Assembly: GCF_964204645.1 (NCBI RefSeq)
Contig: NC_134029.1
Span: forward strand, 13,728,850-13,792,849
Length of the DNA: 64,000 nt
Direction: 5' to 3'
Source of the DNA: Tubulanus polymorphus
Taxonomy: Eukaryota; Animalia; Nemertea
Shown here: positions 1 to 64,000 of the stretch, one piece after another
Position numbering within the stretch: the stretch's first letter is position 1
Layout of the letters: the number at the start of each line of letters is the position of its first letter
Translations under genes and position numbers: made by a program
Notes under the pieces: generated by a model
What the model saw: the letters and a program-made list of their open reading frames with translations, nothing else
What the model was told of the DNA's origin: nothing
Databases searched by the model: none

Positions 1-725
1 ATTGCGGAATTAAAAGAATAATTAAATCTCATAATTTACTAGTTCAATTAGATAGAGAATTTAAGAATTGTGTAGATTTAAAATTAGTTAATATAAGTTT
101 ATGTAATTCTTTTTATGATATAACGGATAAAACTATTGAAGATAATACTTTTTTAATTCATAGTGGAAATGTAGATAAATGGTTTCATATAATTTTAAAA
201 CCAGGATTATATAATTTAGAAACATTAGCTCAAGAAATTAATCGAAGAGCACGGTTGAAAATTAGAAGAGATGATAAATTTTTAATTAGATTTATAAAAA
301 GTGATAGCACAAATAAAATTAAAATAAAGGTATATGATGAAAGTCAACATGCATTTATGGTAAAAAAACCATTAGCTAAATTGCTAGGAATTGCACCAGA
401 TACTGTTACAGGAAACATAGATGGTAATTCAAATATAATACCTTTTACACACTTTTATATTTATTGCAATTTAATCGAGCCTACAAAAACTTTCGAAGCA
501 ACTAAAGAAACAATTTGTAGTTCTAGTATACTAAATATTTTACCGCTAAAAAATTTTAAACAATTTGGAACTCAAATAAATGATAATTTAACAGAATGTG
601 ATTTTAAACCTTGCATTCCTCAATTTAATAATTTTAAATTAGAAATAAGAAATCACAATGGATATTTAATTGATTTGAATAACTTTCCTGTAATTTATGA
701 ATTAGTTATAAGATGTAGAGAGTAA
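1..725 (+). pseudogene. putative minor capsid (penton-like) protein, 5' damaged
   Basis: Homologous to 54683-55479 and 31003-31760. C-terminal FYIYCNLI...ILNILP...LEIRNHNGYLIDLNN resembles Polinton penton C-termini. Confidence 0.65.
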
Positions 726-756
726 TTTTTTCATTATATAAATGAATATAACTAAT

Positions 757-2056
757 ATGGCTAGACATATGAAAAAACATGATGAAAATTATAAACCCCC
801 TAAACTAAACTGTCCAAAATGTAATAAATTATTCTCAAGAAATTATGTTTAAAAAAATTCAGAGAAGTGTAGAATTAATGACACAACGGTTAATGTTGAT
901 AGTAACGAAAGTAATAGTAATTCTGTTGAAGTTGAACCTGAAATTATTTGGAAAAGACCTTTTTTATTCTATGATAAGGATAATATAAAAGATCATTTCT
1001 GTGAGCCTTGTCGAATAAAATATAGCCCTGAAAATATAGAAGATTGGAGAATCATCAATTTCGTAAAGTACATATAGATAAAATTTCTAATAAATTTGAA
1101 ACTGAATTCAATGAAAGAAAAAATAATTTATTAGAAAAAATAAAATATGAGAAAACGTTACCAGATAATAAAGAAACAGTTGAAAAGTTAGAAAAACAAT
1201 ATAATGAATTAACAAGAAAAACATATTATTGTAAATATTGTAAATTGATTATTACAACAAGTAATTCAAATCTACATAATAGAACAATAAAACATAAAGA
1301 AAACGTAAGAAAATACAAGGAGCTTAATGAAGATCTATTACCAATAAATTATAAACAAAAATGCCCACAATGTAATTATGCGACCTTAAGACAAGAAGGT
1401 ACTGTGTTATTTTGTAATGAATGTGGATGGCAAAAGAATTTATGGGGTGATGAAAAAACTAGAGATTTTCTCATAGAACCAAAATTAAATTATCTAGATG
1501 AAATTTTTAAAATATTTTCTATAGAAGATCATACACCAGAATATATGCAATGGCTTGAAAAAATGAAAATGATAGAAAATAAAAATGGTGAAATAACTAA
1601 AAAAGATATTATAAAAACAATTATTCCATCAACATTTAACACAAAACAAAAGAAAATGTATTTATATTTATTATTTAATGATTATTATGAAAAACCTAAA
1701 TTAACAGAAAAAGATATGGAAAATATAAAAAAAACATTCAAACAAATATTATCAAAATATTATCAAATATTATGTATCATTTGGAAAATAGAATAACAGA
1801 TTCAATTAATTATGAATTCTTTTTAAATAAGATTGTAAATTATTTAAACATCGATATTATAATTCCATATAATTTTGATGAATTAACAAACAAAAAGAAA
1901 CAAAGAGAGCGAGATGAAATGTGGCACAATATAACACGTGATTTAAATGAGAAAAATGAAATGGAAGAACCTAAACAAATTATACAAGAACAATTAAATG
2001 AAAATGAAGAAGCCAAAAGTGATTTCGAGTATGATGATATTGATTTTCTGTTTTAA
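757..2056 (+). pseudogene. zinc-finger/VLTF3-like protein, frameshifted and lacking its start
   Basis: ORFs 1044-1796 and 1772-2056 match the intact 429-aa ORF 53336-54625. Confidence 0.8.
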
Positions 2057-5000
2057 TGGCCATAAGGTAATGTTTTTATACCATCATCTAAAATATGCCT
2101 TTTATCATCAAATGGATTCAAACTAGTTTTTTCAACTTCATTATTGTACATCTCGTGATTTTCTGATCTTAAACAATTCATTTTATGTTTCATTACAATT
2201 GAGTTATATAAACACTTTATATAATCTTGAAATTCTATATGTTTATCAACCACATGTTTTGTTATTCCTTTTAACTTTTTAGCTTCATGATCTTTTGTTC
2301 TGTAACTATACATTTTACTTCTTATCCCAACAAATTCAATCATTTCATCACCCCCTAATTCATCTTTAAATTTACCAGGAATCTTTTTATTATCATTGCT
2401 AAATAGTTCATGATCTTTGGGATAATTGCTAAAATCAAAATGATGTTTTAATGTTTTTAAGTCTTTTGTTTTGTCATTTGACTTGATTTTTAGTATGTAA
2501 CTGTCAGTATTTTTGGCAATTAATGGAAATCCACAGTTAAATGTACCATCTTCAGTTGATAAATCATAAACATAATCTGATGGGTTATATATTTCAAATA
2601 AATCTTTAACTTCTTCTGTTAATTCTTTTTCTACATGCCTTAAATTAAAACAATTTGGTTTAGATTTAATTAATTCTATATTCATATTAAATTCTAATGA
2701 ACTGCATAATATATTTAATCCTGATATAGCAACTTTTCCTTTCTATGCAAAGGTTATCTTTTTATCCTTTGTAAATTTTTTAGTGCCATCTGCGGCATAG
2801 AATCCAATGAAGAACCACTTTCTTAAATTATTTTTTGCATTTAATACATAATCTGGTACTATCTTTTCTTTTGTTGAAGTATCACTTTTCACTATTGCAT
2901 GAATATAGAATTCATCATTATATTTTATAGCAAAATCTTTAGGATTATTTACAAGTATTCTATAAACTGCTGATGATTTCATAACATCTATGATTTTAAA
3001 TGTTTTATGAGAATAAACTTCTTCACAGAATTTCTTAATTCTTTCTAATAATTTCAAATCTTGATTGCATAAATACCAACATTATCTATTACCCCAAACA
3101 TATTTATACACACCTGCTGAACCATCACCCATGACAAATCCTTTGATAAAATATTCTTTTTCTTCTAATGTTTCAGGTTCTATATTATAAATATTATCAA
3201 TAATTTCATCAAATGACATATGATTCATTCTTTGGAAAAATCTTTTATGTAATTATTCATCTCCAATTTTTATATCAGTTGGTTTTATTTCATAACCATT
3301 TCGTTTAATCAAACTATGATTTTCTGTAACATCTACAAACCCTAATTTAGTTCTAACTCTATAGATTTTCTTATTTGTTTTAAGTCTAATAATATTCTTT
3401 AATTTTTTCCATCCATTTCTTGTCCAAACATCCATTAATTCATTTATTTGTATTAATTCTTTTTCACCATATGAAATATAACATTCATTTTGTTTTGGAA
3501 TTATTTCTGAAATTCTTCTTATCAATATTTTATCGTTACATTTTAATAATATTAGGGTGTCAGCTGTTACAGAATCAAAATATGATATTTCAATATGCTT
3601 TTCCCCAAAAAGTGGTTGTAAAACATTATAATAAAAATCATACATTAATAATTTTGATACTTCTAAAACAGTTGAACCAATGAATATAGGTTTATTAAAT
3701 TTCATTGACGTTCTTTTTAATTTAACTGCTGTTAAATAATCTTCAAATCTTTTATTTCCTAAATGTCTAGGACTTGATTGTAAATGTCTTAATCGTTCAG
3801 AATTATTTACTAATTCAATATCATTTCTATTTCTAATATTTTCACATGTTTTACCATAAAAACTATTATTCATTAATTTGAATAAATCTTTTTCAAAATC
3901 TGTTTTTGATATGGTTCTCTGTTGAGTATTGAAATCTATATATTTTTCTAACCACTTCGATTGATTAAATTCAATATATCTATGTACTTTCTTTAATTTC
4001 ATTCCTTGTTTTAGATAAAATTTTAACACTCTATAATGAACAATATAATTATATTTATTATTTTGAGTAAGTATTAATTTTTCTGTAAAAACATGATCTT
4101 TCGGTTTTATTTTCTTCTGGTATTTACTTAAATAACTATCATCTACAGTTAAATGTTCTGGGCAATAAGGTAAGTTTCTTGTTTTAAACTTTATATTTTC
4201 AGGATATTCTAAATCAACTACAAAGAAATAACCAATTGGTGCTTCATCTTTTAAACTCGCAATTTCGCTTTCCATATCAGTTTTATCACCATTTTCAACT
4301 TCTGTTAATATAAAATTTTTATATGGTTGAGGTTGCATCATTGCCCAACCATATAAATTATTGGCGTCAATATATAATAATTTATATTCATCATTTGCTT
4401 TAAAATACCTATCTCCCATAACACCACTAATTCCACCTCTAATTGATTTTTCAAATAATAAAACCATGTCTGGTTCTTTTAATAAATCTAATTCTACATT
4501 TGTGTATTTTAAACCACATTGCCAGGTTAAACCAGGACTAGAGTAGCAATAACAAGGATCAACATTAAAATGATTCAAATTTACCTCTCTAAATTTTTCA
4601 AATATGTCAGCCAATATCATAACATCTGATTTTAAATATAAATCAACTAATTCACCATGATTTTTGATCTTAAAATGGTTCCAAATATTTAATGTTCTAT
4701 TAAACACTTCGTCTTTCACATACTCCTCTTTTAATTGATCATAAAATTGATCTTTTAATAATTCTGTTACATTAAAATCATTGTGTGTTTTATAAAATGA
4801 ATAAGGAATTGCACCTTTATATCTCAATAATTTAAAATCTTGTTCATTTGGATAATAATATCGAGTTATTATAAAATCATTATCAACTAAACTTTTTGAT
4901 AAATTATCTAATGAACTTGCTAGAAATCTATAAGAATCTAAAAATCTAATGCAACCAAATTGAAATGAAATAAAATTTTCAGATGTTTTAGCTAATAGTT

Positions 5001-6957
5001 TAAAATCATATTTTCTTACATTTACACCATTCATAGCATTATATTCTTCTATTTCTTGATTAATTGCGCCCAATTTTCCCGATAATTGTTTTATAAATAA
5101 TAGATGGGTATCATAGCCTGATAAATTATGAAATAATATTGGTACGAAATTAACTTTCTTAGCTTGTAAATTGCAATCTTCATGAGCAGCTCCACGATAT
5201 TTTGAATTTAAATGATCGTGATCTCTAACTTTTTTATCAAATGAATAAAAACGTTTTTCACAATAACAACAATGAGTTGCATAATTAAAATCAATTTCAT
5301 CTTCTTTTGTCATAACTATTCTTTTATTTTTGTTAAATAATTTTGCAAAATCACTTTCTAATTCAATCATTTTGTCACAAAAATCATTAACTACACTTTC
5401 ATATAATTCAGGATAATTTGATTTGATGTAAATTCCATAAGCAGCAGCTCTTTGGTGAACTTTTTTAATTGTATTTATAATGGATGGGTCTTGTGTTGTG
5501 TCTTCATTTAATTCATTTCCTTTATCCATTGATTTTAATAATTGCTTTTTGTTATATATTTCTTTTCTATCTTGATCGGTTAATTCTTTATTCAACGATT
5601 CAAAATCCCCATAAATTACAAATGGAACAATATTCTTAAATTTTTGATTAGTAAATTTCAATTTATAATCTTTTTCCGTTGGCATTATTAATTTACAAAA
5701 ATCTTTATTATCACATAATTCTTTATGTTTTAATAATGTATTCTCAGTCATAAATTTAGATAAACATTTTCTACATAAATAAATTTTATTATGGTGATCA
5801 CTTTCTGTTCTAAAGAATAAATCAATTTGTTTCATCATCATAATATTCTGTTAAATATAAAGCTTCCAATGTATAATCTTTAATATTTTCACCTTTTGTA
5901 TTTGGTAATTGCATTAATTCAAATACATTTATTTTTAAATTATTAACTTTTTCTATTTTGGGTATCATTTTTATAGTTACTGGATATTGATCAATTTTAT
6001 ATAATGTTTCATATTTCCGGTAATATGTTATTCTACAAACATTTTCCAGTGTTGGATGTAAGCAACTAATAATTGACCATTGAAAACATTTATTATCTTC
6101 ATTTTGAATATTTATTACTGCTTTTGTTGTAAATGGTAATTTAATATAAGATGATGCTTTAATATCCTTTTCTGTTGTAAAGTTTGAATCATTTTTAAAC
6201 ATTTTATTACTTTTTGATGTTTTATTTCTTTTTGTATTATAAACATTTAAATCTAAGTATATAATTTCATTCAATGTTAAGCCAGAACCCTCAAAATATC
6301 TTTCTTCAATATGACGTTTAAATTCATTAAATATTTTTTCTAACTTCTCTTTTATTTGTATTTTTGAAATTATTTCTTCAGAAAGTGTTTGAATATTATA
6401 ATCCATTTTATCTTCTGACTTTAAAAAACTTACTTTTCCCAGAGATACTAATTTTTGGATATTCAACATCTGTTATCAAATCTAGTATTTTTTCTATTAT
6501 TTCATTAAATTTACTATAATCTTCTATTGTTGTACCTTTAAAAAATCTAAATATAATAGCTGCAGGACCAATTTTACTACGTAATCTTTCTAATATTTCA
6601 ATTGTATCTTTTATTTCTAGTGAATCAATATAATTTCTAACATTTTCCATGTAAGGTTTATTTGAAAAGGATTTAGTTTTTGAAGTTGGTTTTTTTACTT
6701 GTTGAGGTTTATCATCAAAATAATCTTTTCCTTACAAACTTCACATTTTATTTCATCCACATTCATATTTTCTAATCGTTCTTTTCTTTCACATTGGAAT
6801 TTTCTGGAGTTTCAAAATCTATAACATTTTTTATATGATTTGAAGATTTTTCATATTTAGATTTATTAGATTTATCGATGTATTTTTTACAATATGGGCA
6901 ATAATATTGATTTTTATTAACATTATTGTTTTCTGTCTGGTACTCACTCTCTCCCAT
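2053..6957 (-). pseudogene. polB: protein-primed DNA polymerase B (type A), intein-containing, disrupted
   Basis: Exo motifs YGDFES and FHNLSGYD; Pol motifs YIDANNLYG, KLMNNSFYGK, YFD|TDS and KLKG. ORFs 6772-6957, 6408-6650, 5822-6469, 3253-5841 and 2053-2685 are colinear with 49395-53339. Confidence 0.95.
2509..3573 (-). mobile_element. intein with LAGLIDADG homing endonuclease, 1065 bp (355 codons), three in-frame stops
   Basis: In-frame insertion between YFD and TDS. Block A SVTADT, block B VDVTENHSL, LAGLIDADG helices FIKGFVMGDG and FFIGFYAADG, block F VYDLSTEDGTF, end IAKN followed by Thr. Absent from homologues at 52883/52884 and 30075/30076. Confidence 0.93.
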
Positions 6958-7042
6958 TTATAAGGAAAAAAAATTACTTGTGGTGATGAGTGGTGTCTCG
7001 TACTCTCGTACTCTGATCTGAAAGCCTACTTTCCCTATTACT
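6958..7042 (-). repeat. element terminus plus pPolB promoter (type A)
   Basis: AGTAAT start, GAGTAC direct repeats, then CACTCATCACCACAAGTAATTTTTT...TAAATG, as at 49308-49397. Confidence 0.8.
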
Positions 7043-8030
7043 GGAGTATTCTTCTTTGAATCCTTCGATCTGATATCCTCGAATTATCTATTCTTCGATG
7101 TTTAGTAACTCATCTGCAGACAGCTCGCCTTCACTCCTCTCAGTTTTCGGTACTCTACAATTGTCGATGAATCTGTGTACCCACGCATGAACGCGCAATA
7201 GACGATTCCATTGTGAATATCGTTCTGGATTCAAACGCCAATCTTCGTCAGTTTCTTTAAGTTTGATAAGCATCGTGAATTATGTCTCCCTGGAGATGAA
7301 TTCTTGCTTCAGTTCTTGTTTGGCTACCTGGCTTGTCTCGACTCGATTCACTGACCACTCGTCTTCATTCTTCACGAGAAATCTTGGACCAGTCCACCAT
7401 ATACTATTTTCATCCGCCAGTTCATCTGCGGTCATACCCTTCGATGCTAAATCGGCAGGATTAGCTTTCGTAGGTACGTATCTCCATTGTGTTGGTCTGG
7501 TCTTACTTTGAATTTCACCGACTCTGTGTGCTATAAACGTCTTCAGAGTTCTACTTCGGTTTCTAATCCACCATAACACATTCAAACTATCTGACCAGAA
7601 GATGACTTCTTTCATATTCATCTCGTATACCTCAGCAATTCTTTCAACCAGACGCAATCCTAGAATAGCTCCCATCATTTCAAGTCTTGGTATGCTACCA
7701 GACATTAAAGGAGCGACTCTAGACTTAGCTGCGATCATTCGGCTTGAAACTTCGTCTGCACCCTTGTACGTGCACACCACGTATACAACTGCACCGTTAA
7801 CATCTTGTGATGCGTCTACAAATGCGTGTAGTTGGTGTTGCCTCCGATGCGACTCGTATGCACCTAGGTATTCTTATCTTGTGCAGATCGTCTAGTTCTG
7901 CAAACCATTTCTTTATCTTCTTCTCAAGATCTGGATTCAGCTCTTCGTCCCATTCTACACCGTCCACCCACATCTCTTGCATGATTATCTTAGACCGTAA
8001 GATAAATGGAGTGAGAAATCCGAGTTATCT
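7043..8030 (-). mobile_element. Bel/Pao LTR-retrotransposon pol fragment (RNase H region)
   Basis: AAKSRVAP, SIPRLEMMGAILG, WSDS and WRYVPTKANPADLASKG motifs; higher GC than the flanks. Confidence 0.9.
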
Positions 8031-9047
8031 TTGATAAAACCTTTCTTTTGGTGTACGCAAATCCTTCATCTGGACTTATATTCTACTGATTTGACATTTG
8101 AAGTATCTTATATTCTATCTAGAAATGATTTGTTGTTCTCACTGTGTGGTTGTTTACTCTCCATTTATAATTCATATTTTTATTAAAATTGATTGACACG
8201 CTAGAATCCCAGAACTAATTAAAAGTGAATATTATCATTATAGAAATGAAAATGTTATCAATCATTTTTGTGACTTATTAATTGAGTATGAAATCAAATT
8301 TAGTAAACTATTAGACAAAAAAGACAAAACTATATGGATTATATTAACAAGGAATTATATGATCAGAAGATTTCACATAGAGATTTTCAATCAGTTGATG
8401 ATGCAATGAGTTTATATAACGCGGTAACCAATAAAGAAAAATTACATCTGTATAAACCTAAATTATCAGATTATTATACCCCAAGTAAAGAACAACAGAA
8501 ATATGAAATAATATGGATTTTAGGTGGAACAGTTATTGTATTATTTGTTGCTTATAAATTTACTAATTAGTAATTTCTTTTTGCTAAATAAATGGATGAT
8601 AAAGTTGATAATATTGATATTATTCCTCATGATATAAACAAAACTAAATTAAAAATATATTTAGAAAAACAAATATTAAAATTTGAAAGTGACTTAAAGA
8701 TAAAAAAGAAAAAATATTTTAAAAGTAAAATTATATATTATTTTATTATCAGTGGTTCGGTTACAATTAGTTCTGAAATAACATTTCTAGCAATATTCAG
8801 TCCATTAACACCTTTAGCTATATCAATTGACGTGCTAGGATAAGGTACAAGTGTTTTAACTGGTATAAGTTCAAAATTAAATATAAAAAGTAATAAAGAA
8901 AAAATTAAAACTAATATAAAAGAAATTAATAAATTGAAGAATAAACTAGATTATATAATAAGTTTAAATGGCAATATAACAGTTGAAGAACAAGATGAAT
9001 TAAGAATTAATAAGAATTAATAAATTATTAATTTTTTTATTATATAG

Positions 9048-10360
9048 ATGGGGTTTCCAAAAGCTTTCCAATATAATAAATCAATTAAATATAATATTCC
9101 TGCAATAGATTTTAAAAAAATATTACATATAAAAATTTCGTTTTAAATTCATTACCTAATTTAGAAATTTATGTTACTGAATCACAGTTTTTTATTTCTA
9201 AAATGGAAAATATATTTAATACATATGGAGTTACTTTTACTTGAGATGAATATCATATATATAAAGTAAAATCTAATATGAAATATTGGCAGAATCAATT
9301 AAATTTTGCTGTTTATTGTGCAACAACTGGTTGTGGTATAAGTTGGAATGATCATTTAAATAACTTAGATGAAAATTTGAATTATTCTGACTTAAAATTA
9401 ATTCACACAATATTTAGATTTCACACATATTTTCAAATCAGAATAATATTAAATGAATTAGAATGTCCTTTACCCGGATCTAAATATTTTAAAGAATTGG
9501 ATAATAAGATTAATCTATCTAGGTTTTATAAAATATGTAATGAATTTAATATAAATATTAAATCCGATTTTAGAGCGCATGGTAAATTGCAAGGTATTGG
9601 TATGAAATAAAAAGAATTGATTATATGCATAGAATTTGTGCTTATCATAATTATAGAATTGATAATAATAATGGTTGGATTAATTTTATTTTAGAAAATA
9701 GTGAAGGTTTTACAAAATCAGGTATACAAAGAATAAATCAATCAAGTATAACTTATTTAATTTGTATTTTAGGTGCGCAAGTTGAAACAAGATCACCAAT
9801 AGTTGAAATGATAACACTTCATTCGATGCGCAGAAACAATTCAAAGTATTATTTGAAGATTCCATTCATAATGATAAAAATAGATCGATTCCAGAAAACA
9901 TTGTAAGATATCAAAATTATTTGGATAAATCACATATTAGATTAAATTATTGTATAGGCCCTAATCTATTGATTATTTCTAATGATTTAGTATTAAAGAT
10001 GGGAAACATAATTGGTTATAATAATCTAATTAAAACTGCAACAATAAATAATTCATTTGGATTAAATGATATAAATAAAAAGATTTTTGCTGCTCCAAGA
10101 TTAATGGAAGGTGAGAAAATAAAAAACATATTCAATCAACAGAAACTAAAACGAAGAATAGTAAATTAAATAATGATTCTAAAATAAAAGATTACAATAC
10201 TTCACACGGTGATATTAAAACTGATAATGGTGCCGTACAGCACGATATTCAACATGAAATAATTAAAACTGATAATGATAATAAATCCCATGAAAATGCT
10301 AAATTAGCTATAACTTGTATAGGAATTTTAATCGGAGGAATATTATATTTTAAATTTTAA
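9048..10360 (+). pseudogene. homologue of the 442-aa conserved protein with C-terminal TM helix
   Basis: YWQNQLNFAVYCATTGCG motif; several frameshifts relative to 56992-58320. Confidence 0.8.
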
Positions 10361-11924
10361 TTTTTTTATTATGCAAATGACAGAAGGTGGAGAAGCTTAT
10401 GAAATGAAAGACATGGGAAATAATAATGAAGGATTTATACCTGATGAACCACAACCCAATTTAAATGAAACTGATATTGATGATGATAATTCATCAGCGC
10501 GTAATTCTAATTTAGCAGAGAGTGGTTCTAAAGCCCCATCAACAGATGAATATGAAAGAAGAATTAGATCGAGAATAGATCCTGAAAATGAAAATTCAGA
10601 TTTAGTAAGACAAGATTTAGAATATAATGAAATTATTTATAAATTACAACCTGTATTTGAAAATTCTAGATATAATATCAATGATAGAGGTGTAAGATAA
10701 TGGTGAATATTATTATCATTTGAAAGATGATTATTATATTAATATCACTTATAAACGTGAAAACAAAATACTAGCAGAATCACCTTTGAGTAATTTAGAA
10801 TCATCTAGAATTAAAAGAATAAGTTATAATAGTAATTAACTAGGAGATGTAACACAAGAAGAAATAAATCAAAATAAAAGAGGATTTAAACAAAGAATTA
10901 ATGAATTATTTGAAACAATCAATAATAATTTAGAACCAGAAACAACTTCTGGTAAACTTAAATCAAATAAAGTTCCAATTGAAAAACTTTTACCAAATGG
11001 ATTAATTGATGCAACAGATCAAGAATTAGAAGAATTAGATATATTTTCTGATAAGGCAATTAGAGAAATCATTAGTATAAGACTTGCATCTGATAAAATT
11101 CCGCATGATAAAAGTATAAGAGATTTTAAAATTAGAACTTTAGAAAAAGATAGAACTGATAAAATTAAAGAAATAGAACAATTAAAGTCTGATTTAGAAC
11201 GACAAGTAATTGATGAAATAGAATATAGACAAAAAGAATTACGTTTAGGAAAAGAAATTGATAATTTAAAAGATAATTTAGAAGTACAGAAAGAAGAAAT
11301 TAAATTATTATTAAAATCATTTGATTATAATATTAATAGATTAAAAGTTATTAGGAAGGTCGATGGTATAAATGTAATTAGATTAAGATTATTAATGAGA
11401 GTAGGAATACAAAGAAGTATTGCGAGAGGAGATCCGGCATCGCTTGCGTAGTTGGTACTCTGACGATTGAAAAACTCTAGTTGGGATGATAAAGGATGAA
11501 AGAAGATATCAGGTGTAAGAAGACAGAATAATTATGACGTGATGTTAAATATCGTAGAAGATGATGACCACCAATTGGAAACGGAAGGAACTATATTCTT
11601 AGCGTACTGATATGAGTACCGAAGTGAAAGATCTATTTTAGAAGAGAGCGTGGCGCTGCAAAGTTGGGTGTTCTCGGAGCCACCCTTTTTTCATTGTCTC
11701 AAAAACGGAAACGCACTCGTACTCGCAAACAACAACCGTTTATTACGATAGGCGGCGCATAGTTGGCGAAAATATTAAAGCGACTTATTTAGTAGTAGGT
11801 TTTAACGACTTATAGGCGCTTTGGGTTTTAATTTATGTTAGTAATGAAATATTATGATTGCATCAAATGACTTTCAACTTATAAAAACGGAGATTTTCCT
11901 TACGGAAAATACGGATATAGTTAT

Positions 11925-11980
11925 CCTCGAACCCGCGACCTTGCGCCTGACAAGACAACGCTATTCCAATGCGCCACGGA
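11925..11980 (-). other. tRNA-like (SINE-head or pseudo-tRNA) sequence inside a foreign segment at about 11355-11998
   Basis: Reverse complement TCCGTGGCGCATTGGAATAGCG...GGTCGCGGGTTCGAG has A-box and B-box spacing; no complete cloverleaf. Confidence 0.4.
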
Positions 11981-11998
11981 TTCTAACCGACGGCAGAG

Positions 11999-12792
11999 GT
12001 GATATATGGAAGCAAATATAAAATTCCATTAGACTTTGAATTGATAAATAATTATGCAGCTTTATATAAATACGCAATTCAAGAAGATGTTATATTCGAG
12101 ATAACATTTGCTCCTGTAAATGAAAGTGTATTATCTAGCGTTGTTAAAGATATGGGTTATAAATTATGGAATATATGTTTAGAATATGATACAGTAACTA
12201 ATGAAAATATTGCTAACACAATTCAAACTCAATACAATCAAGGATTTTCATTATTATATGATTATATTGATAAATTTAAAACTGTAACTATTAATGCAAG
12301 TGATGAAATAATTAATGAGAATATTAACTCCCAAGAAGATCTATTAAAGGTATATTAATATTTTTTACCATTGCAACATATTCTTATGGCGCAATACAGG
12401 TTGATAAGTATTATAATCCTGAAATAACAAAAGTAGAATTAACTATCGAAGGAATAGCAAATAAAATATTTTGTCAAGGAATAAGAATGATAGATCAATG
12501 GCCAGAAATTAGAAAACATTTTATGAATGAAAAAGTAAAATCATCTGAAAATTGTAATATTAGTCAAATTGATTATTATACCGGTAATAAATATGCACTA
12601 TGGTTAGATTTTAGAACAACAGAGGATAATTCATTACATGGTTCTGGAAAAAAACTACAAAATACAAAAGATGGAATACAATTATTCGTGAAAAAGAAAA
12701 AAGGAATCAAAAATTTCAAAATGCACATTTATATTTTATCTGACGCATAATTAAATATTATGAATTCTCAATTAAATAGTGTTATGTATTAG
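11999..12792 (+). pseudogene. putative major capsid protein, 3' part
   Basis: Matches the C-terminal two thirds of 59816-61063, with a frameshift and a stop. Confidence 0.7.
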
Positions 12793-13189
12793 AATTTTAA
12801 TTTTAATAAAAATTTATATAATAAATGGACGCAGGTAAAGTATATAAACATATTCCATACATCGATACACATGAAAATAATGATGGTTTATATTATGTAA
12901 TACCTTGTAATATATCTTTGATATTTGATCCTATTTTCAAAAATTATAAAACTAAACTAATAGAAATCGATAATAATAAAAGTGAAGTTGCTGATAATTT
13001 AAGTAATGAAATTGATAATAATGTTTTACCTTCTACATCAAATAACGTTTTACCTTCTACATCAAATAATGAAATAATATTAAATATTAGTGAAAATAGA
13101 AATTATTGTGGCTACTGTAAAAGTGAATTTTCAAACAGTCAATCAAATTGGAATAATCATATGAATACAGCTTCACATATTACTAATGT

Positions 13190-13513
13190 AATAGAGCTCA
13201 CTTTTGCATCATGTAAATTAGCACAATCATCTATAATGAATAATGTATTTAATCCTTTATAATTATCAATTGCTATTTTTATATAATTATCTAGATTTTC
13301 TTTTACTGTTTTAGGATCTAATATAATAAACTTTTTTATCTTAACTATATACGTTTTATTCATTTCATAAGTAGAACAAAATAATATTATATTATCAAAA
13401 TGATTCTTATAAATAGTTTCTAACAAGTCTAATATGAAATGTGTTTTACCACAGTTGGTTACTCCAGTAACTATCATATTAAGCGGTTCAAATATAAATA
13501 AATCTTTATTCAT
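13190..13513 (-). pseudogene. packaging ATPase, truncated
   Basis: Walker A GVTNCGKT and Walker B LFIIDD. Confidence 0.85.
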
Positions 13514-14599
13514 TTATTCTTTTAATTTTACTAGATAAAATCCATTCATTAAATTTATCATCATAACCTTTATATTTCACCAAAGAATACTTTTTTCCTT
13601 TAAGAGTTTTTGTTTTCAATACTTTTTCTATTTTGTATTCTATTTCATCTGGATTTGGTACTAGTGATAATTCTTGTTCATAGAAATAACCTAATATTTC
13701 TTCATCTTTTATATCTTCTAATTTATAAACAAATGGTTTAGTTAATATTATCTTTTTAATCTCGAATATTTCTTCTGTAAAATTTGGAGTATAACCTTTA
13801 TAAAAAGTTTTTTCTATATTTAGATATTCTTACATGTTGTCCTATCTTAAATTTAGGTTCACCAAAATCATATGTAACAAATTCACCATATAAATTATTC
13901 CAAACTATTTCTGAATTATCTTCTTTTCTAGCTTGTATAGGTTTCATATTTATAGAACTATGTTTAGAATTATTATAACCTTTCACTAAATCATCTAAGA
14001 TATCGATAATTTTAATATGTTTCATTAGCAGTAAAATATTTCCACATTCTAGGTTTCAATGTTTTATTAAATCTTTCTATAATAGATGCTCTTTTATCTG
14101 AGTGTGTTGAAAAATATTCTACTTCGTTATCAGATAATAGTTTTTTAAAATGTTTGTTATGAAATTCCTTACCTTCATCAAATTGTATCTTATCTGGAAT
14201 AGCTTCTTTAAATATTGATTTAAAAGCATTTGTTACTTCTATACCAGTTTTATTTTTGATTGGAATTGACCATGCGTATCTACCGAATATGTCTATAACA
14301 TTTAATATCCAAAAATATCCTTTATTGTATTCTTATAAGTTCTTCATATCAATTAAATCTGCTTGCCATTGTTGATCGATATATGAAACCATAACTTTTC
14401 TTGTTAAATAATTTTTATCCATTTTCTTGTGGATTTGACATGTTGGTTGATTTTGTAACCATAATTTTAATTCACTATATTTTATATCACTATTTTCTTT
14501 ATTAGATTTAATTCTATCCCATAATTCTGTAACGCTAGAATATGGTACTTCACTCTCTGGGTTGTAATATAACTCTCTTAAATATTGTTCTTTTTTCAT
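13514..14599 (-). pseudogene. rve integrase with chromodomain, disrupted
   Basis: QQWQADLIDM motif and fragments colinear with 61094-62221. Confidence 0.85.
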
Positions 14600-14964
14600 C
14601 TTATTTTAATCCATTAATAATAATTTAGATTTAGTTTCAATGACTTTATGATTTAATTTATTTTCTGGTATGATAGGTTTATTATCATTGGAATCATCTT
14701 TATCATCAGATTTGAATTTTGATTTATATATTACACTAGAGAATATAATAACTGTTACTAATCCAATTTTAATATATAATTTATTATTACTTCCAGCATT
14801 AGAAGCATTAGATGGATTATTATTTGAATCAATTTTAGATAAAGTCTGTGACTCATTTATATCAGTTAATTTCTTTTTCTTAGCTTTTTTAATTCTGCAG
14901 ATCTTTTACCTAATTCTCTTGCCCATTTAATTTGTTTCTCGGATCTAGGCTTTTCTTAACGCTA

Positions 14965-15573
14965 TCACTCATTTATTTTAGTTAATTTTTGTTCTGATTC
15001 ATTTTCTGTTTCACCGTTTGGTTGCCGTACGGCGCCATCTGTTTCGTTCTTACCTGATTTATATTCTATAGGCTTGATATTCGAAAATGTTATGACGCCA
15101 GTAGAAATTAATGTCATTATTCCACCTAATTGAAATGAAGCGTATCCAACCCATTTTTGTAATTCTGTCATAACTAAGTAGTCATTTTTCAAATCATTAT
15201 ATAATTTATTTTCATCATCAATTGACATTAACCGGTTACATAATTTTGAATAACATTTTATAATACCATCTGAAATAGAATCATTTATTCTAGCTAATCT
15301 TGCCTTTTCATAAATCTTAGAATATTTTATTACTTTATCTGGCTTCATAGAGTCTAATTCTTGAAAAGTAATGATCTTAGTTAAAAACTCTTTACATTTA
15401 CCACTAGCAATTAATAATTCTAGATGGTGCTTACAATATAAGTAGTATTCATAATCAATATTACAATTAATATTATTTTCAATTTTGGTCGGAATATCTT
15501 TATTATCACTAATGCCCAAATCATTTAATGTTTTTTCAAAAACATTAAATATAAAATCTATAATTACAAACAT
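14965..15573 (-). CDS. conserved element protein, homologue of 63114-63719
   Basis: YEYYLYCKH.LE.LIASGK shared with 63114 and 40027; N-terminus probably replaced. Confidence 0.6.
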   Translation of the reverse strand: MFVIIDFIFNVFEKTLNDLGISDNKDIPTKIENNINCNIDYEYYLYCKHHLELLIASGKCKEFLTKIITFQELDSMKPDKVIKYSKIYEKARLARINDSISDGIIKCYSKLCNRLMSIDDENKLYNDLKNDYLVMTELQKWVGYASFQLGGIMTLISTGVITFSNIKPIEYKSGKNETDGAVRQPNGETENESEQKLTKINE

Positions 15574-16259
15574 TTTTTCACTTACCGGTAAATATTTAAC
15601 TACATCAACAAATGTTAAACTTAATCATTGGAATTTTTGGAATAGTCTTAATGTTTTTGAAATTCTTATATAGTTTCTTCGTCGATCTTTTGTGATTCTT
15701 GTGCTTCTACGCCAATTTATATTGGTTCGATATCCATTGCTGTCGATTCCTCAGAAAGAGTATCTTGAGTTTCTCTATCGCTTCTTGATGTGTATGACAT
15801 TTTATTAATCTAAAAGATATTAGTGGTAACTCTAACTATCTAAAAGATATACTAAATACACTTAAATATATTTAAAGGTTTCATATTTAGTAGCCCCCCT
15901 TTCCCTACTTCATAATAACTACAAAAAACGGTACTTACATTTAGATTTAGAACTATAAACTATAAACTTTTAAACTATAAACTCCTAATCGCGTTTCGAG
16001 AGAGAATATCCTATACGTCCTATATGCACCATCTATTCAGTTCGGGCGCGCCTTCCAGAATGATCTAATGTGTCTGCGGCTTATTATGACTCATTATGTC
16101 TGGCGGTCGTCATGGAAACGCATGACGACAGCTGTGAATTAATAGGCTTAATGAAATAGTTCTTTACATGAAATGTAACAGGTGTTCTAGTGTAAGCAAA
16201 AGCTATGTATTATATACATACAAGGCCAAAATAGAGTTGCCGGTTTTCTAACCACTGAT

Positions 16260-19200
16260 TAAAAGCTCAGAATGTGGTTGATTCTGTGAAATACTATTCC
16301 ATAATTCAACAAATGTCTTTGCTTTAACCAGTTGACCTAAATATAACTGTAAATCTAGTTTATTAGATTTAATTATGTTTTCCTTCTTTTCTAAAAGTCT
16401 TAAATTTCCATTATTCTTATTTCTAATATGACTTTTAGATTTTAAATGTTCTTTATAATATCTTTTATCATATATTGTTGTAAATAACTTAGTTACAGCT
16501 GTTAGAATTGAAAGAATTGTTATACCTTCTAACTTAAATAATAATTTTATTCTATCTTTTAATGATATTTCAGAATTTGGTTTTATCAACAAATCTTTAA
16601 AAATTACTTTTAATCTATTAATATTATAATCATATGATTTTTTTTAAATAATTTAATTTCTTCTTTCTGTAATTCTATGTTATATTCTAAATCATCTTTT
16701 TCTTTTTCTAAATATGCATTTCTTTTTTTAAATTCAATTTCTTCAACAACTTTTTTATCTCTATCTTATTTTAATTGTTCTATTTCTTATCTAATTTTAT
16801 CAGTTCTATCTTTTTTCTAAAGTTCTAATTTTAAAATCTCTTATACTTGTATCATGCGCAATTTTATCAGATGCAAGTCTTTTACTAATAATTTCTCTAA
16901 TCGCTTCATCAGAAAATATATTTAAATCTTCTAATTCTTGATTTGTTGCATCAAGTAATCCATTTGGTAAAAGTTCTTCAATTGGAGCTTTATTTGATTT
17001 AAGTTTACCAGAAGTTGTTTCTGTTTCTAAATTATTATTGATTGTTTCAAATAAGTCATTAATTCTTTGTTTAAATATACTTTTATTTTTGATTTATTTC
17101 TTCTTGTGTAACTTTTTCTATTTTATTACTATTACTTATTCTTTTAATTCTAGATGGTTCTAAATTACTCAATGTTGATTCTGCTAATATTTCGTTTTGT
17201 TTTTTATAAGAGATATCAATATAATAATTATCTTTCAAATGATAATAATATTCACCATCTAAAGATTTTAATTCTCTTACTAAATATCTAGCACCTCTAT
17301 CATTTATATTATATCCAGATCTTTCAAATATAGGTTTGAAATGATAAATGTATTCATTATATTCTAAATTTTGTTTTACTAAATCTGAATTTTCATTTTC
17401 AGGATTTATTCTCGATTTAGTTTTAGTTCTTCCATCAAACTCGTCTGTTGAAGGGGCTTTAGAACCACTATCTGCTAAATTAGAATTATATGCTGATCCA
17501 TCATCATTATCCATATTAGTTTCATAAAAATCGGGTTGTGGTTCATCAGGTATAAATCCTTCATTATTATTCCCCATTTCTCCCATTTCATAAGCTTCTC
17601 CACTTTCTACTTCCATTTATATCCTATAAAAATTAAAATTTAAAATATAATATTCCTCCTATTACAATTCCTATAAAAGTTAATTTAGTAGGCTAATTTA
17701 GTATTTGCATGTGATTTATTACCATTATTAGTTTTAATTATTTCATGTTGAATAATATCAGTTTTTATATTTTCTGATGTATTGTAATCTTTTATTTTAG
17801 AATCATTATTTAATTTGATATTCTTAGTTTTAGTTTTAGTTGATTGAATATGTTTTTTAATTTTTTCACCTTCCATTAGTTTTGGAGCAGTAATAATCTT
17901 TTTATTTATGTCATTTAATCCAAATGAATTTTTCATTGTTGCAGTCTTAATTAAATTATTATAACCAATTATATTGCCCATCTTTAATATTAAATCATCA
18001 GAAGTGATTAATAATTTGGGTCCTATACAATGATTTAATCTAACATGAGATTTATCTAAATAATTTTGATACCTAACTATGTTTTCTGGAATCGATCTAT
18101 TTTTATCATTATGAATGGAATCTTCAAATAAAACTTTAATTTTTTTTGTGTGTATCAAATGATGTATTTAAGTTTCTAATTATTGGGGATCTTGTTTCAA
18201 CTTGCGCGCCTAGTATGCAAATTAGATAAGTTCTAATTGATTGATTTATTCTTTGTATACCAGCTTTACTAAATCCTTCGCTATTTTCTAAAATGAAATA
18301 AACCCAACCATTACTGTTTGCTTGTTTTAAATTATCATAGAATTTCGGTAATTTATTGAAATTTCATGTTTCTAAATCCTTAGTTTCTATTTTACCATAA
18401 CCTAATTTATTATTATAGATATTATAAAAAGTATTAGATGGTATGGGAAGTGTACAATATGCTGCAACATTTTCAGGGCAAGGAAGTGATCTTATTGTTC
18501 CAATTTTTGTTCCAAAATCAGAATGATCTATATCTATATTAAATTCATTACAAATTTTATAAAACTTTGATAAATCAATATTATTATCTAATTCTTTAAA
18601 ATATTTAGATCCTAGCAAAGGAGTCTCTAATTCATTTAATATTAATCTTATTTGAAAATAAGTATGGAATCTAAATAAACTTTGAATTGATTTATATTTA
18701 GAATTATTCAAATGATCATTCCAACTTATTCCACATCCCGTTGTAGCACAATAAACAGCAAAATTTAATTGGTTCTGCGAATACTTCATATCAGATTTTA
18801 ATAACCATTTTTTTTCATCTTTCAATTTTCTAAAATCAATCAAATATACATGAAATATATTTTCCATCTTAACATTAAAATTATTAGTTTCAGTAACACA
18901 AATATCTAAATTGATTAATGAATTTAAAACTTCATTTATCTTGTTCTACAAGTGTTATATTATCATTTAAACTCATTATATAATCTAATGTATTTTTTAA
19001 TTTATCAATTTCTTTTATATTAGATTTTTCTTTTCTTTATTACTTTTTATATTTAATTTTGAACTTATGCCAGTTAAAACACTTGAACTTAATCCTAAAG
19101 CTCCAATTGAGATAGCTAAAGGTGTTAATGGTGAGAATAATGCTAGAAATGTAATTACAGAACTAATTGTAACTGAACCACTAATAATAAAATAACATAT

Positions 19201-19825
19201 CATTTTATATTTTAAATATTTTTTCTTTTCTATCTTTAAGTCACTTTCAAATTCTAATATTTGGTTTTCCAAATATAATTTTAATTTAGTTTTATTTATA
19301 TCATGAGGAATAATATCAATATAATCAACTTTATCAACCATTTATTTAGAAAAGAAATTACTTATTAGTAAATTTATAAGCAACAAATAATACAATAACT
19401 GTTCCACCTAAAATCCAAATTATTTCATATCTCTTCTGTTCATTACTTGGTGTATAATAATCTGATAATTTAGGTTTATATAGATGTAATTTTTCTTTAT
19501 TTGTTACTGCTTTATATAAACTCATAGCTTCATCGACTGATTGAAAATCTCTATGTGTAATTTTCTGATTATATAATTCTTTATTGATCTCTATATTCTT
19601 CTGCAGCTTTATTATATTTCTCTAACGCTAAATTATGTCATCTTTGTTCTCCTAACGAACTATTTTTATCAATATATTTAAATAAATATCCACCACCAGT
19701 AAATGCCAAAGCGTTAACAATTGCCGATCCTATAATAGTTATAATTGCAGATGCCATTTATTTATTAAGAAATTACGCGTTAATAGGAGGAATATATTTT
19801 TGTTTTTCCAAATAATCAATAGTTG
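16260..19825 (-). mobile_element. degenerate Polinton-like copy 3, structural gene block on minus strand
   Basis: Broken homologues of 56099, 56541 (19015-19341), 56992 (17685-18867) and 58337 (17083-17616); cut by the Penelope-like element at 19826. Confidence 0.85.
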
Positions 19826-19938
19826 AACGATGACCACACTCAAACGTGGTGAACGGATAATAAGATAAAATCCCACTATTTACAGATTAAAAGAATTAAA
19901 AACCAGAATTTATTTATTAAATCTCAAATATTTAAAAG

Positions 19939-19980
19939 ACACGACGTTTCGATCTCACCCTAGAGATCATCGTCAGGTGT
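19939..19980 (-). ncRNA. minimal type I hammerhead ribozyme in the PLE pseudo-LTR
   Basis: Reverse complement ACAC-CTGACGA-T-GATCTC-TAGGGT-GAGATC-GAAAC-GTC^GTGT: both core boxes, 6-bp stem II, 4-bp stem I, palindromic ACGT stem III. Confidence 0.85.
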
Positions 19981-20057
19981 GAGAAATAGACTAAAAACAG
20001 GGGTATATATACAGAGGAGGACAGGTTAATTGAGTAAATTGGTGAGTGAGTAAATAA

Positions 20058-21282
20058 TTAGTGTTTGGCAAGGCATGAAGTAATATACTTAGAAAGAAGG
20101 GAATTATGCAGAGAAAAGCCATTATTTAAATTGGTACTAATATCTGAGTGACGAGTAATTAGGGCAGACTCAACTATGTGGCGTTTAGTGTAATTGCTGG
20201 AAGTATAAATAATTTCGGCTTTATCAAAATTAAAACGATGACCAGTGTTCCAAACGTGATTGGCTACGCCACTAGCCACTTTTTGATTTATTATATCCTT
20301 TTTGTGTTCCGAAATTCGAGTTTTTAAATCACGACCAGTTTCTCCAAAATAAATTTTATCGCAGCCAAAACAAGGAATTTTGTAAACTCCGCAGTCCAAA
20401 GGTTTAGATTGATTGTTTTTAACCAAAGTCTTACTAATTTTGTTTTCATACGTGAAAATGATTTGTTTATCCAATAAAGGGAGAGAGTGACGAAACTTTT
20501 CCAAAACAGGTACATACGGAACTACAATGAACTCGGAAATGTGTTTTTTTATTTTCTGGAGGTTTAGAATTGAAGAAGGTACGTTTAGCCTTAGAAATAG
20601 CGATTTTCAAAATGTGATCAGGGTAAGCCAATTTTCTAAGAGAGTTGGATATATGGTCAAATTCAGCCGAAAGGAAGGTTTCATCGCAGATCCGCAGTGC
20701 ACGGAGAAAGAGGCCTTGAGCGAGACCGATTTTGATTGATTTGGCAGTAAACGAAAAGAAGTGAAGGTATGCCTCGGCATTAATAGGTTTACGGTAGATT
20801 GAGAAAATCAAATGAGAAAATTTATTGTGAATTAGAACATCTAAAAACGGAATTTGGTCATTTTGGTCCCATTCAAAAGTGAATTTCAAAGATGGATATT
20901 GGGAGTTGATGAAGTCGATAAAAGAGGTAAGATCAAAATTATCAGAAACTAAGCATAGAATGTCATCTACATATCTAATCCAAAAGTTAGGTTTAGAGCC
21001 AGCGTACTTAGGGAGAATTTCGGATTCAAAGTGTTCAAGGAAAAGATTAGCCAAAATCGGGGATAATGGGTTACCCATAGCGAAACCGAAAATTTGTTCA
21101 TAGAATTTGTCTTGGAATTGGAAATATAAATTGGTAGTACAGAGTTCCAAAAGTTCAAGTAAACATTCTACAGGAATTGGGAGATCAAGATTGGAGTCCG
21201 GGAGTTTTCTTGTTAAGAAATTGAAAGTTGGTTCCAATGGTATATTAGTGAACAGGGAAACAGCGTCGAAAGATATAAATTT
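20058..21282 (-). pseudogene. Penelope RT plus GIY-YIG endonuclease, frameshifted near 20500
   Basis: ORFs 20467-21237 and 20058-20504. Confidence 0.9.
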
Positions 21283-22317
21283 CGTGTCTTTTAAATATTT
21301 TAGATTTAATAAATAAGTTCTGGTTTTTAATTCTTTTAATCTGTAAATAGTGGGATTTTATCTTATTATCCGTTCACCACGTTTGAGTGTGGTCATCGTT
21401 CTATTATGTTACCCTTGGATTTTAATTTGGCTTTGAAATTCTTATTCATAACCTTTCCTCATTTGATCTTTGCTTTTCGAAAATACGAATCTGCTGCTTA
21501 TAAAGCTCACAAATCCAAAGAAAACGTCATATTTCTTCAAAAATGTCTCCAATAACAGGTTATTCCTAAATCTCTGAATTGGTTGAATGAATTCAAATCA
21601 GATCAACCATTTTCCAATGAAGCAGCATCTCATCTAAGACATTGCATTTTGGAAGCAAAAGAAACTACCAACTCCAATTTCTATAAAATGCGACAAGCAG
21701 AACGTTTTCTCAGACACCATATACCTGATGGTTTCCTTTGGCACTCTCTTCATTCAGGCATCAAGAATCTTTGCGTGGTACATCGTCTAAAGAAAAATTC
21801 GCATTTCTCTTCCATTCTGATTAAATTAATCGACAACAGCCCTTGGACCAAATTTTGCGCTACTGATAATGTTGTCAATCTATCTTCGGCTAAATTAACC
21901 AAAACACAAATTCAAGTTCTCGGTTTAGGATTAAATTTCTCTCTCCCGCATATAAACCAACACATTCTGGATTTCGTTGAACGTATGGAAAGATCTCCTC
22001 CGGCTAGTTTTCATTACAATTTTATATTCATGAATTTGGACACCATTTGGAATACCCTTCAAGGTCAATCTAATCAGTTCTTTCCTCGGAGATTTTCGAT
22101 TGCTCTCCAGGAACTTAAATTCATCAAAACCATCCGCATCTCCAAGGCTGATAAAGGCGGCAAAATTGTTATTCAAGATTTGATCAATTGCAATTCTAAA
22201 TTGTTTGCTATTCTCGATGATTCCAATTTCTACAAATCCATCAAAAACAACCCTTTGAAAAAGATGCAATCAGCTTTTAATTTAGGTTTAAAAAACATCT
22301 CTAAGAAATTTCCTGAC
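21283..22317 (+). mobile_element. Penelope-like retroelement, 5' part (pseudo-LTR and ORF start), interrupted by the complete Polinton
   Basis: VVNLSS, LGLGLNF and KADKG motifs; the frame continues after 42612. Confidence 0.9.
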
Positions 22318-22840
<523 letters not shown>

Positions 22841-25099
22841 AATGTGTAAAATCAATTTAAAAAAAAAATTTAGTATTAAAATGGAAACAAATAAGTACTA
22901 CTGTTCAACATGTAAAATCAATATAGATAAATCCCAAAAATCAAGACACGATAAAACTAAAACACATTTAGAGAATAAATTAAAACTAGAATATGAAGAT
23001 GATATATTAGAATCTAAATTAGATGAATTAAAGAATGAAAAAGAAATATATAAATGTGATACATGTAATCAATCATTCAGTGATAAAAGATATTATAAAG
23101 AACATTTAAAATCTTAAGTCATATTACAAATAAGAATAATGATATTTTAGGTGAAGATTATTTTGATAATGATAACGATAAGAAACATAAGACAATTAAA
23201 AGAATAAGAAATAAATTAAACAATAAAAGACCATACATGGAAGATGTAAGAAATTATATTAATTCATTAGATAATAAAAAAGATATAGAGATAACCGAAG
23301 CATTTAAAGGTGATATTGGTCCAGCAGCTATTGAGTTTAAATCTTATAAAGGAAAAACATTAGAAGAAAATAAAAAACATTTAGAAAATATGAAAAATAT
23401 TATGAAAATAATCACTGATGTTGAATACCCTAAAATTAGTATATCAGTTAAAGTAAAGTTTATAAAATCTGAGGATAAACCAATATATAATATAAATTCT
23501 CATTCACAACATATTATATCTAAACAACATATAGATGATAAATTTGAATTATTATGTTATAATGAAGTAAAAACTAAAATAGAAGAGAAATATTTTGAAG
23601 GATCTGGTTTAATATTTGATGAAATAATATTTATGACTTTACATGTGTATAACACAAAATATAATAAGTTAACTAAATCAAAACCAATAGATGAAAATAA
23701 TGTACATATTACAAAGAACCAGATATTGAAGCATCGAGTTATATTAGACTACCATTTAAAACTAATGCTGTTATAAATGTACAAAATTTTGATGATAAAT
23801 GTTTTCTATGGACAATTATAAGTTGCTTACATCAAACAGAATATATTACACATAGTTTTAGATTAACAAATTATAAACAATTTGAAAATAATTATAAGAT
23901 AGATAAGTATCCAGTTAGAATTAAAAACATCCAAAAAATAGAAAGAGATAATAATTTAAGAATAAATGTATTTGATTTAATAAAATTACCAAAAACAAAA
24001 GGCAACAATATAAAACATTTTACATTAGAACCTTTATACCTATCAAAAGATTATGATTCAAATGATGTTATAGATATATTATATTATGAAAATCATTATA
24101 TGTGGATTACACAAATCGATTTATTCTTTCGAACAGAAAGTGATCATCATCGTAAAATTTATCTATGTAGAAAATGTTTACATAGATTCAGTAATGAAAG
24201 TACATTATTAAATCATAAACAATTATGTGATAATCATGATTATTGTAAATTAGTTTTACCAAATGAAAAGGATAAAATATTAGAATTCAAAAATTATGAT
24301 TACAAAAATAAAGTACCATTTGTTATATATGGAGATTTTGAATCATTAAATAAAGAATTAACTGATCAAGATAGAAAAGAAATATATTATAAAAGAAAGA
24401 AATTAAATTCTAATGAAAATGATTTTTCAGATGAACCACCAAAAACAAATACAATTTAAAAAATTCATCAATCAGCTGCTGCTTTCGGGTTATATAAAAA
24501 ATCTGATTATCCTGAACTAATTGAAAGTGAATATTATCATTATAGAAATGAAAATGTAATCAATCATTTTTGTGACTTATTAATTGAATATGAAATAAGA
24601 TTTAGTAAATTATTGAATATAAATAAAGAAATAATTATGACAGAAGAAGATAAAGAAGAATTTGTGTTTACAGGTAAATGTTATTATTGTGAAAAGATAT
24701 TTAATTATAAAGATAAAATATAGCTGCAAAGCAGCGATAACGGGTTTTCTGCACAGTCTTAGAATCCTGTTCAACGGTGGATTTCAACAAAGCATTTGAT
24801 AAGGCTCAACATCAGCCTTTACTAAACAGGCTATTAGGAAACAGTATCAATGATAGGTCGCCCAAATGGCTCAGCAGTTATCTCTGAACGGAAACTTGTA
24901 ACCGAAATCAACGTAACGCCTCATCTTGGAATGAGACGGTCTAACTAGTGGAGTCACGCAAGGTAGTATCCTAAGTCGTCTTCTGTTTAATGTCCTGACA
25001 AATGACATACACAGTAATCCAAAATATACCAGACCGAGTAAATTTCCAAAACGACCTTTACACACTGTTCGACCAAAAAACTTAATGTTCCGACAAAAC

Positions 25100-25397
25100 C
25101 ACGGGCGACAAAACCAAAATTATGAATTGTCGCGGGTGACAAAACCAAAATATTGAATTGTCACGGGTGACAAAACAAAAATAATGAATTGTCGTGGGCG
25201 ATAAAACCAAAATAATGAATTGTCGCGGGCGATAAAACCACAATAATGAATTGTCGCGGGCGTTAAAACCAAAATATTGAATTGTCGCGGGCGATAAAAC
25301 CAAAATAATGAATTGTCGCGGACGGCAAAAACAAAATATTGAATTGTTGCGTGCGACAAAACCAAAATAATGAATTGTCGCGGGCGACAAAACCAAA
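25100..25397. repeat. 31-bp minisatellite, first block
   Basis: Unit AATTGTCGCGGGCGACAAAACCAAAATAATG. Confidence 0.95.
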
Positions 25398-26766
25398 CTA
25401 GGGGTCCAGGGACACCATGCTCACTTGGGAAGTGGTTTCAAATGCTCAACAATCTAACAATTTCAATACATAACGCCCTCTAGTGACCATATACAAAAAC
25501 CAATGACCTTGAAACCCACCACAATCATAGAACATGTGAGCAGCTATGATTTTGTAATTGATTGTGATAACAAAATATGCCTCGTTACCAATTTAATATA
25601 GAAATACTAAGTTATTCTACTATTCAACGCCCCCTGGTGACCATATGCAAAACCCAATGACCTTAAAACTCACCACAATCGTAGTACATGTCATGAAATA
25701 CAACTTTGCAATTGATCATAGTAACAAAATATGCCTAGGTACCAATCTAATAAGGAAATACTAAGCCATTCTACTATTCAGCGCCCCCTGGTGACTATAT
25801 GGAATAACTAATGTCCTTAAAAACTTACCACAATCATAGACGATGTCATGAACTACAACTTTGCAATGGATCATGGTAACAAACTATGCCTAGGTACCAA
25901 TCTAATAAGGAAAAACTAAGCTTTTCTACTATTCATCGCCCCCTGGTGACTATATGGAATAACTAATGTCCTTAAAAACTCACTACAATCATAGACGATG
26001 TCATGAACTACAACTTTGCAATTGATCATGGTAACAAAATATGCCTTGGTACAAATATAATATAGCGATACTAAGTTATTGTATTATTCAACGCCCCCTG
26101 ATGGCCACATACAAAAACCAATGACCTTGAATCTCACCAAAATCATAGAACACGTTATGGGCTACAACTTTCCAATTGAATATAGTAACACAATATGCTT
26201 AGGTATCAATTTAATGGCCTCCAATTGCGTCATAATTGGCTGATCAAAATACCTGTCCCAGGTATAAAACATCCCTCTCTAAAGAATACCCAACAGCAAT
26301 TGCAATGAGAAATGTCAAACCAGTAGGAAGCTACAGGACCTAGAATTCTGGCCAAAATTGACATTTTTGGGCACTAAAAAGGTCATAGGACGGCCATCTT
26401 GAGTCAGATCGACCCAATTTTCTTATGCTGATGGGCCTTTGGTAGATTCAAATATAAACGAAAGATCAAGGTAATTGATCAAAGCGTCTTCAAAATTTCC
26501 CACGAAAACTTCGAAAATGTTCAAAAAGTGCTGATTATGGCAAACAACAATGGCTGCCAGTCGACCATCTTGAATCTGACAGGGCCAGTTTTTGGGCTGA
26601 CGATGTGTCTAGGGTAGATACATGTACAAACCAAATATCAAGACATTACCTTGAAGCGTCTTCAAAACTTCCCGAAATAACTGGATTCCGTCTATGGACG
26701 GACGGACGGACGGACGAAAAGTGAACGCAATAGCCCGCTGGGACTAAAGTCCCAAGTGGACTGAAA
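25397..26766. mobile_element. possible non-autonomous Helentron-type (HINE/DINE-like) element nested in the minisatellite
   Basis: Internal tandem repeats, (GGAC)n at 26696-26716, terminal hairpin TGGGACT-AA-AGTCCCA and an A-run flank. Confidence 0.45.
25470..26220. repeat. about 5 tandem copies of a ~155-bp unit
   Basis: CGCCCCCTGGTGAC-like anchor recurs near 25474, 25627, 25782, 25937 and 26092. Confidence 0.9.
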
Positions 26767-29460
26767 AAGAATTGTCGCGGGCGACAAAACCAAACTAATG
26801 AATTGTCGCGGGTGATAAAACCAAACTATGAATTGTTGCGGGCGATAAAACAAAAATATTGAATTGTCGCGGGTGATAAAACCAAAATATTGAATTGTCG
26901 CGGGCGACAGAACCAAAGTAATGAATTGTCGCGGGCGATAAAACCAAACTATGAATTGTCGCGGGCGATAAAACCAAAATAACGAATTGTCTCGGGCGAC
27001 AAAAACAAAATATTGAATTGTCTCGTGCGACAAAACCAAAATAATGAATTGTCGCTGGAGATAAAACCAAAGTAATGAATTGTCGCGGGCGATAAAACCA
27101 AAATATTGAATTGTCGCGGGAGACAAAACCAAACTAGTGAATTGTCGCGGACGACAAAACCAAAAAAAGAATTGTCGGGGCGACAAAACCAAAATAATGA
27201 ATTGTCGCGGGCGACAAAACCAAAATGGTGAATTGTCCAGGGGACAAAATCAAAATGGTGGATTGTCGTGGGCGACAAAACCAAAATAATGAATTGTCAC
27301 GGGCTAAAAAACCAAAATAATGAATTGTCGCTGGCGATAAAACCAAAATAATGAATTGTCTCGGGCGACAAAACCAAAATAAAGAATTGTCTCGGGCGAC
27401 GAAACCAAAATAAATAATTGTCGCGGGCGATAAAACCAAAAAAATGAATTATCGCGGGCGATAAAACCAAAATATTGAATTGTCGCGGGCGACAAAACCA
27501 AACTAATGAATTGTCGCGGGCGATAAAACCAAACTATGAATTGTCGCGGGCGACAAAACCAAAATAATGAATTATCGCGGGCGATAAAACCAAAATATTG
27601 AATTGTCGCGGGCGATAAAACCAAAATAATGAATTGTCGCGGGCGATAAAACCAAAATAATGAATTGTCGCGGGCGACAAAACCAAAATATTGAATTGTC
27701 GCGGGCGACAAAACCAAAAAAAAATTGTCGCGGGCGACAAAAACAAAATGTAAAACCAAAATAATGAATTGTCGCGGGCGACAAAAACAAAATATAAAAC
27801 CAAAATAATGAATTGTCGCGGGCGACAAAAACAACATATAAAACCAAAATAATGAATTGTCGCGGGCGACAAAAACAAAATATAAAACCAAAATAATGAA
27901 TTGTCGCGGGCGACAAAACCAAAATAATGAATTGTCGCTGGAGATAAAACCAAAGTAATGAATTGTCGCGGGCGATAAAACCGAAATATTGAATTGTCGC
28001 GGGAGACAAAACCAAACTAATGAATTGTCGCGGGCGACAAAACCAAAAAAAGAATTGTCGGGGCGACAAAACCGAAATATTGAATTGTCGCGGGAGACAA
28101 AACCAAACTAATGAATTGTCGCGGGCGACAAAACCAAAAAAAGAATTGTCGGGGCAACAAAACCAAAATAATGAATTGTCGCGGGCGACAAAACCAAAAT
28201 GGTGAATTGTCCAGGGGACAAAATCAAAATGGTGGATTGTCGCGGGCGACAAAACCAAAATAATGAATTGTCGCGGGCTATAAAACTAAAATAATGAATT
28301 GTCGCTGGCGATAAAACCAAAATATTGAATTGTGCGCGGGCGATTAAACCAAAATAAAGAATTGTGGCAGGCAACAAAACCAAAAAAAAAATTGTCGCGG
28401 GCGACAAAACCAAAAAGAAGAATTGTCGCGGGCGATAAAACCAAAATAATGAATTATCGCGGGCGATAAAACCAAAATATTGAATTGTCGCGGGCGATTA
28501 AACCAAAATAATGAATTGTGGCAGGCAACAAAACCACAAAAAAATTGTCGCGGGCGACAAAACCAAAATAATGAATTGTCGCTGGAGATAAAACCAAAGT
28601 AATGAATTGTCGTGGGCGATAAAACCAAAATATTGAATTGTCGCGGGCGACAAAACCAAAATATTGAATTGTCGCGGGCCACAAAACCAAACTAATGAAT
28701 TGTTGCGGGCGACAAAACCAAAAAAAAATTGTCGGGCGACAAAACCAAAATAATGAATTGTCGCGGTCGACAAAACCAAAATAATGAATTGTCGCGGGCG
28801 ATAAAACCGTAATAATGAATTTTGGCGGGCGAAAAAACCAAAATAATGAATTGTCTCGGGCGACAAAACTAAAATAATGAATTATCGCGGGCGATAAAAC
28901 CAAAATAATGAATTGTCGCAGGCGATAAAACCAAAATAATGAATTGTCTCGGGCGACAAAACCAAAATATTGAATTGTCGCGTGCGACAAAAACGAAATA
29001 TAAAACCAAAATAATGAATTGTCGCGGGCGACAAAACCAAAATAATGAATTGTCGCAGGCGATAAAACCAAAATAATGAATTGTCTCGGGCGACAAAACC
29101 AAAATATTGAATTGTAGCGGGCGACAAAACAAAAACAAAAATTGTCGCGGGCGACAAAAACAAAATATAAAACCAAAATAATGAATTGTCGCTGGCGATA
29201 AAATCAAAGTAATGAATTGTCGTGGGCGATAAAACCAAAATAATGAATTGTCTCGGGCGAAAAAAACAAAATATTGAATTGTCACGTGCGACAAAACCAA
29301 AATAATGAATTGTCGCGGGCGACAAAACCAAAATAATGAATTGTTGCGGGCAATAAAACCAAAATAATGAATTGTCTCGTGCGACAAAACCAAAATAATG
29401 AATTGTCTCGGGCGACAAAACCAAAATAATGAATTGTCGCGGGCAACAAAACCAAAAAAA
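26767..29460. repeat. 31-bp palindromic minisatellite, main block (~2.7 kb)
   Basis: Tandem units with core TTGTCGC-GG-GCGACAA. Confidence 0.97.
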
Positions 29461-30634
29461 AATTTAAATCTAGAAATCTAGCATACTGCCCAGAACATAA
29501 AACTGTAACGCATAAAGAATTATCAAATTATCAAAAAAGAATTAAACCCGAAAATCATATTCATACAGAAAAGTTAATGGTAACTCAAGAAGATAAATAT
29601 GATTATGTAGTACATTATAGAATGTTGAAGTTTTATCTAAAACAAGGAATGGTTCTAAAAAAAGTACATAGATATATTTCATTCAGTCAATCTAAATGGT
29701 TAGAAAAATATATAGATTTTAACACCAAACAGAGAACTGAAGCTAAAACTGATTTTGAGAAAGATTTCTTCAAGTTAATGAATAATGCATTCTATGGTAA
29801 GACTTGTGAAAATATTAGAAATAGAAATGATATTGAGTTAGTTAGTAATGGTAAAAGGATAAGGCATTTACAATCATATCCTAAGTTCTTAGGTAACAGA
29901 ATATTTGATGAAAATTTAGCTGCAATTAAATTAGAAGAACATCTATGAAATTTAATGAACCAATTTATGTTGGAGCTTCAGTTTTAGAAATATCAAAGCT
30001 ATTGATGTATGAATTCTATTAAATGTATTACAACCTCATTTTGGAGAAAAGCATATAGAAATTCTATACTTTGATACTGACAGTTACATATTAAAGATAA
30101 AAACTAATAACATAACTGATGATTTAAAAACATTAAAACATCCTTTTGATTTCAGTAACTATCCTAAAAATCATGAATTGTTTAGCAATGATAATAAAAA
30201 GCTTCCCGGGAAGTTTAAGGATGAATTAGGCGGTGAAGAAATGATTGAATTCATTGGTATTAGATCTAAAATGTATTCATATAAAACTAAAGAACATGAA
30301 GCTAAAAAGTTAAAAGGAATTACTAAAAGTGTAGTAGAAAAGAATATTCATTTCAAAGATTACATCAATTGTATATTCAATGAAGAAGTTAGAAAACATA
30401 AGATGAGATGTTTAAGATCTGAAGATCATGAAATGTTTATTGAAGAAATAGAGAAGATAAGTTTGAATCCATTTGATGATAAAAGATATATTTTAGATGA
30501 TGGAATTCATACAGTTGCTTATGGTTGTAATTTAGATGAATATCTAAAATTTAAAAGAGAAGAAACAAATGAAAATGAGATTATGAAAAGGATTCTAACG
30601 TGTTAATCAATTTTAATAAAAATATGTCATTAAA

Positions 30635-30988
30635 ATGGAGAGTAAACAAGCAAACAGCGAGAACAACAAATTATTTCTAGATAGAATAAAAAATACTTCA
30701 AATGTCAAATCAGTAGATTATAAGTTTAAGAAGTTAAAAGAATTAACAATCCATAAGAAATATCTAATTACAGATATTGTTACAGTTACTAACAAATATG
30801 GAGATAAATTAGTGATACACTTAGAATATGAAGGATTAAAAGGAAATACATATAAATTCAGAACATATTTACCAGATAGATTTCATAGATTATCAAGTGA
30901 CGATTTAGAAGAATTATGTTCAGGTGATTTCTATTTCATATATAAGGGTAAGAATGAGAAAGGGCACCGTGAAATAGATTTTGAATAA
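30635..30988 (+). CDS. 117-aa protein of the type B replication module, possibly a small OB-fold/ssDNA-binding protein
   Basis: Intact ORF directly after pPolB; TNKYGDKLVIHL and YLPDRF pattern; second fragment at about 8075-8165 (-). Function is a guess. Confidence 0.55.
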   Translation: MESKQANSENNKLFLDRIKNTSNVKSVDYKFKKLKELTIHKKYLITDIVTVTNKYGDKLVIHLEYEGLKGNTYKFRTYLPDRFHRLSSDDLEELCSGDFYFIYKGKNEKGHREIDFE

Positions 30989-31002
30989 AATATGTAAAAT
31001 AA

Positions 31003-31760
31003 ATGGTAGAATTAAAAGAATACAGAATATTTGTTGATTCTAGAAAACTTACAAATTATAAATCTCATAATTTACTAGTTCGATTAGATAGGGAATATAA
31101 AAATTGTGTAGATTTAAAATTAGTTAATATAAGTTTATTCAATTCTTTTTACAATGTATCGAATAAAACTATTGCACATAGAGCCTTTTTAATTTTTGAT
31201 AAAGGTAAAAATGAATGGTCCTATATATATTTAAAACCAGGGTTATATAATTTAGATACATTAGCACAAGAAATTAATAGAAAAGCCTTGCACAAATTAG
31301 GTAGTAATTCCGGGTTTAGTATTAGATTTTTAAAAAGTGAGAATTCTGATAGAATAAAGATAAGGTTGTCTAATAGTGAAAAACATAAATTTATGGTAAA
31401 AAACCTTTAGCTAAACTGTTAGGAATTCCTCCAGACAGGTCTTTTACAAATATTGATGCTACGCCAAACTTAATACCTTACACACATTTTTATATTTATT
31501 CCAATTTAATTGATGCTACAAAAAATTTCGAAGCAACTAAAGATATAACTTGTAATTCTAGCATATTGAATATTATACCATTACAAAATGTTAAACAATT
31601 TGGAACGCAAATAAATTATAATTTAACAGAATGTGATTTTTTACCTTGTATTTCACGATTTAACAATTTTAAATTAGAAATTAGAAATCATAATGGTTAT
31701 TCAATTGATTTGAATAACTTTCCTGTAATTTATGAATTAATTATAAGATGTAAAGAGTAA
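31003..31760 (+). pseudogene. putative minor capsid (penton-like) protein, frameshifted
   Basis: ORFs 31003-31410 and 31566-31760 are homologous to 54683-55479. Confidence 0.65.
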
Positions 31761-31776
31761 TTTTTTCACCATATAA

Positions 31777-32124
31777 ATGAATATAACTGTTGGATCGAGT
31801 ATATGTTTTGGATTTGATTTTAAACATGAGAAAGAAATGAAATTTAACATTAATGATGTAATAACACATATTAAAAATATTGCATTTTCTAATGAAACAA
31901 CATTTGAGTATGAAAAAACAATAGATAAAGAAACTTTAAATGTAGAAAAGATTACCGAGTCTTTAAGATTTTATGAATTAGATGAAGATTTTATAATTGA
32001 TGATATTAAAAGAATAATAACTGAAATATATGAAAATGAACCAAATAATACTATAAATGTTGAAATAATCATAAATAAGATAACTAAATATTTCGAAGAT
32101 AGTAATTTTTTTATAAATAAATGA
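31777..32124 (+). CDS. conserved hypothetical protein
   Basis: Homologue of 55496-55852. Confidence 0.75.
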   Translation: MNITVGSSICFGFDFKHEKEMKFNINDVITHIKNIAFSNETTFEYEKTIDKETLNVEKITESLRFYELDEDFIIDDIKRIITEIYENEPNNTINVEIIINKITKYFEDSNFFINK

Positions 32125-33465
32125 GTGATAATAAGTGGATAATAACTGGTTTATATAATGGAGCATTATTATCAGTTGGAACTGTTGGTTATACAATGGT
32201 ATTAAAAAAGTATTTAAAATGGGAAGTGTTAATTTAATGTTGATAGATTTGATATAAATGATATTTTAAAATTAACGTTAGCAGTTACTTTATCTAATTT
32301 AACTATTGATTATTTGGAAAAACAAAAATATATTCCTCCCATATAAATGCATAATTTTTTTTGCTAAATAAATGGCTTCTGCAATTATAACTATTTTAGG
32401 ATCAGCAATTGTTAACGCTTTAGCATTTACTGGTGGTGGTTATTTATTTAAACATATTGATAAAAATGGTTCATTAACAGAACAAAAAAGACATAACTTA
32501 GCATTAGAAAAATATAATAAAGCTGCAGAAGAATACAGAGAAAAAAGACAAAACTATATGGATTATATTAACAAGGAATTATATAATCAGAAGATTTCAC
32601 ATAGAGATTTTCAATCAGTTAATGATGCAATGAGTTTATATAACGCGGTAACCAATAAAGAAAAATTATATCTACATAAACCTACAATATCAAATTATTA
32701 TACCCCAAGTAATGAACAGAAGAAATATGAAATAATTTGGATTTAAGGGGGAACAGTTATTGTTATATTTGTTGCTTATAAATTTATTTACTAATTAGTA
32801 ATTTTTTGCTAAATAAATGGATGATAAAGTTGATGGTGTTAATATTATTCCTCATGATATAAATAAAACTAAATTAAAAATATATTTAGAAAAACAAATA
32901 TTAGAATTTGAAAGTGACTTAAAGATAAAAAAGAAAACATATTTCAAAAGTAAAATTATATATTATCTTATTATCAGGGGTTCGGTTACAATTAGTTCTG
33001 TAATAATTTTCAAGGATTAAGTTCAAGTGTATTCACTGGTTAAGTTCAAAATTAAATATAAAAAGTAATAAAGAAAAAATTTAAACTAATATAAAAGAAA
33101 TTAATAAATAAAAAAAATACATTAGATTATATAATAAGTTTAAATGGTAATATTACAGTTGAAGAACAAGATAAATTATTAAAATAATTAATAAATTATT
33201 AATTTTTTTATTATATAAATGGGGTTTCCAAAGCTTTCCAATATAATAAATCAATTAAATATATTATTACTGCGATAGATTTTAACAAAAATATTACATA
33301 TAAAAATGTAGTTTGAATTCATTAACTAATTTAGAAATTTATGTTACTGAATCACAGTTTTTATTTCTAAAATGGAAAATATATTTAATACATATGAAGT
33401 TACTTTTACTCGAGATGAATATCATATATATAAAGTAAAATCTAATATGAAATATTGGCAGAATA
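32121..33465 (+). pseudogene. decayed small membrane-protein genes (homologues of 55853, 56099, 56541 and the start of 56992)
   Basis: Colinear with 55853-57240, followed by a deletion junction near 33463. Confidence 0.8.
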
Positions 33466-33468
33466 TTA

Positions 33469-34912
33469 ATGGAATTATATAAAATGAAATTTAGAGTAAC
33501 AGATACAATTGTTAACGAATTATTACCGAAAGTTGTAATAGATGATTCAGAAAATGTTGTGTCGCAAATTTTAAAAGATGACCCATATTTCACGAATAAT
33601 TTAGAATTTATAAATGATTCATGGCATTATAATGTTAATTTAAATAACAAAATTGTGTCAATTCAATTATCTAAAATGGGACAAGAAAATATGTTTGAAC
33701 CTGGAATGTTAGCATTATCTACAATTGAACATTCAAAAGGTGGTACAGAATTTCTCAGAATTATATGGAATGCGCTCAATAGAATAAATGAAGAAGAACG
33801 AATTCCTAATATTGATATAAAAAAATATTCACCATTTAAAAATCCAAATCCAAATCCTACTGATTTTGACCCAGAAAATGATGAAGAGTATGGGAATAGA
33901 TTAAGATCTTCAACACCAGAAACATCGAGAAGAGACACTCAACCGATTGATATTGATTTAAGTCAACATCAAGAAGTAAAACATTTATTGGACTCAATAT
34001 ATTCAGTTAATGCGGCAGAAGAACAGATAAATAATACTTTAGATACACCTGGTACTGAAACTGGAACAAATCAATTGCAACTTTTATTAGAAAAAGGAAT
34101 TATTGATTTAACTGATGAAGAATTAAAAATATTACCCAAACAAACACGTAGAGAAATTATTAGTATATTCAGGGAAGTGTGATGAGATCATCACACTTCC
34201 CTGGTATATTACATGAAACTGATAAAATTACTGATATAAGGATGAGATTTTCTAAAGTTAGAACTTTAGAAGATGAATTATTTAAATCAAGAAAAGAATC
34301 AGAACAATTAAAATTAGATAGAGATAATAAAATCATTGAAGAAATTGAAGTTAAAAAAAGAAATGCATATTTAGAAAAAAAAATTGATAATTTAAAATAT
34401 AATTTAGAATTACAGAAAGAAGAAAGAGATATATTATTAAAACAATATGGTTATAATTCTAAAAGGTTAAAAGATGTTTTAAAAAGATATCTAATAAAAC
34501 CAAATTCTAAGTATCATTAAAAGATAGAATAAGATTATTATTCAAATTAGAATGAATAACAATTCTTTCAATTCTAATAGCTGTAACTATGGTATTCACA
34601 ACAATAGGTTTAGCAATATCAAATTCATTAAAATCTACACCAAATCCTAATAAACCGGATTAACCCCCGAATGATAATAATTCTATACAAGATAAAGTTA
34701 AGGATGGTTTAAAGAAATTAGCAAAATATTTATTGGAACTATTTAAAAAATCTGCTGCAGCATTACCCCGAGTTATTGCATCAATTGTTGGTTTTATATT
34801 GAAATCTGCTGGGAATATTCTTAACTTTGCTGCTTAACATATTATTTTATTTTCAATTACAGTTGTGAAGTGCAATTATTTTTGCGTTAGTGAATATGAT
34901 AAAAAATAAATA
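33469..34912 (+). pseudogene. coiled-coil/TM protein variant with non-homologous N-terminal part
   Basis: C-terminal half matches about 58960-59791; 33469-34060 does not. Confidence 0.65.
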
Positions 34913-34933
34913 ATTAATTTTTTTGTTAAATAA

Positions 34934-36180
34934 ATGAGTGGGAGTTATATAAGTCCTTCGAAGAATTCTAGAATATCTAATGCTATTAAAGCAGAAAGAT
35001 CACATCATATAATTACTCATAACCCTTCTAATATTAATCCCGATGAAACTTTATATGTTAGAATCCCTAGATTAACACAAAATACTTTTTATGTTCCAAA
35101 TAGTATTTATTTATCAGCTGATATAAAAGTAATTGGTAATAATAATAATTATGTTGTTGATAATGTGGGGAGATATTTGTTAAAAAATTAGCTGTAAAGA
35201 TTGGACCAGAAACAGTTTTCTCATTAGATAATTATAATTTATTTATGCATTATAAAGATTTATGGTTAACAAAAGAAAATAGAAATGATATGATATTTCA
35301 AGGCATCCAATCAGAAAACCAAAATAAATTAAGATCTGAAGCTAATAATGCAGTAGTAACTAATGCTACAGATAATTTGATAAAAAAGATTTATGGAAGC
35401 AAATATAAAATTCCATTAGACTTTGAATTGATAAATAATAATGCGCCTTTGTATAAATACGCAATTCAAGAAGATTTTATATTCGAAATTACATTTGCTC
35501 CTGTTAATGAAATTGTATTATCTAGCGTTAATAAAGATATGGGTTATGAATTATCGAATATATGTTTGGAATATGATACAGTAACTGATGAAAATATTGC
35601 TAGCATAATTCAAACTCAATACAACCAAGAATTTTCATTATTATATGATTATATTGAAAAATTTAAAACTGTAACTATTAATGCAAATGATGAAATAATT
35701 AATGAGAATATTAACTTCCCAAGAAGATCTATTAAAGGTATATTAATATTTTTTACTATTGCAACATATACTAATGGTGCAATAAATGTTGATAATTATT
35801 ATAATCCAGAAATATCAAAAGTAGAAATAACAATTGAAGGCATAGCAAATAAAATATTTCGTCAAGGAATGAGAATGATAGATCAATGGCCAGAAATTAG
35901 AAAACATTTTATGAATGAAAAAGTAAAATCATTTGAAAATTGTAATATTAATCAAATTGATTATTATACCGGTAATAAATATGCATTATGGTTAGATTTT
36001 AGAACAACAGAGGATAATTCATTACATGGTTCTGGGAAAAAACTACAAAATACTAAAGATGGAATACAATTATTCATGAAAAAGAAAAAAGGAGGCAACA
36101 ATTTCAAAATGTGCATTTATATTATATCCGACGCGCAATTAAATATTGTAAATTCACAATTAGATAGTATTATGTTTTAA
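34934..36180 (+). pseudogene. putative major capsid protein, one frameshift
   Basis: ORFs 34934-35191 and 35245-36180 are highly similar to 59816-61063. Confidence 0.7.
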
Positions 36181-36229
36181 GTGTTATGAAATATTAAAAT
36201 TTTAACTTTAATAAAAAATCTTATATTAA

Positions 36230-37360
36230 ATGGAAGGTGGAATATATGAAATACAAACTCCAAGTGAAATGATATCAGATTTATATTATATATTACCTTA
36301 TGATGAATATAGTAAGTATTTTGGAGAATAATTTAATCAATTCAAATATAGAATAAGTAAAATAGATAAGAATATTGAAACAAAAAAAGAAAATAATATT
36401 GAACCTAAAATAGAAGATAAGAATGATATTGAATATAAAATAGAAGATAATATTGAAACTAAAATAGAATATAGTAATAATATTAAAACTAAAATAAAAG
36501 ATGTAACAGCATCTACATCTTATAATATACCCTCTACATATAATATTGAATCAAAAAAAGATAATTATAATCAAAAATATTGTGATGTATGTAAGAAATA
36601 TATATCATATAAAAATTGGGCATCACATAAGAAATCAAAGAAACATATAGAAAAAGAAAAGAATAATAATGATAATAATATATCTGGTAATAATACAATA
36701 GATAATATCATAGATAATGTTAATACAATTGAAACGAATGATACCATAGATAATATAACAGATAATGTTGATATAATTGAAACTAATGATAATGAAACAA
36801 TTGATGATTCTAAAAAACATTGTAACATTTGTGATTTAGATATTTCTAAAAGTAATTTGTCCAAACATAAAAAAATCTCAAGCGCATATCGAAAATGAAA
36901 GGAAGTTAGAAGAACATGAAAAGAAATTAGAAGAAATAGAAAGAAATAAAATGTGCCAATATTGTAATAAAAAAATTGAACCTGTTGATGAAAATACTCA
37001 TTATAAATCAGAATTACATCTAATAAATGTTTATAAAATAATGGGTATGATACCATTGTTAAATAACCCAGAGAAATAAATCAAATATTTTAATCCTAAA
37101 ACTAACCAATATTATATATTCTATAAGTTGTTATTTGATAAATTATTAGCTTATGCAGAAGATAATCCTGACCACATTTATTTTTTATTATATTTTAGAA
37201 AAATAGATTTAAGTTCTAATAAAACATTTTGGATATCAATTTGATTTTGATAATGATGATTTTGATGAATACTGATGAGAAAAAGCTACCTAAGACTTTT
37301 GATGAATTGGATATAAACAGAGATGATTTTATAAATGTATTAGAAACAAAATTAGAATAA
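36230..37360 (+). pseudogene. multi zinc-finger protein with low-complexity repeats
   Basis: TAAATG start; CDVC..H..H, CNIC..H and CQYC..H..H fingers; NIE.KIE repeats; internal stops. Confidence 0.6.
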
Positions 37361-37380
37361 TTATTATAAAACTATTTTTA

Positions 37381-37716
37381 TATCTATGTACTAGACGTAC
37401 GTAAGAATCTTGGTAAGAATCCAAGAATCCAAGAAATCTTACTTTCTTACTCGTACGTCTAGTACATAGATATATATATATAATAGTTTTCATAAAAATT
37501 AAAAACATAAAATTATTAATCTAAGTATAGAAATAGTTATAATATAATCTATTTTTATTTTTATTAAGAGAAAACATATAATTTATTCATTTTTATATAA
37601 TTCATTTAATAATTTATATATCTATGTACTAGACGTACGAGTAAGAATCCAAGAATTCTTACTTTCTTACTTTCTTAGCAAGAATCTTGGATTCTTATGT
37701 ACGTCTAGTATATAGA
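37381..37716. repeat. two related ~90-bp hairpins between convergent genes
   Basis: TATCTATGTACTAGACGTACG ... CGTACGTCTAGTACATAGATA arms at 37381-37471 and about 37619-37716. Confidence 0.85.
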
Positions 37717-37754
37717 AATATAAATTAGTTTCTATAATATTCCAAATTAGGATT

Positions 37755-38328
37755 TTATTTTATAAATTTATATTCATAGGGAAATTGAAGCCTCAGTAAT
37801 AATTTTGAACCTTTATTATTCTTTAATTTATTCATATATTCATCATGTAAATCAGTAGGTATAATTTGATTTTCTTCCAATGATTGTTGCATAGATTTTC
37901 TCCCTAAAGTCTTTAACAATTGAATTATATTTTTGATTTAAAACCCATGTTGTTATCCCAAAATGTCTTCCAGAGAAAGCTAGATAACATAACTCACTTT
38001 CTCTAACTTTTGAATCATGTAAATTTGCGCCATCATCTATAATGAATAATGTATTTGATCCTTTATAAATATCTAATGCTATTTTTAAACAATTATCTAA
38101 ATTTTCTTATACTGTTTTAGGATCTAATATAATAAACTTTTTTATCTTAACTATATCTCTATTATATGTTTTATTCATTTCATAAGTGGGGCAGAATAAT
38201 ATTATATTATCAAAATGATTCTTATAAATAGTTTCTAACAAGTTTAATATGAAATGTGTTTTACCACAGTATGTTACCCCAGTAACTAACATATTATGCG
38301 GTTCAAATATAAATAAATCTTTATTCAT
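37755..38328 (-). pseudogene. packaging ATPase
   Basis: GVTYCGKT, FIIDD and SGRHFG; stop at 38107. Confidence 0.88.
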
Positions 38329-39405
38329 TTATTCTTTTAATTTTACTAGATAAAATCCATTCATTTAAATTTATCATCGTACCCTTTATATTTCACCAAA
38401 GAATACTTTTTTCCTTTAAGAGTTTTTGTTTTTAATACTTTTTCTATTTTGTATTCTATTTCATCTGGGTTTGGTACAAGTGATAATTCTTGTTCATAGA
38501 AATAACCTAATATTTCTTCATCTTTTAGATCTAATTTATAAACAAATGGTTTAGTTAATATTATCTTTTTAATCTTAAATATTTCTTCAGTAAAATTAGG
38601 GGTATAACCTTTATAAAAGGTTTTTCTATATTTAGATATTCTAACGTGTTGTCCAATTTTAAAATTTGGGTTCTCCAAAATCATGTGTTACAAACGCGCC
38701 ATATAAATTATTCCAAACTATTTCTGAATTATTTTCTTTTCTAGCTTGTATAGGTTTCATATTTATAGAACTATGTTTAGAATTATTATAACCTCTCACT
38801 AAATCATCTAACACATCGATATATGTTTCATTAGCAGTAAAGTATTTCCACATTCTAGTTTTCAATGTTTTATTAAATCTTTCTATAATATATGCTTTTT
38901 TATCTGAATGTGTTGAAAAATACTCTACATCGTTAACAGATAATAGTTTTTAAAAATGTTTGTTATAGAATTCCTTACCTTCATCAAATTGTATCTTACC
39001 TGGAATAGCTTCTTTAAATATATTCTTAAAAGCATTTGTCACTTCTATTCCAGTTTCATTTTTGATTGGAATTGACCATGCGTATCTACTGAATATGTCT
39101 ATAACATTCAGTATCCAGAAATATCCTTTGTTGTATTCTTCGAAGTTCTTCATGTCAATTAAATCTGCTTGCCATTGTTGATCGATATATGAAACCATAA
39201 CTTTTCTTGTTAAATAAGTTTTATCCATTTTCTTGTGGATTTGATATGTTGGTTGATTTTATAACCATGATCTTAATTCACTATATTTTATATTACCATT
39301 TTCTTTATCAGATTTAATTTTACCCCATAATTCTGAAACGTTAGAATATGATACTTCACTTTCTGGGTTATAATATAACTCTCTTAAATATTGTTCTTCT
39401 TTCAT
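38329..39405 (-). pseudogene. rve integrase with chromodomain
   Basis: WQADLIDM, IDIFSRYAW, QFDEGKEF and YKIEKVLK...LVKYKG. Confidence 0.9.
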
Positions 39406-39409
39406 CTTA

Positions 39410-40377
39410 TTTTAATCCATTAATAATAATTTAGATTTAGTTTCAATGACTTTATGATTTGACTTATTTTCTGGTATAATAGGTTTATCATTGGAATCAT
39501 CTTTATCATCAGATTTGAATTTTGATTTATATATTACACCGGATAATATAATAATTGTGATTAACCCAATTGTAATATATAAGTAATTATTTCTTCCAGC
39601 ATTATAAGAATTAGATGGATTGTTATTTGAATCAATATCAGATATTTCTGTGATTCATTTATATCAGTTAATTTCTTTTTCTTAGCTTTTTTTAATTCTG
39701 CAGATCTTTTACCTATTCTCTTGCCCATTTAATTTGTTTTTCAGATCTAACCTTTTTCTTAACGCCATCACTCATTTATTTTAGTTAATTTTTGTTCTGA
39801 TTCATTTTCTGTTTCGCTGTTTGCTTGTAGTACATCTGTTTCGTTCTTACCTGATTTATATTCCATAGGTTTGATGTTCGTAAATGTTATGACTCCAGTA
39901 GAAATTAATGTCATAACCGATCCTAATTGAAATGATGCGTAACCAACCCATTTTTGTAATTAGAGTCATAACTAAGTAGTCATTTTTCAAATCATTATAT
40001 AATTTATTTTCATCATCAATTGGTATTTACTGGTTACATAACTTAGAGTAACATTTGATAATACCATCGGAAATAGAATCATTTATTCTAGCTAATCTAG
40101 CTTCTTCATAAATCTTAAAATATTTTATTACTTTATCTGGTTTCATAGAGTCTAGTTCTTGAAAAGTAATGGTCTTAGTTAAAAACTCCTTAGATTTCCC
40201 GCCAGCAATTAGTAATTCAAGATGGTGTTTACAATATAAGTAGTATTCATAATCAATATTGTTATTAACTTGAATATTATTTTCAATTTTGGTCGGAATA
40301 TCCTTATTATCACTAATGCCATAATCATCTAATGTTTTTTCAATATCAATACTATTCTTACTAGATTTCTTTGACAT
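39410..40377 (-). pseudogene. homologues of 63114 and 63652 (conserved protein and basic TM protein)
   Basis: ORF 40027-40377 plus decayed continuation; same pair at 14600-15573. Confidence 0.7.
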
Positions 40378-41465
40378 TTATATTAGAGAAAAAAGCGAAA
40401 AAAATATTATAAGTATTCTTCAAATGATATGAGTATCTCTTTGGGTTAATACTAGCTTAGTTCAGTTAAAGAATTTTAGTATTAGTTATTGTTTTTTTAG
40501 TATTTTTTATTTGTGATATAAAGTATTCCCTTTTTGAAAAGAAATAATAGATTTTTGAAAAATATAATAGAATTCACTAGCTAGTTAAAGTTATTGTTTT
40601 TTTAATATTTTTTATTTAATATTAGGATTTAATATCTCACTACTATTGTCTATCTATGGGAGCGGTAACTATAACTGTCCAGATAAGTCATTTCGGATCC
40701 TTGATATCAAATCTAGTTAATAATTAGAAATATTAGAATAGTTAGTTTAATTATTGTTTTACAACCGTTTCTAATTATTCATTATTCAAAATTCTTTGCT
40801 TTAATTTTTACAGTCGTTTCTAATTATTACGTTGAAAGATGGCAGCACTGAGTGAGATAGATACTGAAATGAAAATTTGAACTGGAATTTGAATTTAATA
40901 TTCAATTAACATGGATAATTGATTAAATTTGATTAATTTGATACAAGATTAGATCATAATTAAGTTAAAAATCCATAATTCATTTATCAGTTTTCATTCC
41001 TATATTCTTTTCGTTCGGAATAATTTATAATTTCAAATAACGTAAACACCGTTTATATTTACTTCGGTGTTTTAGCTAAGTATATAAGGCAATTCATTCC
41101 ACCGCTGGAGAAGCTCTGGCCAGCAGAGGCATTTTGAAAATGCACCTTCGTCCACTCTTCGGGTTTCTCCTTCGGTTTCGAATTTCGAGATTGGTAGAAA
41201 TTACATTAGGCGCCTTTAATATAATGTGATTTCTACCAATCATTGAAGGAGATCCCGGTTGACGTGGGTCGCCGGGGGTGTAAGTAGAAATGACTGGGGA
41301 AAAGCGTCCCGTGGCGCCTTTCAATAAAGGGATGCCTATCCCCTGAAAACTCTGTAGGTCGAGGATAGGGCAATTTTGCTAAAACTCACCTTGAAAAGTG
41401 AATTCCTTCTAATCACGAGAGAGAATGTATCCTGTGTGTATGTACTGAGTTATTATTATAAACGC

Positions 41466-42123
41466 TTAAGATGCAACGTATTTTTCATTATTTAGATCAC
41501 TATTCCATAATTCAACAAATGTCTTTGCTTTAACCAGTTGATCTAAATATAACTGTAAATCTAGTTTATTAGATTTAATTATGTTTTCCTTCTTTTCTAA
41601 AGGCCTTAAATTTCTCCAGCTCCATATTAGCTTCTTATTATAATCATCACTCATGTCAAATTTAGAAATCGGCAACACATGATCAATATGAAAGTATTCA
41701 CCATAATTATCTATATTCATTTTATCGTCGAATTGATATATTATCCATGATTTGAGAAATTCATTTGTACAACCCAACAAATTAGATAGTGTTTCTGAAT
41801 GTGTTTCTTCGTTGAATAATTGTGTTAATCTAGATCTTAAGCATTGTTTCACTTTAAAATTAAAATCTGTTTGATATCTTTCTCTCATATATTCTGTCAT
41901 ATAATCATTATAAGCTTCTCTATTATCTTCTTCGGTATTGTTTGGCATATAGTTTAATACGAGTTTTACAGCAATATTGAAAACCATCTTTGCTAATCTT
42001 ACGCTTATTAAATTCTGTTATAGCTAATTTATCTAATTCACATTTAGAACACTTCTTGTAGTATATGTTTATAACACCAGTGTTATTTGTAATATTGATA
42101 GTTTGTGGTTGTTCTGATTCCAT
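41466..42123 (-). pseudogene. HNH-family endonuclease with N-terminal zinc ribbon, frameshifted
   Basis: CSKC...EF.KR..SKDG...CK, then LRSRL, LLGC, NYGEYFHIDHVLP..FD and NLRPL...N..KSNK, a pattern recalled from large-DNA-virus and phage HNH nucleases. Confidence 0.75.
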
Positions 42124-42163
42124 TTATTATACATATTTTTTTTACCTAATTGATTTTAGAAGT

Positions 42164-42606
42164 TATTCATTTATATGTTATTCATGTGTGTATATATATG
42201 AATGAATATATATGAATTATTTCAATCACACTTTACTAACACTTTTAATGTTTAAAAATCTAACTCATACAAATATGAATATTGAAATATGTTTAAAATA
42301 TATCTATTTATCTATCTATTAGAGCTCGACCTCCGACCTCTGGCTTGAAACCCCACTTTTCTAATTACTTTTATATGTTGTTCATATATATTTTATCCAT
42401 GTAAATGAATATTTTAAGAGTAATAGGGGAATGTGGCTTTCATATCAAAGGTTGAAAGGGTGAGTGAGTAAAAAATGAAAATAACAATAATTTCTAGTTG
42501 AATTAGGAGTGTGCGCGACTAATTCAACTGGAAATTATTGTTATTTTCATTTTTTACGAGCTCGACCTTTCGACCTTTGGTATGAAAGCCACATTCCCCT
42601 ATTACT
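42164..42606 (-). repeat. right TIR with terminal palindrome 42419-42606
   Basis: Reverse complement of the left TIR. Confidence 0.93.
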
Positions 42607-43276
42607 CCTGACCATTCGGACTTCATCTCCAAATTTAACTCTTGGCTTCCAAATCTTCCTAATGCTTATGGTCTTCCAAAAATTCATAAACCCAATTCAC
42701 CGTTAAGACCGATCATTTCTAATATCAATTCTCCATCATATCGGCTCTCCAAATATCTGGCTAAAGTACTCTCCCCGGCTTTGGGTACATTTTCTGATTC
42801 TCACATTCGGCACAATATGGATCTTTTAGACAAACTCATAAATCTCAAACCTAATGGACAAAAATTTATATTGACGCTGTTTCCTTATTCATTAATATAC
42901 CATTGGAACCAACTCTCAATTTCTTAAGAAGAAAACTCCCGGACTCCAATCTTGATCTCCCAATTCCTGTAGAATGTTTACTTGAACTTTTGGAACTCTG
43001 TACTACCAATTTATATTTCCAATTCCAAGACAAATTCTATGAACAAATTTTCGGTTTCGCTATGGGTAACCCATTATCCCCGATTTTGGCTAATCTTTTC
43101 CTTGAACACTTTGAATCCGAAATTCTCCCTAAAAACGCTGGCTCTAAACCTAACTTTTGGATTAGATATGTAGATGACATGCTAAGCTTAGTTTCTGATA
43201 ATTTTGATCTTACCTCTTTTATCGACTTCATCAACTCCCAATATCCATCTTTGAAATTCACTTTTGAATGGGAACA
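42607..43276 (+). mobile_element. Penelope-like element, continuation (RT)
   Basis: YGLPKIHKPNSPLRPII, AMGNPLSP and RYVDD; near-identical to 20870-21280 on the opposite strand. Confidence 0.93.
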
Positions 43277-46200
43277 GGTAATAGGGATAATAGGCTTTCA
43301 TACCAAAGGTCGAAAGGTCGAGAAATTTTCCAAATGTGAAAATAACAATAATTTCTACTTGAATTAGTCGCGTACACTCCTAATTCAAGTAGGAATTATT
43401 ATTATTTTAACATTTGGAAAATTTCTCAACCTCTCAACCTTTAATATGAAAGCCTATTATCCCTATTACTCTTAAAATATTCATTTACATGAATAAAATA
43501 TAAATGAATAACATATATAAGTAATTAGAAAAGTAGGCTTTCAGATCAGAGTACGAGAGTACGAGCTCTTATAGAATAGATATATAGATATATTCTAAAC
43601 ATATTTCAATATTTATATTTGTATGGGTTAGATTTTTAAACATAAAAAGTATTAGTAAAGTGTGATTGAAATAATTCATATTTAAATCATTGAACTTCTA
43701 ATATCAATTAAAAAAAAAATTAGTATTAAAATGGAAGCAAATAAGTACTACTGTTCAACATGTAATATCAATATAGATAAATCCCAAAAAGCAAGACACA
43801 ATAAAACTAAAACACATTTAGAGAATAAATTGAAACTAGAATATGAAGATGATATATTAGAAACTAAATAAGATGAATTAAAGAATGAAAAAGAAACATA
43901 CACATGTGATACATGTAATCAATCATTCAGTGATAAAAGATATTATCATGAACATTTAAAATCTAAAAGTCATATTAGAAATAAGAATAATGATATTTTA
44001 GGTGAGGATTATTTTGATGAAGATAACGATAAGAAACATAAGACAATTAAAAGAATAAGAAATAAATTAAACAATAAAAGACCATACATGGAAGATGTAA
44101 GAAATTATATCAATTCATTAGATAATAAAAAGGATATAGAAATAACCGAAGCATTTAAAAGTGATATTGGTCCAGCAGCTATTGAGTTTAAATTTCATAA
44201 AGGAAAAACATTAGAAGAAAATAAAAAACATTTAGAAAATATGAAAGATATAATAAAAATAATTACTGATGTTGAATACCCTAAAATTAGTATATCTTCT
44301 AAAGTAAAGTTTATAAAATCTGAAGATAAACCAAAATATAATATAAATTCTCATTCACAACATATTATTTCAAAACAACATATGGATGATAAATTAGATA
44401 AATGTTATAATGAAGTAAAAACTAAAATAGAAGAGAAATATTTTGAAGGATCAGGTTTAATATTTGATGAAATAATATTTATGGCTTTACATGTTTATAA
44501 CACAAAATATAATATGTTAACTAAATCAAAACCAATTGATGAAAATAATGTATCATATTATAAAGAACCAGATATTGAAGCATCGAGTTATGTTAAACTA
44601 CCATTTAAAACTAATGCTGTTATAAATGTACAAAATGAAGATGATGAATGTTTTCTATGGCGAATAATTAGTTGTTTACATCCTGCATCCATATATAATA
44701 TTTGTAGATTAACTCATTATAAACCATTTGAAAATAATTATAAGATATATAATTATCCTGTTAGAATTAAAAATATCCCAAAAATAGAAAGAGATAATAA
44801 TTTAAGAATAAATGTATTTGATTTAATCAAATTGCCAAATACAAAAGGTAACAATATAAAACATTATACATTAGAACCTTTATACCTATCAAAAGATTAT
44901 GATTCAAATGGTGTTATAGATATATTATATTTTGAGAATCATTATATGTGGATTAAACAAATAGATTTATTCTTTAGAACAGAAAGTGATCACCATAATA
45001 AAATATATCTATGTAGAAAATGTTTACATAGATTCAGTGATGAAAGTACATTATTAAATCATAAACAATTATGTGATAATCATGATTATTGTAAATTAGT
45101 TTTACCAAATGAAAAAGATAAAATATTAGAATTCAAAAAATATGATTACAAAAATAAAGTTCCATTTGTAATATATGGAGATTTTGAATCATAAAATAAA
45201 GATTTAACTGATCAAGATAGAAAAGAAATATATTATAAAAGAAAGAAATTAAATTCTAATGAAAATGATTTTTCAGATGAACCACCAAAAACAAATACTA
45301 TTAAAAAGATTCATCAATCAGCTGCAGCTTTCGGGTTATATATTAAATCTGATTATCCAGAACTAATTGAAAGTGAATATTATCATTACAGAAATGAAAA
45401 TGTTATCAATCATTTTTGTGACTTATTAATTGAATATGAAATAAGATTTAGAAGAAAATAAAAAAAACATTTAGAAAATATGAAAAATATTATAAGAATA
45501 ATTACTGACGTAGAATATCCTAAAATTAGTACATCTTCTAAAGTTAAATTTTTTAAATCTGAAGATAAATCAATATATAATATAAATTCTCATTCACAAC
45601 ATATTATTTCAAAACAACATATAGATGAAAAATTAGATAAATATTATAATGAAGTAAGAACTAAAATAGAAGAGAAATATTTTGAAGGATCAGGTTTAAT
45701 ATTTGATGAAATTATACTTATGACTTTACATGTATACAATACAAAATATAATAAGTTAACTAAATCAAAACCAATAGATGAAAATAATTTATCATATTAT
45801 AAAGATGATAATATAAATGGATCAAGTTATATCAAATTACCATTTAAAACTAATGCTGTTATAAATGTACAAAATGAAGATGATAAATGTTTTCTATGGA
45901 CAATTATAAGTTGCTTACATCCAGTTGAAGATTATAATCAACATATTTATAGATTAACACATTATAAACAATTTGAAAATAATCATAAGATAGATAATTA
46001 TCCAGTTAGAATTAAAAATATCCCGAAAATAGAAAGAGATAATTATATAAAGATAAATGTGTTTGATTTAGTCAAATTACCAAAAACAAAAGGTAACAAT
46101 ATAAAACATTATACATTAGAACCTCTATACTTATCAAAAAGATTATGATTCAAATGATGTTATAGATATATTATATTACGAGAAACATTATACGTGGATT

Positions 46201-48319
46201 AAAAGAATTGATTTATTTTTCAAATCAGAAAATGATTATACTCGTAAAATGTTTCAGTAATGAAAGTGCAGTATTGAATCATAAACAATTATGTGAAAAT
46301 CATGATTATTGTAAAAAAGTTTTACCAAATGAAAAAGATAAGATTTTAGAATTCAAAAAATATGATTACAAGAATAAAGTTCCATTTGTAATATATGGAG
46401 ATTTCGAGTCACTCAACAAAGAATGAAAATGATGTTATTGATTATTCAGATCCTCTAATAACAAATACAATTAAAAATATTCATCAAAGTGCTGCAGCTT
46501 TCGGGTTATATATTAAATCTGATTATCCAGTTATCCAGAACTAATCAAAAGTGAATATTATCATTATCGAAATTAAAATGTTATTAATCATTTTTGTGCC
46601 TTATTAATTGAATATGAAATAAAATTTAATAAATTGTTGAATAAAAATAAAGAAATAATTATGACAGAAGAAGATAAAGAAGAATTTGTGTTTGCAGGTA
46701 AATGTTATTATTGTGAAAACATATTTAATTATAAGTAAGAGACCATGATCATTTGAATGGAAAGTTTAGAGGCGCTGCACATGAGAATTGTAACTTACAA
46801 GCTAAGAAAATTAACTTTGTGCCAGTTATATTTCATAATCTATCAGGAGGTGATGCACATTTATTTATCAAACAGTTATGCCATAAAATAGAAGAAATTA
46901 ATAATGAAATAGAAAGATTAAATTCAAATAGATCAAAAGATAAAATACCAACTTATAAATTTAAAATGTTAGCTAAAACATCTGAGAATTATATATCATT
47001 CCAATTTGGTTGCCTAAGGTTTATAGATTCATATAGATTTTTAAATAGTTCATTAGATAACTTATCAAAATCATTAGTTGATGATGAATTAAAAATATTA
47101 AAACAACACTTTCCAAATAATGATGATTTCCAATTAATGAGATATAAAGGAGCAATTCCATATTCTTTCTATAAAAATCACAATGATTTTAACATAACTG
47201 AATTATTAAAAGAACAATTTTATGATGAATTAAAAAATGAATATGTTAAAGATGAAGTATATATTAGAACATTGAATATTTGGAATCATTTTGGAATGAA
47301 AAATCATGGGCAATTAGTAGATTTATATTTAAAATCAATATTGATCCTTGTCATTGTTATTCTAGTCCAGGTTTAACATGGGATTGTGGATTAAAATTTA
47401 CAGATATAAAAATGGATTTGTTAACAAAAATAGATCAATTATTATTATTTGAAAAATCTATAAGAGGAGGAGTTTCAGGTGTATTAGGCGATAGATATTT
47501 CAATGTAAATGATAACCCTGGATATAAGTTATTATATATAGATGCAAATAATTTGTATGGTTGGGCAATGATGGAACCACAACCTTATGGAGTATTTGAA
47601 ATAAGTGAAGTTTTACAACATGAAAATAATGATAAATTTGAGTGAAAGAAAAGAATCCTAGATATTGCAGATGATTCTGATACTGGTTACTTCTTTGTTG
47701 TAGATTTAGAATATCCTGAATATATTAAATTTAAATCTAGAAATCTAGCATACTGTCCAGAACATAAAACTGTAACTCATGAAGAATTATCAAATTATCA
47801 AAAAAGAATTAAACCCGATAATCATATTCATACAGAAAAGTTAATGGTAACTCAGGAAGATAAATATAATTATGTAGTACATTATAGAATGTTAAAGTTT
47901 TATTTGAATCAAGGAATGATCCTAAAAAAAGTACATAGATATATTTCATTCAGTCAATCTAAGTGGTTAGAAAAATATATAGATTTTAACACCAAACAGA
48001 GAACTGAAGCTAAAACTGATTTTGAGAAAGATTTCTTCAAGTTAATGAACAATGCATTCTATGGTAAGACTTGTGAAAATATTACAAATAGAAATGATAT
48101 TGAGTTAGTAAGTAATGGCAAAAGGATAAGGCATTTACAAACATATCCTAAATTTATTGGCAACAGAATATTTGATGAAAATTTAGCTGCAGTTAAAATG
48201 AGAAGAACATCTATGAAATTTAATAAACCAATTTATGTTGGAGCATCAGTTTTAGAAATATCAAAATTACTAATGTATGAATTCTATTATAATGTATTAC
48301 AACCTCATTTTGGAGAAAA
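43277..48319 (+). mobile_element. Polinton-like copy 5 (type B): left end and truncated pPolB
   Basis: Terminal palindrome 43277-43470, internal terminal motif at 43520, pPolB from 43731. Confidence 0.9.
43731..48319 (+). pseudogene. polB: pPolB (type B) with ~1.24-kb diverged internal duplication, truncated before motif C
   Basis: ORFs 44088-45194, 45480-46148, 46753-47376, 47280-47645 and 47844-48350. Confidence 0.9.
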
Positions 48320-48383
48320 TAATGAATTGTCGCGGGCGATAAAACCGTAATAATGAATTGTCGCGGGCGATAAAACCAAAATA
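48318..48383. repeat. two units of the 31-bp minisatellite at the pPolB breakpoint
   Basis: AATGAATTGTCGCGGGCGATAAAACC occurs twice. Confidence 0.9.
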
Positions 48384-49394
48384 CTACAGAAAACCAACTG
48401 TTTGATGGACCCAACAGATAGGTACAAATATCAAAAGAAATATATTAGTTATTACTGAGGGCCCCAATATGTCTGTTTAATACCATCTCATAAACTCAAC
48501 AGTTTGAAACGGGGGAAATCTTATGATATGAAATGAGAGACTACGTAGAAAAAACCAGTGCCTGTGGCTACTAGTCGACAATTTCTAAATTAATTTTCCT
48601 GTGCGATTTGGTTTCGTCCAATTGAGAGACTGCTTTTTTCAGTAGGGCATTTTTTGGATCACATCACTGGAAATTGGCTTGTGCTTTTGGGCCCCTTCGT
48701 TGGTTATCTACAAATGTTTCATATAAGCTATCGACCACAAAGCTGACACCGTGATGGTCAGAAACTGACCATAGAGATATGATCCCTCAGTCTGAACGAT
48801 TCAGACTTCGAATATCGGAAATTTCTCAAGCCATGTTTGTTTACAAATATTCATCATTGCAAATTTATAAGCTGACCAACACTGACCACTACTGACGAAT
48901 TACAATTTCACGAACATGAGAACGATATACCGCGTTTGGTGTGAAACTAGAAAAGATTCGCCATTGAAGATTCATGAATTGACCATTGACCACCAATGAC
49001 CAATTCAAAAAGAATAAGATCACAATACAATGATTTACCCCCACTTTCATCCAATCAGCACGATACCATTTAATTGAATCTAACGCATTGGGCTCCTGAT
49101 ATTTGAAATCATTTGTTACAATGAAGTTGATCCTAAGACTTGATCACCTGCGATACAGAAAACGTACAAGACGAAATTTTAAGATTGTAAAATCCGATTA
49201 GGTGATCGTCATTATGACGACAGCTCCATCACTGTAATTCTTAAGAGATTAGAACCACTTCTGGGTCGTCACTACAATTAAACTTTGACTCGAAATAATG
49301 ATTAATTAGTAATTAGAAAAGTGGGGTTTCAGGCCAGAGGGCGTGAGGGCGAGACACCCCACTCATCACCACAAGTAATTTTTTTCCCTAATAA

Positions 49395-52300
49395 ATGGGA
49401 GAGAGTGAGTTCCAACTAGAAAACAATAATGTCAATAAAAATCAATATTATTGTCAATATTGTAAAAAATACATCGATACATCTCATAAAACACGACATG
49501 AAAAAACTGCAAATCATATAAAAAATGTAATAGATTTTGAAACTCCAGAAAATTCCAATGAAAGAAAAGAAAGATTAGAAAATATGAATGTGGATGAAAT
49601 AAAATGTGAAGTTTGTAATGAATTTATAGTAAAAAGGAATTATAATAGACATCTCGAATCACAAAAACATTATAAAAATTTGAGTAATAATGTTTTAGGA
49701 TTAGAATATTTTGATAATAAACCTCAACAAGTAAAAGAATCAACTTCAAAAACAAAATCCATTTCAAATAAACCTTACATGGAAAATGTTAGAAATTATA
49801 TTGATTCACTAGAAATAAAAGATACAATTGAAATCTTAGAAACATTACATAGTAAAATTGGTCCTGCAGCTATTATATTTAGATTTTTTAAAGGTACAAC
49901 AATAGAAGATTATAATAAATTTAATGAAATAATAGAAAAAATACTAGATTTGATAACAGATGTTGAATATCCAAAAATTAGTATCTCTGGGAAAGTAAGT
50001 TTTATAAAGTCAGAAGAAAAAATGGATTATAATATTCAAACACACTCTGAAGAAATAATTTCAAAAACACAAATAAAAGAGAAGTTAGAAAAAATATTAA
50101 ATGAATTTAAACGTCATATTGAAGAAAGATATTTTGAGGGTTCTGGCTTAACATTGAATGAAATTATATATTTAGATTTAAATGTTTATAATACAAAAAG
50201 GAATAAAACATCAAAAAGTAATAAAATGTTTAAAAATGATTCAAACTTTACAACAGAAAAGGATATTAAAGCATCATCTTATATCAAATTACCATTTACA
50301 ACAAAAGCAGTAATAAATATTCAAAATGAAGATAATAAATGTTTTCTATGGTCAATTATTAGTTGCTTACATCCAACAGAAGAACATGTTTATAGAATAA
50401 CAGATTACCGGAAATATGAAACATTATATAAAATTGATCAATATCCAGTAACTATAAAAATGATTCCTAAAATAGAAAAAGTTAATAATTTAAAAATAAA
50501 TGTATTCAAATTAATGCAATTACCAAAGACAAAAGGTGAAAATATTAAAGATTATACATTGGAAGCTTTATATTTAACAGAATATTATGATGATGAAAAT
50601 GCTATAGATTTGTTATATTACAAAAAAGATGAAAATGAACATTATATGTGGTTAAAACAAATTGATTTATTCTTTAGAACAACAGAAAGTGATCATCATC
50701 GTAAAATTTATCTATGTAGAAAATGTTTATCTAAATTTATGACTGAGAATACATTACTAAAACATAAAGAATTATGTGATAATAAAGATTTTTGTAAATT
50801 AATAATGCCAACAGAAAAAGATTATAAATTGAAATTTACTAATCATAAATTTAAAAATATTGTTCCATTTGTAATTTATGGGGATTTTGAATCGTTGAAT
50901 AAAGAATTAACTGATCAAGATAGAAAAGAAATATATAACAAAAAGCAATTATTAAAATCAATGGATAAAGGAAATGATTTAAATGAAGACATAATACAAG
51001 ACCCACCAATTATAAATACAATTAAAAAAGTTCATCAAAGAGCTGCTGCTTATGGAATTTATATAAAATCAAATTATCCCGAATTATATGAAAGTCAATA
51101 TATTTCTTTTATAGGTGAAAATGTAGTTAATTATTTTTGTGATAAAATTATTGAATTAGAAAGTGATTTTGCAAAATTATTAAACAAAAATAAAAGAATA
51201 GTTATGACAAAAGAAGATGAAATTGATTTTAATTATGCAACTCATTGTTGTTATTGTGAAAAACGTTTTTATTCATTTGATAAAAGAGTTAGAGATCATG
51301 ATCATTTGAATTCAAAATATCGTGGAGCTGCTCATGAAGATTGCAATTTACAAGCTAAAAAAGTAAATTTCGTACCAATATTATTTCATAATTTATCAGG
51401 ATATGATACCCATCTATTTATAAAACAATTATCGGGAAAATTGGGCGCAATTAATCAAGAAATAGAAGAATATAATGCTATGAACGAAGCAAATGTAAGA
51501 AAATATGATTTTAAACTATTAGCTAAAACATCTGAAAATTATATTTCATTTCAATTTGGTTGCATTAGATTTTTAGATTCTTATAGATTTCTAGCAAGTT
51601 CATTAGATAATTTATCAAAAAGTTTAGTTGATAATGATTTTATTATAACTCGATATTATTATCCAAATGACCAAGATTTTAAATTATTGAGATATAAAGG
51701 TTGCAATTCCTTATTCATTTTATAAAACACATGATGATTTTAATGTAACAGAATTATTAAAAGATCAATTTTATGATAAATTAAAAGAGGAGTATGTGAA
51801 AGACGAAGTTTTTGATAGAACATTAAATATTTGGAACCATTTTAAGATGACATATTTGAAAAGTTTAGAGAAGTTAATCTAAACCATTTTAATGTTGATC
51901 CTTGTTATTGCTACTCTAGTCCTGGTTTAACCTGGCAATGTGGTTTAAAATATACAAATGTAGAATTAGATTTATTAAAAGAACCAGATATAGTTTTATT
52001 ATTTGAAAAATCAATTAGAGGTGGAATTAGTGGTGTTATGGGAGATAGGTATTTTAAAGCAAATGATGAATATAAATTATTATATATTGACGCCAATAAT
52101 TTATATGGTTGGGCAATGATGCAACCTCAACCATATAAAAATTTTATATTAACAGAAGTTGAAAATGATGATAAAACTGATTGGGAAAGCGCAATTGCGA
52201 GTTTAAAAGATGAAGCACCAATTGGTTATTTCTTTGTAGTTGATTTAGAATATCCTGAAAATATAAAGTTTAAAACAAGAAACTTACCTTATTGCCCAGA

Positions 52301-53339
52301 ACATTTAACTGTAGATGATAGTTATTTAAGTGAATACCAGAAGAAAATAAAACCGAAAGATCATGTTTTTACAGAAAAATTAATACTTACTCAAAATAAT
52401 AAATACAATTATATTGTTCATTATAGAATGTTAAAATTTTATCTAAAACAAGGAATGAAATTAAAGAAAGTACATAGATATATTGAATTTAATCAATCGA
52501 AGTGGTTAGAAAAATATATAGATTTCAATACTCAACAGAGAACAATATCAAAAAATGATTTTGAGAAGGATTTTTTTAAGTTAATGAACAATGCATTTTA
52601 TGGAAAAACATGCGAAAATATTAGAAATAGAAATGATATTGAATTAGTGAATAATTATGAAAGATTAAGGCATTTACAATCAAGTCCTAGACATCTAGGA
52701 AATAAAAGATTTGAGGATTATTTGACCGCGGTAAAATTAAAAAGAACGTCAATGAAATTTAATAAACCAATATTTATTGGTTCGACTGTTTTAGAAATTT
52801 CAAAGCTATTGATGTATGAATTCTATTACAATGTATTACAACCTCATTTTGGAGAAAAACATATAGAAATCTTATATTTTGATACTGATGCGTACATATT
52901 AAAGATAAAAACTGATAACATAACAAAAGACTTAAAAACATTGAAACATTATTTTGATTTTAGTAATTACCCTAAAGATCATGAATTGTTTAGTAATGAT
53001 AATAAAAAGATTCCTGGTAAGTTTAAAGATGAATTAGGAGGTGATGAAATGATTGAATTTGTTGGGATAAGAAGTAAAATGTATAGTTATAGAACAAAAG
53101 ATCATGAAGCTAAAAAGTTAAAAGGAATAACAAAACATGTGGTTGATAAACATATAGAATTTCAAGATTATATAAAGTGTTTATATAAATCAATTGTAAT
53201 GAAACACAAAATGAATTGTTTAAGATCAGAAGATCATGAGATGTACATTAATGAAGTTGAAAAAACTAGTTTAAATCCATTTGATGATAAAAGGCATATT
53301 TTAGATGATGGTATAAAAACATTACCTTATGGCCATTAA
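49395..53339 (+). pseudogene. polB: pPolB (type A), intein-free; 1-nt insertion near 51701 and ~58-bp deletion near 51848
   Basis: ORFs of 776 aa and 433 aa; all Exo and Pol motifs present; motif C reads YFDTDA. Confidence 0.95.
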
Positions 53340-54625
53340 AACATAAAATCAATATCATCAAACTCGAAATCATTATTAGCTTCTTCATTTTCAGGTTCTT
53401 CTTCCATTCCATTTTTCTCATTTAAATAAAGTTCTATCTTGTTCCACATTTCATCTCGCTCTCTTTGTTTCTTTTTGTTTGTTAATTCATCAAATGGAAT
53501 TATAATATCTAGGTTTAAATAATTTACAATCTTATTTAAAAAAAATTCATAATTTATTGAATCTGTTATTCTATTTTCCAAATGATACATTAATATTTGT
53601 TTAAATATTTTTTTTATATTTTCCATATCTTCTTCTGTTAATTTAGGTTTTTCATAATAATCGTTTGATAATAAATATAAATACATTTTCTTTTGTTTTG
53701 TGTTACATGTTGGTGGAATAATTGTTTTTATAATATCTTTTTTAGTTATTTCGCCATTTTTATTTTCTATTATTTTCATTTTTTCAAGCCATTGCATATA
53801 TTCTGGTGTATGATCTTCTATAGAAAATATTTTAAAAATTTCATCAAGATAATTTAATTTTGGATCTATAAGAAAATTTCTAGTTTTTTCTTCATCCCAT
53901 AAATTCTTTTGCCATCCACAATCAACACAAAATAACACAGTACCTTCTTGTCTTAAGGTCGCATAAATACATTGTGGGCATTTTTGTTTATAATTTATTG
54001 GTAATAGATCTTCATTAAGCTCTTGGTATTTTCTTACGTTTTCTTTATGTTTTATTGTTCTATTATGTAGATTTGAATTACTTGTTGTAATAATCAATTT
54101 ACAATATTTACAATAATATGTTTTTCTTGTTAATTCATTATATTGTTTTTCTAACTTTTCAACTGTTTCTTCATTATCTGGTAACGTTTTCTCATATTTT
54201 ATTTTTTCTAATAAATTATTTTTTCTTTCATTGAATTCAGTTTCAAATTTATTAGAAATTTTATCTATATGTGCTTTACTAAATTGATGATTCTCCCAAT
54301 CTTCTATATTGTCAGGGCTATATTTTACTTGACAAGGCTCACAGAAATTATTCTTTACATTATTCTTGTTATAAAATAAGAAAGGTCTTTTCCAAATAAC
54401 TTCAGGTTCAACTTCAGCAGAATTACTATCAACATTAGCCATTGCGCCATTAATTCTACACTTCTCTGAATGTTTTTTAACATAATTTCTTGAGAATAAT
54501 TGATTACATTTTGGGCAGTTTATTTTAGGGGGTTTATAATTTTCATCATGTTTTTTCATATGTCGAGCCTTATTACTTTTTCTTAGAAGTTCACCACAAA
54601 TTTCACATGCTATCTTCTCGTCCAT
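53336..54625 (-). CDS. multi zinc-finger protein with C-terminal poxvirus VLTF3 (A2)-like domain
   Basis: N-terminal C2H2 fingers; CPQC-x13-CVDC ribbon; IFKQILMYHLEN...SINYEFFLNKI...DEMWNKI resembles recalled vaccinia A2 IFKHLVFFCQEN...TINYSFFLDKI. Confidence 0.7.
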   Translation of the reverse strand: MDEKIACEICGELLRKSNKARHMKKHDENYKPPKINCPKCNQLFSRNYVKKHSEKCRINGAMANVDSNSAEVEPEVIWKRPFLFYNKNNVKNNFCEPCQVKYSPDNIEDWENHQFSKAHIDKISNKFETEFNERKNNLLEKIKYEKTLPDNEETVEKLEKQYNELTRKTYYCKYCKLIITTSNSNLHNRTIKHKENVRKYQELNEDLLPINYKQKCPQCIYATLRQEGTVLFCVDCGWQKNLWDEEKTRNFLIDPKLNYLDEIFKIFSIEDHTPEYMQWLEKMKIIENKNGEITKKDIIKTIIPPTCNTKQKKMYLYLLSNDYYEKPKLTEEDMENIKKIFKQILMYHLENRITDSINYEFFLNKIVNYLNLDIIIPFDELTNKKKQRERDEMWNKIELYLNEKNGMEEEPENEEANNDFEFDDIDFMF

Positions 54626-54682
54626 TTATTAGGGGAAAAAATTACTTGTGGTGATGAGTGTAATTTTTTTATGTTATAAATA
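54626..54682. promoter_or_regulatory. divergent promoter containing an inverted copy of the terminal promoter motif
   Basis: 54623-54660 is the near-exact reverse complement of 49360-49397. Confidence 0.7.
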
Positions 54683-55479
54683 ATGGTAGAATTAAAAGAA
54701 TACAGAATATTTGTTGATTCTAGAAAACTTATAAATTATAAATCTCATAATTTATTAGTACAATTAGATAGAGAATTTAAGAATTGTGTAGATTTAAAAT
54801 TAGTAAATATAAGTTTATGTAATTCTTTTTATAATATATCGGATAAAACTGATGAACATAGAAGCCTTCTTATTTTTGATAAACTTGAAAAAAAATGGAT
54901 TCAACTTATGCTTACACCAGGATTATATGATTTAGAAACATTAGAGCAAGAAATTAATAGAAAAGCTCGGATTAGATTAGGTAATGGTAATTCTAAATTT
55001 AATATTAAATTCATAAAAAGTGAGAGCTCTAATAAATTAAAATAAAGCTTGATGATGAACTTATTAAACTTGATAAATCTAATCCATTGATGACAAGAAG
55101 ACATACTTACACAGCAAAAAAACCTATAGCTAAACTATTAGGAATTACTCCAAATCAATTTGGTGGAAACAAACACGGTAACTCAAATATAATACCTTTT
55201 ACACACTTTTATATTTATTGCAATTTAATCGATCCTACAAAAACATTCGAAGCAACTAAAGATACAACATGTAATTCTAGTATATTAAACATTTTACCAT
55301 TGAAGAATGTTAAACAATTTGGAACGCAAATAAATTATAATTTAGCTGAATGTGATTTTAAACCTTGCATTCCTCATTTTAATAATTTTAGATTAGAAAT
55401 TAGAAATCATAATGGATACTTAATTGATTTAAATAACTTTCCTGTGATATATGAATTAGTTATAAGATGTAGAGAGTAA
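54683..55479 (+). pseudogene. putative minor capsid (penton-like) protein, one frameshift near 55035
   Basis: About 265 codons, beta-rich pattern, penton-like C-terminus. Confidence 0.65.
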
Positions 55480-55495
55480 TTTTTTCATTATATAA

Positions 55496-55852
55496 ATGAA
55501 TATAACTGTTGGACCGAGTATATGTTTTGGATTTGATTTTAAACATGGTAAAGAAATGAAATTTAACATTAATGATGTAATAACACATATCAAAAATGTT
55601 GTATTTTCTAATGAAACAACATTTGAGTATGAAACAACAATAGATAAAGAAACTTTAAATGTAGAAAAGATTACTAATTTAATTAGAGAATCTTTAAGAT
55701 TTTATGAATTAGATGAAGATTTTATAATCGATGATATTAAGAAAATAATAATTGAAATATATACAAATGAAACTAGTAATAAAATAAATGTTGAATTAAT
55801 CATCACTAAGTTAAATAAATATTTTGATGATAGTAATTTTTTTGATAAATAA
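55496..55852 (+). CDS. conserved hypothetical protein (118 aa)
   Basis: Intact, TAAATG start, homologue at 31777. Confidence 0.8.
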   Translation: MNITVGPSICFGFDFKHGKEMKFNINDVITHIKNVVFSNETTFEYETTIDKETLNVEKITNLIRESLRFYELDEDFIIDDIKKIIIEIYTNETSNKINVELIITKLNKYFDDSNFFDK

Positions 55853-56074
55853 ATGAGTGATAATAAGTGGATAATAACTGGATTATATAATGGCGCATTA
55901 CTATCAGTTGGAACTGTTGGTTATTCAATGGTATTAAAAAAAGTATTCAAAATGGGAAGTGTTAATGTTGATAGATTTGATATAAATGATATTTTGAAAT
56001 TAACATTAGCAGTTACTTTATCTAATTTAACTATTGATTATTTGGAAAAACAAAAATATATTCCTCCCATATAA
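55853..56074 (+). CDS. small hydrophobic protein (73 aa)
   Basis: Two hydrophobic segments; homologue at 32121. Confidence 0.75.
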   Translation: MSDNKWIITGLYNGALLSVGTVGYSMVLKKVFKMGSVNVDRFDINDILKLTLAVTLSNLTIDYLEKQKYIPPI

Positions 56075-56098
56075 ATGCATAATTTTTTTGCTAAATAA

Positions 56099-56521
56099 AT
56101 GGCTTCTGCAATTATAACTATTATAGGATCAGCAATAGTTAACGCTTTAGCATTTACTGGTGGTGGATATTTATTTAAACATATTGATAAAAATAGTTCA
56201 TTAGGAGAACAAAGAAGACATAATTTAGCGTTAGAGAAATACAATAAAGCAGCAGAAGAATATAGAGAAAAAAGACAAAACTATATGGATTACATCAATA
56301 AAGAATTATATGATCAGAAGATTTCACACAGAGATTTTCAATCAGTTGATGATGCAATGAGTTTATATAACGCAGTAACCAATAAAGAAAAATTACATCT
56401 ATACAAACCTAAATTATCAGATTATTATACCCCAAGTAAAGAACAACAGAAATATGAAATAATTTGGATTTTAGGTGGAACAGTTATTGTTATATTTGTT
56501 GCTTATAAGTTTACTAATTAG
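56099..56521 (+). CDS. membrane protein (140 aa) with N- and C-terminal hydrophobic helices
   Basis: Four copies in the window. Confidence 0.85.
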   Translation: MASAIITIIGSAIVNALAFTGGGYLFKHIDKNSSLGEQRRHNLALEKYNKAAEEYREKRQNYMDYINKELYDQKISHRDFQSVDDAMSLYNAVTNKEKLHLYKPKLSDYYTPSKEQQKYEIIWILGGTVIVIFVAYKFTN

Positions 56522-56540
56522 TAATTTTTATTCTAAATAA

Positions 56541-56975
56541 ATGGAAGATAAAGTTGATAGTATTGATATTATTCCTCATGATATAAATAAAACTAAATTA
56601 AAAACATATTTAGAAAAACAAATATTAGAATTCGAAAGTGACTTAAAGATAAAAAAGAAAAAATATTTAAAAAGTAAAATTATATATTATTTGATTATCA
56701 GTGGTTCGGTTACAATTAGTTCTGTAATAACATTTCTAGCAATATTCAGTCCATTAACACCTTTAGCTATATCAATTGGTGTATTAGGATTAAGTTCAAG
56801 TGTTTTAACTGGTATAAGTTCAAAATTAAATATAAAAAGTAATAAAGAAAAAATCAAAACTAATATAAAAGAAATAAATAAATTAAAGAACACACTAGAT
56901 TATATAATAAGTTTAAATGGTCATATAACGGTTGAAGAACAAGATAAATTATTAAAAGAATTAATAAATTATTAA
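56541..56975 (+). CDS. two-TM protein (144 aa)
   Basis: Central hydrophobic hairpin flanked by coiled coil; four copies. Confidence 0.85.
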   Translation: MEDKVDSIDIIPHDINKTKLKTYLEKQILEFESDLKIKKKKYLKSKIIYYLIISGSVTISSVITFLAIFSPLTPLAISIGVLGLSSSVLTGISSKLNIKSNKEKIKTNIKEINKLKNTLDYIISLNGHITVEEQDKLLKELINY

Positions 56976-56991
56976 TTTTTTAGTTATATAA

Positions 56992-58320
56992 ATGGGGTTT
57001 CCAAAAGCTTTCCAATATAATAAATCAATTAAATATAATATTCCGGCAATAGATTTTAAGAAAAATATTACATATAAAAATATAGTTTTAAATTCATTAA
57101 CTAATTTAGAAATTTATGTTAATGAATCACAGTTTTTTATTTCTAAAATGGAAAATATATTTAATACATATGAAGTTACTTTTACTCGAGATGAATATCA
57201 TAAATATAAAGTAAAATCTAATATGAAGTATTGGCAGAACCAATTAAATTTTGCTGTTTATTGTGCAACAACAGGATGTGGAATAAGTTGGAATGATCAT
57301 TTAAATAACTTAGATAAAAATTTGAAGTATTCTGATTTAAAATTAATTCACACAATATTTAGATTTCACACATATTTTCAAATCAGAATAATATTAAATG
57401 AATTAGAATGTCCTTTACCCGGGTCTAAATATTTTAAAGAATTGGATAATAATATTAATATATCCAAGTTTTATAAAATATGTAATGAATTTAATATAAA
57501 TATTAATTCCGATTTCAGAGCGCATGGTAAATTGCAAGGTGTTGGTGAAGAGTTTGAAATAAAAAGAATTGATTATATTCATAGAATTTCAGCTTATCAT
57601 AATTATAAAATTGATAATAATAATGGTTGGGTTAATTTCATTTTAGAAAATGGTGAAGGTTTTACAAAATCAGGTATACAAAGAATAAATCAATCTATTA
57701 GAATTTATTTGATATGTATTTTAGGCGCTCAAGTTGAAACAAGATCCCCAATAATTGGAAATGATAACACTTCATTTGATGCGCAGAAACAGTTTAAAGT
57801 TTTATTTGAAGATTCAATTCATAATGATAAAAATAGATCGATTCCAGAAAACATTATAAGATATCAAAATTATTTAGATAAATCTCATGTAAGACTTAAT
57901 TATTGTATAGGCCCTAATCTATTAATTATTTCTAATGATTTAGTATTAAAGATGGGAAACATAATTGGTTATAATAATCTAATTAAAACTGCAACAATAA
58001 ATAATTCATTTGGGTTAAATGATATAAATAAAAAGATTATTACTGCTCCAAAATTAATGGAAGGTGAAAAAAATAAAAAACACATTCAATCAACTGAAAC
58101 TAAAACTAAGAATATTAAATTAAATAATGATTCTAAAATAAAAGATTATAATACATCAGAAAATATTAGAACTGATAATGGTGTCATATGGCACCCACAC
58201 GGTGATATTCAACATGATGTAATTAAACTAAATGATGATAATAAATTCCATGAAAATACTAAATTAGCTATAACTTGTATAGGAATTGTTATAGGAGGAA
58301 TATTATATTTCAAATTTTAA
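56992..58320 (+). CDS. conserved 442-aa protein with C-terminal TM anchor
   Basis: Intact ORF; WQNQLNFAVYCATTGCG conserved in other copies. Confidence 0.85.
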   Translation: MGFPKAFQYNKSIKYNIPAIDFKKNITYKNIVLNSLTNLEIYVNESQFFISKMENIFNTYEVTFTRDEYHKYKVKSNMKYWQNQLNFAVYCATTGCGISWNDHLNNLDKNLKYSDLKLIHTIFRFHTYFQIRIILNELECPLPGSKYFKELDNNINISKFYKICNEFNININSDFRAHGKLQGVGEEFEIKRIDYIHRISAYHNYKIDNNNGWVNFILENGEGFTKSGIQRINQSIRIYLICILGAQVETRSPIIGNDNTSFDAQKQFKVLFEDSIHNDKNRSIPENIIRYQNYLDKSHVRLNYCIGPNLLIISNDLVLKMGNIIGYNNLIKTATINNSFGLNDINKKIITAPKLMEGEKNKKHIQSTETKTKNIKLNNDSKIKDYNTSENIRTDNGVIWHPHGDIQHDVIKLNDDNKFHENTKLAITCIGIVIGGILYFKF

Positions 58321-58336
58321 TTTTTTTATTATATAA

Positions 58337-59791
58337 ATGGATGTAGAAGGTGGAGAAGATATTGGAATGGATCCTTTTGATGAACCTAACATAACTGATG
58401 AACAACCACCTGATTTTGTTGAAACAAGTTTTAATGATGGTAATGAACCAGTATAAAACAATAATTTAAATATGCCTGATTATATTAAAAATGCTGAATC
58501 ACAATTAAATCCTGAAAATTTAGACCCAGATTTAGTAAAACAAGATTTAGATAATTTAAACAAAATACCTAAATTAGAAGATTTAATTGAAAAATCTAAT
58601 TTTAACATAAATGATGAAGACGTTGGACTTTTAGCAGATCAATTAAAATTTTTAGATAATGGTAAATGTTATTATCGTTTGAAAGGTGATTATTATATTG
58701 ATATCACTTATAAAAATAATAAAAATAAAATATTATCAGAATCAACTTTAGAAAAATTAAAACCAGATAGAATTAAAATAATAAGTAATAGTAATGAAAT
58801 AACTGATGTTACACAAAAAGAAATAGATGATAATATAGATGTATTTAAACAAAGAATTAATGAATTATTTGAAATAATCAAAAAGAAATCAGAAACAGAA
58901 ACAACTTCTGAACAGAATATAACTTCCAAAAATAGTAAACATAGATCAAATAAAGTTCCAATTGAAAAACTTTTACCGAATGGATTACTTGATGCAACAG
59001 ATCAAGAATTAGAAGATTTAGATATATTTTCTGATAAAGCAATTAGAGAAATTATTAGTATAAGACTTGCATCTGATAAAATTGCACATAATAAAAGTAT
59101 AAGAGATTTTAAAATTAGAACTTTAGAAAAAGAATTAACTGATAAAAATAAAGAAATAGAACAACTAAAGTCTGATTTAGATCATCAAGTAATTGATGAA
59201 ATAGAATATAGGCAAAAAGAATTACGTTTAGAAAAAGAAAAAGATGATTTAGAATATAACATAGAATTTCAGAAAGAAGAAATTAAATTATTATTAAAAT
59301 CATATGATTATAATATTAATAGATTAAAAGTTATTTTTAAAGATTTGTTGATTAAACCAAATTCTGAAATATAATTAAAAGATAGAATAAGATTATTATT
59401 TAAATTAGAAGGAATAACAATTCTTTCAATTCTAACAGCTGTAACTATGTTATTTACAACAATTGGTTTAGCAATATCAAATGCTTTGAAATCTACTCCT
59501 ACTCCCAATAAACCAGATAAACCTCCGGAAAATAATTCTATACAAGATAAAGTTAAAGATGGTTTAAAGAAATTAGCAAAATATTTATGGGAACTATCTA
59601 AAAAATCTGCTGCAGCACTACCAGGAGTTATTGCTTCAATTGTTGGTTTTGTTTTAAAATCTGCAGGAAACATTATTAACTTTGCTGCTGAATATATTAT
59701 TTTATTTTTAATCACAGTTGTAAGTGCTATTATTTTTGGGTTAGTGAATATGATATCAAAAAAATATCAAGTAAACCATGATAAAAAATAA
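58337..59791 (+). pseudogene. coiled-coil protein with C-terminal TM helices (~484 codons, in-frame TAA at 58454 and 59372)
   Basis: The ATG at 58337 and ORFs 58472-59374 and 59447-59791 are all in one frame. Confidence 0.8.
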
Positions 59792-59815
59792 ATGATTAAT
59801 TTTTTTGTTTAATAA

Positions 59816-61063
59816 ATGAGTGGGAGTTATATAAGTCCTTCTAAGATTTCTAGAATATCTAATGCTATTAAAGCAGAAAGATCACATCATATAATTACTC
59901 ATAACCCTTCAAATATTAATCCCGATGAAACTTTATATGTTAGAATTCCGAGATTAACACAAAATACTTTTTATGTTCCAAACAGTATTTATTTATCAGC
60001 TGATATAAAAGTATCTGGTAATAATAATAATTATGTCGTTGATAATGTTGGAAGATATTTGATTAAAAAGTTAACAATAAAGATTGGTCCGGAAACAGTT
60101 TTCTCATTAGATGATTATAATTTATTTATGCATTATAAAGATTTATGGTTAACAAAAGAAAATAGAAATAATATGATATTTCAGGGTATTCAATCAGAAA
60201 ACCAAAATAAATTAAGATCAGAAGCTAATAGCGCAATATTAACTAATGATGTAGATAAATTGATAAAAAGTATATATGGAAGCAAATATAAAATTCCATT
60301 AGACTTTGAATTGATAAATAATAATGCACCTTTATATAAATACGCAATTCAAGAAGATATTATATTTGAGATAACATTTGCTCCTGTAAATGAAATTGTA
60401 ATATCTAGCGTTAATAAAGATATGAATTATAAATTATCGAATATATGTTTAGAATATGATACAGTAACTGATGAAAATATTGCTAGAACAATTCAAACTC
60501 AATACAATCAAGGATTTTCATTATTATATGATTATATTGATAAATTTAAAACTGTAACTATTAATGCAAATGATGAAATAATAAATGAGAATATTAACTT
60601 CCCAAGAAGATCTATTAAAGGTATATTAATATTTTTTACTATTGGAACGTATACTAATGGTGCAATAAATGTTGACAATTATTATAATCCTGAAATAACA
60701 AAAGTAGAAATAACTATCGAAGGAATAGCAAATAAAATATTTTGTCAAGGAATGAGAATGATTGATCAATGGGTAGAAATTAAAAAACATTTTATGAATG
60801 AAAAAGTAAAATCATTTGAAAATTGTAACATTAATCAAATTGATTATTATACCGGTAATAAATTTGCATTATGGGTAGATTTTAGAACAACAGAAGATAA
60901 TTCATTACATGGTTCTGGAAAAAAACTACAGAACACTAAAGATGGAATACAATTATTCATGAAAAAGAATAAAGGAATCAAAAATTTTAAAATGCACATT
61001 TATATTATATCTGATGCGCAATTAAATATTGTAAATTCACAATTAGATAGTATTCAATATTAG
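59816..61063 (+). CDS. putative double jelly-roll major capsid protein
   Basis: 415 aa, beta-strand-rich, highly conserved between copies, next to integrase and ATPase. The fold is inferred. Confidence 0.7.
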   Translation: MSGSYISPSKISRISNAIKAERSHHIITHNPSNINPDETLYVRIPRLTQNTFYVPNSIYLSADIKVSGNNNNYVVDNVGRYLIKKLTIKIGPETVFSLDDYNLFMHYKDLWLTKENRNNMIFQGIQSENQNKLRSEANSAILTNDVDKLIKSIYGSKYKIPLDFELINNNAPLYKYAIQEDIIFEITFAPVNEIVISSVNKDMNYKLSNICLEYDTVTDENIARTIQTQYNQGFSLLYDYIDKFKTVTINANDEIINENINFPRRSIKGILIFFTIGTYTNGAINVDNYYNPEITKVEITIEGIANKIFCQGMRMIDQWVEIKKHFMNEKVKSFENCNINQIDYYTGNKFALWVDFRTTEDNSLHGSGKKLQNTKDGIQLFMKKNKGIKNFKMHIYIISDAQLNIVNSQLDSIQY

Positions 61064-61093
61064 AAATATAAAGTTAAAATTAAGCGTATATAA

Positions 61094-62221
61094 ATGGGTG
61101 GTAAAAAATCTCCTAATACTAAAGAACAATATTTAAGAAATTTATATTACAACCCTGAGAGTTCGGTTGCTTATTCTTCTACCAAACATATATGGCGTCA
61201 AGTAAAACAAGATAAATTAGATAAGATAATCCCACAAAATTTAGTTAAATATAAAGATATAAATGAATTTATGTTAGAACAACCAACATATACAACACAT
61301 AAAAAAATTGTTAGAAAATATAAAACTCGTAAAACTATGGTAAGTTATGTAGATCAACAGTGGCAAGGAGATTTAATTGATATGAAAAATGTTAAGAAAG
61401 ATAATGATGATTATTGGTGGTTATTGAATATAATTGATATTTTTAGTCGTTATGTATGGAGCTTCCCACTTTATAGAAAAGATGCTGTACAAACATCAAA
61501 TGTTTTAAGAAAATTTCTTTCAGGTGGTAAACTAAAACGAGAAAAAATTCAATTTGATGATGGAAAAGAATTTGATAATTCATTAGTTCATGGACTTTTA
61601 GATTTTCATAATATTAAATATTTTTCAACAAAATCGGATAAAAAAGCAGCAGTTGTTGAACGATTTAATAGAACATTAAGAACAAGAATGTGGAAATATT
61701 TTACAGCAAATAATACTTTTAAATGGATTGATGTTTTACCAAAATTGATAGAAGGATATAATAATTCTTATCATTCTTCTATTGGAATGAAACCTATTGA
61801 TGCTAGAAAACCTGAAAATGCTGAAATTGTTTGGAATAATTTATATGGAGCATTTCTTGTAGATGATTTTGGTGAACCTAAATTTAAAGTTGGTCAAAAT
61901 GTTAGAATTTCTAAGTATAAAAAGATATTTGACAAAGGATACGATCGAAATTTTACTAGAGAAATATATAAAATAAAAAAGGTAATAACAACAAAACCAT
62001 ATGTCTATAAATTAGAAGATTTAGATGGTGAAGAAGTTGATGGTTACTTTTACGAAGAAGAATTAAGTTTAACTACTGAAAATCTAGAACAAGAATATAA
62101 AATTGAAAAAGTACTAAAAACAAAAACTGTTAAAAGAAAAAAATATTCTTTAGTAAAATGGGTTGGATGGCCAGATAAATTCAATGAATGGATATTATCA
62201 AGTAAAATTAAAAATATATAA
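61094..62221 (+). CDS. retroviral-like (rve) integrase with C-terminal chromodomain
   Basis: DDE residues in WQGDL, QFDDGKEF and VVERFNRTL; YKIEKVLK...LVKWVGWPDKFNEWI. Confidence 0.96.
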   Translation: MGGKKSPNTKEQYLRNLYYNPESSVAYSSTKHIWRQVKQDKLDKIIPQNLVKYKDINEFMLEQPTYTTHKKIVRKYKTRKTMVSYVDQQWQGDLIDMKNVKKDNDDYWWLLNIIDIFSRYVWSFPLYRKDAVQTSNVLRKFLSGGKLKREKIQFDDGKEFDNSLVHGLLDFHNIKYFSTKSDKKAAVVERFNRTLRTRMWKYFTANNTFKWIDVLPKLIEGYNNSYHSSIGMKPIDARKPENAEIVWNNLYGAFLVDDFGEPKFKVGQNVRISKYKKIFDKGYDRNFTREIYKIKKVITTKPYVYKLEDLDGEEVDGYFYEEELSLTTENLEQEYKIEKVLKTKTVKRKKYSLVKWVGWPDKFNEWILSSKIKNI

Positions 62222-62830
62222 ATGAATAAGGAATTATTTATATTTGAGCCTCATAATATGTTAATTTCTGGCGTAACAAATTGTGGAAAAACTTATTTTA
62301 TATTAAATTTATTAGAAACTGTTTATGAAAACTATTTTGATAATATAGTATTATTTTGCCCAACCTATGAATTTAATCAAACTTATGATAGAAATATTAC
62401 TAGGAATAATAAATTTATTATATTAGATCCTAAAACAGTAAAAGAAAATTTAGATAATTGTATAAAAATAGCAATTGATATTTATAAAGGATCAAATACA
62501 TTATTTATCATAGATGATTGTGCTAATCTACATGATTCAAAAGTTAGAGAAAGTGAGTTATGTTATTTAGCTTTCTCTGGTAGACATTTTGGGATAACAA
62601 CTTGGGTTTTAAATCAAAAATATAATTCAATTGTTAAAGACTTTAGAGAAAACATTAGATTTCTAGTTTTATTCTACAATAAAGATAGAAAATCGATGAA
62701 AAATGCACTTGAGGAAAATGATATTATTCCACATGATTTACATAATGAATATATGGATAAGTTGAAAAATATTAAAAGATCAAAATTACTATTTAGATTA
62801 CAACACCCATTTAAATATGAATTTATTTAA
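62222..62830 (+). CDS. A32/FtsK-HerA family DNA packaging ATPase
   Basis: GVTNCGKT, LFIIDD and SGRHFG...NQ. Confidence 0.93.
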   Translation: MNKELFIFEPHNMLISGVTNCGKTYFILNLLETVYENYFDNIVLFCPTYEFNQTYDRNITRNNKFIILDPKTVKENLDNCIKIAIDIYKGSNTLFIIDDCANLHDSKVRESELCYLAFSGRHFGITTWVLNQKYNSIVKDFRENIRFLVLFYNKDRKSMKNALEENDIIPHDLHNEYMDKLKNIKRSKLLFRLQHPFKYEFI

Positions 62831-63096
62831 ATTCAACTAGCTTGTTAATCTAATTGAATTCTAGTTACATTCTAGTTGAATTCTAGTTGTTAGTAGTTGA
62901 AACAAAAATCAACTAGATTTAACAATATTTCAACTAGCTTGTTAATCTAGTTGAATTCTAGTTGTTAGTAGTTGAAACAAAAATCAACTAGAATGTAACT
63001 AGAAATAAACAAAAACAACAATATTTCAACTAGCTTGTTAATCTAGTTGAATTCTAGTTACATTCTAGTTGAATTCTAGTTGCAACAACACAACTA
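62831..63096. repeat. array of short palindromes (TTCAACTAG / CTAGTTGAATTC)
   Basis: Three units TTCAACTAGCTTGTTAATCTAGTTGAA near 62832, 62929 and 63025, plus subrepeats. Confidence 0.9.
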
Positions 63097-63113
63097 ATTT
63101 GTTTGTTATATAA

Positions 63114-63719
63114 ATGGGAGGTGAAAAGAAAATAAAATCTAAAAATGGTGATGTTCCAATTGAAAAAATTTTAGATGATTTAGGAATAACAGAAACAAAA
63201 TTAACTCCAGATGATGGTGCTTTAAATAATGTTACAACAAATAATAATTATGAATATTATCTTTATTGTAAACATCAATTAGAAATATTAATAGCATCTG
63301 GAAAATGTAAAAATTTTGTCGGTAAAAATTTAACTTATAATGAATTAGATACAATGAAATCAGATGAAATTATTAGATTATTTAAGATTTATGAATCCGC
63401 GAGAACAGCTAGAATTAATGACGCGATATCAGAAAATGTAGTAAAAGGTTATAGTAAATTATGTAATTATATACTACCAATTGAAGATGAAAATAGATTA
63501 TATTCTGATTTAAAAAATGATTATTTAGTTATGACTGAATTAAATAAATGGATTGGATATTTATCATTTCAATTAGGTGGATTTATGACATTATTATCAA
63601 CTGGAGTTATAACATTTTCAAATATTGAAAGTAAAAATATTTCTATAATAAATGAGCGAGGTGAAAGAAGTGAAGGAATTACCTGTGAAGAAAAAACCGA
63701 GAACTCAGAAACAAATTGA
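63114..63719 (+). CDS. conserved hypothetical protein (201 aa) with hydrophobic C-terminal segment
   Basis: Homologues at 14965 and 40027. Confidence 0.8.
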   Translation: MGGEKKIKSKNGDVPIEKILDDLGITETKLTPDDGALNNVTTNNNYEYYLYCKHQLEILIASGKCKNFVGKNLTYNELDTMKSDEIIRLFKIYESARTARINDAISENVVKGYSKLCNYILPIEDENRLYSDLKNDYLVMTELNKWIGYLSFQLGGFMTLLSTGVITFSNIESKNISIINERGERSEGITCEEKTENSETN

Positions 63720-64000
63720 ATGGTCTCGACAATTAGGAATTAAATCACAAGAATATAAAAAAGCTGGAAAAGAAAAAATAAGTAATAAAAATGTTAATAA
63801 AAATGGTGAAAATATTGTTATTTCTACTCCTTCTGATAGTAGAATATTTGATAAATATCTATATTTTACAGTTGGATTTGTAATTGTATTCATTTTGATT
63901 GGGTGTAATTGGTATAAGAAATCAAATAAAATTCATGATATTAGTAATTCTGAACCAACTGCTATCAAAAATGAAAGTACTTCTGAAATTCCAAAATTTA
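63652..64000 (+). CDS. basic single-TM protein, runs off the window (not in the ORF track)
   Basis: TAAATG start; MSEVKEV...KKKPRTQKQIEWSRQLG...YLYFTVGFVIVFILIG; homologues near 39775 (-) and 14972 (-). Confidence 0.7.
   Translation, partial: MSEVKEVKELPVKKKPRTQKQIEWSRQLGIKSQEYKKAGKEKISNKNVNKNGENIVISTPSDSRIFDKYLYFTVGFVIVFILIGCNWYKKSNKIHDISNSEPTAIKNESTSEIPKF

Follow-up and report, generated by a model that had tools for sequence, protein, structure and literature searches.

An endogenous virus-like DNA polymerase whose catalytic motif is split by 355 additional codons raises the questions of what the extra segment is, where it came from, and whether it moves among copies of the gene that it interrupts. 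The window, that is, the whole 64-kb stretch of DNA that was analysed, carries this polymerase on its minus strand (Table 1), and a match to PF03175 places it in the protein-primed family B (pPolB). The insert is exactly 1065 nt long and in frame, with GAT (Asp) at one junction and ACT (Thr) at the other, splitting the pPolB motif YFD|TDS. The first-pass annotation had described just such an exact insertion, together with homologues at 52883/52884 and 30075/30076 that lack it, and codon-level alignment to these two empty copies (e1 and e2) bears it out: both are colinear with the interrupted pPolB on either flank, and the insertion can be regarded as a confirmed observation. The reading of e1 is itself broken by a frameshift near 51725-51846. 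The interrupted copy had also been called dead, correctly. Stops stand at codon 107 (3255-3253), codon 164 (3084-3082) and codon 277 (2745-2743) of the insert, and because the first of them truncates the polymerase ahead of the second Asp of motif C, both the polymerase and the intein of the window are dead, this intein copy being a pseudogene (its sequence was analysed with X at the three stops). GC is 24% and GC3 13% in the intein, with the same values in the extein, and the insert is therefore no fresh arrival from a genome of different composition.

Table 1. Features of the 64-kb window that bear on the insert, its empty counterparts and the surrounding element
Feature	Position	Strand	Basis or remark
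PF03175 polymerase feature	2053..6731	-	Pfam PF03175 E 1e-17
Intein with LAGLIDADG endonuclease, 355 codons, three in-frame stops	2509..3573	-	motifs, Pfam, model
Block A, Ser1 nucleophile (SVTADT); one substitution private to the window copy	3535..3573	-	
Block B with TxxH (VDVTENH)	3304..3348	-	
First LAGLIDADG helix (block C), Asp150	3115..3153	-	Asp in 9/9 pPolB inteins
Second LAGLIDADG helix (block E), Asp262	2779..2817	-	Asp in 9/9 pPolB inteins
Blocks F and G (VYDLST...FNCGFPLIAKN), terminal Asn, penultimate Lys	2509..2577	-	
+1 Thr of the C-extein	2506..2508	-	
Upstream flank, excess mostly synonymous divergence from the closest empty copy	3574..3918	-	
Downstream flank, excess divergence from the closest empty copy	2347..2508	-	
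Endonuclease VII/HNH-like motif inside pPolB	5170..5271	-	motif; PF02945 in relatives P0009, P0073, P0083
Empty pPolB copy e1, same family as the intein-bearing copy	49395..53339	+	92-94% nt; site 52883/52884, reads YFDTDAY
Empty pPolB fragment e2, second family	29459..30606	+	about 78% nt; site 30075/30076, reads YFDTDSY
Double jelly-roll major capsid protein, sister element	59816..61063	+	Foldseek E 4e-18 to PBCV-1 capsid
rve integrase with chromodomain, sister element	61094..62221	+	
A32-type packaging ATPase, sister element	62222..62830	+	

By its motifs and its predicted fold, the insert classes as a class 1 intein with a LAGLIDADG endonuclease. The features by which it was first recognized are all present in the translation: the SVTADT start with its Ser, the TENH of block B, two LAGLIDADG helices (GFVMGDG and GFYAADG), block F (VYDLST, with its Asp), and a KN end before the +1 Thr. 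The penultimate residue is Lys, not His, here as well as in the homologues P0005 and P0007 and in four giant-virus relatives. Pfam profiles for both the splicing and the nuclease parts match the window copy (Intein_splicing, E 8.8e-7; LAGLIDADG_3, E 0.003), each under its curated cut-off, and the homologues P0004 and P0006 lie above the Intein_splicing cut-off. A lack of Hint-fold similarity had been named as grounds for abandoning the intein call; an AF2 model of the window intein (pLDDT 91.7, pTM 0.91) instead predicts the fold, with TliVMA as the top Foldseek match in the PDB (E 1e-16, TM 0.67), accompanied by PhoVMA, PI-PfuI and PI-SceI and followed by I-DmoI. Among viral proteins it is best matched by the DNA polymerases of Pandoravirus, Marseillevirus, Megavirus and a phycodnavirus. 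A phmmer search of PDB sequences with the read-through protein gave no matches, and a profile search for the window intein was swamped by exteins. The class 1 assignment thus draws on an in-frame insert absent from homologues, the motif residues and the predicted Hint fold, and that of the endonuclease on its two helices, the catalytic acidic residues and the block D Lys; with homologues at the same site, these features bear out the original call.

The interrupted gene was thought to belong to a Polinton-like virus, an assignment upheld by the sister element (49395-64000), which shares 92-94% identity in pPolB with the intein-bearing copy. This element holds the Polinton/Maverick gene set of pPolB, rve integrase, A32-type packaging ATPase and double jelly-roll capsid, the last being a 415-aa protein with a predicted double jelly-roll (model pLDDT 89). 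An adenovirus-type cysteine protease had no Pfam match among the 23 ORFs scanned, in an element that extends past the window edge, and terminal repeats or a target-site duplication were not identified in the window, where copies are nested and rearranged. Nearly throughout, the window is a patchwork of rearranged, nested Polinton copies of at least two families, and every pPolB copy in it is broken.

Several other features of this nest were recorded. It resembles a silencing cluster or an insertion hotspot. A 31-bp tandem repeat occurs at 25102-25397, 26769-29457 (the main array, with about 88 copies) and 48318-48377; it adjoins two pPolB copies, one of which (46448-48319) ends in the repeat ~25 nt before the intein site, a contact that may be due to chance given the many breakpoints in the window. 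Between the 31-bp arrays lies a 155-bp tandem repeat (4.8 copies, 25472-26215), and the two repeats may form one non-autonomous mobile element. Pieces of Penelope-like retroelements (19400-22900 and 42169-43687, head-to-head or inverted) lie among the Polinton copies, a Pao/BEL fragment (Peptidase_A17, E 5e-23) occupies 7280-7873 within the cluster, and in both sister elements a zf-U1 zinc-finger gene stands tail-to-tail with pPolB (53336-54625 on the minus strand, 1032-2056 on the plus strand).

Intact relatives of the intein exist. Among longer proteins, the best eight of 60 matches, at 39-61% identity, are pPolBs whose intein occupies the D|T site and has no stops, and the remaining 52 are mostly primer-dependent PolBs, along with two type II topoisomerases. 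Eight pPolB clusters beyond that of the window thus hold stop-free forms of the intein at this site. Two further pPolB cases are P0368 (73% identity, a fragment) and L081 (two stops). Single-protein scans of IMG/VR and of metagenomes found nothing; alignment scans kept 80 of 240 viral loci, 33 metagenome loci and five from GTDB, with L081 as the sole pPolB. None of the 80 kept IMG/VR loci has the intein in a pPolB, in a collection that is poor in animal Polintons. Plasmid records gave no match and phage records one weak match (26%). A search of 50% representatives returned, in the best 150 of 1792, one pPolB, 104 other PolBs, two topoisomerases and 43 unclassified proteins, and probably undercounts, as filled pPolBs can cluster under empty representatives. 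The type II topoisomerases P0021, P0047, P0421 and P0485 carry related inteins at D|TDG or D|CDG sites, which by their sequences may represent non-allelic spread of the same intein family. In P0012, a primer-dependent PolB, a dihydrofolate reductase domain (Pfam E 9e-60) lies inside the protein in addition to the intein.

The nine pPolB inteins are 41-86% identical among themselves, and all nine retain the LAGLIDADG Asp pair and the block D Lys; such retention speaks for an endonuclease that has stayed in use. In most pPolB pairs, intein and extein identities are close (61/59, 66/69 and 86/84), and this tracking points to long residence of the intein in pPolBs. P0005 departs from the pattern: its extein is only 22-29% identical to other pPolBs, but its intein is 44-50% identical to theirs and nests beside the window intein (SH-aLRT 93 in one tree; 96.6/91 on Hint columns). 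With so distant an extein and so close an intein, it is likely that the intein has jumped at least once between Polinton pPolB classes.

Reads show that the window copy is one of many. Four read runs from one study contain 35-38% of sampled words of the window sequence; in a set of four runs aligned to the window, three cover the insert, and at the empty-copy junction reads and contigs break into intein sequence. At the three stops, 104/107, 216/220 and 228/236 reads differ from the window copy; the stops are therefore private to it, and the intein forms a family of many copies. A DNA run that carries the same species label but belongs to another study has a mean depth of 233 on the intein versus 474 on the N-extein. 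The former (1,934 million letters read) corresponds to ~12 intein copies per 100 Mb genome. The intein is thus common among pPolB copies, of which about half are filled, a rough ratio as the flank depth takes in more distant families.

If the intein homes, filled and empty alleles should differ in a particular way around the site, co-conversion tracts being the trace that homing leaves (PMC4059233). The window copy and e1 differ at 34 of 180 nt at the site and at 50 of 1276 nt beyond it (Fisher 1.3e-11; P of 3e-6 or less in all five window sizes tried). Farther upstream no 180-nt window has more than 13 mismatches to e1, with up to 18 per bin in the next gene. Near the site 44 synonymous and 14 non-synonymous codon differences fall in 169 codons, against 12 and nine in 325 outside it; as the excess is mostly synonymous, it reflects old functional divergence rather than decay. 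A similar pattern is seen in the P0004 cluster, where 15 listed of 136 members comprise seven filled, six empty and two without coverage of the site. Filled members differ from one another at 1-3 of 120 nearby residues, and all six empties differ from P0004 at 13-20 of the 120, with 7-49 differences elsewhere. Motif C is altered in all six (YFD|TDAM, YGD|TDAM or YTD|CDSM versus the filled YMD|TDSF), and in two of the six the +1 residue itself is changed. Two empty pPolBs, P0069 and P0071, have Cys for the usual Thr of the DTD motif (YTD-CDS). The P0007 cluster behaves differently. Its 15 listed of 121 members include five filled and one empty, P0083, which is identical to a filled allele around the site and has three differences in the whole protein. 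Support for spread by homing is indirect: two of three families carry the flank divergence signature, and the third lacks it. A divergence peak can also arise where a large insertion itself hinders recombination on either side.

Nor does target divergence account for every empty allele. Of 460 reads at the third codon past the empty site (52890), the first base is of the filled type in 202, that of e1 in 74 and a different one in 184; with the filled-type codon this common at empty sites, divergence of the target cannot explain all empties. A rule that TDA marks resistance was rejected, as P0368 reads TDA and carries the intein. A three-way comparison for the direction of conversion was mixed downstream and, upstream, was broken by an indel in e2.

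We consider it quite probable that the insert is a LAGLIDADG intein in motif C of a multi-copy Polinton pPolB, in what is likely an invertebrate nuclear genome, and that it is likely spreading by homing. Where a copy is functional, its Hint domain is predicted to excise itself by way of Ser1, the block B His, the terminal Asn and the +1 Thr. Splicing would restore the YxDTD motif required for polymerase function, yielding an active polymerase and a free endonuclease. The endonuclease would then cleave the corresponding site in pPolB alleles that lack the insert, and repair templated by a filled copy would bring in the intein with some flanking DNA; empty alleles with a diverged target would escape cutting.

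Where such homing would occur is a separate matter. It may be confined to co-infections, operating between virus genomes that are free and replicating, with integrated copies as passive passengers and no cutting of chromosomes; we hold this to be a serious contender, at somewhat under an even chance, and it overlaps the main explanation in that it concerns only the location of homing. Homing has been reported between co-infecting prasinoviruses (PMC5371798), and the broken state of every pPolB in the window fits passive integrated copies. The window sequence also appears in no listed RNA dataset, which has no bearing on expression. Against these points stands the lack of any pPolB intein among the kept IMG/VR loci noted above, though this is not direct evidence in so unrepresentative a collection.

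The intein might, alternatively, be real but now merely inherited with its Polinton lineage, the empties arising by precise loss or ordinary recombination and the flank divergence arising because the insert blocks gene conversion. The near equality of intein and extein identity in most pPolB pairs is what such inheritance predicts, and it would also accommodate the half of copies that are empty, some with filled-type flanks, and the decayed copies (that of the window, and L081). It fits less well with endonuclease catalytic residues retained across lineages 41-61% apart, with the crossing into the distant polymerase of P0005, or with changes in empties that fall on the catalytic motif itself, and we judge it improbable relative to continued homing.

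The host had at first been read as apparently an animal. The window consists of mobile DNA only and holds no host gene. Its neighbours and relatives, on the other hand, point to animals. Among 120 listed relatives of the Penelope-like reverse transcriptase, all named matches are from animals (crayfish, coral, beetles, ants, rotifer and Hydra); the best named one is from crayfish at 42%, and closer matches reach up to 66%. The only eukaryote-named capsid relative is from the bivalve Mactra (38%), and the intein relative P0008 lies in the bin of a clam symbiont. On the strength of the neighbouring Penelope-like and Pao retroelements and these named relatives, an invertebrate host of the element seems likely. 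A real, homing intein could instead belong to a protist, fungus or oomycete that harbours Polinton-like viruses; the absence of host genes leaves room for this, and pPolB2 with HNH is reported from oomycetes too (PMC10748475), but the exclusively animal names among the reverse transcriptase relatives, the Pao peptidase in the window, and the bivalve and clam-symbiont connections make it rather unlikely. Chimeric assembly and in-frame insertion by chance can both be set aside as extremely improbable, since reads cover the insert and both junctions and eight independent proteins carry the same insert at the same site.

As to the source, the first-pass annotation named motif C as a known intein site of archaeal and giant-virus family B polymerases, and the site between Asp and Thr of YxDTDS agrees with this. 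Quick trees were built without P0013, P0019, P0023, P0042 and P0061 (boundaries not found) and L081 (stops). In the endonuclease tree (170 columns) all nine pPolB inteins group together as a clade (90/86), to which P0011/P0012 are sister (98.8/93), followed by four PolB inteins from giant-virus metagenome-assembled genomes (MAGs; 98/93). A link to giant-virus PolB inteins is seen in this tree, but the Hint-only tree gave no resolution and one quick whole-intein tree disagreed, placing long-branched phage-like PolB inteins as sister. The four giant-virus-MAG inteins are 36-45% identical to the window intein and end in FN[ST]GF[PE]LIVKN, and the sole IMG/VR match to a DNA pattern for this intein ending is also a giant-virus-MAG contig. 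On these sequence comparisons, the intein donor was likely a giant-virus PolB. Two giant-virus-type PolB inteins, P0033 and P0034, are 47-49% identical to pPolB inteins in the Hint part and have the same FNCGFPLI ending, with a middle of only 16-17% that is possibly a swapped endonuclease. The history probably ran from a giant-virus PolB (YGD|TDS) through long residence in pPolB2-type Polintons to crossing into another pPolB class.

A bolder version, which we advance tentatively and think on balance doubtful, is that this giant-virus-derived intein acts as a protein-level gene drive in the animal nucleus, cutting and converting integrated Polinton copies in the germline, with changes in motif C allowing escape from cutting; the escape changes would be YxD-TDA, YTD-CDS and switches of serine codon. 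If so, animal nuclear genomes would be seen to house an intein family for the first time, and gene exchange between giant viruses and animal Polintons would be implied. Even on the main reading, finding a splicing-type intein at the active site of a Polinton polymerase brings a new group of viruses within the range of inteins, and animal nuclear DNA as well should the host prove to be an animal. Because filled copies are conserved and the polymerase would need splicing, replication of these Polintons in host cells presumably involves protein splicing; since two genomes must meet in a cell for homing, the link to giant-virus inteins suggests past co-infection. With filled and empty copies in one genome, drive and resistance become directly measurable.

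Surveyed viral inteins of eukaryotes come from large DNA viruses (PMC5784728), and metazoan genomes are said in reviews to be without inteins (PMC8529194). Among the titles listed by searches of open-access text, no report of a Hint-bearing intein in a Polinton was found. The word "intein" is absent from the main text of PMC10748475, PMC8502044, PMC11131425 and bioRxiv 10.64898/2026.10.13.758929 and from the text supplements of the first three; "LAGLIDADG", "homing" and "Hint" are absent from the main text of PMC10748475, and PMC12220804 contains a general mention of inteins. The main text and two supplements of PMC10710043 mention neither Polintons nor metazoans.

The closest structural matches, TliVMA, PhoVMA, PI-PfuI and PI-SceI, combine Hint and double LAGLIDADG domains as the window intein does (TM up to 0.67), but these archaeal and yeast inteins reside in other host proteins and are only 11-18% identical to it. 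The PolB inteins of Nucleocytoviricota (phycodnaviruses, Mimiviridae, Pandoravirus and Marseillevirus) lie at YGD|TDS, the same motif and position as here, which we take to be the site labelled Pol-c. They share with the window intein the Ser start, terminal Asn, +1 Thr and double LAGLIDADG, and the four giant-virus-MAG inteins share in addition the FN[CST]GF[PE]LI ending. Unlike the giant-virus inteins, which sit in PF00136 polymerases, the window intein sits in the protein-primed PolB (PF03175) of a small integrating virus, and the pPolB inteins form an endonuclease clade of their own. For Klebsormidium, Tetrabaena and Honda(ea), inteins have been described in viral-like DNA polymerases that lie on nuclear scaffolds (PMC10710043); as here, the intein is reported in a nuclear genome inside an endogenous viral polymerase, but those hosts are algae and a labyrinthulid rather than a likely invertebrate. 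Polinton pPolB2 proteins with HNH/VSR nuclease inserts (PMC10748475, PMC11071308) are the same kind of polymerase, and the window pPolB also has an HNH-like motif. Those inserts, loosely ascribed to "intein invasions" (PMC11071308), are described as bare nuclease domains without Hint and outside motif C, unlike the window intein. Finally, Polintons/Mavericks such as the adintoviruses (PMC8502044) have pPolB, rve integrase, A32 ATPase, double jelly-roll capsid and many integrated copies, as does the element here; no intein is reported for them in that source, whereas this element carries one. The insert is a genuine intein allele, of a kind familiar from viruses but in a new class of host; it is multi-copy and polymorphic, and its genome is probably that of an animal.

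Follow-up and report, generated by a model that had tools for sequence, protein, structure and literature searches.

Several systems are known in which a small dsDNA element, integrating or co-infecting, has promoters that copy those of a large virus, including Mavirus-CroV, Sputnik-mimivirus, Gezel-14T-PgV, and the EMALEs, and the motif involved differs by element type (10.1101/2022.07.28.501842, PMC8547959). For example, mavirus and Sputnik use the late promoter of their helper (10.1101/2022.07.28.501842). These virophages have protist hosts and Imitervirales helpers, unlike the element described here, which combines a Maverick-type capsid with a likely animal host and a pox-type motif, and for which we infer a helper. 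The entomopoxvirus-associated PLVs AHEV_PLV1/2, CBEV_PLV1, and Ca_PLV1 are Polinton-class as well and have been proposed to be poxvirus hyperparasites, but they are approximately 12 kb in size, were obtained from occlusion bodies, and carry a protease, while an rve integrase was not detected in the PolB-bearing ones (PMC11296320); promoter, motif, TAAAT, and VLTF are not mentioned in the accessible text of that paper and one supplement. A VLTF3-like gene occurs in a subset of animal polintons, as in coral polintoviruses and MELD viruses, and has been attributed to exchange with giant viruses (PMC11131425, PMC8502044); in the accessible text of both papers the word promoter is absent, and neither a pox-type affinity nor a matching promoter is reported. 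Finally, the yeast pGKL linear plasmids are also protein-primed linear elements, with a TAAAN initiator that gives rise to 5' poly(A) leaders, but they have an RNA polymerase and a capping enzyme of their own and lack a capsid and an integrase (PMC6211774). Promoter sharing in protist virophages and the existence of pox-associated PLVs are known already; a literature search returned no report of a poxvirus-type late promoter in Mavericks.

The window analysed here, i.e., the whole stretch of 64,000 nucleotides, contains a cluster of decayed Maverick/Polinton copies, which are integrated proviruses. A full-length related copy (22318..42606) has terminal inverted repeats of approximately 0.5 kb, AGT ends, and a 6-bp target duplication (CCTGAC); it yielded no VLTF3 match and nonetheless has TAAATG starts, and a VLTF3-like factor gene is present in some of the copies. 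The original prediction had taken the VLTF3-like gene, an intein, and an HNH nuclease as support for a poxvirus connection. The first is indeed located in the copy considered below (copy 6), but the intein lies at the polymerase DTDS motif of a different copy, the one at 2.5-3.55 kb, and the ORF at 41987, putatively of HNH type and with no Pfam match, belongs to the 22.3-42.6 kb copy; neither is specific to poxviruses. A proposed role of the cluster as antiviral reservoir found no support; the examined copies are broken. In three runs of a single organism the element is covered by contigs, many of them variant.

Copy 6 displays the Maverick/Polinton traits of a protein-primed family B polymerase, a retroviral-type integrase, and an A32-type packaging ATPase. 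Its probable left terminus (49308..49353, + strand), which begins with AGTAAT, has matches at the terminus of another copy that ends at 7042 and within the terminal repeats of the 22.3-42.6 kb copy; the right end of copy 6 falls outside the window. The putative polB promoter (49360..49398, +), a T-run followed by ATAAATG, and the VLTF3 promoter at 54622-54660 are inverted duplicates (39 nt, 97%). The polymerase gene (49395..53339, +) consists of two ORFs (49395-51725 and 52038-53339) with 92-94% identity to the copy at 2.0-7.0 kb, for the polymerase of which a DNA_pol_B_2 match of 64.9 bits was obtained. On the opposite strand, a zinc-finger protein with a C-terminal poxvirus-type VLTF3-like domain (53336..54625, -; PF04947 with the domain alone) starts at TAAATG, and the 57-bp gap that follows (54626..54682) holds two predicted promoters between head-to-head genes. 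The gene at 54683..55479 (+) is split, starts with TAAATAATG, and is possibly a minor capsid gene; its ORFs gave no Pfam match, and its counterpart in the copy at 31003 starts with TAAATG. Six conserved genes of no known family (55478..59791, +; starts at 55496, 55853, 56099, 56541, 56992, and 58337) each begin at a T-run with ATAAATG, with gaps of 0-24 bp, and the 56992 protein had no match in an Atlas search. A double jelly-roll major capsid protein is a further Maverick/Polinton trait; the candidate gene, with its promoter (59798..61063, +; 415 aa, open), has a Capsid_N match below the cut-off (E 0.01) and 178 homologues, which adjoin ATPase and integrase genes, and a PDB sequence search with it returned no match. 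The rve integrase (61094..62221, +; PF00665, 33.5 bits, above the cut-off) carries a chromodomain (PF00385) and has a TAAATG start without the full T-run, and the TAAATG of the packaging ATPase (62222..62830, +; PF04665, 50.1 bits) is coupled to the integrase stop. Two more conserved genes (63114..64000, +; starts at 63114 and 63652), delineated by ORFs and relatives, both have TAAATG, and the second runs past the window end. The copy is not intact: its split genes are polB, 54683/55090, and 58337. No RNA polymerase was matched by Pfam in the 17 copy-6 ORFs or the other window ORFs scanned, several of which have no family, nor was the adenovirus-type cysteine protease that is usual but not universal in Maverick/Polinton elements matched in the ORFs of the window-truncated copy 6.

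The claim that nearly all genes of copy 6 start at TAAATG was reproduced in full: the motif is present at 13 of 14 gene starts (49395, 54625 on the - strand, 55496, 55853, 56099, 56541, 56992, 58337, 59816, 61094, 62222, 63114, and 63652), the sole exception being TAAATAATG at 54683. The ATG ORFs at 52038, 55090, 58472, and 59447 were left out of this count as inner pieces of split genes, because relatives have the corresponding genes as single longer ORFs. All 13 starts have the full form ATAAATG. The enrichment check that had been proposed, with every remaining ATG on both strands of 49380-64000 as background (n = 564), gave 30/564 for TAAATG (Fisher p 4e-15) and 12/564 for ATAAATG (Fisher p 6e-19). 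The combination of AATTTTT and TAAATG occurs at 9 of the 14 starts and at 2 of the 564 background ATGs. Moreover, the upstream element is in phase, with T at -19, A at -18, and A at -17 in 13/14 starts each, and T from -16 to -11 in 11, 11, 14, 12, 11, and 11 of the 14, position by position. Throughout the 64-kb window, AATTTTT-N4-10-ATAAATG has 18 occurrences, all 18 at gene starts, against a mean of 0.52 and a largest value of 3 in 100 dinucleotide shuffles of the window.

The T-run with TAAATG is likely to be a poxvirus-type late promoter, as judged from the sequence. In late promoters of vaccinia and mpox, too, the start codon is part of TAAAT+G and is preceded by a T-rich stretch with its centre about 10 nt upstream, the conserved vaccinia T lying at -13 (PMC11980589), and copy 6 has T at -14 in 14/14 and at -13 in 12/14 starts. 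The phase match is to vaccinia only, because the T peak of entomopox TAAATG starts is weak (0.58 vs. 0.53 upstream, n = 15). An entomopoxvirus example shares the head-to-head arrangement, with a pair 31 bp apart. Unlike in vaccinia and mpox, the putative copy 6 promoter is found on 13/14 genes including replication genes, has a fixed TAA at -19..-17 and A at -4, and belongs to an element with no RNA polymerase match; real poxvirus stretches have TAAATG at only 10/20 and 6/20 starts.

TAAATG was found at 23 of 27 inspected starts in the remaining copies of the window, at 49/58 starts of capsid-related metagenome contigs, and at 5/6 starts in loci L022-L023. Ordered by GC content, relatives have it at 30/33 (22%), 15/19 (31%), and 7/9 starts (41%). 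In contrast, it is present at 0/24 starts in a sister group that uses TATAG instead and at 2/58 starts in distant eroded loci, and the motif is thus clade-specific. The T frequency at -14..-12 is 0.89 for copy 6 and 0.81 for relatives (47 TAAATG starts), vs. 0.33 for 178 prasinovirus-like TAAATG starts. In prasinovirus-like contigs, TAAATG alone is enriched (126/655 starts, 19%), and the T-run occurs at 3/655. Where two head-to-head genes both start at TAAATG, they are spaced by 19, 24, 24, 28, 28, 30, and 72 bp, a set in which two pairs of contigs are near-duplicates. Coding strands do not avoid internal AATAAA, which occurs at about 5 per kb (copy 6: 68 found, 61 expected; relatives: 142 found, 149 expected), in a comparison that has no validated nuclear control. 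The signal T5NT is an early and not a late poxvirus signal; relatives contain TTTTT-V-T less often than expected (10 vs. 28.9), a depletion that is not pox-specific, since prasinovirus-like contigs have 22 vs. 33 and T5-V-V is equally depleted in copy 6. Splice-donor avoidance was dropped as discriminator (112 vs. 163 in one prasinovirus subset, only 135 vs. 156 in another). Scans of IMG/VR with the capsid, the L016 VLTF3, and the ATPase returned no relatives.

The VLTF3-like protein of copy 6 comprises a C4 zinc ribbon and the PF04947 domain, which scored 26.7 bits (cut-off 25) for the C-terminal domain alone, the whole ORF having no match. By phmmer, profile, and Foldseek it appears nearest to poxvirus VLTF3. 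A phmmer-type search of 1.84 billion representatives gave four matches, i.e., three unnamed proteins with no PF04947 match and one canonical VLTF3 (E 7.6e-4) with 60-63% identity to named entomopoxvirus VLTF-3; an entomopox VLTF3 profile scored 27.8 bits, a prasinovirus VLTF3 profile gave no match, and neither did a word search with the VLTF3 region. With an alignment-based model (pLDDT 82; the alignment included 6 entomopox rows), Foldseek ranked cowpox VLTF3 first (E 9.7e-7), an unnamed protein second, a Moumouvirus protein third, neither of these two being a named pox protein, and two entomopox VLTF3 fourth and fifth, and placed pox VLTF3 above the mimivirus, pandoravirus, iridovirus, and ASFV forms. 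A poor single-sequence fold (pLDDT 40) had no Foldseek match below E 0.001. The protein shares 14-27% identity with pox VLTF3, the alignment-based model also has a weak likeness to TFIIB/cyclin folds (Z 4.5-4.9), and a tree with long branches, whose rows exclude chordopox, asfarvirus, and iridovirus, gave no firm placement. The TATAG group has its own VLTF3 with a non-pox RKNFLSY signature.

The near-universal poxvirus late signal, together with a poxvirus-type factor in some copies, makes borrowing of the transcription machinery of a pox-like virus likely, and virophage-like use of a helper's late transcription is the best reading, which we hold to be somewhat favoured. The promoter half of the original prediction was strengthened by the vaccinia T phase, the conservation at 41% GC, the clade-specific motif swap, the 19-30 bp gaps, and the pox-nearest VLTF3. 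The helper half fared less well, as no helper was found and as the prasinovirus-like TAAATG enrichment and the TFIIB/cyclin likeness weigh against it; we infer helper dependence of the element's transcription. A scan of IMG/VR for pox-type VLTF3 gave only two records, both entomopox-like, a motif scan returned 110 loci, in none of which was TAAATG near-universal (63/588 starts), and no RNA polymerase was found in the 2 of 5 candidate helper records searched. Under virophage-like helper use, a co-infecting pox-like virus would supply the RNA polymerase that transcribes the Maverick genes. Helper infection would allow element DNA to enter the cytoplasmic factory, where helper late factors would recognise the approximately 20-bp promoter, and initiation in AAA with slippage would place a non-templated 5' poly(A) leader immediately ahead of the AUG. 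Animal Kozak contexts favour a purine at -3, and such a leader would account for the T at -3 in the DNA. The whole gene set, polymerase included, would be switched on together, and the integrase would put copies back into the host genome. The element's own VLTF3 would be an accessory acquired from the helper lineage, which may compete with or supplement the helper's A2-type factor; that the full-length copy with no VLTF3 match retains the motif speaks for a helper.

Autonomous nuclear late transcription, in which the element's own VLTF3 (zinc ribbon and one cyclin-like repeat) would act as TFIIB-like factor steering host Pol II to TAAAT and the pox likeness would reflect an old gene-plus-promoter capture and no dependence today, is considered unlikely. 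It would fit the weak TFIIB/cyclin likeness, the joint shift of promoter and VLTF3 type between the two clades, and the integrase chromodomain, which implies a nuclear phase. Prasinovirus-like contigs have VLTF3 along with enriched TAAATG, and to our knowledge prasinoviruses have no RNA polymerase. The small mriyaviruses also retain VLTF3 (PMC11253617). However, polB, the integrase, and VLTF3 itself are all under the one TAAATG motif in copy 6, leaving no early class to start a cascade; the 19-30 bp head-to-head gaps are too short to fit a pair of Pol II core promoters; AATAAA within genes is not avoided; and the T-run is nearly absent from prasinovirus-like starts. The full-length copy with no VLTF3 match also argues against it, albeit help in trans is possible.

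A helper of another kind, i.e., a different cytoplasmic large DNA virus initiating at TAAAT, such as a basal Pokkesviricetes lineage or a Megaviricetes virus, is quite improbable, in view of the pox proteins outranking the ASFV, iridovirus, mimivirus, and pandoravirus forms in the VLTF3 searches. The intein of another copy, at a DTDS site that we take to resemble large DNA virus intein sites, suggests space shared with large DNA viruses generally, and an unclassified 299-kb record (behind L103) has TAAATG at 4/13 starts. The yeast linear plasmids demonstrate TAAAT-type initiators with 5' poly(A) slippage beyond poxviruses (PMC6211774), and egoviruses, relatives of pox, donated genes to parabasalid polintons (10.1101/2024.03.23.586382), but the asfarvirus-like late motif TATATA is nearer to the sister clade's TATAG (PMC11788076). 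Least credible is a non-viral, host-type signal, which we regard as very improbable, such as a translation context, an AATAAA site for polyadenylation of the gene upstream, a TATA box, coupling of stop and start, or AT bias. Very short AT-rich 5' regions exist in some protists, the AT content of the element is 77%, and every copy 6 start contains AATAAA (7/14) or TATAAA (7/14); neither hexamer is common to all starts, whereas ATAAA-TG is present in 13/14 and AAAATG in 0/14, and both were rejected as cause. AT content was rejected on the 7/9 starts of the 41%-GC relatives, and stop-start coupling on its occurrence at just 2/13 copy 6 starts and 1/34 in relatives, so that the motif survived the two explanations that had been named as potentially fatal to it. 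The motif is also found at genes with no upstream gene on the same strand, and it was swapped wholesale in the sister group.

These findings bear on how animal Mavericks are expressed and on whether they are autonomous viruses or satellites, and a 20-bp promoter matching the best-studied poxvirus signal allows virophage-like helper use to be tested with a plasmid reporter in infected cells. If host Pol II were the polymerase after all, a pox-derived factor and promoter would have been reused with it, for which the literature search likewise found no description. More tentatively, and with somewhat less than even confidence, a widespread lineage of canonical animal Mavericks may be endogenous poxvirus virophages, in which every clade has adopted its helper's late promoter (TAAATG and a pox-type VLTF3 here, TATAG and a non-pox VLTF3 in the sister clade) and switches helper by a joint swap of promoter and factor. 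If helper use holds, promoter motifs would serve as a barcode naming the helper class of each Maverick clade, pox-like viruses still to be discovered would be predicted in the hosts, and the virophage lifestyle would reach from protists to integrated animal elements.

The window carries a cluster of Maverick/Polinton copies that are related to each other and, on a tblastn map, run in both directions. The GC content is about 23%, and the cluster is broken up by a BEL/Pao fragment (7.0-8.1 kb), reverse-transcriptase fragments, and satellites, repeats that hint at an animal as the host. The RVT_1 reverse-transcriptase fragments at 19830-22300 and 42600-43300, found together with a GIY-YIG-like stretch, are what we take to be probably Penelope-like sequences. 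One related copy (22318-42606) is full-length: it has terminal inverted repeats and is flanked by a target duplication of 6 bp. An insertion of approximately 4.7 kb containing 31-bp and 155-bp satellites breaks its polB, and inside its terminal repeat there is an inverted segment as well as another terminus-like stretch. Copy 6 (from approximately 49308 to the window end) encodes a split pPolB, a zinc-finger/VLTF3 protein, an rve integrase with a chromodomain, and an A32 ATPase, as well as an open capsid gene and further genes without family assignment. The intein cited in the original prediction is absent from this copy and belongs to the polymerase of another, where it sits in the DTDS motif (2500-3550, minus strand), has two LAGLIDADG-like motifs, carries stops, and matches Intein_splicing at E 0.006; the likeness of its insertion site is presumed, as is the HNH label of the putative HNH-type ORF in the window. 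All copies examined are split or interrupted, and the proposed function of the cluster as an antiviral reservoir found no support.

The motif ATAAATG was encountered at 13 of the 14 gene starts of copy 6, a count that excludes four ATG ORFs representing inner pieces of split genes, while TAA precedes 30 of the 564 other ATGs, confirming the predicted enrichment over internal ATGs. Moreover, an upstream element is positioned in fixed phase relative to the ATG (T-19, A-18, A-17, and T-16 to -11), and the full pattern of T-run plus ATAAATG occurs 18 times in the window, each time at a gene start, vs 0.52 expected. In the other copies of the window, TAAATG is retained at 23 of 27 inspected starts. 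Stop-start coupling, named earlier as a possible cause of the motif that would refute the promoter reading, fails as an explanation, accounting for 2/13 of the copy-6 starts and 1/34 in relatives, and the motif is also present at copy-6 genes without any upstream gene on their own strand. AATAAA and TATAAA are each contained in seven copy-6 starts, so that what the starts have in common is not one of these Pol II hexamers; AAAATG was found at none of the 14. The polB and VLTF3 promoters (49360-49398 and 54622-54660) constitute a 39-nt inverted pair of 97% identity that frames the polB-VLTF3 module, with an extra CACTCATCACCAC stretch upstream; the pair is possibly the sign of a module that can be swapped, or of a second class of promoter. 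At 56075 and 59792, an extra TAAATG lies on the stop of the upstream gene, 24 nt ahead of the true start, and opens an ORF of 6-7 codons.

A search with a capsid alignment retrieved 45 loci from metagenomes and 2 from genomes, in which starts were called uniformly as the first ATG after a stop in ORFs of at least 100 aa, without homology filter. One capsid protein (P0046, 54% identical) is named from a Bartonella assembly and probably derives from foreign DNA inside that assembly. TAAATG occurs in relatives at 30/33 starts at 22% GC, 15/19 at 31%, and 7/9 at 41%, and head-to-head pairs in which both genes begin at TAAATG have gaps of 19, 24, 24, 28, 28, 30, and 72 bp. The motif is absent from all 24 starts of the sister Mavericks L015, L016, L018, L025, and L026 (duplicate L017 dropped), in which TATAG lies within 20 nt of 10/24 starts vs 13/734, a motif chosen from these same data. 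It is also absent from the four starts of L024, and was found at 2/58 starts of distant eroded loci, where start calls are unreliable. In a capsid tree from a quick search, built on 22 locus and window rows and on 37 of the 120 proteins listed, one group (SH-aLRT 90) unites the window with L001-L014. The loci L022-L023, with TAAATG at 5/6 starts, adjoin the TATAG loci (93), and the motif has therefore changed at least twice; the TATAATAAATG starts of L022 and L023 within this lineage possibly reflect independent gain or retention. Thus, the T-run plus TAAATG start motif is real and clade-specific. The TATAG sisters (L015-L018, L025, and L026) combine TATAG ahead of starts with a non-pox VLTF3, L016/L017 contain a Bcl-2 family gene, and the group is a candidate for dependence on a different helper.

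VLTF3 has been reported in some animal polintons (PMC11131425, PMC8502044). Residues 205-412 of the gene at 54625 exceed the PF04947 cut-off, and Atlas gives the same result. Among 1.84 billion representatives four proteins match, including a single canonical VLTF3 (E 7.6e-4, 27%) that is itself 60-63% identical to a named entomopoxvirus VLTF-3. An entomopox profile scores 27.8 bits on the domain, and a prasinovirus profile gave no match to it. A search of BFVD with an alignment-based model (pLDDT 82; 22 rows, including 6 entomopox and 9 prasinovirus-like) ranked cowpox VLTF3 first and entomopox VLTF3 fourth and fifth, with an unnamed protein and a Moumouvirus protein at ranks 2 and 3 and other NCLDV VLTF3 lower. 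The predicted fold comprises a zinc ribbon and a helical domain that is weakly TFIIB/cyclin-like (Z under 5). In the VLTF3 tree the non-pox rows, whose RKNFLSY signature is shared by the VLTF3 of the TATAG clade, occupy a long separate branch; element and pox rows are not resolved, and one clade of all polinton VLTF3 is not rejected (p-AU 0.29). VLTF3 provides a modest second, independent link to poxviruses.

Late promoters of vaccinia are described as TAAAT followed by G, with a conserved T 10 nt upstream, corresponding to -13 (PMC11980589). Around this position (-14 to -12), the T fraction is 0.89 in copy 6 and 0.81 in 47 starts of relatives; in 15 entomopox starts it is 0.58 vs 0.53 farther upstream, without a clear peak. 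Two entomopox-like stretches have TAAATG at 10/20 and 6/20 starts, and a head-to-head pair in them is 31 bp apart. On balance, we slightly favor transcription of the element by the late machinery of a pox-like helper, a reading that fits the single promoter class on all genes, the tiny head-to-head gaps, and the persistence of the motif without VLTF3. The element would enter the factory of the helper, its mRNAs would bear 5' poly(A) leaders, and its own VLTF3 may have some role. This part of the original prediction is consistent with motif, gaps, and VLTF3; against it stand the prasinovirus-like TAAATG and searches for a helper virus, including IMG/VR VLTF3 and motif scans, that found none.

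Prasinovirus-like contigs (L158-L237) have TAAATG at 126/655 starts, ten times background, which counts against pox specificity of the motif and may represent an undescribed late initiator. A T-run accompanies only 3 of these, the T fraction at -14 to -12 is 0.33 in 178 starts, and prasinoviruses are not known to encode an RNA polymerase. L103, which spans 8 kb of a viral record of 299 kb, has TAAATG at 4/13 starts and T-rich stretches upstream. Another cytoplasmic virus as the helper appears improbable. Transcription by the element's own VLTF3 with host Pol II is rather unlikely. VLTF3 was detected in only two copies of the window and was not found in the full-length copy. AATAAA is not avoided in coding strands of copy 6 (68 vs 61), relatives (142 vs 149; 12 loci, three near-duplicates dropped), or entomopox (227 vs 239), and is avoided in the TATAG group (10 vs 19). 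TTTTT-V-T, T5NT being an early terminator, is depleted in relatives (10 vs 29; T5-V-V 38 vs 53; mirror 21 vs 31); the depletion extends to the ORFs of prasinovirus-like contigs (22 vs 33), and no selective depletion was seen in copy 6; both coding-strand signals are weak evidence. That the motif is a host signal instead of a viral promoter is very doubtful. Animal start contexts favor a purine at -3 (Kozak rule), the position of the T in TAAATG.

Mavirus and Sputnik are described as using the late promoter of their helper (10.1101/2022.07.28.501842), which the proposed strategy of the element parallels, and EMALE types bear differing promoter motifs (PMC8547959). Entomopoxvirus-associated PLVs have been proposed as hyperparasites (PMC11296320), and term searches of the text and one supplement of that study returned no promoter analysis. 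No report of a pox-late-type promoter in Mavericks was found in openly accessible articles and preprint texts. Virophage-type promoter mimicry is already known, and if a pox-like helper does transcribe these elements, as seems marginally the better supposition, its variant with a pox-late-type motif in Mavericks would be new.

Follow-up and report, generated by a model that had tools for sequence, protein, structure and literature searches.

The C-terminal domain of a 429-aa protein encoded by a Polinton-type element of Tubulanus polymorphus is a homologue of VLTF3, a late transcription factor of poxviruses (A2 in vaccinia), fused to four zinc fingers and encoded next to genes that start, in their majority, at a motif resembling a poxvirus late promoter. 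The presence of VLTF3 in a Polinton is a known kind of gene capture; in this case it is real, divergent and has a new, finger-fused architecture.

The element and its copies

For most of the window, which is the whole 64,000-nt stretch of DNA that was analysed, the GC content is about 23%. This AT-rich sequence contains several decayed copies of a single Polinton family, nested in one another, and between them lie fragments of Pao-type peptidase and reverse transcriptase, Pao being a group of retrotransposons found in animals. The best-preserved copy starts at about 49309 and continues beyond the window end, having its right end outside, and reads of one DNA run cover all of 48500-64000 with many variants, as expected for a repeat family. 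The gene order in this copy is a broken protein-primed family B DNA polymerase (pPolB), VLTF3 on the opposite strand, nine ORFs, a probable capsid gene, rve integrase, A32 ATPase and a further two ORFs; the Polinton/Maverick hallmarks pPolB, rve integrase and A32 ATPase are all present. The left end with the pPolB promoter (49309..49404, + strand) is common to two window copies and to the relative L001, similarity to the second copy stopping at 49308. The pPolB gene (49395..53339, +) is broken into ORFs 49395-51725 and 52038-53339, is 92% identical to a copy with the Pfam family DNA_pol_B_2 and 71% identical to L001, and has a stop that overlaps the VLTF3 stop, which places the two genes tail-to-tail. 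The nine small to medium ORFs (54683..59791, +) have no firm family and carry the promoter motif at 55496, 55853, 56099, 56541, 56992 and 58337. They are followed by a probable double jelly-roll major capsid protein (MCP; 59816..61063, +), with a weak Capsid_N match in 13 of 32 homologues, DJR-like Atlas clusters and 178 homologues. The motif is also at the start of the MCP gene and of the retroviral-type integrase with chromodomain (61094..62221, +; rve 33.5 bits against a cut-off of 32.6), and for the A32-like packaging ATPase (62222..62830, +) it lies inside the coding end of the integrase. No adenovirus-type cysteine protease was found among the 53 ORFs scanned, the element continuing past the window. 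The original prediction that the element lacks an RNA polymerase holds for the ORFs scanned, none of which encodes one, with the right end of the element beyond the window.

A second, broken VLTF3 copy had also been predicted and was confirmed at 751..2056 (+), tail-to-tail with a pPolB copy at 2053-6957 (-). It lacks the first 16 codons, has two frame changes and was recovered by tblastn as the pieces 751-1068 (aa 17-117, 72%), 1047-1751 (aa 111-345, 93%) and 1745-1933 (aa 336-397, 84%). A genome scan for the capsid gave two short fragments only. The VLTF3 protein P0006 and the capsid P0130 come from contigs of equal size (16,883), as do P0004 and the capsid P0031 (12,994), which suggests, without proving it, that the VLTF3 genes of P0004 and P0006 belong to complete elements of this capsid lineage. 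Other capsid homologues (the P0053 cluster, L003 and L004) are registered under Bartonella isolates or marine bacterial MAGs on very short contigs, and are probably host-derived contamination.

Some further features of the window were recorded. The non-coding stretch between the ATPase and the next gene (62810-63082) is a cluster of repeats, both direct and inverted, built on an 11-nt unit; it could be an origin or packaging signal, and a similar self-inverted stretch is found at 37358-37739. In the second pPolB copy (3253-3530, -) homology ends after a YFD motif and the polymerase resumes at 2511; the sequence that follows the break is unrelated and gives the impression of an intein start. 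The ORF at 56541-56975 encodes a small membrane protein of two helices that matches SLATT_fungal weakly (E 0.004); two Polinton papers name SLATT genes in their figure keys. A divergent, partly duplicated pPolB copy is located just upstream of the main element (43773-48317). Satellite arrays with units of 31 nt (about 88 copies) and 155 nt lie between element copies (25102-29457, 48318-48377), and related self-complementary segments of ~190 nt (22318-22507, 42418-42607, 43278-43469) lie by LINE-type RT fragments and pPolB starts.

Assignment and affinity of the VLTF3 domain

The finger-VLTF3 ORF (53336..54625, -) encodes 429 aa and is intact, without an internal stop. It comprises four zinc fingers (54047..54607, -; aa 7-193), the VLTF3/A2-like domain (53423..53989, -; aa 213-401) and an acidic tail. 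The fingers include a C2H2, a C2HC and two of the U1/matrin type, with the ligands C7-C10-H22-H26, C37-C40-H52-C56, C95-C98-H113-H119 and C172-C175-H187-H193, and the protein has a zf-U1 match in Pfam (28.9 bits against a cut-off of 22). The domain consists of a Cys4 ribbon and a helical body colinear with poxvirus A2. The ribbon cysteines (C216-C219-C233-C236) are invariant in the four family members and aligned with pox and giant-virus ribbons, and the whole domain with its terminal W helix is likewise kept in all four. Fingers 1 and 4 resemble the two N-terminal fingers of the element's pPolB (38% over 39 aa, E 4e-7; 43% over 21 aa). At the pPolB start (49395-49700) there are two U1-type zinc fingers, which are also present in L001. 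An exhaustive protein search gave three relatives of the C-terminal part, namely P0002 (48%), P0003 (39%) and P0004 (37% over a part); two of these three, P0002 and P0003, carry the four fingers as well, and P0004 has the ribbon only. A word-index protein search with the whole 429-aa protein gave no match, a profile search added no relatives beyond these three, and searches of the viral contigs and the phage collection gave no relatives of the element's VLTF3 domain, those of the viral contigs also giving none for capsid or polymerase.

The VLTF3 homology of the C-terminal domain is firm, and the VLTF3/A2-like identity originally predicted is borne out by profile, Foldseek fold and language-model searches. 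Pox_VLTF3 (Pfam PF04947) was matched above its cut-off of 25 bits in all three C-terminal cuts (26.5, 27.1 and 30.3 bits; E 6e-6 to 4e-7), over positions 83-164 of the 168 in the profile; as the family was not reported for the whole protein, this sequence match is real, if marginal. For aa 206-412, an AlphaFold2 model built from a 4-row alignment had a pLDDT of 81 (41 for the single-sequence fold) and aligned with predicted VLTF3 structures along its full length; its Foldseek comparison with predicted viral structures returned 12 matches at E<=0.001, six of them named VLTF3 or late transcription factor. The best named VLTF3 match was cowpox (E 2.9e-6, TMq 0.63, 209 columns, query and target both being predictions), two entomopoxvirus VLTF3 proteins were matched at E 1.2e-5 and 2.9e-5, and in the same list the top match is unnamed and the third is named exonuclease. 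The Atlas language-model search with P0002 led to VLTF3 clusters, one of them mostly Preplasmiviricota, with a features score of 0.93 and all of the 10 best named matches in the family. In the PDB, the sequence search gave zinc-finger matches only, and the fold search placed TFIIB and Rap94 chains near the top, all weak (E>=0.11; best, a TFIIB chain at E 0.11); no solved VLTF3 was found there by either search. The TFIIB likeness of the modelled domain may be taken as a lead. The motifs quoted in the original prediction are all present in the 429-aa sequence, and the vaccinia-type motifs that it named occur in poxvirus A2 proteins, colinear with the window protein. A chance likeness of an AT-rich, helical protein would agree with the silence of Pfam on the whole 429-aa protein (Pox_VLTF3 not reported at E<=0.01), with the lack of Pox_VLTF3 matches in P0002-P0004 at E<=0.1 and with the lack of an A2L_zn_ribbon match in the C-terminal cuts; however, the above-threshold Pfam matches, the Foldseek and Atlas results and the match of a pox profile to aa 214-405 make it extremely improbable.

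Like vaccinia A2 (PF04947, PF08792), the element protein has the Cys4 ribbon, a short linker, colinear helices, the INY-FFL-KI stretch, the terminal W helix and the same predicted fold. It differs from A2, to which it is about 21% identical, by the four extra N-terminal fingers and the acidic tail, and by being encoded in an element with no detected RNA polymerase, A1 or G8 homologue. A pattern written from the window's own INY-FFL-KI stretch had 117 matching stretches in viral contigs, and all those scoring well against the element profile were poxvirus A2 (23 full-length and 15 partial); three of these A2 loci were checked by Pfam, with D13 and P4b neighbours at one locus. A giant-virus-type set of 120 further loci was found with a giant-virus motif. 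The element profile scored the 23 full-length poxvirus A2 proteins at 39.5-51.8 bits and giant-virus-type VLTF3 at no more than 25.9. After removal of the selection motif the ranges were 14.8-28.3 bits (pox, n=23) and -5.9 to 15.6 bits (giant-virus-type, n=70), shuffled or reversed pox sequences reaching at most 9.3 bits. Reciprocally, the window protein (P0001) scored 27 bits with the pox profile and 9.6 with the giant-virus profile. The tree was made of 32 rows (4 element proteins, 11 of the 23 full-length pox and 17 of the 70 full-length giant-virus-type proteins), after partial proteins and near-duplicates had been dropped, and covers no entomopox, asfarvirus, egovirus or PLV VLTF3. It is unrooted and has three long-branched groups, the four element proteins falling outside the chordopox clade (11 rows), and the mean identity of the element proteins is 20.8% to pox and 19.9% to giant-virus VLTF3. 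The lean to poxviruses is upheld by the profile scores, while the unrooted phylogeny leaves the element group outside the chordopoxviruses; the sequence comparisons point to a deep lineage leaning to poxviruses.

Promoter motif and accessory status of the VLTF3 cassette

The ORFs of the element share an upstream layout of TAA, a T-rich run, a spacer and ATAAATG followed by A or G, in which TAAATG overlaps the start codon. TAAATG[AG] is found at 12 of the 18 element ORFs of at least 70 aa (49301-64000) and at 31 of 561 other ATGs (Fisher p 8e-11). The other six ORFs look like four inner parts of broken genes, one antisense ORF and one one-base variant, for which the sibling ORF at 31003 has TAAATG. 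The 12 starts have invariant A at -18/-17, T at -14 and A at -4. A strict pattern, written after the data had been seen, had 12 matches against 0.055 expected (200 resamplings), and its 19 matches in the whole window are all on element gene starts. Between the upstream TAA and the ATG the spacing is constant, whereas the gap to the preceding gene ranges from an overlap to 284 nt; the motif is retained within the preceding coding sequence at 55853 and 62222 and is also found at genes without an upstream neighbour (49395, 54625). The fixed internal spacing, the variable gene spacing and the motif inside coding sequence point to one promoter per gene. Other readings of the motif were rejected. 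Stop-start coupling through TAAATG is true for 2 of the 13 listed starts and is at odds with the motif within coding sequence and at neighbourless genes, and a poly(A) signal is at odds with the two starts without an upstream gene, 6 of the 13 starts reading TATAAA. A set of early-type poxvirus genes was likewise rejected, the T5NT signal not being clearly depleted in the element (z -1.6).

In vaccinia, late promoters have TAAAT and G over the start codon and T about 10 nt upstream, according to the accessible parts of PMC11980589 and PMC5294985, and an entomopoxvirus gene with a TAAATG late signal is described in those of PMC3061580. In the poxvirus control, TAAATG was found at 106 of 292 distinct ORF starts from 23 loci, spurious ORFs included, with T enriched from -13 to -11; in the giant-virus-type control it was found at 41 of 409 starts from 70 loci. 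What the element and the chordopoxviruses have in common is the initiator and a looser T-run only, the strict upstream core being found in none of 23 chordopoxvirus loci. Among the results that count against helper dependence, the AT-rich giant-virus-type loci have TAAATG at 9 of 63 ORF starts, and the element does not show the depletion of internal TAAAT (z 0.07) that pox ORFs do (z -3.2). The relatives L001 and L002 also start at TAAATG; in L001 a finger-VLTF3 and an intact pPolB lie tail-to-tail, each beginning at TAAATG. As searches of viral contigs gave no other animal Polinton for comparison, the motif could be a common trait of Polintons.

A sibling copy (29460-36180) has pPolB, a 117-aa gene (30635..30988, +) at the VLTF3 position and then the same structural block, without VLTF3. 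It keeps the promoter motifs and has VLTF3 replaced, so that VLTF3 is an accessory gene. The 117-aa gene has no Pfam family, starts at TTAAAATG rather than TAAATG, and has a further fragment at 8045-8164 (-). In one DNA run (X6), the alignments of 329 reads break off immediately before 54683, the depth over 54187-54703 being about 160, and the unaligned letters look by eye like the sequence upstream of 31003. From the sibling copy and these read ends, many, perhaps most, copies lack VLTF3, as judged from this one run. The VLTF3 promoter and first codons (54616..54660, -) form a 45-nt, 93% inverted copy of the pPolB promoter (49360-49404), with the TAA-T-rich core and TAAATG. Because the promoter is an inverted pPolB duplicate and two of the fingers are like those of pPolB, the VLTF3 cassette probably arose through shuffling of the element's own parts. 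The 45-nt inverted repeat encloses exactly pPolB and VLTF3, which are also the sole two genes of L001 (6.5 kb); together they may travel as a module, or they may go back to a small linear replicon.

Proposed helper dependence and its alternatives

VLTF3 has already been reported in coral polintoviruses (accessible parts of PMC11131425, citing Krupovic and Koonin 2016) and in PLV groups (10.64898/2026.06.19.733378, in part), and is named in figure keys of PMC8502044, 10.1101/2025.10.09.676808 and 10.1101/2022.07.28.501842. As in those viruses, it is here a patchy accessory gene of Polinton-type elements. The accessible portions of the coral polintovirus and PLV papers attribute VLTF3 to giant-virus exchange and make no mention of a finger fusion, a poxvirus affinity or a promoter, by which description the present element is set apart. 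Nothing further on VLTF3 or promoters in Polintons appears in the available portions of 10.1101/2024.03.23.586382, 10.64898/2026.10.13.758929 and PMC12917281, and neither pox-type promoters nor a finger-VLTF3 fusion were found described for Polintons among titles and abstract openings, a body of text with few subscription papers and without preprint supplements. According to Barth et al. 2024 (PMC11296320, accessible parts), the occlusion bodies of entomopoxviruses contain PLVs. These are small Polinton-type animal viruses linked to a poxvirus, as the element may be; they were found in occlusion bodies, while the element has both pPolB and an rve integrase. The words promoter, VLTF, TAAATG and motif do not occur in the main text of PMC11296320. 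Virophages and PLVs carry helper promoters, as stated in excerpts of 10.1101/2025.10.09.676808 and 10.1101/2022.07.28.501842. Mavirus/EMALE and Gezel-14T (PgVV) are comparable as integrated or small viruses with a helper promoter motif on their genes, but they have protist hosts, mimivirus-type helpers and dependence established by experiment, whereas here the motif is pox-like and dependence is deduced.

Here it is proposed, with about an even chance of being right, that the element is a pox-dependent, virophage-like Polinton whose VLTF3 biases the late machinery of the helper toward element promoters. The post-replicative machinery of a putative pox-like helper would transcribe the element, as virophages use helper promoters; the helper's factors would switch the element on and the element VLTF3 would then amplify its expression. 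Because it lies behind the same promoter as every other gene, the element VLTF3 could not start its own cascade; A2L, in contrast, is an intermediate gene in vaccinia (accessible parts of PMC11980589), while the element VLTF3 has the promoter of its neighbours. The ribbon and helical body would replace the helper's A2 in the late initiation complex, the fingers would bind element nucleic acid and so produce the bias, and helper late transcription may fall as a side effect. The original prediction had argued for a helper from the fact that VLTF3 works with an RNA polymerase that is missing here. This argument is weak, since mriyaviruses keep VLTF3 without one and coral polintoviruses have VLTF3; as VLTF3 occurs in viruses without an RNA polymerase, the gene alone does not imply a helper. 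The helper idea itself is supported by the TAAATG starts. The two window copies of VLTF3, one of them decayed, have 6 synonymous and 19 non-synonymous differences, a ratio of 0.65 (0.11 for pPolB, 0.28 for MCP) that was counted against helper dependence; pN/pS against L001 was saturated and set aside.

An autonomous nuclear element, with VLTF3 as its own TFIIB-like factor for host RNA polymerase II and the motif as a private promoter read by the fingers, would fit the integrase, the upstream core, whose form is more rigid than that of chordopox late promoters (found in 0 of 23 loci), and the best PDB match, a weak TFIIB chain (E 0.11). It also has a parallel in the mriyaviruses, which have VLTF3 but no RNA polymerase and whose replication is believed to be nuclear (PMC11253617, in part), although they differ from the element in keeping VLTF2, in lacking a DNA polymerase and in being classed in Nucleocytoviricota. 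Such autonomy is nevertheless unlikely: judging from known poxvirus initiation, a start within TAAAT would leave almost no 5' leader for polymerase II, the sibling copy without VLTF3 has the same promoters, the VLTF3 gene lies behind the promoter that it must activate, and AATAAA is not depleted in element coding strands (66 against 58.8 expected), as it is not in pox ORFs, the only comparison made.

The protein could instead act as a dominant-negative poison that occupies the A2 site of the helper late complex, shuts the helper late genes off and protects the host. Its strong divergence from known VLTF3 (about 20% identity), its accessory status and the description of endogenous virophages as antiviral (10.1101/2025.10.09.676808, accessible parts) speak for this; the conservation of the domain, ribbon cysteines and terminal W helix in all four members, together with the apparent need of the element's own genes for the same late machinery, makes it distinctly unlikely. 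It is very unlikely that the protein is captured cargo, a nucleic-acid-binding protein made from a captured VLTF3 and polymerase fingers for replication or packaging: the ribbon and helical body are intact over their whole length, and VLTF3 is not known to have a non-transcription role. The points in its favour are the pPolB-like fingers, the promoter duplicated from pPolB, the fixed tail-to-tail link with pPolB and the unrelated gene in its place in the sibling copy.

The interest of the finding lies in the pairing of VLTF3 with element-wide poxvirus-late-like promoters, by which the helper dependence of an animal Polinton becomes testable, the prediction being that transcripts begin within TAAAT, carry 5' poly(A) leaders and arise only while a pox-like virus is infecting. 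Pox-type late promoters on nearly every gene offer a way to predict helpers from sequence, and a divergent, finger-tipped A2 is a natural probe of poxvirus late initiation. It is tentatively suggested, at somewhat short of an even chance, that one lineage of animal Polintons consists of endogenous virophages of poxviruses or of a pox-like relative, all their genes lying behind poxvirus late promoters and some members having their own finger-tipped A2 to commandeer the helper RNA polymerase. If so, this would give a mechanism to the link between PLVs and entomopoxviruses, which was reported without one, integrated Polintons could act against poxviruses in invertebrates, and the element would be an animal counterpart of mavirus in Cafeteria, with a hijacking factor in addition.
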